Positions 1 through 64,000 of a stretch of 64,000 nt of DNA are shown piece after piece. Numbering within the stretch: the first letter of the stretch is position 1; the number at the start of each line of letters is the position of its first letter. Position numbers and translations under genes: made by a program. Source of the stretch: Lepidodermella squamata (lineage: Eukaryota; Animalia; Gastrotricha); NCBI GenBank assembly GCA_047495785.1, contig JBLDXI010000029.1:2046001-2110000 (forward strand), in the 5' to 3' direction. Under the pieces are notes generated by a model. That model saw only the letters and a program-made list of their open reading frames with translations. It was not told the origin of the DNA and made no database searches.

Positions 1-483
1 CTTGAAAGTGCTGGGCTATTTTTGTTCCACTAATACTATTCTGCTCATTACTGTTTTTATCATAGAAAAATTGCTTCGGGAAATAAAGGCTCTGCTATAA
101 ACCCGCAGTGAATACATCAGAAGTCAGTATTTTTTTGTTTCCTGGGTTCTGCAAAGTTCTATTAAGCTCTTCGAAACTCCGTGTTTTTGAGCTCTGACGT
201 CTGACGGATTGCACGCGGATATTTTGAATTTAATAGCAGGAAGGTGACAAGGTATTCTTAGAAAAGCGTGCGGGAAAATCTCCCTTGATGGTCACCGACG
301 ACGTCGCAGGTTTATGAGCAAATCAAAGGCGTGCCAAAATAAGATTGCATCTGGGGCATCAGTTTCCGCTAAAATATGCGTGGAATGTTTTGTCATTGCC
401 TGCTTTTAAGGTGTCAAGTTCTGGCAATCCTCTCTGTCAAAGCGACAGCAATAGAAAATCATTATTCTGTTATTAATTCGAAA

Positions 484-2835
484 ATGATTTTTCCACACCT
501 TCTTGCGTTCGTACTATCGGCATCTGCAATTGTAACAGAGGCGCGCAAGCCCTATCGTTTGCGCACCCTCTTTCACATTCCCCTATCACTGAATGTGGGA
601 GATTACCGCAACTGTCGAGGGGCTGTTCAGACAGCATACGATTTCGCTAACAATCGAAGCGATATCTTACCCGATTACAACCTCGAATACGACTATCGCG
701 ACGAAGGCCCCCAGAGCATGGCAGCAACTTCTTCGAGTATTAGCTACATTCGCAAAATGTTCGATTCCGAAGAGCCTGATCTCTTCATGTCCCCACTTAC
801 TGTCGGAGTATCGGCCACGCCAGGCTGCAAAAGCTGGGGTCGGGTTGCGTCTCACATGAACATGGTAATGATATCAGCCGCCTGCATTTCGCCAACCCAG
901 GTTGATCGGCGGGATGCCTACCCGAACTTGTGGCGAATCAGAGCATCGGCTCAATTGATTATAATGGCACGCCTAAGCTTCATATTGAAAGCAACAACCT
1001 GGAAAAAGGTAGCAATTATTTTCCCAGCTAGTGACAACGCTTTCGGTTTCGAAGCTGCTACTTACTCGATATCAGTCAACAATCGATTCGGCCTTGCGAT
1101 TCAAACAATTGAAGCTAGTTCTGATTTCAACGACGAATTTATGCAGAGCTTCGTGCAGAAAGACATCCGGATTTTCTCACTGGAAAATGGCGACTCAATA
1201 ATCATGATCCAATTCCTCTGTCAGGCCTATTTCAATGGTATTAAGGGCGATAAATATATCTTTCTAACTCTGATAAATTCCTATGTTGACCCTAACCTTG
1301 TCCCCGCGGCTTTCTACCCGAAAAATTGCAATTCGACGATTTACAAGGAGCAAATCGTTAGGGTTTTGTACTTTGGTGCTCTATCTCAACTTCCAGTTGC
1401 GAATGATGGGAAATCTAAAGATTACCTCGGCAACACATTGTCAGAATTTGATACATATCTCAAGACGAATTTCCCAGTCGATGTCAGAATGGTGGATTAT
1501 TCTGTGAGATATATATGCTACGATTTGGCTCTTCATTCAATAGTTGTCCTCAATGATTCTGAAAGTCGACTGAAAACGCTAAATATGTCACTCAGCGATT
1601 ACCGTGGGGATCCAAGGAACGTCATGTTGGCTGTTAACAGAAGCGTTGGAGGGGTTAGGTATCGAAATCAACAGCATGGCTTCTTCCACTACTCATCGAG
1701 AATGGAAATGGACTACGAAGCTCAGTTGGTCGTAACCTGGTCTCAGTCGACAGGTTTGAAAGCAAGATATATAATTCAGCTAGACGAAAACGCTACCTCA
1801 AGCAACGATATTTCTTCATTCAAAATTCGAGAATTATCAGGCTTCGAACCCGGATTTCTGCCAAAAGACTCGGCGTTTGAAGATATTTTTGATATAGGGG
1901 TTCCAATCGTTGCTTTTGTATTTCTCTCCGCAACAGCATTCATCATACTTCTTATTCAAATCGGTGGCATATCTTGGGTTATATCGGCTGAGGGCAAGAC
2001 TAATGGTAAAAGATTAGAGGACATCCAAATTCTCCTTAGCTTCACCTTATTAGCTGGAGGTTCAGCTTTGGCGGTCGTACCTACAACACTTCGAAGTGAC
2101 GTCATTTGCGAAGCTTCAATACTTACGGTTGTCATGGGTCTTTCGCTGCTTTATAGCACTTTGGTTTTTCGGCTGAGGACAGCTTTCAAAATTCTACGGC
2201 AGAATGAAACACGCCAAAGTAATCGCCCGAGTGATGTTACGGAGGAAGTTTCGTTTTTCATTCGAACGCTTTTATTCCTTCTACTGAATTTATTCGTCGC
2301 TATCGCATGGGTGACATCTGATCCTTACCTGGCTAGAAATGTCGAACCCGACAAGTCGCGATTTTACGATCCCAAAAGTGACACTTATATCACGAACCAC
2401 TCAATTGTATGTGCATCGAACTGGACAGGCAATTGGCTCGCAGGCCTTCTCTCCTTAAACGCATTTGTTCTCGCAACTGGGACGATTTACGTGATGAAAC
2501 TGCGGGGAAATCGATATTTGCCGTTCTATCCATTTGTGAAGCGACTAGCTGTAGCTGTTGCAGCTTCTTCCACGCTATTTCTTGCAACTGTATCTGTGGT
2601 CATCATGCTGAAATCAGCTAGTGGCCAGGATTTGACAATTTGTGTAGCACTGCAGATGCAATCTGCTTTGGTTAGTGCTTTGCTGTACGTCAACGTTGGG
2701 AATGGTTCTGATATCGCCGGGGAAGCCATGCCTCGAATTCCATCGACTTACAGTCAAATGCGGAGTAAATTAATAACGATAGGCCGTTCGAGCGGTAGCG
2801 CAACAAGGCTTTACAGCCGTCCAACGCTTATGTAA
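484..2835 (+). CDS. Class C (GABA-B-like) GPCR, subfamily A, intronless
   Basis: Signal peptide from ATG 484 (MIFPHLLAFVLSASAIVTEA). Venus-flytrap-like domain with NNRSDILPDY motif, then seven hydrophobic helices and no Cys-rich domain. The upstream ATG at 376 is less likely because paralogs start near the 484 position. Confidence 0.85.
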   Translation: MIFPHLLAFVLSASAIVTEARKPYRLRTLFHIPLSLNVGDYRNCRGAVQTAYDFANNRSDILPDYNLEYDYRDEGPQSMAATSSSISYIRKMFDSEEPDLFMSPLTVGVSATPGCKSWGRVASHMNMVMISAACISPTQVDRRDAYPNLWRIRASAQLIIMARLSFILKATTWKKVAIIFPASDNAFGFEAATYSISVNNRFGLAIQTIEASSDFNDEFMQSFVQKDIRIFSLENGDSIIMIQFLCQAYFNGIKGDKYIFLTLINSYVDPNLVPAAFYPKNCNSTIYKEQIVRVLYFGALSQLPVANDGKSKDYLGNTLSEFDTYLKTNFPVDVRMVDYSVRYICYDLALHSIVVLNDSESRLKTLNMSLSDYRGDPRNVMLAVNRSVGGVRYRNQQHGFFHYSSRMEMDYEAQLVVTWSQSTGLKARYIIQLDENATSSNDISSFKIRELSGFEPGFLPKDSAFEDIFDIGVPIVAFVFLSATAFIILLIQIGGISWVISAEGKTNGKRLEDIQILLSFTLLAGGSALAVVPTTLRSDVICEASILTVVMGLSLLYSTLVFRLRTAFKILRQNETRQSNRPSDVTEEVSFFIRTLLFLLLNLFVAIAWVTSDPYLARNVEPDKSRFYDPKSDTYITNHSIVCASNWTGNWLAGLLSLNAFVLATGTIYVMKLRGNRYLPFYPFVKRLAVAVAASSTLFLATVSVVIMLKSASGQDLTICVALQMQSALVSALLYVNVGNGSDIAGEAMPRIPSTYSQMRSKLITIGRSSGSATRLYSRPTLM

Positions 2836-3222
2836 ATTCGTTCTTATTAGCGAAGATTATATAAAAACTTCGCAAATCGAAAGTGTTCACTAAAGAACTA
2901 GACATAAATCCGTAGAAAATAGAGAAAGTAGCGCAACGATCATCTATGTCGATTCATGTCGAGGACACTCAGAATATCAATTTACGAACGCCAATACAAC
3001 TACGCACATCAGAATTTATTCTCGAAAGTTCCACGTAATAATAAAGATCTCAATCGGATGGTCGAATGAAGCTTATCGGTGATATCGCTTACCAGTATCC
3101 AGTATCCTCACGACCTCCCAACTTCCATTTTTGGCTAGCATGGATGGCTGTTTTTCACAGGGACCAAAGCATTGAAGCAAAATGCTCTCTTTACGTCAAT
3201 GAGCTTTAGATCACTTTTAGAC

Positions 3223-5580
3223 CTAGCGATCAAAGAATGAACCCCGTCTTGTATCATCAGAAAATAGTGAGCTGCGTCTCCTTGCCATTAAATTCTGGTT
3301 AACAGCTGACACTCGGGCGGAAAAACGAAAGTTCAGCATCGAATCCGGGGCAGGAGCCTTCTGCACTCTAATAAAAAGTAGGCTAAAGACCCCAGAGGAA
3401 ACTAGGAAAATTCCGATACCAATGGAAATTTCGAATAAAGTCGATGTCTGTGATATCAACATGAGTAGAACTACGGCAACGTAAATCGTGAGGGTAACTA
3501 CAATAGCGATAAGGTATCGTTTAACAAAAGGGTACAGAATGAGCTGTGGGTTGGATTTTAGCTTGAAGACCTGTACTATACCAATTAGAAGCATGCAGAA
3601 ATTTAGAGCCAGAATATTAATTATCCAAACGTCTTCCCATCTTGATCGACAAGCTGCTGAGTAGGTTTCGAAATAAGTGTCCACCGCTTCATCATAGTGC
3701 CTGGATTGATCACTTATTGCAACTTGAAGAGGGTCAATTGCTGACCAGCAAACCACTACGACTACATTCAGTCCGGTGAAAACAGCTGATTTCATGCAAA
3801 TCTGAAATTCCGGCAGGGACATTTCAGCGTAACCACTCAACTGTCCGCCAAAAGATTTTCGAATCTTGTTCCCACGGAAGAATTTCGCTATAGCGATAAG
3901 TCGAAATGACATTGTCGCCAGTAGCCACGAAATTCCGATAGGTATGAAATAGCTGGAAGCTAAACAGACAGATGTAGTTCTGGTGATCGTATTCGTTCCA
4001 ACTAGAATCGACCTTAAGTCCAGGATAGCGAAACATAACAACAACGAGATATTGCGCAATCTATCATTTTTAATCAATTCCCTTGAGATAACCATGCATT
4101 TTACTATGAAAATTGCTGTCACCACTGAAGCAAATGGAGCGAAAAATTCCAATGGAACTCCGCCAATTTGTGTCACCTCCAAGCCTGCGTCCTTTGGTAA
4201 GGAACCGGAAGAAAATGGGTCCACGTTTGTAACAAAGTAATTCATGGGGTCCATTGGATCACTTGCATTATCTTTCAGGCTAATCAAGTATTTTGCACGG
4301 AGAGATTTGGTTTTCGAGCTCCACGCAGCAACAATCTGAGGCTCGAAGTCCACCTCGAGCCTTTCTGAGTAGCGGAAGGGGCCAAGCCTTAGGCTGTTTA
4401 TCTTGATGTTACGAGCAGTGTCATTCGCGACTAGCATCACCTTCCTGGGCTCTAGTCGATAGCTAAGCAGAGTCAAATTTTGCGCCTTCAGCTGAAGATC
4501 GGTTTTGTGTAGAATCATTATCCCAAGCAAAGCGACGTCATAAGCGAGGTATCTGTAAGAAATGTCAGGGGTGCGTATTGAGTTGTTGGTATAGGTTGAG
4601 AAGGCCCTGTCAAATTCTGGTATAGTGAATCCTAATTCATCCCTCCCACCTTGCGGAACCATTACAGGAACAGGAGTGCTGATGTATAAGGTGATTTCCA
4701 ATTGTTCCATGTAATTCTTTTTACTACAACCTTGAGGCAGCGCAGAATCAGGGTAGAGCATAGGATCAACAAATGAGGACAATTGAGTGATGAATATATA
4801 TTTAGACCCGCGCAGCCCTACGTCGTAAGTACGGCAAAGGAATCGCAGCATGAAATCGAAGTATGCCGCTTCAACCATGATAATTCTGACGTCAGAACGC
4901 TTTAGCTCCGAGAGAAATTCGTCACTCAAATCGTAGGTTGCTTCAAAATAGGTTACGTTGAAACGTAAATTCGAATTAGTAGCAAGAGAGTAAAGCAAGC
5001 TTGCCGATTCATATCCAAAGCTGCTGGTCACATCAGCTGCTGCTACGATGCCAATTTTACTCCATTTAGGAATTCTCGCTATGAAGAGCATTCGAGCCGG
5101 TAGGGATATTGCATAAGACGAACGCACTCTATACATGTTCGGGTAAATATCCCGCCTAGCTGTTTGGCTGGGGGCTGTGCAGCTCATCGCGACCATAACC
5201 ATGTTCACGCGATGTGCAGTGGACCCCCAGCTTTTACACCCGGGTGTACCCACACCGCCCAGTGTGATTGGTGACATGACGGCACTCGGATCGTCAGTAT
5301 AGCGACGGACAAAGTCGATTCCCTGCCGAGCTGCATCTGTAGATTGAGCGCCGTCGTCTAGAAACTCTAGTTCAATGTGGTAGTCAGGTAAAATGTCGGT
5401 TCGATTGTTGACTATATCTACCGCCATTTGCTGGGCAGCTCTGAAGCCTCGCACACCATATGGCTGTGCTTCTGTTACCGGTAGCATCGATAAGACTTTG
5501 AGACGAGTGGCTTTCTCGGCGAAATTTAGCGAGAACAAGCCAGATGAAAAGATCAAGACAACTTGGAAAGCTGGTTTCAT
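3223..5580 (-). CDS. Class C (GABA-B-like) GPCR, subfamily B, intronless
   Basis: 785 aa ORF with signal peptide, MAVDIVNNRTDILPDYHIEL motif and 7TM region. Closest in-window paralog is 7995-10331. Confidence 0.85.
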   Translation of the reverse strand: MKPAFQVVLIFSSGLFSLNFAEKATRLKVLSMLPVTEAQPYGVRGFRAAQQMAVDIVNNRTDILPDYHIELEFLDDGAQSTDAARQGIDFVRRYTDDPSAVMSPITLGGVGTPGCKSWGSTAHRVNMVMVAMSCTAPSQTARRDIYPNMYRVRSSYAISLPARMLFIARIPKWSKIGIVAAADVTSSFGYESASLLYSLATNSNLRFNVTYFEATYDLSDEFLSELKRSDVRIIMVEAAYFDFMLRFLCRTYDVGLRGSKYIFITQLSSFVDPMLYPDSALPQGCSKKNYMEQLEITLYISTPVPVMVPQGGRDELGFTIPEFDRAFSTYTNNSIRTPDISYRYLAYDVALLGIMILHKTDLQLKAQNLTLLSYRLEPRKVMLVANDTARNIKINSLRLGPFRYSERLEVDFEPQIVAAWSSKTKSLRAKYLISLKDNASDPMDPMNYFVTNVDPFSSGSLPKDAGLEVTQIGGVPLEFFAPFASVVTAIFIVKCMVISRELIKNDRLRNISLLLCFAILDLRSILVGTNTITRTTSVCLASSYFIPIGISWLLATMSFRLIAIAKFFRGNKIRKSFGGQLSGYAEMSLPEFQICMKSAVFTGLNVVVVVCWSAIDPLQVAISDQSRHYDEAVDTYFETYSAACRSRWEDVWIINILALNFCMLLIGIVQVFKLKSNPQLILYPFVKRYLIAIVVTLTIYVAVVLLMLISQTSTLFEISIGIGIFLVSSGVFSLLFIRVQKAPAPDSMLNFRFSARVSAVNQNLMARRRSSLFSDDTRRGSFFDR

Positions 5581-6984
5581 GGATAATAGGACTTTTGATG
5601 TTAATCGCAGCAGCAGAGTGAACAGGTATATTTATGTACAGCGTAATGGACACCGCTGATTAAATTAATGTCCAGCCATCTCACTGCGAGGCGCGTTCAG
5701 CTTGGTAAGGAGACGCGTGACCACGATGAAATCGATCCCTATCATCGTTACGATGATGATGCTTCGTCACTTCGCTTGAAGTGATTGAATATTTGAACTG
5801 GAAATTGTTCCATTCTCAACAACTCAACGTAATTGCATGCTGAATCAAAGTCAGGCGACTGTCTTATGGAAAAGATCAAATTTCCTTCACGGATTTACGT
5901 GAGTTCAAAAAGAAAAAAGAAAAAGCCGAGTGGACGTATAACACGCCACATGATGCGCTGTAGCCCTTTACCGGCTGATTGCGAAGCAAAGCTAGCGCCT
6001 GCACTTCAATTGATGAGGCGAATTGACGATGACGTCTTTTTCATGTCCTTTCAGGTGGAAAAACACGAGTAATATGCTTAATTCCAAAGCCTTAGATGTA
6101 AAAGACATGTTATCACCTGATTCCAGGTCGACCAGAGTTCATGACAAATTAGCTTGGAAAGTAGGAGATGATAGTTAGACGCAGATCAAAGTTGGCATGC
6201 ACTTTAGTCGCTTTTTAAATGCACTGGAAAGTTTTGCGAACAGGTGTCAAATTACTCCGACCAGTAAAATTGTCTCTGACCTTCGAAAACTGGGGAAACT
6301 TCACTTTTCGCTACTTTGTCACATACAGACTGTGTTCTATCCAGCCGAACATTTTCTAGAAGGATGAGGAAGTGTAGAAATGTCTGCTTTCGCAGGCTGT
6401 ATAGTATTCTTAGATAAAATTAACAAGAAAAAGAAATTCCCTGGATGGTTTTCAATGGTCTTGCGTGGAAGGAACAAAGAAAACGTATGTCTGCTGATAA
6501 CTATTTGCTGCGCAGTGATCGGCTTCAACCAATTACACTTCTCCACTTATAGCTCGGGAATTATCATGATTTGGGCCTGGATTTCTCTGCCAGAATACTC
6601 CGAATGTTAAGATGTTTCTATATAGGAGCCCCAATCAGAGCTTTCGGATTTCGGATATTTCTCCCCAACAGCATCAATAATACTTTGTCAATTGCATGGA
6701 TAATATGTGATGTCGGCATGGGTAACGCAAAATCCGTTATTCAGCGCGAGTGTTAAATACCACCGTTATATATACACGGTTATTTTTTCTAGCGTCAAGA
6801 TCGACCTGGTTACCTTATTTGGTAAAGGTAAGCCACTTGGTATTTCAAGGTTCAATGCGAAAACAAAGCCTTCTTTCCATTCAACGCCACTACCCGCCGT
6901 TGTTGTACCTGGTCGAGGCGAAAATTTTAAAATTTGGTAGGTCGAAACTGGGCCAGTTCTCAATTCAGGCAGATGAATCTGCTT

Positions 6985-7535
6985 TCAACTAGGCTTAATT
7001 CGAAGCACAGAACGATATAAGTAGCGACAAGTATGCGACAAAGTAGCGATCAAAGTGCCTGAACACTCAATGCCACCACTTGATATCACCGCATTCCAAG
7101 GGGCCACAGATAAGCTCAAATTTCCTGTTTCACAAGTATTATATTGACTTCGGCCACATATTTGGTTAGAATGTAAGGATAGCTTCTCTCGAATCCAGTC
7201 AATCAAGTATCAAATTTTGAACAAATTTTCGGGTTAAGCAATAAGCTGTGGAGCAACCAGGCAGACTGCGGCAAGTTCCCGAACCTTTACTGGGCCCGTT
7301 CAGTGCCTCTGACTTGTCCTCGGTTCCCCGAGTGCTCTTTAGCCACTCATGCTCATGCACTTTAGCCGGGAGCCGGGACAACGCAGCTGGAAAATAAATT
7401 GCATTTATGATTTAAAAATAAGTTGCAATCTCACGCGCTGGCATTTCTTTGGTAATTATAACCCAAATGTCATTCTTTGTAGAATCAACTCCGATTCAAC
7501 AGAACAGGCAAGTGGGCTGCATGCATTAAATTGCC
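6985..7535 (-). pseudogene. Degenerate trypsin-like protease (homolog) remnant
   Basis: Minus-strand fragments CSPLAC, DWIREKL and APWNAVISSGGIECSGTLI resemble S1 protease motifs. Frames are broken; the segment is partly duplicated at 10740-11016. Confidence 0.35.
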
Positions 7536-7994
7536 GCAAGACATGTCTGTAGAAAGCAATTTCTAGCTAGTCTCCTGAATGGAAGCTCAACCATTTTATA
7601 GGCAGATAGTAGCGCCGCTTGATCCTGCAGAAAAACAAATTCACACTCAGTCCTGTTAGTGCTCCAGAAACAGACGTGCTGACGTAGCCGGTATAACATT
7701 CCGCCACCTGCTACACAGTAATAATTTGCGATAACAACGTGTTGGCTTGATGCCTAGCAATCGATTACTACACGAGGCATACGCGTCTCATCATTACCTC
7801 ACAGGCGACAATAAGCTGTATCAAGTTCGTCAGCTACTGATTATTAGTCGAGAAAACTTTGAATCTTCGATTGAGTGTGACAAATTAGTAACACAGTCGC
7901 TGCGCCCACTGCAATACAGCGCTGATGCGCCCACTCTGCAAGATGAAGCTTCAATTATCAGCTGCAAATGCCAGTGTAAAATAATTCTTGCCAT

Positions 7995-10331
7995 ATGTTT
8001 TTGAAAATGCATCTATTTACTGTTGCAGCATTAACCCTGCAACTATGTTTTCAACATGTGCTCTCTCAGCACAGGAAACCTCATCGACTGAGAGTTCTCT
8101 CTTTGCTGCCAATATCAGACTCATCATTCGGCGTCCGAGCATTAAAAGCTGGCCAGCAAATTGCTGTAGACGTGGTGAACAATCGCAGTGATATTCTACC
8201 CAACTACCACATTGAGTTAGAATTTAGTGATGAGGGCGTCATGTCAGCAGATGCTGCTCGCCAAGGCATCGAATTTCACCGACGTAACTTTGAAAACAGC
8301 GATACCATTATGTCCCCGGTCGCCTTCGGCACATTCTCTACCCCTGGGTGTAAAGCCTGGGGTTCAACCGCTCATTACATGGACATGGTTGTTATTTCAA
8401 TGAGTTGTACAGCAACCAGCCAGACTGCTCGACGAGACATATACCCAAACCTTTACCGGGTCCGTTCAGCCTACGACTTGTCCTTGGTTGCTCGGATGCT
8501 CTTCATGCGTGATATTCCGAAATGGAACCGAATCGGTATAATTGTTGGCGTTGACTACAACTCTTTCGGCTATGACTCAGGCAGCTTATTTTACAGTCAG
8601 GCAATTGAATCTGGTTTCAATGTGGCTTCATTCGAAGCAACGAACGATCTAAATGATGAGTTTATGACGACGCTAAACAAATCGGACATGCGGATTTTCA
8701 CCTTTGAATCAGGAGTTGGCTCCTTTCTTGTACGTTTTATGTGCCGGGCTCATAGTGTTGGAATTCGTGGGTCGAAATACGCGATAATATCCCAACTCGC
8801 TATTTTTGCCGATCCTGTGGTGTTTTCAGATGCAGTTTTCGTAGGCCTGGGTTGTTCTAAGAAGGCCTATCTCGAGCAGCTTGAAATAACTTTGTACGTC
8901 AGCACGCCTTTCCCAATAGTAGTACCACTGGCAGTTACAGATGAACTGGGGTTCACTTTTGAGACGTACAATGCCGCTTTTACAAAGCTCACTAACAACT
9001 CTATTAAAACCGCAGACCTTCCTCAAAATTGGCTGGCCTATGAAGTCGCCCTAGTTGGAATCATGGTTCTTGACAGCTCGGAGAAATCTCTGGCCAAACA
9101 AAATCTGTCGCTACTTGACTACCGTACAGAACCTAGAGCTGTCATGCTCGCTGTAAACGAAAGTGCTAGGACTATCCGGATAAGGACACTGAGGCAAGGT
9201 TTGTTCCGCTACTCACAAAGAGTCGAGCTTGACTATGAGCCCCAACTCATCATGAAATGGAGCGATAGCGCAAAATCACTCAAGCCGAGGTACATGGTTA
9301 CAAAAATAGAAAACTCGACGCAATACTCAAATTTAGACGCATATAGTCTGAAAGAAATTGAACCTTTCAACCTCGAATCGATGCCTAAGGATGCAGCTTC
9401 GGAGATAACAGTCGATGGAGGCGTTCCTGTGGGTCTTTACGCCACAATGATTGTAATAGCTATATCTTTGTTTCTAAACCAACTCCTTGTAATTTCCAGA
9501 AAAATCTATTCGAAAACTAAGCCCTTTGCCAATCTTGACTATATAACTATGTTAGCCAGTTTCTTCGCACTGAATGCGGGCTCATTAACATCAGCAATCC
9601 CATCAAATTGGAAGAATAGCTCAGTGTGCTTGGCAGTATGCTTTGTCATTCCATCCGCCGTTTCATTCTCGCTGTCATTAAATGTCGTCCGTTTATCAGA
9701 GGTGATCAAATTTTTTAAAAGCAACAAAATTCAGCGATCATTCGCAGGTTGTCCTGTGAATGTTCAACCTATGAAATTGCCTGAAAATAAGATACTTTTG
9801 AAGTCAGCAATTATTTCAGCTGTAATCATTCTCATAGAGATTCTATGGGCTTCAATCGACCCACTTCACGCTGTAAGTATTGATAGACTCAGGTCGAGGT
9901 ACTATGATTCACTCAAAGATTCATACATTGAAACATTCGAAATGTCGTGTCGTTCGTAATGGGAGACCGATTGGATTGTCAGTATACTCGCGATAAATTT
10001 CGCGCTTTTTCTCGTTGGGCTGTTCTATGTGATCAAACTTCGCAACAATCCTCAGTTGATTCTCTATCCTTGGGTGAAGCGGTATCTCTATGCTGTTGCG
10101 ATGTCTTTTTCCATGTTTGTCGCCGTGGCGGCTTTAATGCTCATTTCGCCGACTAGTGCGATGTTTGAGATATCCGTCGCTTTTGGGTTGATTTTCGTAT
10201 CATTCGGAGCTTTTTCCTTACTGAACATTCGAGTACCCGAATCTCCGGCGCTAGAGTCAATTCGTAACTTCCCTTTTAATCAGCTGGGAACAATTAATTT
10301 GGCGGCTGGAGCCAGAACAACTTGGAAATAA
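7995..10331 (+). pseudogene. Class C GPCR, subfamily B, with a single in-frame TAA at 9957-9959
   Basis: The ORF reads ...CRS* then continues in frame WETDWIVSILAINF to the stop at 10331. Paralog 3223-5580 reads CRSRWEDVWIINILALNF at this point. Confidence 0.8.
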
Positions 10332-10739
10332 CAAATGAATATACCTAATTGTCGTCTTGAATTCAAACAATTATATTCTGCTGTTAGTAATATTAGTGTG
10401 AAGTGTGAATCATTTTTAATTGCAATGTCTGTTATGGTCATTAGAAGAAAGGAGTAGAGCGCGTTAATAATTGAAAACATGTGGGAAATACGTGCAATTA
10501 TCGAAAACTAAAGAATTTAACACGTTCTTGATGATGAGCTGAATATTATCTCAGGTAGAAAATATTAAAGGTGTTTGAAAAACATGCTCTAATTTTTACA
10601 TTAGCACCCTAATCGTCAGAAGTAAATCATAATGCGAACGATGCCGAAAAATGGCGAGCAATCTTCACCGTCTGTTATGATATAACTCCGCACAATTTTC
10701 AAGGTACATTTCGCTCTCGGTATAACATTGGACTTCCAA

Positions 10740-11016
10740 CCAGAAATGAACGCGAGTCGATCAAAGTTCCAGAACACTCTATGCCGTCACTCCATATCGT
10801 CAGCACATTCCATGGAGCCTCGGCGATACTCAAATATACCGTTTTTGGGCGGGGGTGAATTTTGGAAGCTCGGTTCACGCAGCTTGACTGCACTCTTGAA
10901 GATTTGTTCAAATCTCACGACCTTGCAGTTCTTTGGTACTGTAGCCAAATTTGATTCCTTAGAGAATCGACTCCGATCCAACTGAGCAGGCTAGTGGGGC
11001 GCCTGGCGTTAAATTG
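10740..11016 (-). pseudogene. Second trypsin-like remnant, duplicate of part of 6985-7535
   Basis: Encodes PGAPLAC...IL*GI and APWNVLTIWSDGIECSGTLI. Nucleotide similarity to 7050-7110 and 7480-7535. Confidence 0.35.
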
Positions 11017-12091
11017 ATAGTCGAGCTCACTACACGCCTAAAGAGTTTATTCAATTAAAGAGTTGATATTCTTGAATAATTTGTGAAGAAGCGCACTATT
11101 TTTTATAAACCGGACCAGACGCTGGTCCGGACCGGACCGGCTTACAATAAAGCGGACTTTCATTTGGTCGGACTAAATCGCCTGGCATGGATAAAGTCCG
11201 GCGTCCGGCTGAACGCAAAAATACGGTACCATCGCTACACGATAAACAATAACGTATCGCGCCCTAGAGCTGCCATAAAATTGCGCTATATCTAGCTAAT
11301 ATAACCGACAGCATTCTCCGCTACAAGGGTTTTTGGAGGAGCATCCCAGATCCCAGCTCTGCTGAAACTCGAAGCAGTCCGGAAATTGTCACCAAATTCA
11401 ATTTCATCCAACTAGGACTTTATTCCAGGGATGTTTCTTTATATGCATCTCCGCATTATCAAAAAACAGGAATTGAAAGGTTGTATGCATACCTATCATT
11501 GAAATTCCTCTTACAAAGTTTCGAGTCAAATTCCGCGCGCTCCTCCACGCATCAGTTGACTTTTTCCAGAAAGCGGTTGGCAAAACTGCAAAGTGGTTTT
11601 AAAATAACACACCGGACTAGTTTTGGATAAACAACTATTTGCAGAATCAGGCATAAAATCATCGTGCACCTAGTGAATGCTACTTGATGCAATCGATTTA
11701 CAGTGTAAACTTGATTCTTGTACACCGAATACACGATAAATAATTCTCATATTGTCAGTCATCCGCACATTTATAATGCACATATTTATATTGAAGCGCA
11801 TATTTATGATGCGCTTTGAATTCTTTGAGTTCTTCGGTTCCGCGGAACAACCCATGAAACGTGTGCGGCAGTTACATGCATCCGCTTTTATCGCTAATGT
11901 ATGTTTTCTCATAACCAGGAAGCTTTCATGCGCTAAGATGCGCGGAACTGCTGAAAGACAGAGTTTTTTGCTAGCTCAGACGTCCACGCGGAAAACATAA
12001 GCCCTTGGGGGCGGCATGGCGAGAATATTTAAACTTGGAATCCTTTTTTAAATCATTCATCTTCGGTGAGATTTTCCGTGGACATCCCAGG

Positions 12092-14428
12092 ATGGCATCT
12101 ACACCTGTACTTTTAATTCTCCTCATCTTAGCAATTGACCAGATTGAATCTCGAAAGCCGTTCCGCTTGCGAACACTATTCCACATCCCCTTGTTTCTGA
12201 ACGCAGGAGATTTCAGGAACTGTCGGTGGGCCTTCCAAGCTGCTTATGAATTCGCAAACAATCGTTCAGACATTCTGCCCGACTACCATCTCGAATTCGA
12301 ACATCGCGACGAAGGACCTCAAAGCTCTCTGGCAACGTCGACGAGCATCAACTTTATGCGGTCAATGTTTGACTCATCAGAGCCAGGTATATACCTATCC
12401 CCCGTAACAGTCGGCATCACCTATACCCCAGGCTGTAAGAGTTGGGGAAGAGCTGCGTCTCATATGAATATGGTGATGATAGCTTGGGCTTGCCAGTCGC
12501 CCAGTCAAGCAAATCGACGGGACCTGTACCCCAACTTATGGCGTCTCAGGGCTTCGACTCAACTAACAATAATGGCTAGACTCAGCTTTATCAAGCTGTT
12601 CACCCCATGGAGGAAAACTGCAGTTGTATTTCCGGCCACTGAAAATACCATAGGGTTAGAGGCTGCTAGCTACACGGTAGCAATGAATAATAAATTCGGC
12701 TTGGGTGTCCAGACGATAGAAGCCAGTTCAGACTTCAACGATGATTTGATGCAATCATTCATCAAAAAAGACATCAGAATTTTTTCTGTCGAAAATTCCG
12801 ATGTTTTCATCATGGTCCCTTTCCTTTGTCAGGCATACAGAAACGGTATAAGGGGGGATAAGTACATGTTCATTACATTTATCACCGCCTATATGGATCC
12901 CAACATTTTTCCTACTGCTTTGTACCCGAAGAACTGTAACATCTCGATTTATAAGGAGCAAGCCGAAAGAGTGATTTATTTCGGTGCCCTTTCTCAACTT
13001 GCAAATGGTAACGACGGTGTAACAAAAGACTATTTGGGAAACACCCTGTCAGAGTTCGATGCTTACTTAAGATCGAACTATCCAGTTGATATGAAAATGG
13101 CTGATTATCCACTGAGATACTTCTGCTATGATTCTGCTCTGCATTCCATCGTCACGCTGGCTGAGTCGGAGAAACTTCTTAACAGCCAGAACTCGACTCT
13201 TAGGAACTTTAAGGAAGATCCTCGAAACGTGATGCTAGCTGTGAATCAAAGTATTGGCAACATAAGATATAGGAATCTACAACACGGCCTATTTTACTAT
13301 TCTGCGAATATGGAGATGGACTACGAAACTCAACTGGTAGCTACCTGGTCGCAGCAGCAGACCGGCCTCCGAGTAAGGTACGCCATATCTTTGGATGGTA
13401 ACGCCACAGTAAGTAACGACACGTCATTATTCAAAATACGAACGATTGCGCCTTTCGCGCCAAATTTCCTACCCAAAGATGCAGCTTTTGAAGAATTCGT
13501 CGATGATGGGATCCCTGTTTCGTTATTTAGTGTCCTGACAACAACAGCTTGCCTGATCGTAATATGTCAAATCAGCGGCATTTCCATTATCATTTCGTCT
13601 GATAATAAGAATCTCGCGCGAAAAATTGATGACTTCATGGTGTTACTGAGTTTCATACTGTTAGCAGGAGGTTCTATTGTTCTTGCAACTCCAACCGTAA
13701 TGCGTGGCAATGCTGTTTGTGAGGCAAGCGTATCCACCGTCGTTTTGGGGTTATCTCTTCTCTATAGCTTTTTGGTATTTCGTTTGAGGTCCGCCTTCCA
13801 TATCTTGCGGCAAAATGCCACTCGCCAAAATCGTGCTCCGAATGCTTCTGAGAAGGAGAGTTCATTCGTAATCAGGACGCTTGCTTTTTTGCTCCTTACT
13901 TTTGTCGTCCTCATCTCTTGGTTTACGTCGGATCCTTACCCCGCAGTGTTTTCCAAGCCGGAAAACTCAAGGTATTACATTGCGGAAATCGATACTTATC
14001 TAGAGATGTATTCTATAACCTGCGAATCGAAGTTTACGGGGCAATGGTTGGCTGCTCTTCTGGCATTGCATCTCGCCCTACTTGGGATAGGTGTAATTTA
14101 TGTGGTGAAACTTGTTGGGAATCGTTACTTGCCGTATTATCCCTTCGTGAAGCGATTAGCTGTAGCCATAGCTTTCTCTTCAACTTTATTTCTTGCACTT
14201 ACAGCCGTGGTATTCATGCTGAAAACGACCAGCGGGCAGAATGTTGCAGTCGCAGTGGGGTTGCAGATTCAGTCAGGCCTGGTCGCCGCTTTGCTGTACG
14301 TCAAAGTTGGCAACGGTTCAGATATTGCAGGTGAAGTGGTGCCTCGACTACCGTCATCGCAAATGATGAGCCGATTTGACGCGATAACTCGGAAGGCCAC
14401 CACTGCCCACGGAACTCGCAATCGATAA
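12092..14428 (+). CDS. Class C GPCR, subfamily A, intronless
   Basis: ATG 12092 gives signal peptide MASTPVLLILLILAIDQIES. Collinear with 484-2835 (VFT plus 7TM). Confidence 0.85.
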   Translation: MASTPVLLILLILAIDQIESRKPFRLRTLFHIPLFLNAGDFRNCRWAFQAAYEFANNRSDILPDYHLEFEHRDEGPQSSLATSTSINFMRSMFDSSEPGIYLSPVTVGITYTPGCKSWGRAASHMNMVMIAWACQSPSQANRRDLYPNLWRLRASTQLTIMARLSFIKLFTPWRKTAVVFPATENTIGLEAASYTVAMNNKFGLGVQTIEASSDFNDDLMQSFIKKDIRIFSVENSDVFIMVPFLCQAYRNGIRGDKYMFITFITAYMDPNIFPTALYPKNCNISIYKEQAERVIYFGALSQLANGNDGVTKDYLGNTLSEFDAYLRSNYPVDMKMADYPLRYFCYDSALHSIVTLAESEKLLNSQNSTLRNFKEDPRNVMLAVNQSIGNIRYRNLQHGLFYYSANMEMDYETQLVATWSQQQTGLRVRYAISLDGNATVSNDTSLFKIRTIAPFAPNFLPKDAAFEEFVDDGIPVSLFSVLTTTACLIVICQISGISIIISSDNKNLARKIDDFMVLLSFILLAGGSIVLATPTVMRGNAVCEASVSTVVLGLSLLYSFLVFRLRSAFHILRQNATRQNRAPNASEKESSFVIRTLAFLLLTFVVLISWFTSDPYPAVFSKPENSRYYIAEIDTYLEMYSITCESKFTGQWLAALLALHLALLGIGVIYVVKLVGNRYLPYYPFVKRLAVAIAFSSTLFLALTAVVFMLKTTSGQNVAVAVGLQIQSGLVAALLYVKVGNGSDIAGEVVPRLPSSQMMSRFDAITRKATTAHGTRNR

Positions 14429-15408
14429 AGCGCACACTCGGCTAAACTGCTTGCATTGTCAAATAAACTGTACTTGTGGAATTTATGTTGTGCAGCTATC
14501 TAAAAGTGAACAAAACACAGTCATCGCCCGCGTTACTTAGATAAAAGTTGTAATTACCATTCTGCCCTTCTCATTAATTGTAATGATGCTTCTATTGCGA
14601 AACTTCATCATACATATTCAACGTATCGATTCGGAAGTTGTCAGTTTTTGAAATATAATAAAAAAAGTATAGTGAAGGCATAGAGAGCTAAATACCTTAC
14701 GGGCCAAATACGCCTATTTGCGTGTAGGAAATTTTGCAGAAAATGGCCGTAATTTGCGTGGGCGAAATTGTTGCTTTTTCGCGATTGTCTTCTTCATCAT
14801 CTGAATGCCTGAAAATCTGGACTACACATGTGATAAAATCAATTAAAACCTGAATAACCAAAATTGCAAGTCGATATAGGCTCGGTAAATTTAAAATTTA
14901 ACCCTCTTTGAGTTTTTTTCAAATGAGCAAAATATGAATATTATTTCTCGGTGTCTTCTCTGAGTATATGTTAATGATCAGAGCCTTCTTCTTTTATGGC
15001 TGGAGGCTGGATCAAAATATTGGCAAAGATGGACAAGGAAATTCAACTTTCCTTTCACTTATCCGCGCGAAAATGAGATTTACAAAAACATGTTTCACCT
15101 TTATGAATTGAGCAAGTTCTACGTTCGTCTTCATAAAATTGTATTAACCTTTCAGTTGAACACATAGTTTTGATCGTTTGCCCTTGCGGTCTTATGTCCC
15201 TTTTCAATTTAATTCAAAATATGAGTAAATAACCACTGTATTTTCCAAGTTATTAAATTTATTATCATCATTATATTGTGAAAGTGTGCATTGATTGCAT
15301 CTTGATCACATAATAATTTTCTTATTTCCTAACAAAGTTCTTTTGAGAATTGCAATATCCGCTACAGCTTGCTACTGATTTCAGGCTTCTTCATGTCTCG
15401 TTGTTCGC

Positions 15409-16661
15409 TTAGGCGGTCTTGACGGTGACGGGGCGGGTGTTGTTGATGAGCTGGCTGTGCTGGGCGGTGAAGCGGCCGTTGTAGCCCATCGAGGGCAGCA
15501 TGCCGGCGAAAGCGGTCTGCTGCAGCAGCTGCGACATGACCGGCGACTTGGCAATCTCCTCGGTGGTCATCTTCGGCAGCTCGCACTCGACAACAAGGTA
15601 GCCCTCGGCGGTCTGGTACGACTTGAGCTCAACCTTCGACAGGTCAATCTTGGCAAGAGTCTGCAAAAATTCGAACAATTATGATTGCATTTCGAGAAAT
15701 CGAAGAGAGAAATTACCTCGGGCAGGACGAACTTGCGCGAGTACTTGCGGCTGATCTGGTGCTCCTTGCCGTCCTTGGCCTCGTGGGCAGCCTCGATGAC
15801 GACGGCGCGCTCAGTCTTGTTCAGGGTGACGGTGATCTCCTCCGGCTTGTAGCTCTTCAGGGCGAAGACGAGGCACAGCTGGCGGTTGCCCTCGATGTCG
15901 ACGACGCGGATCGGGTTCGACAGGGTGTACAGCTCGACCTCCGACGACGGGCGGAAGGCGACGTTGGACAGCTTGTCGTGGTGGGACCAGGTGTTGTCGA
16001 TGGCGGAGAACAGTTCGGGGCGGGGGGTGGTCATCCACGAGGCCGGGTTGGCGCCGGTCCACTGGCGGGCGAAGACCTGGGCGGCGATGCGCTGGCAGAT
16101 GTCGGCGAACAGCTGCTGGCCGATGCGGGCGGCCTGCTCGGTCTCGACCGGGCCGCAGCCGAGGCGCTGGGCGACGGTGGCGCCGAGACGGGCACCCTGC
16201 TCGGCGGCGCGGATGACGCAGCGACGGCTGGTGATCTCAGCGTCGACCGGGGCGAGGGCGAGCTCGACGGCGATCTCGGCGCAGATCTCAGCACCCCACT
16301 GGGCGGCGATCGGCTGGACGAGCTGCGGCTGGGCCATCGGGGCCATGCGGGCGGCGACGATGTGGGCCAGCTGGGCGCCGGTCTCGGCTCCGTAGGCGCG
16401 GGCAATCTCAACCGGGCGCTCGATGGGGCTCGAGTACTGGGTCGGGACGCGGGCGAACGAGGTCGGCATGACCGGGCTGGCGTTGATCATCGACGGGGCC
16501 GGGGCGACGAAGGTGTTGTTGATGAGGCTGCGCTCGTTGCTCAGGGTCGAGTAGATGTCGACCTTGTTGCGGAGCAGGCTCTCGACGTTGACCGGGCTGG
16601 CGTAGCCGGCGATCGGGGCGGCGGTCGGGTAGGTCGGTTGGAAGGTGTAGGTGGCGGCCAT
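15409..16661 (-). CDS. Large small heat-shock (alpha-crystallin domain) protein, about 398 aa, 2 exons (16661-15717, 15660-15409)
   Basis: Alpha-crystallin signature FALKSYKPEEITV...VIEAAHE...ISRKYSRKFVLPE|TLAKIDLSKVELKSYQTAEGYLVVE, joined by a 56-nt GT-AG intron. Very high GC3. Confidence 0.85.
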
Positions 16662-16969
16662 TTTGATTTCGAGTGAAGAAAAACACGTAAAGCGAATTAA
16701 AGAGAAGATGAAGCTTTGAAATTGCAAGCGAGAGCGATTGATGATTGAAACGTAGTAAAATCGACCTTTTTAAACCATCAAAGCACGCGACTTAATTGCC
16801 ACTTCACATAGAAATAGATGAAGCACGCGTTTTAGGACACGCTTCTACTCAACCTGGCGTCCTCGTGGAAAGGTTTCTGCTAAAAATACATTTTTGAAAC
16901 AATTTCATTTTTTATTTTCTTTCAGAAAATATTTGGAAATTTCAAGTTCGAATATCGTTAATCGCGGGT

Positions 16970-18747
16970 TCAATAATTTTGGAGTAGAAATAGTACAACA
17001 ATTGCCAATAAATGATTCTTCGAATTAGCAGCTGAGTTTGAGCTGTAGTCTCCAATCGAACACTGGGGATTGTCTGCGTTGATGCCATTCAGCTGCAAGC
17101 CGTTGCATTCACTGCCGCAGCACGAACACACGTTTTCGACAGGTTCACTATCCGTTGGCGAAATATAGCTGAATTCGCAATTATTGCTCGTGAAGCTCGA
17201 AGCGCCCCACTCGTACTGCGCAACGCCATTAACAATTCGCATTGATTTCTAAACAAATCAATTTTTATTTTTCATTAAATATATTTTTATTTATAATTTA
17301 ACAAATTAATTTTTAAATTTTTATTTTGAATTAATTCAATTTTTTTTAATAATTTTCTATAAATTTTAGTTTTTTATATCTCAAATTATAAAAAACTCAC
17401 GTAGCATTGCTCCAGCTCTGTTACAGGCAATGGTGGTGAAATTAATTGATTTAACATTGGACTATTGCCCTATAAAAATTCAAAAATAAATAAATAGGTG
17501 TATTATACTAAAATATTCGAATTTCTTTCTACCTTGTGAATGAAGCATCGTTTTTCCGAGAGTTCAGGCGGCCGCGAGCAAGCATCGTCGAGCTGTTCAT
17601 CGTTGCATAAATCGCCGCAGCAAGTGCAAATTGCGTACCGAATCGCATCTCGATCATACGTTGTAATAGCCGCTGATTCGCCGCAATTTATTGCCACTTG
17701 CGACGGCCGGCGGTATTCCATGCAGCCCCATTGGTACCAGGCGGCCTTGTGCCGGTTCGGATTGACGTTCGAAATTCGCATTTTCTACAAGTACAAATAC
17801 AGCAAAATTTGAAATTAATGTAAAAAAATAAAAAAAGCAATATGAAGGAATTATAAATAACATTATTTTTTCGATCCAATTAACTGAATCCAGAACCAGA
17901 CCCGCCGAATAAACAAAATTTTGCAGAATTTTACGATCAATTTTTATTAATTCAAATAATTACAGAAATATTTCAAATAATATATAAAATAAGTATCCCA
18001 ATGTTTCATATTAAAATAATTCCAGGATTAATATCTAGTAAATAGGGATTAAAATACAGCGTGTCTCATTCGGAATACTACACAGAAAGGGTTTGGAAAC
18101 TCCAATTGAGAGACCACATCTCATGACCAGAAAAATTTTAGAAAAATTCAAGAAATCACTAGAATAGTAATCGAGTATGTCATTTGTTAATGGGATTTAA
18201 AAAATCCGGAGAAATTTGATCCAAACTGGTAAATACCGAAAATTACCGAACCAGTTACCATCGGGATTTTCCGGGTTTTCTCCGGAAATTTTTTTATTAT
18301 TCGATTAGTTGAATTTTCAACAAAGTTACCAAATTAAAAAATAGTCGCTCAACGACTAGGACAGCCTACAGGGTCTTACTTTGGGCAGAACCAAATTTTA
18401 AATTTTTAAACCCGTTTTTCGAAACTTTCATTGATAGGGTGAATATTCTTAAAAATTTCTAAATAATTCTAGATTTCAAGATGATCTATATATATATATT
18501 TATACTCGATATTCAGAATTTTCTGATGTGAGAGACCGAAAAATAATAAAAAACTAACATAGCAGACTGCTTTCGGCGTCTCACAGGTGATTTGCTCAGC
18601 CTCTTCTGGAATCGTGCTGTGGGGGCTCTGCGCCTCGAAGCATTCAAGCGCGATATTTGAGGTGACCGCGACCGCGAAAATGAGAAAAATTACGGCAAAA
18701 ATTTGAATTCGCCACGGCGCAATTCGGCCGACTTTAAAACGCTTCAT
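16970..18747 (-). CDS. GPI-anchored Ly6/three-finger (LU/quiver-like) protein with two domains; exons 18747-18559, 17784-17533, 17469-17401, 17248-16970
   Basis: Signal peptide then LECF, two CCxxxxCN motifs (CCGDLCN, CCGSECN) and a C-terminal hydrophobic tail. All junctions are phase-0 GT-AG and stay in frame. Confidence 0.75.
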
Positions 18748-20548
18748 CGTGAAAAATAGGTGTAATGCGTGGGGCGTCGGGCGGCGAATATTATTAGGCA
18801 CCCACACACCGCCAGGCATTAAATGCGCGGTGGCTTACAGAAATCTTTCCGATTACAGAAGGCGATAATCGAAAGTAAACCGTGAACGCAGTTTTGTTTA
18901 CCATCCTGCGCTGCGTGGCGCTGTAAAAGATTTGTGCTCGTAATTCCTTATTGCTAAACACGGCCCTAGATGAGGGCTGAGCAGCAGCAGCAGCAGCAGC
19001 AATAAACAACGGATTTTTTTATTCGCAATATAAATTGCGCGTTATTAGCGCGATTCCCTGAGCGGCAAACACACTGCGAACTGCAAAAGATGCGTCACGA
19101 ATATTCTCACTTTTTTCCGAAAATAGCAAGTGAAGTTTATTTAAACAAATTGCTATGAATCATATTATCGAGGGTTGAGCGCCTAGAATAGATAAAATGG
19201 CGGCGTAAAACTATATTTTGTATCTTCGCAAAATCCATAGAGATGATAAAGAGCTCACTCGCCATCGAAACATGAGACGCCATTTGGCAGGGGAATAGCT
19301 GATTGTCTCGACAAAGAAATGAACTCATTAAAAATAAATGAACTAGCAGTTTGCTTCTTGATTCCACGATCGTGCTTCGGGTCATCGATAGAGTGCGAAA
19401 AGGTACCAAATTAAAATTGGAAACCTTCTCAGTTGCTGTCAGGGTAAAAAACGGACTGAGTAAGACGTAAAAGCATGCTCGAAGTGATCTAAAAGTGTAG
19501 ACAATTCTGGAATAAGTGGGTGCTCTTATGTCTTCCGCGCTTTTATCAGCACCCAGATCCAGAAAAAGCCTTGTAGATTATGAAAATGAACTTCGGAATT
19601 TCCTAGTAATTATAGTTTATTTTATCGAACTTCAAAAGTAGTGAAAAAATCGGGCAACTAACAGAGGGGGCTTTTAGTCCCGAAACGTCGCATAATGATA
19701 TCATAGTATGTTGAGATGAGCAGCCTCCATACAGCCTTGCCAGATTGAAGTATAGCCAAACCTTTTCCGCGGAAGTATCCCGCTTTCGGGAAAGCATTTA
19801 CCCATGCTTTTTAAATCGCGCGGCTGTTATATTCGAGGCTTTGATAACCTTTGGACCCAATATTTAAGTGCAATTTTAGTAATTGTAATTTAAGGGCTAT
19901 TATTCGAGGTAGGATACGATTCGCTAGAACACTTGAATGACCGAAGGTGTTGAGGCAAGTTACAGATCGGGGCCGCGCGAGTCTGTGGTTTTTATCCGGT
20001 GTGCCTGACTTGGCAACTGAATGATCCGGTTCTGAGTATATGAATATGAGCAATGTTAAAATAGGTGTCATTAACAAAATCGCGCATCTTCTCAATTTGA
20101 ATTAGCGTTTTCGCGAATTTCTGTTGGCCAAATTTATTACCTATAGCGAAATAGCGAACATAGCACATCAAGTACTCGCGACTCGAGAGATTCAGACTAA
20201 AGCCGACAACATAAGTACCCACGCGCTCGTGCCCATAGTTATCCGGAACAGAGATTTTCTTGTAGGTTGCATCCGGCTGATATTGCGCTGAATAATAGCT
20301 GCATTATTGCCCAATAACAGGAAAAAGTTACATCCAGAGACAGGAGCACGCTACTTACAAAATTGTCCGCTCAGATGCACATGTGTTAAGCAATCGCAAG
20401 CGGAAATTCCTGGAAAGGTGGAAAGCGAATACGTTGATGCGAAAAATTAATAGCCGCGGGGGTAGGGCAGCAAGAATATTAGAAACAGTATCATTCAGTC
20501 TCAAGTTGATACGTTCAATCTTAATAAACGTTTTGCAACGCATTCATC

Positions 20549-22816
20549 ATGCTAATTCCTAATTGTTTGTCTTTGATCTTGTTCTGCTCCATTCTCATTG
20601 TCTCGGTTGAAGACGCTGAAGCTCGAAAGCCGTACCGCTTGCGAACACTATTCCACGTTCCGTTGTTTCTAAATGTGGGAGATTTCAGACACTGTCGATG
20701 GGCATTCCAGACAGCTTACGACTTCGCAAATAATCGCTCTGATATTCTGCCAGACTATCACCTCGAATTTGAACATCGCGATGAAGGGCCTCAAAGTATG
20801 CTGGCAACGTCCACAAGCATAAACTTCATGCGTTCGATGATGGACTCGACAGAGCCTGGTTTATATCTTGCCCCAGTAACAGTGGGCGTGTCTTATACCC
20901 CCGGTTGTAAGAGTTGGGGCAGAGCTGCGTCTTATATGGACATGGTAATGATAGCAGCGAATTGCATCTCGCCCAGTCAAGCGAACCGCCGAGACTTATA
21001 CCCTAACCTGTGGCGTATCAAAGCTTCAACCAAGTTGACCATAATGGCTAGACTCAGCTTTATCAAACAGCTTACCTCATGGAAGAAAGCTGCAGTTCTC
21101 TTTCCGGTCAGTGAGAACTCCTTTGGATTGGAGGCAGCCACTTACACAATAGCAATGAATATTCAATTCGGCTTCGGAATTCAGACTATTGAAGCGAGTT
21201 CAGACTTCAACGATGATTTGATGCAGTCGTTCATCGAAAAGGACATCCGCATTTTTTTATTTGAAAATGGCGATGCCTTCATCATGGTACCTTTCCTGTG
21301 TCAGGCCTTCAAAAACGGGATAAAGGGTGAAAGATACATGTTCCTCTCGTTCATCTACGCGTACATGGATCCCAACGTTTTTCCAGCCTATTTGTATCCG
21401 AAGGACTGTAACATTTCTATCTACAAAGAACAAGCTGAACGAGTGTTGTATTTTGGCGCTTATTCGCAACTTCCAATTGCTAATGACGGGATAAGCAAAG
21501 ACTACCTAGGAAACACATTGTCTGAATTCGATACCTTCTTCAAATCGAAGTATCCAGTCGATATGAAAACGGCTGATTATCCTCTGCGATACTTTTGCTA
21601 CGATTCTGCTTTGCATTCTATCGTCACGCTGGCTGCGTCTGAGAAGCTTTTAAACAGCCGGAACTTGACTCTCAGGAACTTTAAGGATGATCCTCGAAAC
21701 GTGATGCTCGCTGTAAATGAAAGTATTGGCAATGTAAGGTACAGAAACATGCAGCACGGCTATTTTCACTATTCTGCGAGAATGGAGATGGACTATGAGG
21801 CACAGCTGGTCGCAACCTGGTCTCAGCAGACCGGACTTCGGGCAAGGTATGCCATATCTCTAGATGACAGTGCCACAACAGGGAACGATACTTCGCTTTT
21901 CAAAATACGAGTGGTTGCGCCTTTCGCGCCAAATTATCTACCGAAAGATGCTGCTGTCGAGGAATACGTTGATATCGGGATCCCTTATTCTGTTTTTAGC
22001 ATCTTAACAGCAACAGCCTGCATGGTCGTAATTTGCCAAATCAGTGGCATTTCCTATACATTTTCCTCTGAAAAGAAAAATCTCAAAATCAAAATAGACG
22101 ACTTTCTTGGGATGCTGGGTTTTCTCATTCTGGCATGTGGCTCAATGCTTCTCGCAACTCCGACAAATTTGCGTACCAATGCTGTTTGTCAAACAACAAT
22201 CTTCGCCGCAACATTGGGGTTGTCTCTGCTATACAGCATCATAGTCTTTCGCTTCTGGTCCGCTTTCAAAATTTTGCGGCAAAATGCGGCTCGCCTACGA
22301 CGGGCTCCGAATCTTGTCAAAGAAGAAGCATCCTTCCCAATCAGGGCCCTGCTGTTTGTCCTACTCAACTTCATCATTGCAATATCATGGGCTGTATCTG
22401 ATCCCTACCATTTCGCTCTCGCCAAGCCGGAAAATTCCAGGTACTACGTCGCTGATATCGATACTTACGTAGAGATGTATTCTATCACCTGCGTATCGAA
22501 TTTTACGGGTCAATGGTTGGCTGCTCTTCTGGCATTGCATCTCGCCCTACTTGGGATAGGTGTAATTTACGTTGTGAAACTCAAAGGCAATCGATACTTG
22601 CGGTATTATCCGTTCGTGAAGCGATTAGCTGTGGCTATTGCTGCATCGTCAACTTTATTCCTGGCTCTTACTGCCGTGGTCTTTATGCTGAAATCGACTA
22701 GCGCGCAGAATATTGCAGTAGCAGTTGGATTGCAGATTCAGTCAGGTATAATCGCCGCTTTGCTGTATGTCAAAGTTGGGAACGGATCTGCGGGTGGAGC
22801 AAAGAGACGTAGATAG
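20549..22816 (+). CDS. Class C GPCR, subfamily A, shortened C-tail
   Basis: 755 aa, collinear with paralogs. Diverges after KVGNGS and stops early. Confidence 0.85.
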   Translation: MLIPNCLSLILFCSILIVSVEDAEARKPYRLRTLFHVPLFLNVGDFRHCRWAFQTAYDFANNRSDILPDYHLEFEHRDEGPQSMLATSTSINFMRSMMDSTEPGLYLAPVTVGVSYTPGCKSWGRAASYMDMVMIAANCISPSQANRRDLYPNLWRIKASTKLTIMARLSFIKQLTSWKKAAVLFPVSENSFGLEAATYTIAMNIQFGFGIQTIEASSDFNDDLMQSFIEKDIRIFLFENGDAFIMVPFLCQAFKNGIKGERYMFLSFIYAYMDPNVFPAYLYPKDCNISIYKEQAERVLYFGAYSQLPIANDGISKDYLGNTLSEFDTFFKSKYPVDMKTADYPLRYFCYDSALHSIVTLAASEKLLNSRNLTLRNFKDDPRNVMLAVNESIGNVRYRNMQHGYFHYSARMEMDYEAQLVATWSQQTGLRARYAISLDDSATTGNDTSLFKIRVVAPFAPNYLPKDAAVEEYVDIGIPYSVFSILTATACMVVICQISGISYTFSSEKKNLKIKIDDFLGMLGFLILACGSMLLATPTNLRTNAVCQTTIFAATLGLSLLYSIIVFRFWSAFKILRQNAARLRRAPNLVKEEASFPIRALLFVLLNFIIAISWAVSDPYHFALAKPENSRYYVADIDTYVEMYSITCVSNFTGQWLAALLALHLALLGIGVIYVVKLKGNRYLRYYPFVKRLAVAIAASSTLFLALTAVVFMLKSTSAQNIAVAVGLQIQSGIIAALLYVKVGNGSAGGAKRRR

Positions 22817-22859
22817 GACGCCACAGCTGGGCTCTTTACAACAAGCATTGAGATCAGAT

Positions 22860-24546
22860 CATAGACAATAATGTTACAGATCGGACACTCACACACTTCG
22901 CATTGAAATTTAATTATGAACTTTGTACCGTGGATCGGCCATTATAAATTTGGCCGAAAAAAAGCATATCTCATAAATTCTTGGAAAAAATATCAAAAAA
23001 TCAGGCATTTTTTGACGGTCATAATGGACCAAACCCTGTCGCGCGAATCGGCTTCGTTATCGAGAAAATCAATATCGAAAAATCGATTATTTGCACACTG
23101 TAAAGCTGTGTTGCGTAATCATTACTCATTCGAAGAAAAAGACTAGTAGTGAGAAAAACTGCTCTGATTGCACACACTTGGATTATGAGTCCCATTAGCA
23201 GAAACGGCAGGAAATTTTCTAATTCAACTTTTAAGGAGGAATTTTACATAAAAAATCTCCATGTAATTAAAATCCACCTTAATTTCTCGAAACTATGTAG
23301 GCTTTTTTCATCCGAATTTTAGTCTTCTAGGCTTTGCCTGGTGCAGAGAAAAACTATGTGATTCAGAGCAAATTTCGATCATTTCGTCAACGGCGACGAG
23401 ACGAATGATGGTGAGCCACCCTAACGAAGGTAGTAAACATTTATCAAAGTTTATTTTTGAAAATTTCTAACATTTCCAAAAATGCCGGAAAAATCAATTT
23501 CATTATTGAAATCCAGAACATGAATACTAAAGGTTCTATGCCAATTGAGCAAACGAAAATTGAGCAACGAAAATAGAGCAAGGGCTTTTGAGCAACGATA
23601 TTAGAGCAAACGAAATTAGAGCAAAACGACACGAGAGCAAATTTTATTTACAATAAATAACAGCTGCAATTAATTATTAAATTTGCTCTCGTGTCGTTTT
23701 GCTCTAATCTCGTTTTGCTCAAAAGTCATTTTGCACTAATTTCGTTTGCTCAGAAGTCGTTTTGCTCTAATTTCGTTTGCTCTAATATCGTTGCTCAAAA
23801 GCCCTTGCTCTATTTTCGTTGCTCAATTTTCGTTTGCTCAATTGGCATAGAACCATACTAAATACATTATAAAATAATTAAAATTAAAATTAGTTTAAAT
23901 TCTGTTTAATTCAACTTTGCACCGCTTGTTCTTATCATTATCAATTCTTTTAAAGGTCGCCAAGCATCAGGATTTCACAAATCGGGCCGAGTCGAAGGCC
24001 ACTGCGAGCTACTTACATATGCATGCAGCGATTTAAACCCGAAAACGACCCGGTGTACCCGGCCTATGGTTTAATCGTATTAATTCCATCGCTTGCCTGA
24101 AATCTCGCGAACCAACCCAGAAAAGCACCAGAAAACTATGACATGTTGCTATCTAGCTTGATAGTTCACTAAATTATACGATGATTTTTAACTGAATCAT
24201 GCCTTGAGAGATAAATAAATAAAACAACATGGTGCCAAATGCTTGTGTTTTCGTGAAAAAACATGTGGCCCCGCGAAAAAAAATGAAATAAGGACTCAAC
24301 AAATAAATTTTAATGCAAATTTTTGTTTTTCAATTTAAAAATCAACGGCATCAAATCGCGCGATGAGCCTTTGATCTTTAGAAACCTTGAAAGACGGAGA
24401 TTCTTTCCATAAAAATTTCAAAATTTTTGGAGATATGCTTATTTTTCCACCTTTTAAATCAATGCATTCAAATTAGTGTGCAAATTTATGGTTTAACGAC
24501 AACAGGCAAGTGCGTGAGTGTCCGATCTGTTACATCATTGTCTATG
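22860..24546. mobile_element. Non-autonomous DNA transposon, P-element-like
   Basis: About 39-bp imperfect TIRs (CATAGACAATAATGTTACAGATCGGACACTCAC... / ...GTGAGTGTCCGATCTGTTACATCATTGTCTATG). 8-bp TSD GATCAGAT at 22852-22859 and 24547-24554. Confidence 0.8.
23532..23854. mobile_element. Foldback-type MITE nested in the P-like element
   Basis: Near-whole-length palindrome GGTTCTATGCCAATTGAGC...GCTCAATTGGCATAGAACC built from GAGCAA subrepeats. 8-bp TSD ATACTAAA at 23524-23531 and 23855-23862. Confidence 0.85.
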
Positions 24547-25696
24547 GATCAGATTAACCAGAGAGGAAGCTGAGTTTTGGCTGTGCTTAATAGAAATGAA
24601 AGTTTGAGACTTGGGATGTGTTCTATCCATAGACAATAATACATGATAATTTGGATCGCACCATCGTCTTCAGCATGGTCGAATTACCTAAGGTGCAAAA
24701 TTTTACATCGCTTGGTGGAGCAGTCGACGTAGGGTCATAGGAAGCGTGGAAAAACAAATTAACGCTTAATTTGTATTCACCTGAGATTTCTTCAATTTTG
24801 AGCTAGGTTACCATCACAAATCAATGTTAACAAGCAATCAAATTGTAGCTCAAAAACGTTTAACCACCCCCAGCCAAAATTTCAATTATTTTAGCAAGGC
24901 GTCCTACGAGCCATTTCCATAGGCTACTTTGCCTAATTAATCCAGAGACACTACTGTGTCCTAACAGATAAAAAGTTTGGGAACCGCTGCAATAAAGAAC
25001 GAAAGCACAATAAGGTTCAGGATGAACATAGAAACTGTCAAAATAATATGTAGGTATGTTATCAAATGGTGAATAAAATTCATAATTTTTAACGGCGTCA
25101 AATGTCAGGCTTCGATGACGCGATGGAAGAATGTTAACAAAAATTTCTTCTCATTTTATTTTAACAGTTTCATACAAGTCCTAAGATACAAGGTATTATT
25201 ATGGATATTTATTAATCTTGCAAATTTTTGTATTAATCCAGAGATGCAGCTAACCAGCTTCTGGCAACATTATATTTATCGATTTGGCATGCGAGTTGTT
25301 GCCTTGGGACTTGAGTGAATAAAATTCAATGAAAATGAGTCCTATAATGTCATTCATCTACGAGCGATCAGCATTTGTTTTATAGAGTTGATTTTGTTCG
25401 CAACCATGAAACTGAACAAATACGCAACATTAACCCCGAGCCCTATTGTCTGCATTTAATATAGTGCGCTAAAAACGAGCTTCTAATTATTGCGATCTAT
25501 CAGAAAAATTGGCCCCCGCGACGTTCCTTTTCACTCCAATGTTGGCACTCAAATCAATGGCTGCTACTAATTTTTTACTGTGAATGAATTATTAATTGGG
25601 ATCATTTTTGCATTGACTGTTTCGCATTCATAGATGATGTCTACTCTCACAAGCGTGTGAAAAACGTGACTTGCTCGGAAATTGCACATATAGTCA

Positions 25697-26972
25697 ATGA
25701 TATCAAAATTTCGCCTCATAATCGCCGCAATTATTCCTGCTGTTGTTCTCGCTAACAATGGCATGCAACTTTTCGAAAATTTGGTCGAACAATGCAGACT
25801 TGCCGATAAAATCCCGCTCATATTCAGTACGGAATCGCCTCAAATCACACTTCGAGTCGTAATGTGGGCGACTCGATTTTTGGAGTTATCAGAAATCGAT
25901 GAGAGGCTATCCTTCATCACAACTTTAACTCTCCACTGGAACGACTCGTGTGTGGCAGCAAACTGGGACCGTTCTCTTTTTAACCAAACCATTTTTGTCC
26001 CGGTTGGTGGTTTATGGAGGCCACCTATCATCCATACAACATCCGTAAATAATGTCGCAATGTCTTTGTCGTGAGTTATTTTTCACATTTTCGATACATT
26101 TTTATGACGGGCTTTCTCGGCATTAGAGGAGCTGAGGATAGCAGCTACATGACTATTGCCCAAAACGGGACCATGAGATGGATAAATTACATTCAGTTAT
26201 CAGCGCAATGTATCATTTATTATCAGTTTTCAATTGAATGACCTATAATTTTTTTTCTAGGTCAACTCAATTTTCGAACATTTCCGTTTGACATTCAAGA
26301 CAGATGCATTGTGAGATTCGATTTCGTGTACGAGTCATCCATGTTGATTGCTATCGAAGCTAACGGATTCACATATCCTGACTTCATTTCGAACTCATCA
26401 GTTTGGCAATTCATTAGCGTCCGCTCTTCTGTTGAAACTCGGCGGCAATTTCTGACCGGCGGAGTTTACAGTCAGCCAACTTTTGCGTTCAAATTTCGTC
26501 GAAAGCCTGAGTCTTATTGGCTGAGCATGATTCTGCCCACTTTTTGCCTCATCTTTCTACAATTCGCCTTTATTGGTAAGAGATATTTAATCTATCAATT
26601 GGAACTTTTTGATATTTTGAACTCCAAGCTATGCCCCCCGAGGAAACTAATCGCAGCTTTTACTCAGCCACAGTCTTCTTAGCCTTTATATTCATGCTGA
26701 ACATTATTATGGCCAACATTCCGAAAACATCCCAGCGAGTTGTGTTTGTGAATTATGTAGCGATTCAAATGTTTCTCGGCGTAGGATGTACAATTTACTC
26801 AGTTGTTGCCAATTGCTGGGCTCGAAGTGAAACCGCCATGAGAAAACTCAAATTATTTTTTGGCAAGGCAATAACTGCAATTCGATTGGCTGATTTCATA
26901 TTTTTCGCCATTATTCTGATTATCATGCTGATTTCTACCGCTGTCACCTTTTCAATTCTCCTAGAAGAGTAA
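25697..26972 (+). CDS. Divergent Cys-loop ligand-gated ion channel subunit A, 4 exons (about 25697-26070, 26127-26209, 26261-26575, 26629-26972)
   Basis: Signal peptide, LWRPPI, Cys loop CQLNFRTFPFDIQDRC, FRRKP before M1, four TM helices, IPKTS in the M2-M3 loop. Confidence 0.85.
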
Positions 26973-27145
26973 TAAAAACTGAAACATCTCGTTATTTGCA
27001 TAGTGATTATTGCAAACGCCAATATGACGGCAAATCGATGCATCGCATGACACAACCTTTATTTCCTATTAAATGATTTCTGATCGTGAAATATAAAGGC
27101 TGCTCACTATTCGCAAAAATCGACAGTGCTACTATCATCTGCGAA

Positions 27146-28334
27146 ATGATAATTTTAATTTTTACCTTTTTTCTACATTATTTAACACTGCTGGGCGCAG
27201 TTGAAGTGTCGCTTTTCGATCATCTGAAGAATGAATGCAATTTGGATTCAAATGCGCCTCCAACAAATTACGAGACGCCCCTCAATTTGAGGTTTGTATT
27301 CTGGGCAACGCGATTCATTGAGCTGTCTGAACTCGATGAAACACTGTCCATGGTGACTTACATGGTCACACATTGGCGGCCACACTTGACGCTGATTTCA
27401 TCCATGAGAAGTGTAGTTATTAGCTTAGAGTAAGAACAATTTTGTTTTCATTCAAAATTTTAATCAATCAAATCCAATTATACCAGTGAGTCCGAACAAA
27501 ACAGCTACGTTGAAATACTGCGGAATAGCGCTATGAAATGGATCAACTATTTTCAACTCCAGTCACATTGTGAAATTTAGGTCTGACTGAAATGTCAAAA
27601 AGTTTCATCAAGTCATTTTCAGGTGAGATGCATTTCAAAAATTTTCCATTTGACGTTCACGACTGCTTGGTTGAATTTGAACTTATGGAATCCGACCAAG
27701 AAGTTACAAATCCGATGGAACTCAATGCGTTTTCCTACACGAAATTCATGTCAGCTTCTTCGATTTGGTCGTTGGAAAATATTTCGACATCAATTCATGA
27801 GACAGTGTATCTCGACAGTCAAACGGTCTTCAGTTTACCTACCATTTCCTTTGGGTTTCGAAGAAAACCTGGCTCATTAGTTTACGGTCTTCTTCTTCCT
27901 ATTTTCTGCCTCATGGTCTTACAACTTGCCTTTGTCGGTAAATATAATTTGAGATGTTTAAAATTCCATCTTAAAATTTACTTTCCTTTACAGTGATGCC
28001 TCCAGAAGATACTAACAGATCAGTTTATTGTGCGACCATGTTCATGGCATTCATAGTACTTCTGAACTTGATTGAATCATCACTGCCGAAAACTTCAGAG
28101 CCCGTTCTAATTATAATTTTCATCTCAATAAAACTCGTAATCGGCGTTTTATGCACGCTTTATTCAATTTTAGGAAACTCTCTATCAAAACAAAAGTTTG
28201 CCGCCAGGAAAATCGTAGTCGCTTCAAGATTAAAAATTCGAGTTATTAGTGTCATCGATTTCTTTGTTGGAACTACTTTGATGCTTCTCTCAACAATACC
28301 TACCATTATTATATTCGATTTGATGATGAAATGA
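27146..28334 (+). CDS. Divergent Cys-loop channel subunit B with a 26-aa ectodomain deletion (possibly non-functional)
   Basis: Cys loop CEMHFKNFPFDVHDC, FRRKP and LPKTS, with the same intron positions as subunit A. Exon 1 jumps from HW directly to RPH. Confidence 0.75.
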
Positions 28335-28548
28335 ATAAAACTGTAAAACGACACATGTTATTTGTTATCTAAATCACCTAGCATCCAAACTGGGGTCTAG
28401 ATTCTAATGCCCTCGGGCATTCATTAGACCGACAATCAGTCATTCATTAAAAGCTTTTCGATCGATTCAGACGAAGATAAAAGACCGTTTTGCGGTATGA
28501 TGCGATATGCGATATGAAATGCGATATGATAAACTTCCCGTATGTAAA

Positions 28549-28774
28549 ATGACGCGATACGTTCTGTTTTTCCTTATTCTAAGAGTAGGATCAACAGCCG
28601 CAACAGCTATCACAGAAGAGGAAGAACTTCTTGACCAACTACGAGATAAGTGCTGGGACCACAGGCGCACATTAGGCCAGTTCCAAATCACGCTACAACG
28701 CTGTGGATTCGCTTCTCCTTCTCGCCGACGAGATTTCTCGGTCTAAACGAGATTGAACAGCAATTGTCTATAAA
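28549..28774 (+). pseudogene. 5' fragment of a third Cys-loop channel paralog
   Basis: Signal peptide plus LLDQLRDKC, then after a frameshift IRFSFSPTRFLGLNEIEQQLSI, matching LRVVMWATRFLELSEIDERLSF of subunit A. Cut off by a Crypton end. Confidence 0.7.
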
Positions 28775-28888
28775 TTAAGGAATCCTTAACGGTGTTGAGG
28801 GCAGAAACGAGATTTCGGCCCGCTTAAAATGACGGAGGGCGTAGCGAAGCGAAGCCCGAAGGTATTTTCAAGGGCTGAAATCGAGTTT
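28775..28888 (+). mobile_element. Left terminal fragment of the Crypton family seen at 49113
   Basis: TTAAGGAAT..CGGTGTTGAGGGCAGAA..GAGGGCGTAGC..GAAGCCCGA..GGTATTTTCAAGGGCTGAA aligns with 49113-49238. Confidence 0.75.
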
Positions 28889-28894
28889 GAAATC

Positions 28895-29002
28895 AAGAAG
28901 CACGGCAAGGGTCGCAAGGGCCACAAGAGCGGCAGCTACTCGGCCTCCAACAACTTCTCGTACTCGGTTGCTGTCGAAACTGGGGCTGCTCCCGCTAAAT
29001 AA
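28895..29002 (+). pseudogene. 3' fragment of the Lys-rich secreted protein gene
   Basis: Encodes KKHGKGRKGHKSGSYSASNNFSYSVAVETGAAPAK*, nearly identical to the end of 37858-38445. Confidence 0.85.
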
Positions 29003-30876
29003 AAACATTTCCGAAAGGAAGGCGTTGATATTCGGCTTTCTTCAATGATAATTTATGCCGACGTCTGAAATTGAAATAAAGTTAACAGGTTTAACTCTTT
29101 TATTCAAATGTGCTTTTCACTGCTCACAATTTTGAGATCGTCATTTCGTTTATACCAATATGAATATGAATATGCAATTTGGGGTGTTAACACGGTTGCT
29201 CTCGTCTCCGATGACATTGCCAGCTGAGAAAAAAACTAAAAAATGCTACGCAAATATGATTAGGTATTCGGATTAATCAGCGTCATCATTACCATAGCTC
29301 GTACCAGGTACAATGTGACTATCTGGCTTAATATTTTTATCGCACCTCATGATGGACTTTGTATTGCGTAACACACAAGCAGGGCGTAGAAATAAGTAGT
29401 CTATTGCCTGATACGCTGAAATCCGCATGCACTACCGGCATCGCGACACTGCGACCTGATTAATCTGCCCACAAGAGCTATGGATTCATTCGCGGCAAAT
29501 CGTGATTCACTTTAGCCTGCATATAAAGGCTCAATCAGCTCCAATGAAAGTAGTGGGGCTCTTGTCATTATCTTACAAATCTTCGTCTCGCCTTTGGTTA
29601 ACATCTTCAATAAGTTTCATAGGCCACAATGAAGTTACTGACATTTATTTCTCTCGTTTTGGCAACGGCTCACGCTGATCTGAAGTCATCATGGGCAAGC
29701 GCAGGGGGCGACCAAGCCCACACTGGCTACAAGGCTGAGTCTGTAGTAGCATATAACGGCATTGAGCTTATACGCAAATTCGACGTGGTTCTCGATTCGA
29801 ATTTCGCGTCTAACGACCAAATCGTGGCCTACAACGGAACGATTTTCCAAATCGACGACCAGGGCAGGCTTTACATGTACGACGCAGAGAGTGGCAATCG
29901 GTTGAAGGTTGTAGCTGTAGCTGGTTCTTTTGACTCGGCGTTCAAATGCGGCCAGCCAACGATAGCAGAAATAGACAATTCAGCTGCTCTGTACGTTCGC
30001 TGCGAGTCTTTAACGCCTGAGATGAAAACTCGAGTTCAATTGATTTCTGTCAATCTGGGCAAGGATAACTTTGGAGATTTGCAGACGTTCGAGTTTGAGA
30101 CGCAAAGCTACTCGCCCTCCAATACCTTCGTCGGCGCTGTTAGCTCAGGCACAGGCTACTTTTACTCGGTTTCCTATGCAAAAAACGTAATTGGATTCTT
30201 CCCAATAGGCAAGGCCATAGGGAATGCTACGATAGAGGTAACAATTCCGACTATTGATGACTCCGAAATCTTCGCAGTTTCATTAAGTGCCGATTCACGA
30301 CTATTTGTATCCCATGCCTTTTCTATGACTCAAGTTAACGCTATAACTGGAAAAATTATTGGCACAGCATTTGTTGATAAAACCTCGATAAAAATCTGGT
30401 TCACCCCGATGTTAGCCAATAATCAAGCTGCTATTGTCCCACAAGTGACCTGCCCCACATCTGGATGTTGGGTCAATATCTTCTACTTTGATATCACTCT
30501 ATATTTTAGTAGCGCCAATTTGCGCCAGTGTGCGCCACCACTCAGCATGTGATACGCGCATACTCGAGCTTGTGCCAACATAACAGCGCGTTTCCTTACC
30601 GTGGGATATAACGCACACATTCACGGGTGGTTTAAAGTTAAGCTCCGTGCTATTTCAAACATTGAATAAACGATTTTGACGAAAGCCGCATACTTCGCCA
30701 CGCTATCGATTCCCGAAGAATGGACTGAAAAATGTGTAAAATAATACGGCTTTCCAGGGTGCCATCGATGAAACCCGCGAAGATGTGAGTGCCAGGAGTA
30801 TATTAACCCAGAAATTTTGACAATTCAGAGACTAATAAACAATTAAAACAGCATTTCCGCCTTAATTTCCGAAGCT

Positions 30877-31833
30877 ATGCTGCCGATTGTAACAGTAACA
30901 TTGGTTGTAGTCATTTGCGCGGGCACTGCAGCGGTACACGCCGAGCCGCCTCAGTTAGCTTCTGGCGTTGCGGCTTCAATTGGCCGTCAATTTTACCAGC
31001 AACTGGCTTCAAACAACGCAACCTCCATGGTTGAATTCGTCAATTCGTTGCCGTCGCTGTGCTCCTCAAGCGAGACCGCCGACGATTTGCCTGTTCGAAT
31101 GATGGCCGCCTACTACGACGCCAACAAGTTGGTGCAACCTGAATGCAACGCCGCTACGTTCGACAGCTGCATGGCGTCTATTGGCGGCGAAACACTCAAC
31201 CGATGGCTGGAATATCGCTACCAGGCGCAGTATGTATGCAATTATATTTCTCATCAAAATCAGTCGTTAATCGACCAACTCGACTCTTTACTTGTCAATT
31301 CGCGATATTACGAGCAAATTAAGGTGGCGATTCAAAATTTTTTTATTCGATGCGCTATTTCTCAAATTTTTTGGCTACCTCAGATGGAAAATGAGTTCAA
31401 TATTGCCCGTGGATTCGTTTATGTATTCCTTATTACAACCGGTCTTCTTTTTGCTTGTATCTGCTCACGAGTTTTGGTACTTTTAGCGTTGCAGGTGACA
31501 TTGGGTGAAATCCTTATTTCCGTTTCGTTCCTACTTACTGACGACATCGTCAATGATAACATTTCGCCGCATTTGATGTGTCTGATTTTTCGTTACATTA
31601 TAACGATTCGATTTCTCATCTACAATTGCCCCAAAAACTCTGAAATAGGAAAAATGCTGGTTCTTCTAAAATGCTGCGCAAAACAAATTGCTATTAACTC
31701 ACGCATGCGAAAAGCGCCCGTTTTCGACGAGGAAGCTCTTATACTGCCCTCATTGGAAAGCCAGGAAAAGATTCCACCGGCGCGCCGCAATACCCGCAGT
31801 TCGAACCCTTCCAATCGCAACTCTGCTGCGTAA
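30877..31833 (+). CDS. Element ORF1: signal peptide, Cys-containing ectodomain, C-terminal hydrophobic segments; function unknown
   Basis: 318 aa ORF with leader MLPIVTVTLVVVICAGTAAVHA, hydrophobic GFVYVFLITTGLLFACIC...SVSFLL and LMCLIFRYIITIRFLIY segments, and a basic tail. Confidence 0.65.
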   Translation: MLPIVTVTLVVVICAGTAAVHAEPPQLASGVAASIGRQFYQQLASNNATSMVEFVNSLPSLCSSSETADDLPVRMMAAYYDANKLVQPECNAATFDSCMASIGGETLNRWLEYRYQAQYVCNYISHQNQSLIDQLDSLLVNSRYYEQIKVAIQNFFIRCAISQIFWLPQMENEFNIARGFVYVFLITTGLLFACICSRVLVLLALQVTLGEILISVSFLLTDDIVNDNISPHLMCLIFRYIITIRFLIYNCPKNSEIGKMLVLLKCCAKQIAINSRMRKAPVFDEEALILPSLESQEKIPPARRNTRSSNPSNRNSAA

Positions 31834-32263
31834 ATCTTCTGCTATTTGCGTGCTAATTTAGAATTCTTCGCGAATATGTTTTTTAGCTGTTCTTCGGTTT
31901 TCCTTATCGCTTTTAATCGGCGCACTATAGGAACTCAATTTTTTATCTTTGCGTGAATAGTGTTAATTAAAGCTATGAAACTCGCCGCATCTTTTCTCTT
32001 TATATTACTCAAAAGTTTAATTGTTTTTTAATCTTTCGATTATTCCTGTTTTCTTGTCAACAAATTTTCATTATGCTGAATGCAAATTTTGCGCAGAAAG
32101 CCAATTTTTTTACATTATATACTTGTATGATAAGTTCGCAAATAAACTGATTTTGTTTCGATTTTTTCGAAGAGAAATATTTGGTAATGGAAGTAAAAAT
32201 CCCATAATAACCTATATTGATTATTTTTTGTCATTTAGATTTTTTACTCAATAATCTGAAGCT

Positions 32264-34694
32264 ATGGCATTTTTTGTTCCCACTGCCGCAATCGAACAGC
32301 GTATTCAAGCTGAGATGGTCAGGAGGATTCCCTCGAACTTGGTCGATTCAATGATCGCCGTGACCATGGTTCCGCCAACTATCGCGCCTCCGAACTTTGT
32401 CTCGTCTCCGTACCAACCGTTACCTCAGAGCCTTCCGTATCAGCCATCTTTTCCGTATCTTCTCTCGCCTCCAGGGTGTTCACAATCGCGCTCTGCTATT
32501 TGCGTCTCGCTGACCCCGCCTCAGTGGGCGCATAATCAAGCTGCCGTCTACAACTATCAGCTTCAGCACTTCAATTCCCCGTTTTCGCAAATCGCTCCAC
32601 TACCGTCGTTATCGAAGCCGGATTCAGTGAAAAAATCCAGTCGCAAGGAGAAGATCTGCCCTTTCTGTCACACCCAGCGTAACAGCAATCACTTCCGCCG
32701 CCATGTTCGCGCTTGCAAGGCCGCAACTGCGGGAAATGTATCCTTACAGGATAGGCAAAAAGCTGCGACGATGAGCATCACCCCCGAAGCCCGTGATCGC
32801 GAACTGTTTATCGACAAGGTTACGAAAAAAGTGGCGTGCTTCGTCACGGAGCGAATTTCAACGGAATCTTCAGTTGCCGGAACTTCAGCTGCTGGAACTG
32901 CTACTGCTGCCAGCCCGGCCGTCATTTTCGAGAAACCTTCGGCGGGTTATAAACTACAGCGATGCCCTGTTTATTTTAAGGGGCTTCTTAGCACGTTTCA
33001 AGCCGGCAAGCGATACAATTGGTTGCCGAAGAAGAAAGTTAGCACCAAGTTGGCGAGGAAAACCCGTTTAGGGACAGCGATGTTGCTGTCGGGCTGTACT
33101 ACGCTCGAGCAGGCAGGGTCCTACGAATATTGGGACACCTGCTTCCATTCAACAACCATTCTCGAGCGTGTCAAGCAGCCGAAGAAATCGGCGAAAAACA
33201 AGGCGAAATACAAAAGCCGGAGAAGGTTCAGCGCCGGATGCAGTATTCGCGCCTGAAAGTATTGCAAGAATTTGTTAATTGGCTGGTTGCGAATCAACAC
33301 GTCCCGGAGGACTCGAAGCTGACGAGCCTGTTGAAGGAGGTTACCACAGACGTGCTCATCGACACAAAGCGCGAAGCCGGGTTAAAGAAGACTGCTCGCG
33401 CCAAATTCGCCCATGACATGGAACTGCCCATGCAGTATTATCGTCACCTCGATGAAATTATCCAGAGTCGCCCCAAAAAGCTGAATATCTATGGTCTGAA
33501 AGTGGCGCGTATTGCCGTCGCTGCAAATAGTCACACTGGCTGTCGGTAAGCCACTTTTTGTTCTTTTTTCAATCAATAACCTGAAATATTAGGAATTTTC
33601 TGGGATTAATCTTTTTCATTTTTTTCGTATGCGGAGAAGTTTTGATTATCAGGCTTAGTTAGATGAGAAAAAGGTAAATTAGGCTGAATTTAGATGAATA
33701 ATCCGTGGCGTAACTATTATTATTTTGCTCGGGCAATATTATAGCCTTTCAAATTTAGGGATGAACGGCCAACAAATCGGGTTTAAAACCTCATAAATAC
33801 GCAAAATTAGGTCGCAGAACTCGAAATTCGGAGTTGGGTAAAATACATTTTGAGGTGGGTTGGATTTGCCGGGAATTATCCGCAGCGATACAAACTTATA
33901 TTTCCCAAAAATTAATAAGAAACCCATCCATATCTTACGAGCCAATTCTCTTGATGTAAACCGCCAGGAGGTTGTTATTTCATGAAAATATTCATCTTCA
34001 TTGAATTTGTTTTTTTTTCAGGGCTTCCGGGATGGTCCAGATGAAATTGAAGGAGTGGAGAGATCGGAGCATCGATGCGGATGGCGAGGGCTGGGTCGCC
34101 GTTCACGTGAAGAAAATGAAAAACGCCGCGAGCTGTTTCCCTTTCGTCACGTTCGACCCGGCTACGGCGGTTAAAATCGAGAAGTACATCGAGAACGACC
34201 GACCGAATCCTGCGACCTATCGCGATTCGAGATACGTTTTTTTAACGCAAAAGGGCGGAAGGCTGGACGACTCGACGCTGAGTTATTGGTCGAACCTCGG
34301 ATGGAGCTCATTCAAGGAAAAATTCCAAGCCTGCTTCAACCGCCGGCTCACTAAAACGTTCCAACTTACGACCCAGCGGCGCGCCATCAACACCACCACG
34401 CGTTCAGAGAAAAATCCAGACCAGCCGCCCCAGGCCAAGGTGAATCAGGCGTTGGTCCAATCTGAACCGACGGGCGAGCAGGTTTACACGCTGAGCGCTT
34501 CATTATCAGAGGCGATGGGTGTTGCCAAATGGGCCTACAGCAAGAACGCTAGCCGCCTGGACCCGGCGAACCCTGATGTCAAACCGTTCGCCTATCAACC
34601 GGTGAAAGCGGTGCCAGTAGCGGGCGGAATCGATAAAATGGAGTGTGATGAAAGTTCGAGTGAAGACAGCGATTCAGAAGCCGATGAAGAATGA
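32264..34694 (+). CDS. Element tyrosine recombinase with N-terminal Pro-rich region and C2HC finger; one frameshift near 33130-33250, intron 33546-34021
   Basis: CPFC-x11-H-x3-C finger. Splicing gives TGCR|ASGMVQM (box I Arg), then VHVKKMKN (Lys), YVFLTQKGGRL, LTTQRR, ALVQSEPTGEQVY (Tyr) and an acidic tail. Confidence 0.75.
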
Positions 34695-35658
34695 TAATTT
34701 TCGTTTGTATTTTATGCGCACTAAATTTTCAGCTTGGAAAAAATCCCGATCTTCGTTGTTAAACCTAGCTCTCGTTAGGCCTGTTTGTTAGGTTTTTTAT
34801 TTCCGAACTTTTAATGCTTGATAAAACTTCTTTTTATTGTCTTTTTTTATTGTCCCACTGGAGAAAAAGACTGCGACAAAAAGATGCTTCTTTTCGTGAA
34901 ATTGTTGCTTCGGAAATGTTGATTTGGACATGAGACGTCGGGGCTCGAATAAAACTGTAGCGACTGATTTTTGCGTTATTTTTAATGAGGTTCAAAGGTC
35001 ATGGTGGCAAAAAATAGCCTCATAAGCAGCGATCAGCAAAAATCCCATTCACAAAAAGCACGTGTTTTCGCGCGCTGTTTCTTAAAATCAAGCGATTAAA
35101 ATCAAATTATTCTATTTAAAAAAATAATAATAATTTGCCACAATTTTAAGCGTTTTTTTTGACGGCGCGTGATTTTTTGCGTTATTCCGGCACGTGAGGC
35201 TGAGATTTTTCTATGGGGATATAAGAGCCCCGGCGTCCTAGTACGTCTTGTGGTTGTGGATTCGTGTTGCCCGGTTCATGACAAAAATGGACACATTGTT
35301 GTAGCTAAATTGTTGGAAATCTAGGTATTGTGATCGCTCGCCGGCTTGATTTATTTAAAAAGCGTCGATTTTTTTCTGAGTGCTCGGAGTTGTTTGCCGC
35401 GTTTTATATAATTTTTTATCAAGTTTTTGATATTGAATGGCTCTTTTTGATTTTTTTTATCATCGCGTTTGTGTTATTTTCCGCGTTTGTTCCGCATCGT
35501 TTGCCTCTATCGCCAGTCTCACTGTAACCACGGTATGCCCTTTTCCCCGTTTATGCCTAGAAGTAGTCACGGTTGTATCTTATCATAGGTATCTTCAATA
35601 AATAACTTGAGATCGGCGTGACTTGCAGCTGATATTATCTAATTATGGTCATCCGTCT

Positions 35659-35712
35659 AAATAAAACGTTGAAATCGCGGTGATGAAATAAAACGTTGAA
35701 ATCGCGGTGATG
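35659..35712. repeat. 27-bp tandem duplication inside the YR element
   Basis: AAATAAAACGTTGAAATCGCGGTGATG x2, exact. Confidence 0.9.
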
Positions 35713-35984
35713 ATTACGAGTAATATTCGCGTTGATAGTGTTAAATGACAGCAGATCATATAGCTGATTGGGAGATACGAGACCTGGTTGGTGAATATGG
35801 CCGTAAATTGCGATGACACGCAACGTAAAACGTGTGAAATGCGCTCTAGTGAGCACAGTGAGCGCAACAGCTCGATACACTTCAGTGATTGGCGCAGATA
35901 AACGATGAATATAAAGGCAGTCGACAACACTTATTTTTCATTCGCTGTTTCAACTTTTATTTCAATCACTAAATTTTACCATCA

Positions 35985-36470
35985 ATGCCTTCGTGGTCCG
36001 CCTTCTACGGTCACCGACGTGCGTGTCAACTTCTCCGCTCGCTGTGCTCAATCGGCGAAACGACGGCTTCTTCGACTACAACTTCGACCGCTGCTACTAC
36101 AACAACTACACGCGCGCTGTCTTCAACCTCGCTCGATGCCCTCAAATCGCCGCAGCGTTACTATCAAGACATGCAGGCGGCTTACACGGTTTTCGTCGTC
36201 GTGGTCGCGGTCTTGGCGCTGACCATGGTTGTCTCGCTTGCTGTTGGCTTGGGCTATCTATTTCGAACGGCCATCTCCAAGCGCTGCTGCCGTAGAGCGC
36301 CGATACGGCGACGCCTGAAAAAGCTGCCTTCAACACCCAGTGGCGGCAGCGACACCGCTTTCTCACGTGACTACCCACGCCGCGGTCGTTCCTGTCTAAA
36401 ACCCAACGTTGCCGACGTCGAAGTGCATCAAACCGACAACGTAGGTCTCGAGGACCTGTTCGGCGCCTAA
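35985..36470 (+). CDS. Element ORF3: single-pass membrane protein with a Thr/Ser-rich stalk
   Basis: TTASSTTTSTAATTTTT stalk, TM VFVVVVAVLALTMVVSLAVGLGYLF, juxtamembrane KRCCRR, AATAAA at 36570. The 5' end is uncertain. Confidence 0.6.
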   Translation: MPSWSAFYGHRRACQLLRSLCSIGETTASSTTTSTAATTTTTRALSSTSLDALKSPQRYYQDMQAAYTVFVVVVAVLALTMVVSLAVGLGYLFRTAISKRCCRRAPIRRRLKKLPSTPSGGSDTAFSRDYPRRGRSCLKPNVADVEVHQTDNVGLEDLFGA

Positions 36471-37857
36471 CCGCGATGTTAACCGCCTTCCGGCTTCTAA
36501 CCGGCCCTTTTCAGGGCCACAAGTTGTTGCAACAGTGTTTGATATAAAGCGATGAAAGTCTTAATTTGAAATAAAACAGTACGTTCACTTTTATTTGTTG
36601 TTCAATTGGCCTATTGTGTTAGCTTAAACCCGTGTTTGCGCATTGCGTAACAGCCTGCTGAGTGAGTGCGCCATTTTGCGCCACTAAAATATCACAGATG
36701 GCAAGAGGATGTCTGTCAAAAACGTTTACCTTTTGAGCCAGGAACCGGCTGATGCTTCTAGCATGGCAACGGATGGAAATTCAATCTTCGGGCTGGATAG
36801 TGTGAACTCTTATATAATTGTTAAGGGCATACCCACTGATGCAGGGTCGACATTCTCTTGTGACACTTTTGGCCAGGGTACTAGAAGTTCGCGGCCTTAC
36901 ACCGTCGTCACGGATAGCTTCATCTTCTCCGAGGCTTGCAAAGGGCTAACACTGATGGACAAGAAAACTGGCAAATTACTTGATAAAAGGCACGAATCTG
37001 TGTCCGGGTTGTCTTATTATAACAATGCTGTCTATTTCCGGTATTTTGATGAGCAAACTAAGAAGCAAGCAATTGGATCTCTCGGCTTGCAAGCAGCCAA
37101 ATCTATTAGCTCGAGGTTCATTGGAAGTTTCGGAATAACGTCTCTATGTGCCATGCTCGCAGCTTCCAGTGCCTTTTCAATGAAAACTTATTTTGAATAA
37201 ATTGTAATTCCAAATTTCTACCTGATTCTTCCCTCGAGCGCGAATTGTGCATCACATTTGATTTGATATAAGCTGGAGCTGTCGAGCGCCGTGTTTATCA
37301 TTGGTCACCCTGTGGCCTATATTTACGTGAATCTTTCTGTGATTCACTGCCTATTTTTGTAGCTTGAATTAGTGGTTTAAAGAGATGACTGATGACACAA
37401 TAAACGATTCTTACTAATTAAAAAATCGACCTCTCAATGAGCTGTTCTAATTTTTTCTTAGAGATCTCAATATTTGTTTCGGCTCAAATAGAAAGTAAAT
37501 GTCTCCACGTTCCTGGAAAGTTAACTGATCGCTACTACGTTGTTAACGCGCTCTAAGATTCGGAATTCTTGCATATGACAGTTGTGCCTTATTAAATGTC
37601 GCTAAAACAATCGATTTACCGATATGACAATCCTAATGAGGATTTCAATGGGCAGCAGCTCATTAGCAGTTACAATTAGCTCATTTATATCAAACTAACG
37701 CGCAATTCTGATAAACGCTAAATTATCACAGCAATGACACGTGCCCTTTTCGAACAATGGTTCTGTCGCTATATATTCCGGAAAAGATACAGAGAAGAAG
37801 CATCAATCAAGCGAAATTCGAACTATCTATTCTCACTTTTCAATTTAAAGCGAAAAA

Positions 37858-38445
37858 ATGCGCGCTGTTTTTGCACTTGCTGCTGTCGTACTTCTGGCCC
37901 TGGGTAAATCTTTGAAGCCATCATCGTTAGATCTAATAATAATACTCATACGTCTAGCTTTCTCCGGAGCTGAGGCTGGCCGCGGAAACAAGGGGAAGGG
38001 CGTTTCGAAAAGCATCTCGAAGAACGTCTCGATCAGCGTGTCGTACAACCGGCAGCCGAAGAAGCACGCGATGAAGAAGCGCCCGGCCAAGAAGGCCTTC
38101 GTCGCTGGGCGCAAGCACCGCCGTGCCTCGTTCTCCAAGTCCGTGTCCGCGTCGGTGTCGGCCCGCACGAACAAGCACACCCGCAAGGTCTCCACCAAGA
38201 AGTTCATGCGCGTGCACAAGGGCGGATACATGTCCGGCTCGTACTCGCGGTCGGGATCCTTCGGCTACAACAAGAAGGGCAACAAGCGCCACGGTGGCAA
38301 GAAATTCGGCGGCAAGAAGTTTGGCGGAAAGAAGGGTGGCAAGCACGGCAAGGGTCGCAAGGGCAGCAAGAGCGGCAGCTACTCGGCCTCCAACAACTTC
38401 TCCTACTCGGTCGCCGTCGAAACTGGCGCTGCCCCGTCCAAGTAA
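37858..38445 (+). CDS. Secreted Lys/Gly/Ser-rich basic protein, 177 aa (intron 37904-37957)
   Basis: Splicing gives signal peptide MRAVFALAAVVLLALAFSGAEA. The intron is conserved in the paralog with a different length (56 nt). High GC3; TATA-like TATATA near 37770. Confidence 0.85.
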   Translation: MRAVFALAAVVLLALGKSLKPSSLDLIIILIRLAFSGAEAGRGNKGKGVSKSISKNVSISVSYNRQPKKHAMKKRPAKKAFVAGRKHRRASFSKSVSASVSARTNKHTRKVSTKKFMRVHKGGYMSGSYSRSGSFGYNKKGNKRHGGKKFGGKKFGGKKGGKHGKGRKGSKSGSYSASNNFSYSVAVETGAAPSK

Positions 38446-39410
38446 ATACTGTTTTGGGTGAAAGACATTGAAACCTGTTTTCCCAACAATTATAATTTAT
38501 TTCGAAAGTTTGAAGGATGAAATAAGGCATCATGCTGAATTCTTGGTTTCGAATGCGTTCTCTATGAGACGGGATAGACTTTCTTCAAAATGAAAAAACT
38601 TTTCATTTGAGTATCCATATGAATTAGCAAATTACTAGAACGGATAGTTCTATCTGCTTATTAGATGCGTAGCGAGACGCAAATAGCAAACAGCTAGAAC
38701 AGATTTGAGGGTTTTCAGTTTGTGAGGTAGAATGTCCGGGATCAACCAGAAGAGAGAGCAGGGTGGCATGCGACATGCGACGACGACATAGTTGATTTGT
38801 ACCCAACTAGTTTGACTAGGTTCCACATTCAAACCAAGATCGCGATGTCTCATCTCAATATTGCTGCTGCGTTCTCGAGCTGCGTTGAGCCGCTTCAAAT
38901 TGGTGAAATTGGGGAATCTCGGCGGAGTTATGCAAACAAAATCGGAGACAGTGGGAAACCCTGCTGAAAAACCCGTAGTACACGGTGACTACAGTCGGTG
39001 ATAGCAGACATGTAGTAATGTGTCATTTACACTATTTATTGCACTTTTCTAATGCGACAAAATTTCTAAAAACGTCAAGATGTAGGCTGTGGTCTGTAAT
39101 TACCAAAAGGAGGCATAGGTCGATTTTTACGAGCAGATCAGCTTAGAGCTTAGAGCTAACTACCGAGAAATCAACGGTGGTTTCGGCCTCGTTTTTCGTC
39201 CAATCATTCTTGGCGAGCAGCGACCGCATGTTATTCAATTCAGATTATTTCAAAAAGCTGATTTTTTTTCTTGATGTTCTTTTCTCTGTACTTATGTTCT
39301 TTCGTGGATTTTTTTCTCTTTTCTGCGACAGGAGCCTCTCATAATGTATTGAGCGTGATTGCGTATTTTCAGCGAACAGAAAAATGTTCAAAGGTTAAAA
39401 AAGGATGTGT

Positions 39411-41744
39411 TCATCGAGTCTGATTTCTGAAGGCGATCACCTTGCGACGTGCGTCAAATCTACTCAGCATTGGCGTCGACGGTAGATGAGGTACTGCTTC
39501 ACCCACAGCATCCGCTCCGTTCCCAACATTGATGTACAGCAAAGCGGCGACAAGGCCTGATTGAATCTGCAATCCCACTGCAACTGCAATATTCTGCCCG
39601 CTTGTCGATTTCAGCATAAAGACCACGGCAGTAAGAGCCAGGAACAAAGTTGATGAAACAGCAATAGCCACAGCTAATCGCTTCACGAACGGATAATACG
39701 GCAAGTATCGATTGCCCCTGAGTTTCACAACGTAAATAACACCCAGCCCAAGAACAGCAAGGTTCAACACAAGTAGAGTTGCCACCCAATGACCCGTAAA
39801 GGTTGATGCGCAGATGATCGAATACAGTTCAATATAAGTATCAATTTCCGCGACGTAGGACCTGGAATTTTCCGGTTTGGTCAGCGCTGAGTGGTAAGAA
39901 TCAGATATTGCCCAAGAGATGACAATTATCAAGTTCAGTAGAAAAAATATGAAGACCCTGGTTAGTATTGAGAAGTTCTCTTTGAGACGATCCGGGACAC
40001 GACTTTGACGTGCCTCATTTTTCCGCAATATTTTGAAAACAGATCTCAACCGGAAAACCATCGTGCTGTATAGCAGAGACAGCCCCAATACTACGGCGAA
40101 AACTGTTGTTTCGCAAACAGCATTGGTACGCAAATTTGTTGGGGTTGCGAGAAGAATTGAGCCACATGCCAAAAGGAGAAAACTAAGAATTACGGGGAAA
40201 TCATTGATTTTTCTTCCGAGATTCTTCTTATCAGACAAAAGAATGTAGAAAATACGACTGATTTGGCTTACAACTACTAAGCAAGCTGTTGTCGTCAAGA
40301 AGATAAAAACTGAAACGGGCACCCCGACATCAACGTACTCTTCGAGGGCTGCATCTTTTGGTAGATAATTTGGGGCGAAAGGTGCAAGAACTCGTATTTT
40401 GAATAGTGAAGTGTCGTTACTTGCTGTGGCATTGTCATCCAGAGATATGACATACCCTGGCCGAAGACCGGTCTGCTGAGACCAGGTTGCGACCAGTTGA
40501 GCTTCATAGTCCATCTCCATTCTTGCAGAATAATGAAAGAAGCCGTGCTGCACGTTTCTGTACCTTACATTGCCAATGCTTTGATTAACAGCTAGCATCA
40601 CGTTTCGAGGATCTTCCTTAAAGTTCCTGAGAGTCGAGTTCCGGCTGTTTAAAAGCTTCTCGGACTCAGCCAGCGTGACAATGGAATGCAGAGCAAAATC
40701 ATAGCATGTGAATCGCAGAGGATAATCAGCCATTTTCATATCGACTGGATACTTCGACTTGAAGAAAGCATCGAACTCAGATAGGGTGTTTCCTAGGTAG
40801 TCTTTGCTTATCCCGTCATTAGCAAACGTAAGTTGAGTAAGGGCGCCGAAATACAAAACCCTTTTGACTTGTTCTTTGAAGATCGATGTGTTACAGTTTT
40901 TCGGGTACAAAAAGGCTGGCACAACATTGGGATCCATGTAGGCAGTGATGAATGTAATGAACATATACTTTTCACCCTTGATCCCACTTTTGTAGGCCTG
41001 GCACAGGAAAGGGATCATAACTAACGGATCGGAATTTTCAAATGAAAATATTCGAATGTCTTTTTTGATGAATGATTGCATCAAATCGTCGTTGAAATCT
41101 AAACTCGCCTCAATCGTCTGAACTCTCAGACCAAATTGGTTATTTGTAGCTGCTGTGTAACTTGCGACATCTAACCCATTGTTATTTTCAGTGGCCGCAA
41201 ACAAAACTGCAGTTTTCTTCCACGGGGTGAATTGTTTGATAAAGCTGAGTCTAGCCATTATCGTCAGCTGAGTTGAAGCCCTTGTACGCCATAGGTTTGG
41301 GTATAGGTCTCGTCGGTTCACTAGATTCGGCGACTGGCAAGCCCAAGCAGCGACTACCATATTCATATGAGACGCAACTTGCCCCCAGCTCTTACAGCCT
41401 GATGTAGCAGTCACACCCACTGTTATTGGGGATAGGTATAGCCCAGGCTCTGTCGAGTCCATCATCGATCGCATGAAGTTAATGCTTGTCGACGTTGCCA
41501 GCGTACTCTGAAGTCCTTCGTCACGATGTTCGAATTCGAGGTGGTAGTCGGGCAGAATATCGGAGCGATTGTTCGCGAAGTCGTAGGCTGTTTGGAAGGC
41601 CCATCGACAGTGTCTGAAATCTCCCACGTTTAGAAACAAAGGGACGTGGAACAGAGTTCGCAAGCGGTACGGCTTTCTACATTCAGCAGCCTGTTCGAGC
41701 ACGAAAGAGGTGAGGAGAATCGAAAATATAATCGCAAATGCCAT
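39411..41744 (-). CDS. Class C GPCR, subfamily A, intronless
   Basis: 777 aa. The first ~55 mature residues are identical to 20549-22816. Confidence 0.85.
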   Translation of the reverse strand: MAFAIIFSILLTSFVLEQAAECRKPYRLRTLFHVPLFLNVGDFRHCRWAFQTAYDFANNRSDILPDYHLEFEHRDEGLQSTLATSTSINFMRSMMDSTEPGLYLSPITVGVTATSGCKSWGQVASHMNMVVAAWACQSPNLVNRRDLYPNLWRTRASTQLTIMARLSFIKQFTPWKKTAVLFAATENNNGLDVASYTAATNNQFGLRVQTIEASLDFNDDLMQSFIKKDIRIFSFENSDPLVMIPFLCQAYKSGIKGEKYMFITFITAYMDPNVVPAFLYPKNCNTSIFKEQVKRVLYFGALTQLTFANDGISKDYLGNTLSEFDAFFKSKYPVDMKMADYPLRFTCYDFALHSIVTLAESEKLLNSRNSTLRNFKEDPRNVMLAVNQSIGNVRYRNVQHGFFHYSARMEMDYEAQLVATWSQQTGLRPGYVISLDDNATASNDTSLFKIRVLAPFAPNYLPKDAALEEYVDVGVPVSVFIFLTTTACLVVVSQISRIFYILLSDKKNLGRKINDFPVILSFLLLACGSILLATPTNLRTNAVCETTVFAVVLGLSLLYSTMVFRLRSVFKILRKNEARQSRVPDRLKENFSILTRVFIFFLLNLIIVISWAISDSYHSALTKPENSRSYVAEIDTYIELYSIICASTFTGHWVATLLVLNLAVLGLGVIYVVKLRGNRYLPYYPFVKRLAVAIAVSSTLFLALTAVVFMLKSTSGQNIAVAVGLQIQSGLVAALLYINVGNGADAVGEAVPHLPSTPMLSRFDARRKVIAFRNQTR

Positions 41745-42221
41745 TATATGTCAGGAAAAATTTGATCGCAATTGTATCGTTACAAAAGAGACTCAATGTA
41801 GAAACTTCATAACATTCCGTTAGCTCGGCGCCTAAGGCTTCATATTTTCCACGTGACGTCTCTCTTTCAAAATACAGCCAGCCATTAGAACTTCCGCGTC
41901 ACATCGGGTAAACTTCCTAGTCCGTTCGTACATTATTCTAAAAGCTGCCCACACACCTTTTATGACAACCTCCCCGGAACCAGTGAATCCGAAGATTTTA
42001 TACTGCTTCACAGTAACGAGTCGAAATTTAAAATATTATGATATACGTCGTGATGTAGGTATCCGTATTCCGTGCACGGGTGTCTGCTCGAATCTATGTT
42101 GCTCACGCACCCACTAGAAGAAATTTGCCCATAATCAGGTCTATCCACATGAAAGCGGCTGAGAGCAGTGGGTGGTTTTAGCTAAGTTTCACCCGAGTGA
42201 GAAAAACTTTGCAAGACTTAA

Positions 42222-42999
42222 CCCTTTCACGGCGGGAAGGACCATTTCGGAATTTCGACTTTGAAAATTCACAGAAAATTGAATTCGCTGAATTCTTGAT
42301 CGCCCTTTTCAGGAATATTGCTTTTCGATGTTGGCTACAAGGTTTTGAGACCAGGGCGCCGTTATCTTGCATGGTCAGGACTTACAAGCAATTTGAAAAT
42401 AGTCAACCTGAGATTGAAATTTCGATTTTTTTCAACTTGAAATCTCATAGGTTTCTGATCATTTTTTGATCCAACAAAAAATACCACCGTGTCCGCCATA
42501 GTCTCATTGACCTCTGTGTAAATTTTTTCGAGCTGGAAATTAAAAATGACGACGCTATTGAGATTTAATCAAACCGGCCGAAATCGTCCTATCCGCCAGG
42601 ACTCATACAGGCGGAGTGCGTGGTTTTTGTGCTGCAAAAACTGTCGCGAGCAAATACTGGAAAAGCTGAATTCAGATCTGAATGCTGAGCCTCTGAAACT
42701 GTTTTAAACTGAATGTTTTCGGCGATTTAAGTAAGGGAGAATCTTGGGGACATTCATGGGAGTAATTTATAATCTAAAATTCCAAAGCTGGAGGCACCTG
42801 ACACAGAAATTAGGGTGTTCGAAAAATCTGCTGAAATCAGCTGGGCGGATAGGACGATTTCGGCCAGTTTTTGTACAGCATTAACGGTGATAGATAAAGA
42901 TAAACGGGTTTCAAAATCGTGATCAGGGCCCTCTAAAACCCCTAGAACTGCCGTCAAATATTTTTTCTCCCGCAGATAAATAATTCCGCCATGAAAGGG
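42222..42999. mobile_element. Non-autonomous piggyBac-type element
   Basis: TTAA on both flanks (42218-42221, 43000-43003). TIR CCCTTTCA(C/T)GGCGG. Internal inverted pair GGCCGAAATCGTCCTATCCGCC near 42576 and 42844. Confidence 0.85.
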
Positions 43000-43121
43000 T
43001 TAACTCAATATAATATATCCATAAGCATCCGAAAATCCGAAGGATTACTTCTAATGATTATTTTTCAAAGTTCCATTCCATCCAAATCTTGCATAAAAAG
43101 AGGTCGCCTCCTGCTTTTCAT

Positions 43122-44081
43122 TTACATATTCTGTAATGTGTAAACGGCTGAAGTGTTGTGCAACCAGTTACCATTTCGAATGGTCACATCAACGTTGAAA
43201 GTTTGCATGTCGTCATGTGCTCCAGCTTCCAGCTGATTCATAAGCAGCCTGGCGTCAAATTGACACTCCAATGGAGACAGTTTATTTAGTGAAGTTGTTC
43301 CTCCATTCAAATCGGGTGTAATGATGCACCCTACCTTTCCATTGAACAGGTTGATGTTGTACTTACTCGAAATGTCGAATAATTTCGACTTGAAACCAAC
43401 ACCCTATGGTTGCCACAACGAAAATTCAGAAATACTGATAGTTTTTAATACATATTTGTGACTCACGTTGATGATAAGCGTGCTATTTGACGAAAAGGTC
43501 ACATTTGATACGACCGGGTCCGGATAGTAAACCAGTGATGAAACTTTTCTGAAAATGCGTAAAGCTTCGGTCGGTAGGTAAGGGGGTGACACATTATGAC
43601 CTGCTGCGTAACCCAGCACACTGTTATTGCCCATAAGGCTGTAGCAAAGCCGCTGATTCCCTGCAGAGTATCGACAACCTTGGTGTTCTTGTAGAGTCTC
43701 GACAAGAATTGCGTTATCAGGAGCCGCAGCAGCTGTGAGATTCGGGTAAAATCCGGAGATTTTCGGGTACGGGCAAAAAATATCAGGTGCAGCGATTCTA
43801 CATGTTTCAGTAATGTTCACATCTGGCATTGTGCCGGAATTATTCGAACTGAAGTAGTGTATAAATAGCTTCACGGAATCAAAGCTTGTGTTGACCATTC
43901 CAAGCATCATAACGCGAATTTCGTTGCCTCCACTCATGAAAGATAACCGAGAGGGAATGATCATAATTAGGGGTTTAAAATTAGATGGCGTTGCCAGAAG
44001 GGAAGCCAAAGGATTTCTGGACACATTTTGTGCCGCCAGTGGCGATAATATTGAAAAGAGAAACAATTGACGAAACTGCAT
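43122..44081 (-). CDS. Secreted glycoprotein with an IPT/TIG-like segment, 298 aa (exons 44081-43467, 43403-43122)
   Basis: Signal peptide MQFRQLFLFSILSPLAA. A 63-nt GTGAG..TAG intron removes the stop, giving YYPDPVVSNVTFSSNSTLIIN|GVGF, an IPT-like pattern. Many N-x-S/T sites. Confidence 0.6.
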
Positions 44082-44829
44082 TTTCAACGCTGATTTTTTG
44101 TCGAATGTCTTCGTTTTATGATAGGCTTCTATCGCGCAGGATTGGCTTGTCAGGTGTGATAAATGGGATTTACCCCGCAACCCACCTACAACGTGTTATT
44201 CTCCAGTGTATTAGCGTCTATACAGAAGCGATACAGCTATTTAAGCTATACAGAATATTCAGGTAATAATGAGCAAATTGAAAAAGCGTTTCGAACTAAT
44301 AGCGTTTTCGAGCTAATAGCTGGATGTAGCCTCGTATTGTAAATTTTCCTGGACGTACTGTAAAAAAATTTTGTATATTTGCTCACGCAGGAAGCCATCA
44401 TTCAATCGATGAAGAAATTTACGAATTTTATTTTGGTTGTAAGCTTTCAGATTAGGTACGGCGACAAAACAGCAACTTCGCGAAACAGCTAATACGAAAA
44501 AACAGCAAAATTTCTATTTCACCTTAAAACAGCGAAAACTTACTTTTTAAAAGATGCATCGTGTTTCTGCTGTTATGTCGCAAGTTGAAAAAGTTGCTGT
44601 TTTGTCGCGTTTGTTGTTTTGGGTATTTGCTATTATGCTGTTGTGGGCGCGGTCTGCCTCTTTTTAGAGAAAGTTTTTGCAAATGAGCGATAGTCATAGG
44701 TTCGATTCCACGTGGTTGCAATTTTTTGTCGTTTTTTTGCTTTTGTTTCTAATGAATATTTAAATTATGCGGGGTGATGCTTAGATGTTCATAGCAAAAC
44801 GGGGCGATAAATTTTTTTAGAAAATAATT

Positions 44830-45061
44830 AAGATCATACTTCTTGGGATCATTACTTTATTAAGTTTTGCCCCAACGTCAGCCTCATCTGACGACAAACC
44901 CAAACCGCGATGACGAGGCGTGGTGACTGGCCCTGAGCGCGAACTTGGCCGCACTTGACTGGCTATCATTAGCCGGTCTCGTCGGCCGTTGATGAACGTT
45001 CCGGGTTGGTGGCTCCTTAACTGGGGCCACTTCCGGAGGGGTCTGTCGCTTTCAGAGCGGC
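44830..45061 (+). ncRNA. U3: U3 snoRNA
   Basis: 5' AAGATCATACTTCTTGGGATCATT (boxes A' and A), box C' GATGACGA, box B GAGCGCGA, box C TTGATGA, box D-like CAGA, terminal stem CCGC/GCGG; about 232 nt. Confidence 0.85.
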
Positions 45062-45429
45062 TTTTTAATAAAAATAAATAAATACATACCAAGTAAATAA
45101 AGTATCCCATAAATTCAAATTTTATCACATCTAAACTTGTAAAAAATTGTATAAATTGCACATTTCAAATGAAAGCGTTACTTTATTTTTCCTAAATATT
45201 TCTTAAATTTATGAAATATTATTTTGGTTCGTTTGAGTGCATTTTTATAAGTTCCGAAATAATTATGATAAATCAAAACCTTCGGGAAATCACGAACTGT
45301 CATTTTACCCGATAAATGACCAGTGCCATCCGCACGCCCTTGATAATGTCCGAAGTTTTACACATCAGCTAGATACACCGATTTTTCCAAATTTTTGCCC
45401 TTATTAACTTTATACTTACAAATAAAATA

Positions 45430-58210: not shown

Positions 58211-58854
58211 TTTATTGCTTTGAATTAAGAAAGAATTGATAGTTCGAATGCAACTTGATCATTGGTATTTCTCTAAATCTCGACAAGATTATATAACGGC
58301 AGAACCATTTTTCGTAGCGTAGCAAATGATCTAATTGTAACACTGCTAATGAACTGCTGCGATCACAGAAATCTTCATTAAGAAAGTTGTGATTTTTAGC
58401 ATAATTTCATAAGGAGAGCCGTCCTGTGAGTTCGAAACCTTAGAAAGCGTTTAGAATGCAGCTTTCTGAATTCTTATATCCGACTCGAAAGTAGGCCGAT
58501 GTCTCCAAATCACTCTGAATTAGGATTGAACGACCTAAATTTACGGCGCCAGTCCTGATACAAATATTCTTAGACCCCTAAACGATATATCAAAACGGCT
58601 GGTGAAACAGAGGTCACAAAATCAGTACGAAGCTTTTATTGTGTCAATCTTCTTTCGAAACCGCACTAATTCAGGCTAAAAAGTTGACAAAAATCACAGA
58701 ATCACCAAAACATCAACATAATACAGGCCACAGGGTGAACACTTATGAATGCAAAGCTCAATAGCTTCAGACTATATTGAGGATAATGTGATGCCTTGGG
58801 GAAGAATTATCGCGCTGAAATTTGGGGAATAAATATTCAACAAGGATTTTCCAT

Positions 58855-60216
58855 TTATAAGGCACTGAAAACTGCGAAAATAGCACACAGAGAGGTGATT
58901 GCGAAACTTCCAACGGACCTCGGGCTGCCATCAACTGCTTGCAAGGCGAGCGATCCGATTGCTTGTTTCTTACTTTGCTCGTCATAATACCGGAAATATG
59001 CAGCATTCTTGTAACAAGACAAACCAGAGACCGGTTCGTGCGTTTTGTCTATCAACTTGCCAGTTTTCTTGTCCATCAGCGTTAGCCCTCTGCAAGCCTC
59101 GGAAAAGATGAAGCTATCCGTGACCACGGTGTAAGGGCGTGAACTTCTACTACCCCAGCCAATATTGTCACAGTAGAATACTGACACCAGCCTTCCAGTG
59201 GCAACTTCCATAACAATTATATGAGAGTACACACTATCCAGCGCGTAGATTAAATTTCCATCCGTGGCAATGCTAGAAACATCACGAGCGTCCCTGCTCA
59301 GTTTGTAAGTGTTAGCAACAGCCATCTTCTTGCCTTTTGTGATATCAATACCGAGGATCCTGATCTGACATCCCGATGCGGGGCAGGCTACAGTAGGGAC
59401 AATAGCTCTGTTTTTTGCTAAGACCGGCGCGAACCAGAATGGTATCGAGGTCGGAATATTCGGGTCATCAAGTAGTAATGTTCCTAGAATTTCCCCAGTT
59501 AGTGCGTCTACTTGAGTCAGCGAGAAGGCACCGGATACAAACAGTCGTGAGTCGTCACTCAATGATACTGCAAAGATTTCGGAGTCGTTAAATGTCGGGA
59601 TTATTGCTTCTTTCGTCGGACTCCCGATACTCTTGCCTATTGGGAAAAACCCAATAACGTTTTGGGAGAAGTAGACCGAGTACAAGAAGCCCGTATCCGA
59701 GCTTCCGGCGCTGACGAAAGTGTTTGAGGGCCAGTATTTATCCGTGTCAAACTGGAATGTCTCCAGATCTCCAAAGTTATCCTTGCCCAGATTGACAGAA
59801 ATCAACTGAACTCGAGTTTTCATCTCAGGCGTTAAAGACTCGCAGCGAACGTATAACGCGGCTGAATTGTCTCTTTCTGCTATCGCTGGCTGGCCGCATT
59901 TAAACGCCTTGTTAAGCGAACCAGCTACAGCAACAACCTTCAACCGATTGCCACTCACTGCATCGTACATGTAAAGCTTGCCCTGGTCGTCGATTAGGAA
60001 AATCGTTCCGTTGTAGGCTACAATTTGGTGGTTCGACTCGAAATTCGAATCGAGAACGGCGTCGAAATAGCGGATACGGTTAATGCCGTTATTTGTTACT
60101 ATAGACTCCGCCTTGTAGCCAGTGTGGGCTTGGTCGCCCCCTGCGTTTGCCCACGATGACTTCAGATCCGCATCAGCCGTTGCCAAAATGAGAGAAATAA
60201 ATGCCAGCAACTTCAT
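58855..60216 (-). CDS. PQQ-like beta-propeller surface protein, intact, intronless
   Basis: 453 aa with signal peptide, WANAGGDQAHTGY, blade-like repeats (LYMYDAVSG, LTQVDALTG, LTLMDKKTG) and a GPI-like hydrophobic tail. Confidence 0.8.
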   Translation of the reverse strand: MKLLAFISLILATADADLKSSWANAGGDQAHTGYKAESIVTNNGINRIRYFDAVLDSNFESNHQIVAYNGTIFLIDDQGKLYMYDAVSGNRLKVVAVAGSLNKAFKCGQPAIAERDNSAALYVRCESLTPEMKTRVQLISVNLGKDNFGDLETFQFDTDKYWPSNTFVSAGSSDTGFLYSVYFSQNVIGFFPIGKSIGSPTKEAIIPTFNDSEIFAVSLSDDSRLFVSGAFSLTQVDALTGEILGTLLLDDPNIPTSIPFWFAPVLAKNRAIVPTVACPASGCQIRILGIDITKGKKMAVANTYKLSRDARDVSSIATDGNLIYALDSVYSHIIVMEVATGRLVSVFYCDNIGWGSRSSRPYTVVTDSFIFSEACRGLTLMDKKTGKLIDKTHEPVSGLSCYKNAAYFRYYDEQSKKQAIGSLALQAVDGSPRSVGSFAITSLCAIFAVFSAL

Positions 60217-62888
60217 GATAATATAGGATTTTCTAGGAAAACCACCAGGTACAGATCAGGTCGATCTTAAAAGGTGAAGCCCAGAGCTTCACCATGTAGT
60301 TGACTAGGGCTGATGTTTTAGGTACTTTTTATATAAAATAAAACGAATCACATATGAATCCAAACCTTTAGTGTGTAGAATTATCAGCTGACAGTATATG
60401 ACTTCTATGACTATGTGGTCGGCTGCAGTGTTTGGGATTTGATTGATTTATATTTTGGAACTATTAAATCTTTGCGCCGTAAAATCAAATCTTTTCCTCA
60501 AAATAAAATCGTCTGAAACCGAAATCAAATCTTCAAAATCATGTTACAAGTTTGGCAAATCTCTTAAAATATATTTGACCTTTGAATATGTTCACCTCGA
60601 AACGCTGAATGACTTAATTTCAGAGCATGATGTGGCAATTTTGAATTGATAAAGTTTTGTGGGATGCTGTGGGACTGAAGTTTCACAGCATTCCGCAGCA
60701 TGTGCTGGAGGAATTTCTAACAAATTTGCTCTTCTACCCTAGTCCATAATTCCATAATATGCATTTTTCGTGATTAATAACTGGGTTGCATGAAAAAATA
60801 TTGCGGAAACTCCGAAATGAGAAACTCTCTCAAATATTATGCCCATTGGAACGCAGCCTCTGGTCATGTTTCAACAAGTGGTGATGGTCATGGTTCAACA
60901 AGGCTATAAACAAAGACAGAAAAGTATCACTTGAGAATAATAAACTGATTTCCGCATCGAATATCAAACAGCAATAATTTGTTTGAGTGCCAGAGAGACT
61001 TCACTCCTGTGAATTTACCCTGTGGATCTTGGGAAAAATTGATAGCATTATTCCATCTAAAAAAGAAGGAAAATATAAAATACAGATGATGTTAAGTTAT
61101 GGTATGTTATGCATTATCTAAGACTACGCTCAAAAGGAACGAATACCTGTGGAGTAAGGAAGAGAAAAAACTAGGTGGTTTTTCTTGAGAATATAGCCAT
61201 GATAACGGAGACATTATCTACAGCATCTGCAGCATTTGTGCGTAGTGCGCATTCTGGTAGGCGTTGCAACAGCTCGGTATCGGATGCGGCGCAATAATGA
61301 TGCTATTACGGACATGAAAAAGTAGCTTATTCTAGCGGTTCGTAAAGTGGCGCACCCGTGCGCATTGGCGCTTGCGAGACCTTTGAGCCATTTCCCTCTA
61401 GCCAGCCATTCCAACACTTCGATAGACGTTTCATAGGTTAAGGGTTACCGGTTTTGGCATGAAAAAGAAAGAAAGCCCTCGCGGCGCGTTAACTCGTGAA
61501 CACTGGGTCGATGGTAGATCGAAGGGACTTAAAGCCATATTGATGGCGAGGTAGGAGGTTCCTGGATTTTAGAAAGTGATACAGAAATTTTGCAACAATA
61601 ATTTCAAGCCCTTAGCTCAAAGCAGGCAGTAGGGAGAAGGTCGATAGGAATCCGCAAGTCTCGAATCCTTACCATCTTTTAGGATTGGTACAATGATCTC
61701 GAATCCCTAGGTCAGGTTTAGTTGATTTTACGCTGGCGACGCCGGCCACTAAGGTTACTGGTTTTCTGTAATTATTAGGCTATTTTCAGCTTTTTAGGAG
61801 AGCAAAAAACAATTACATGTAATTTTCACCAATGCAGAACACAAGTGTTCATTTTCGAGCGAGGTAACTACCAACCAGAGACTTAATTCAGTCTATGCTA
61901 CCAACAAATCGTTTATAACAACCAATATTGACCTATGAAATAATATGAAGATCCAGGTTAAACTTTCGCAGAAAACCGAACAATTCTTGGAAAAACACCC
62001 TGAAATTTAGTTCTTTGTAACTGGCTTTAGTTGAGGAGAATTTAATACTCATGCAGGATCGGCCGCGTGCGCCACTCTTCTGCACATGGGGAAAGGTATT
62101 TGCGAACCAATGGTTTATGCCAGTATTTTCTTACAAACAGCAACTGCCCAGCGTGAAACATCGACAGATCAACCACAATGTTTCTGAGAAAATTCCACCA
62201 GCAGATTCCGTTTGCCTTTTGCCTCACGGGTTTGCATCTCAGCAGCTGGTGGCTGATTACACGCTGATTACACGCTGCTAATCGTTTTTTAGGCAACTTC
62301 TAGGGTAACTTTGTATTGTTTATATGTATATATTGACCGCGCTCTGTGTATACCCTGCAACCCTGAATATCGCCGATTTTCAGCCCTCATACATTTGAAG
62401 TGGCAGATTTTATTTACCCGCTTATTCATCCCCGCCTCGCCCGGGTCAGGTATATATGGCTGCACGCAAATTATAAAACACTTCGCAAAGCTAAGCAAGT
62501 GCCAATACGCTTTATTGAAACATTTCAGCCACGATGAGTAATAGGAAATACCGCATTGGTGATACGGTGATTATCACAAATTGAAAAACTCCAATGATCT
62601 CTTTCTGTTTGTTTCTATCGTTTCTGATGAAGCGCAATTTGAAATCCTGGAATCTGCAATGAAATCATTAAAAAACGATTCGACATTATTATCACTTTGA
62701 ACTGTAGAGAAAAATATCATCTTTGCGCAGAACCAAATATTCTGACCATTAAATGATTATGAATTTAAATTGAAACGGCTCAAACAGCAGAGGCCACAAG
62801 AGTCATAATTAGTATGAACCTTTATTGTGTCAACCATCTCTTTTTCAATTCATGCTACATAAGTTGAGGCTACATAAATCACAGAAGA

Positions 62889-62990
62889 TATTGAGCTTTG
62901 GGTTCATCATTGTTCACCAGTTCACCCTGTTTGGAGCTTTACGTAAAAACAGGGTGAACTGGTGAACAATGATGAACCCAAAGCTCAATA
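62889..62990. repeat. Perfect 44-bp inverted repeat with a 14-nt loop
   Basis: 62889-62932 is the exact reverse complement of 62947-62990. Confidence 0.9.
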
Positions 62991-63083
62991 GCTTCAGACT
63001 ATATTAAGGATAATGTGATGCCTTGGGGAAGACTCATCCCGTTGAAATTTGGGAATTCAAGGTATTCAAAAGTAAATTTTCAT

Positions 63084-64000
63084 TTAAAAGGCACTGAAAA
63101 CTGCGAGAATAGCACACAGAGAGGCGATTCCGAAACTTCCAATTGACCTGGAGCTGTTAGATGTAGCTGCTTGCAGGCCGAGAGATCCGATCGCTTGCTT
63201 CAGATTTGGTTGATCAAGATACCGGAAATAGACAGCATTGTTATAATAAGACAACCCAGACACCGATTCGTGTTTTTTGTCAAGTAACTTGCCAGTTTTT
63301 CTGTCCATCAGCGTTAGCCCTCTGCAAGCCTCGGAGAATATGAAGCTATCCGTGACCACGGTGTAAGGCCGCGAACTTCTAGCACCCTGGCCCATGGTGT
63401 CACAGGAGAATTCAGCCACTCCCTTTCCATTGGCAACGTTCAACACAATTATTTTAGAGTTCACACTATCCATCGCGTAGATTAAATTTCCATCCGTGGC
63501 AATGCTAGAAACATCAGCCGTTTCCTTGCTCAAGATGTAAGTATTAGCGACAGCCATCTTCTTGCCTTTGGTGATATCAATACCGAGGAACTTGACTTGA
63601 CATCCCGATGCGGGGCAGGCTACAGTAGGGACAATAGCTCGATTTTTGGCTAAGATCGGTGCGAACCATATCGAGCTCGCAACACTCGGGTCATCAAATG
63701 TTATCGTACCCAGAATTTCGCCAGTTACGGCGTCAATTTGAGTAAGGGAGAAGGCATGGGATACAAACAGCCGTGAATCGTCGCTTAGGGAAATTGCATA
63801 GATTTCGAAGTCGCCAAGTTCTACTTCAATCGTCGCGTTGCCGATTGTCTTGCCTATCGGGAAGAACCCAATTACGTTTCTTGAATAGAAAAGCGAGTAC
63901 CAAAAGCCCGTATCCGAGCCTACAGCGCCGACGAAGGCGTTCGAGGGCAAGTAGCTAAACGTGTCAAACTGGAATGTCTCCACGCCTCCAAAATTATCCT
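63084..64000 (-). CDS. Third PQQ-like beta-propeller paralog (5' end outside the window)
   Basis: Collinear with 58855-60216; the frame is open to the window edge. Confidence 0.8.
   Translation of the reverse strand, partial: DNFGGVETFQFDTFSYLPSNAFVGAVGSDTGFWYSLFYSRNVIGFFPIGKTIGNATIEVELGDFEIYAISLSDDSRLFVSHAFSLTQIDAVTGEILGTITFDDPSVASSIWFAPILAKNRAIVPTVACPASGCQVKFLGIDITKGKKMAVANTYILSKETADVSSIATDGNLIYAMDSVNSKIIVLNVANGKGVAEFSCDTMGQGARSSRPYTVVTDSFIFSEACRGLTLMDRKTGKLLDKKHESVSGLSYYNNAVYFRYLDQPNLKQAIGSLGLQAATSNSSRSIGSFGIASLCAILAVFSAF

Follow-up and report, generated by a model that had tools for sequence, protein, structure and literature searches.

Introduction

Cryptons in the broad sense are eukaryotic DNA transposons whose coding capacity is limited to a tyrosine recombinase (Goodwin et al., 2003; Kojima and Jurka, 2011, PMC3212892), with CryptonF-1_cRei as an active example (PMC9977147). 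According to the Crypton model, recombination takes place between a short terminal sequence and a target almost identical to it, and elements have been seen to excise cleanly (PMC3212892; PMC9977147). Some Cryptons carry an additional gene for a C48 peptidase (PMC3212892). A circular intermediate has been reported for Starships (bioRxiv 10.64898/2026.09.21.753150).

The locus described here lies in a 64-kb window, by which the whole stretch of DNA that was analysed is meant. The window was eukaryotic nuclear DNA with a spliceosomal intron, U6 and U3 genes, class C GPCRs, and GH31 with a trefoil domain, and the base composition of the element's genes equalled that of the surrounding DNA. The animal origin proposed in the preliminary description is tentative. 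The locus is probably an integrated eukaryotic DNA transposon that is moved by a tyrosine recombinase through a Crypton-like mechanism and belongs to a small family, as yet without a name, whose members carry at most three family genes: one for a tyrosine recombinase with a zinc finger, one (ORF-A) for a membrane glycoprotein with several passes, and one (ORF-C) for a small Ser/Thr-rich protein that crosses the membrane once.

Insertion Site

The insertion and the interrupted host gene comprised the following features:

29629–30497, plus strand: 5' part of the host gene, encoding a signal peptide and a PQQ_2-like repeat protein; its 3' end is the left ATATCAC
30491–30497, unstranded: left copy of the terminal direct repeat ATATCAC, a stretch of identity between target and element
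30498–36695, plus strand: inserted element of 6198 bp including one repeat copy; the host ORF is exact after its removal
36689–36695, unstranded: right copy of ATATCAC, of which 4 nt are the end of the left arm and 3 nt the start of the spacer
36696–37200, plus strand: 3' part of the host gene, with a hydrophobic C-terminus at its end

The two ATATCAC copies were 6198 bp apart, and their identity extended on neither side. Deletion of 30498–36695 in silico produced a single ORF of 457 aa with its start at 29629, and the alignment of this ORF with its paralogs in the window was gapless over the junction (FYFDITDGKRMSV vs. LGIDITKGKKMAV). The paralogs were located on the minus strand at 58855–60216 (72% identity, E 0) and 63084–63983; both displayed the empty-site state, one unbroken TTGATATCAC(A/C)AAAGGCAAG with a single repeat copy at the insertion point. 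Deletion and alignment agreed with the preliminary description, in which a 6198-bp insert splits a gene that is restored when the insert is removed with one ATATCAC copy. For calling this gene a beta-propeller gene, the only support was PQQ_2 matches of the paralogs that were below threshold (E 2.8e-4 and 0.021). Within the 64-kb window, the stretch of this genome that was covered, neither a second copy of the element nor a circle junction nor an empty allele of this locus was seen. At the sequence level, these comparisons confirmed the precise insertion of an element encoding a tyrosine recombinase, and the predicted crossover must fall inside ATATCAC, the identity stretch between target and element.

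Predicted Recombination Site

Joining the integrated ends of the window element gave the predicted junction ACTAAAATAT-CACTCT-ATATTTTAGT, with perfect arms of 10 bp around an asymmetric spacer of 6 bp. When the arms were lengthened to 16 nt, 14 of the 16 positions matched, while the maximum in 500 shuffles was 13. The elements of this site and the adjoining repeats were:

30495–30500, unstranded: spacer CACTCT, as seen at the left junction
30501–30516, unstranded: right inverted arm ATATTTTAGTAGCGCC, found by inverted-repeat search, 14/16 arm match
30512–30537, plus strand: three GCGCCA hexamers, phased at 10 bp, in the left subterminal region; presumed binding sites of the recombinase or a zinc finger
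36668–36683, plus strand: a pair of GCGCCA hexamers in the right subterminal region, phased at 10 bp and oriented like the left set
36677–36692, unstranded: left inverted arm TGCGCCACTAAAATAT, the matching arm from the inverted-repeat search

The arm-spacer-arm layout with perfect 10-bp arms had been proposed in the preliminary description, and the comparison supported a putative site of the lox/dif type. The pattern GCGCCA-N4-GCGCCA occurred in the window at the element ends only, with three matches against 0.27 expected (0 of 100 shuffles reached three), and phased hexamers were present at the equivalent place in the relatives L001, L010, and L011. The left half-site of the host (ACTTTGATAT) equalled the element arm ACTAAAATAT at 7 of 10 positions, the right half-site equalled its arm at 2 of 10, and target and element spacers differed at three of six positions. 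The empty site had been said to share only ATAT and half of the spacer with the element; the first three spacer bases were indeed shared, and the likeness of the left arm was somewhat higher than stated.

Tyrosine Recombinase

The recombinase gene (32264–34694) contained one 476-nt intron and one frame change, and was read as follows:

32264–33545, plus strand: first coding block, with a CCHC zinc finger (CPFC..H..H..C) and a core-binding domain, ending at box I (HTGCR)
33546–34021, plus strand: spliceosomal intron of 476 nt, GTAAG...TTTTTTTTTCAG (ending in CAG), which splits the Arg codon of box I
34022–34694, plus strand: catalytic exon, with Lys in KMKN, Arg in TQRRAINT, Gln in LVQSE, and Tyr in GEQVYTL

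The recombinase and two membrane-protein genes named in the preliminary description were present, the recombinase being interrupted by the intron and the frame change and not one clean ORF. Three-frame translation and alignment with full-length relatives placed the change from reading frame 1 to frame 0 between 33191 and 33219; L001 and L010 had a continuous ORF and a shorter linker at this point. The intron was located at the identical codon in three elements, with a length of 476 nt in the window, about 70 nt in L001, and 58 nt in L010.

The zinc finger of the N-terminal region was read from weak profile matches, and the catalytic exon from phmmer matches, the family alignment A1, the AlphaFold2 model of a relative, and Foldseek comparison with the PDB. 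In A1 (20 sequences), the R, K, R, H/Q, and Y positions were conserved. Gln (LVQSE) occupied the His/Trp III position in L001, L010, and the window alike; across the family, box II varied at its first His. Because of these two features and the frame change, the activity of the window recombinase is only putative. Since its frame is interrupted, the window copy may also be non-autonomous and could rely on other copies.

The fold evidence came from the full-length relative P0004 and not from the window protein. The AlphaFold2 model of P0004 had pLDDT mostly above 80 over residues 120–470, and its best 50 Foldseek matches in the PDB, over about 350 columns and with modest E-values, were all tyrosine recombinases. 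The top match was Tn1549 Int (E 5.8e-4), followed by Cre, XerH, XerA, lambda Int, and TelA. In a search of a viral library, those of the best matches that carried a name were integrases or further tyrosine recombinases; uncharacterised giant-virus proteins also stood among the best matches. No significant Pfam recombinase match was obtained among the 20 members of A1 (best, Phage_integrase, E 0.013 in 1 of 20). DUF3504 gave no match in these sequences at E up to 10 or in the window pieces, DUF3435 gave none in the 20 sequences, and GCR1_C gave none in Pfam scans of A1 or of the window pieces. Judged from the model of its relative, the predicted product of the window gene is a very divergent tyrosine recombinase.

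Membrane-Protein Genes

The remaining features of the insert, with those of the two ORFs taken from ORF calls and hydropathy, were:

30877–31833, plus strand: ORF-A, 318 aa, with a signal peptide, an ectodomain of about 150 aa that contains Cys, hydrophobic stretches at 176–221 and 233–251, and a basic tail
35659–35712, unstranded: 27 bp duplicated perfectly in tandem, in the long spacer that separates ORF-C from the recombinase gene
35985–36470, plus strand: ORF-C, 161 aa, with a conserved N-terminus (SW.A.YG.RRAC..RSLCS), a region rich in Ser/Thr, a single transmembrane helix at 61–95, and a basic tail

Homologs of ORF-A were found in L001 (56% identity), L010/P0022 (41–42%), L005, L006, L013, and L015, and comparison of the ORF-A profiles A3 and A4 by hhalign gave a probability of 98% (E 2.3e-13). 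They were distributed over at least five recombinase subfamilies and two gene orders, with 20–56% identity. Among 5.8 billion proteins, searched with profiles and with single sequences, no ORF-A homolog lay outside contigs of such elements, and no host-gene family appeared. The structure model of ORF-A was poor (pLDDT 52.8). The N-terminus of ORF-C shared 68% identity with that of L001 ORF-C over 22 aa, and proteins of ORF-C-like build were encoded at the equivalent position in L005/L002, L014, and L016. Homologs of ORF-A and ORF-C stood beside the recombinase in L001, L010, L005/L002, L013, L006/7, and L015/16, and the tails of the two proteins shared the basic motif PRR(S/x)xR.

The membrane-protein homologs travelled with the recombinase even in subfamilies that were about 30% identical. 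Since both genes have been kept together with the recombinase in subfamilies that diverged deeply, they are family core genes and not passengers, and the word 'cargo', which had been applied to them, was dropped. Our guess, held with low confidence, is that they serve the spread or maintenance of the element itself and not the host.

Pfam scans of the insert matched no reverse transcriptase, polymerase, or capsid domain in the element ORFs, as had been noted from the sequence, and no DDE transposase; the relatives likewise had no reverse transcriptase, DDE transposase, or polymerase.

Relatives of the Element

Searches of 1.84 billion representative proteins revealed no more than 14 relatives, all of them unnamed ORFs on short metagenome contigs, and the family is confined, as far as known, to a few assemblies of environmental metagenomes. 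Scans of IMG/VR and JGI metagenomes found no relative. The recombinase was the sole gene common to every family element recovered. Relatives adjoined pogo-like and mariner-like genes and lay among other transposons, with the DDE genes outside the element ends.

The element L011 was complete at 2681 bp and had no family gene other than the recombinase. Its joined ends, again predicted from the integrated copy, formed inverted arms (15/16) around CAATAT. Its terminal direct repeat AAAATTCAA of 9 bp was present twice and combined inner left-arm sequence with the first three spacer bases. This is the geometry of ATAT plus CAC in the window, and the site architecture is seen in two independent elements. 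The left ends of L005, L006–8, and L011 showed CAATAT, then an A/T-rich arm, then GC-rich repeats; those of L001 and L010 had the same architecture, with ambiguous borders. For L001, the closest relative, the predicted junction with its ambiguous borders showed no significant palindrome (10/16). In L006, L007, and L008, three distinct left flanks converged on one end sequence, which indicates multiple insertion sites of one subfamily.

Proposed Mechanism and Alternative Explanations

In the proposed mechanism, the element would leave as a circle whose joined ends would form the recombination site, with inverted arms of about 15 bp, a 6-bp spacer, and the 10-bp-phased GC-rich hexamers as putative accessory binding sites. 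The recombinase would then join the circle site with a chromosomal sequence like the left arm and the first one to three spacer bases, and the remaining spacer and the right half-site would be free to differ in the target. The tolerance of spacer mismatches, the position of strand exchange, and any role of the membrane proteins are what we infer within this scheme. Integration from a circle, itself a presumed intermediate, is the most economical reading.

The elements may instead represent a distinct superfamily of eukaryotic tyrosine-recombinase elements with its own membrane-protein pair, whose proteins would act in transmission between cells or hosts, in exclusion, or in maintenance. We regard this only as a tentative possibility. 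If true, the element would work less like a plain transposon and more like an integrative element capable of transfer, or like a virus-like agent with an envelope only.

It is rather unlikely that the locus is an integrated small virus-like or episomal element, for which the circle would be the main form in replication or transmission, the membrane proteins would serve as envelope or in transfer, and the recombinase would act in integration and excision only. The retention of the membrane genes with the recombinase across subfamilies of about 30% identity, the PRR(S/x)xR motif in both tails, and the restriction of the family to few environmental metagenome assemblies are consistent with such an agent. 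Against it, Pfam scans recognised no capsid, replication, or packaging gene, the IMG/VR and JGI scans yielded no relative, spliceosomal introns were present, the base composition was that of the surrounding DNA, L011 was complete with the recombinase alone as family gene, and the relatives lay among other transposons like ordinary genomic repeats.

A classical single-gene Crypton that carries two host surface-protein genes as passengers is very improbable. The recombinase-only L011 shows that the membrane genes are dispensable for an element complete from end to end, and the extra C48 peptidase gene of some Cryptons (PMC3212892) offers a parallel; however, the spread of ORF-A over at least five recombinase subfamilies, two gene orders, and 20–56% identity, and its occurrence solely on contigs of such elements among the 5.8 billion proteins searched, with no host-gene family, argue against passengers.

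The weakest candidate, which we consider scarcely credible, is a DDE-type transposon of the cut-and-paste kind, moved in trans, with terminal inverted repeats, for which ATATCAC would be a 7-bp target-site duplication and the recombinase-like gene incidental: inverted termini and a flanking direct repeat do exist and pogo-like and mariner-like genes adjoin relatives, but the element has no DDE transposase and the neighbouring DDE genes lie beyond the element ends, the recombinase is common to every recovered family element and the sole family gene of L011, and the arms are not flush with the repeat (the arm at 36677–36692 overlaps it by 4 nt and that at 30501–30516 begins 3 nt past it), so that the 'duplication' is partly element sequence, with an equal overlap in L011 for a repeat of different length (9 bp).

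Comparison with Known Systems

The preferred reading, a transposon with a Crypton-like mechanism, agrees with Cryptons in a tyrosine recombinase as the sole recognisable enzyme, precise insertion, residence in a eukaryotic nuclear genome, and the absence of reverse transcriptase, DDE transposase, and polymerase; some Cryptons also have a second gene. In both, the terminal direct repeat equals the target (4–6 bp in Cryptons, PMC3212892; 7 bp in the window and 9 bp in L011), and the proposed mechanism is a circle with site-specific recombination. Cryptons are described without terminal inverted repeats, whereas the window element has inverted arms of about 15 bp and phased subterminal hexamers, a recombinase with an N-terminal CCHC zinc finger and no match to DUF3504 or another Pfam family, and two membrane-protein genes conserved family-wide. 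The family is unlike CryptonA (DUF3504; animals, Glomeromycota) in having no DUF3504 match. CryptonF, CryptonS, and CryptonI are recognised by the phylogenetic clustering of their recombinases, CryptonF also by a GCR1_C domain, which the Pfam scans did not match, and CryptonS by a conserved C-terminal region.

DIRS, Ngaro, and VIPER are likewise eukaryotic mobile elements with a tyrosine recombinase, but their reverse transcriptase, RNase H, and split direct or inverted long repeats are all absent from the window element. Starships (Captain DUF3435; PMC10104507) are eukaryotic, driven by a tyrosine recombinase, and carry further genes, short end repeats, and sometimes inverted termini. They are fungal, tens to hundreds of kb long, and variable in cargo, with the DUF3435 Captain at the 5' end, while the window family is 2.7–6.2 kb long with a fixed gene set and no DUF3435, and the window recombinase is the middle gene.

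The two inverted arms and the asymmetric 6-bp spacer are shared with Cre/loxP, XerCD/dif, and XerH/difH, and Cre, XerH, XerA, and XerD were among the best structural matches. A core of two arms with a 6–8 bp spacer was seen at the predicted junctions of the window element and L011 and not at that of L001. Cre/lox and Xer/dif join two near-identical full sites, whereas the partner in the window matched one half-site and three spacer bases; the phased hexamers beside the core, a further difference, recall arm-type or accessory sites.

The bacterial conjugative transposons of the Tn916/Tn1549 and CTnDOT type insert from a circular form, and their target sites share little spacer identity with them. 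The window target similarly differed from the element at three of six spacer positions, and the best structural match was Tn1549 Int on circular-intermediate DNA (6emy, 6emz, and 6en0). The window gene is unlike theirs in being eukaryotic with a spliceosomal intron, and the element has no conjugation genes; the identity of about 15% indicates no relationship at the sequence level.

The suggestion of an undescribed class is favoured by the differences from Cryptons in inverted arms, recombinase lineage, and conserved membrane genes, and is tempered by the Crypton-like mechanism. The window element looks like an undescribed branch of Crypton-type transposons.

Insertion into the host gene

The element (30498-36695) split a host gene whose 5' part began at 29629 and whose 3' part ran to 37200. 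The left junction read TTTGATATCAC/TCTATATTTTAGTAGCGCC and the right junction read GCGCCACTAAAATATCAC/AGATGGCAAG. Deletion of 30498-36695 regained a host ORF of 457 aa starting at 29629; its product begins with a signal-peptide-like stretch and ends in a hydrophobic C-terminus. The two paralogs of this gene in the same window are natural empty-site controls: at the insertion point the DNA of both read TTGATATCAC(A/C)AAAGGCAAG, with one repeat copy. Since the ORF was restored and its product aligned with both paralogs through the junction without gaps, the preliminary description of a precise 6198-bp insertion between ATATCAC copies was correct.

Terminal repeats and host-gene paralogs
30491-30497 and 36689-36695: ATATCAC terminal direct repeat, copies 6198 bp apart, identity stopping at both sides
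58855-60216, minus strand: paralog 1, 72% amino acid identity over 455 residues
63084-63983, minus strand: paralog 2, 68% amino acid identity

Proteins of this host-gene family are secreted, end in a hydrophobic C-terminus and show only a weak PQQ_2-like signal. The earlier name of beta-propeller gene is tentative, drawing solely on PQQ_2 matches of the paralogs that were below threshold (E 2.8e-4 and 0.021). A reading of the element as a host-gene intron was dropped because its borders carried no usable splice sites.

Recombinase gene

All three genes of the element lay on the plus strand. The recombinase gene was organized as follows.

Recombinase features
32264-34694, plus strand: recombinase gene, two coding blocks, one intron and one frame change
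33546-34021, plus strand: spliceosomal intron (GTAAG...TTTTTTTTTCAG), interrupting the box I Arg codon

The 330-aa ORF from 32264, which the earlier reader may have taken as a separate protein, carried a CCHC zinc finger (CPFC..H..H..C) and corresponded to the recombinase N-terminus in full-length relatives. The gene continued in another frame into the core-binding domain, which ended at HTGCR (box I), and the last exon contained the motifs KMKN, TQRRAINT, LVQSE and GEQVYTL. The reading frame changed between 33191 and 33219, so the window copy lacks a full-length recombinase as sequenced; in the metagenome relatives L001 and L010 the linker in this region was continuous and shorter. A 62-nt intron (33170-33231) was rejected as the cause, and a frame change within 33191-33219 is likelier, because within that stretch the coding sequence of the relatives aligned on either side (ERVKQPKK vs QRIKSSKK; KVQRRMQY vs PVARRMQY). 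A sequencing error is a possible source of the frame change.

In the family alignment A1 (20 sequences, relatives and window pieces), the first Arg position read xRPSG (TGCR/ASG in the window), the Lys position MKN and the second Arg position QRxxxQT. The His position read LGH, with Gln instead in the window, L001 and L010, and the Tyr followed about 10 residues beyond it. Pfam analysis of the 20 sequences gave Phage_integrase in one (E 0.013) and neither DUF3504 nor DUF3435 in any; for the ORFs of the element itself Pfam gave no significant match. PDB sequence searches with the recombinase pieces and the family profile returned weak zinc-finger matches only.

The AlphaFold2 model of P0004, a full-length relative, built with A1 had a pLDDT above 80 for most of residues 120-470. 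Foldseek comparison of this model with the PDB showed that the best 50 matches were all tyrosine recombinases, aligned over about 350 columns covering both domains [Tn1549 Int (E 5.8e-4), Cre, XerH, XerA, XerD, lambda Int and TelA among them]. A viral structure library yielded no closer match; its hits were phage integrases and proteins of giant viruses, most of the latter uncharacterised and most from viruses of algae. The predicted structure of this relative supports a tyrosine-recombinase fold for the family, in agreement with the preliminary identification; this support does not extend to activity of the window copy.

Relatives of the element

An exhaustive phmmer search of 1.84 billion representative proteins with the catalytic exon revealed 14 relatives, none of them named, all encoded on short metagenome contigs (ENA or Logan) that came from a few samples. 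As the family also gives no significant Pfam match, current annotation practically misses it. The prefix CAOS20-1 of the samples may point to a 2020 polar seawater study. The A1 profile recovered only the query itself from a 5.8-billion-protein set, exact-protein look-ups of the window ORFs gave no match, and scans of JGI metagenomes and IMG/VR gave no relatives.

The closest relative, L001, was collinear with the window element, with 49% identity in the catalytic exon, 56% in ORF-A and 68% over 22 aa at the ORF-C N-terminus; its recombinase intron of about 70 nt lay at the same codon as the window intron. L010, reached via P0022 (the sole database homolog of ORF-A, 41%), had the gene order of the window and, at the position of the window intron, an intron of 58 nt. 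In distant subfamilies the recombinases were about 20-35% identical and still accompanied by membrane-protein genes: an ORF-A-like gene upstream in L005/L002 and L013, an ORF-C-like gene downstream in L005/L002 and L014, and the order recombinase, ORF-A-like, ORF-C-like in L006/L007 and L015/L016. The recombinase of L002 (2830-4080) had a different and shorter N-terminus than that of L005 (1309-2880), with homology beginning within the gene at L002:2847, and is a truncated or rearranged copy.

Other mobile-element genes were found beside relatives [L002, 5765-6277, minus strand; L014, 1672-2286, minus strand; L004, 3784-4539, plus strand], comprising a pogo-like DDE_1, a mariner-like ORF and an AAA_11 helicase; because such genes adjoin, the hosts of the metagenome relatives look repeat-rich.

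That the element is a virus-like episome is improbable, though the likeliest of the alternatives considered: the element held no detected capsid or replication gene, IMG/VR held no relative, and in L011, a complete minimal element of 2681 bp, the recombinase was the sole family gene.

Membrane proteins

Membrane-protein genes of the element
30877-31833, plus strand: ORF-A, 318 aa, with signal peptide, Cys-containing ectodomain and basic tail
35985-36470, plus strand: ORF-C, 161 aa, with conserved N-terminus, Ser/Thr-rich stretch, one transmembrane helix and basic tail

ORF-A had hydrophobic segments at residues 176-221 and 233-251, and its structure model was poor (pLDDT 52.8, too low for structure search). 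Profile-profile comparison of the close and distant ORF-A sets gave a probability of 98% (E 2.3e-13, 160 columns), and a profile of all ORF-A sequences matched only four unnamed metagenome proteins. Since the membrane genes are kept across subfamilies and the profile search finds nothing beyond those four proteins, ORF-A and ORF-C are core genes of the family. The term cargo, used earlier for them, is abandoned, as their homologs accompany the recombinase across distant subfamilies. Capture of the two genes from a host, which would make them passengers, is accordingly very unlikely, given this conservation and the absence of host paralogs in the searches.

A basic motif, PRRS(T/A)R or PRR, was common to the cytoplasmic tails of ORF-A and ORF-C (31780-31833 and 36360-36400 in the window; 1400-1434 and 3930-3969 in L001) and may reflect a shared partner or sorting signal. 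The recombinase gene and ORF-C were separated by 1.3 kb of non-coding DNA in the window element, with a perfect 27-bp tandem duplicate at 35659-35712, vs about 170 bp in L001.

Element ends and recombination site

The joined ends of the element read ACTAAAATAT-CACTCT-ATATTTTAGT, confirming the arm-spacer-arm layout noted before. When extended to 16 nt, the arms matched at 14 of 16 positions (TGCGCCACTAAAATAT-CACTCT-ATATTTTAGTAGCGCC), the best of 500 shuffles reaching 13. GCGCCA hexamers adjoined both arms in the same orientation.

GCGCCA hexamers
30512-30537: left set, three copies in 10-bp phase, adjoining the arm
36668-36683: right set, two copies in 10-bp phase, adjoining the arm

The pattern GCGCCA-N4-GCGCCA had three matches in the 64 kb, all at the element ends (expected 0.27; no shuffle reached three). 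As read off the junction sequences, the left half-site of the target (ACTTTGATAT) agreed with the element arm at 7 of 10 positions and the right half-site at 2 of 10; of the six spacer bases, target and element had CAC alone in common.

L011 had a 9-bp terminal direct repeat (AAAATTCAA) and joined ends reading TATGGCGATAAAAATT-CAATAT-AATTTTTAGCGCCATA, with inverted arms matching at 15 of 16 positions and flanked by phased GCGCCATACA-type repeats. In both elements the terminal repeat consisted of the inner left-arm end and the first three spacer bases (AAAATT+CAA in L011, ATAT+CAC in the window). The left ends of L005 and L006/L007/L008 showed CAATAT, then an A/T-rich arm, then GC-rich repeats. 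Because three distinct left flanks met at one end sequence in L006, L007 and L008, this subfamily occupies several insertion sites. L001 and L010 had the left-end layout of the window: TCA(C/T), 14 nt and three phased hexamers. With arm-spacer-arm sites in the window element and L011, the site architecture appears to be a family trait.

The borders of L001 were ambiguous between two models. In the first (TATTT/TATTT, 3902 bp), removal of the sequence between the two copies joined minus-strand ORFs 106-235 and 4137-4535 in frame into at least 176 aa; this border conflicts with that suggested by end homology. The second (TCAYCAT, 3916 bp) preserved the 26-nt hexamer spacing of the window and fitted the left ends of other subfamilies; its putative junction had no significant palindrome.

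A DDE transposon with a 7-bp target duplication is the least credible explanation, as the inverted arms overlap the repeat and the element encodes no transposase.

Window surroundings

Class C GPCR ORFs, GH31/trefoil pieces, a sulfotransferase, and U6 and U3 genes mark the window as eukaryotic nuclear DNA.

Features around the element
376-2835 (plus), 3223-5580 (minus), 7995-9959 (plus), 12005-14428 (plus), 20549-22816 (plus), 39411-41744 (minus): six long, apparently intronless class C GPCR ORFs (ANF_receptor and 7tm_3)
44830-45061, plus strand: U3 snoRNA gene, 99.6 bits
45430-46515: trefoil domain
48364-48864: GH31 C-terminal domain
54082-54732: sulfotransferase fragment
57288-57393, minus strand: U6 snRNA gene, 115.4 bits

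The six GPCR ORFs formed a local gene cluster around the element, and the trefoil and GH31 C-terminal domains probably represent exons of a single alpha-glucosidase gene. Both strands of a GC-rich island at 15000-17000 (GC 0.59 vs about 0.42 around it) contained long ORFs that overlapped one another, and the island also gave a weak HSP20 match.

Proposed mechanism

In the Crypton model, recombination takes place between a short terminal sequence and a target almost identical to it, and clean excision is possible (PMC3212892; PMC9977147). The observed end states are consistent with this model, with a recognisable core site in addition. The element would excise as a circle whose junction is predicted to read ACTAAAATATCACTCTATATTTTAGT, and the unoccupied allele at the window locus is predicted as TTTGATATCACAGATGG. 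We propose that recombinase monomers bind both arms, with the hexamers as accessory sites. The chromosomal partner would need one good half-site and identity at the spacer start, where first strand exchange would take place; the rest of the spacer could be heterologous. The left CACTCT and right CACAGA junctions would then reflect inheritance of one daughter duplex. A heterologous spacer remainder is known for Tn916- or CTnDOT-type integrases, which the proposed mechanism would resemble in this respect.

Comparison with known elements

Eukaryotic tyrosine-recombinase DNA transposons are rare and poorly understood, and the Crypton recombination site is mostly reduced to a 4-6 bp terminal repeat. 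Two independent elements, in the window and L011, displayed a full arm-spacer-arm site with accessory repeats and a common target rule, by which the target matches one arm and the opening bases of the spacer. Because site and rule are defined, the mechanism is directly testable by plasmid recombination assay, and a compact eukaryotic recombinase and site pair is on offer. The membrane genes were unexpected: unlike passenger genes, they remain linked to the recombinase even where the family has diverged deeply, and their relatives occur inside elements only. The question this poses is why surface proteins are needed by a transposon of 3-6 kb.

A literature search found no description of a recombinase with two membrane-protein genes. 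Under the broad definition of recent authors (PMC13465315), the window element is Crypton-type, so the undescribed class suggested earlier holds in part, for gene set, arms, recombinase lineage and repeats. By their descriptions, the known Crypton groups are set apart from the element by its inverted arms and accessory repeats; its recombinase belongs to a zinc-finger lineage, not DUF3504, and its family differs further in having 7-9 bp terminal repeats and two conserved membrane-protein genes.
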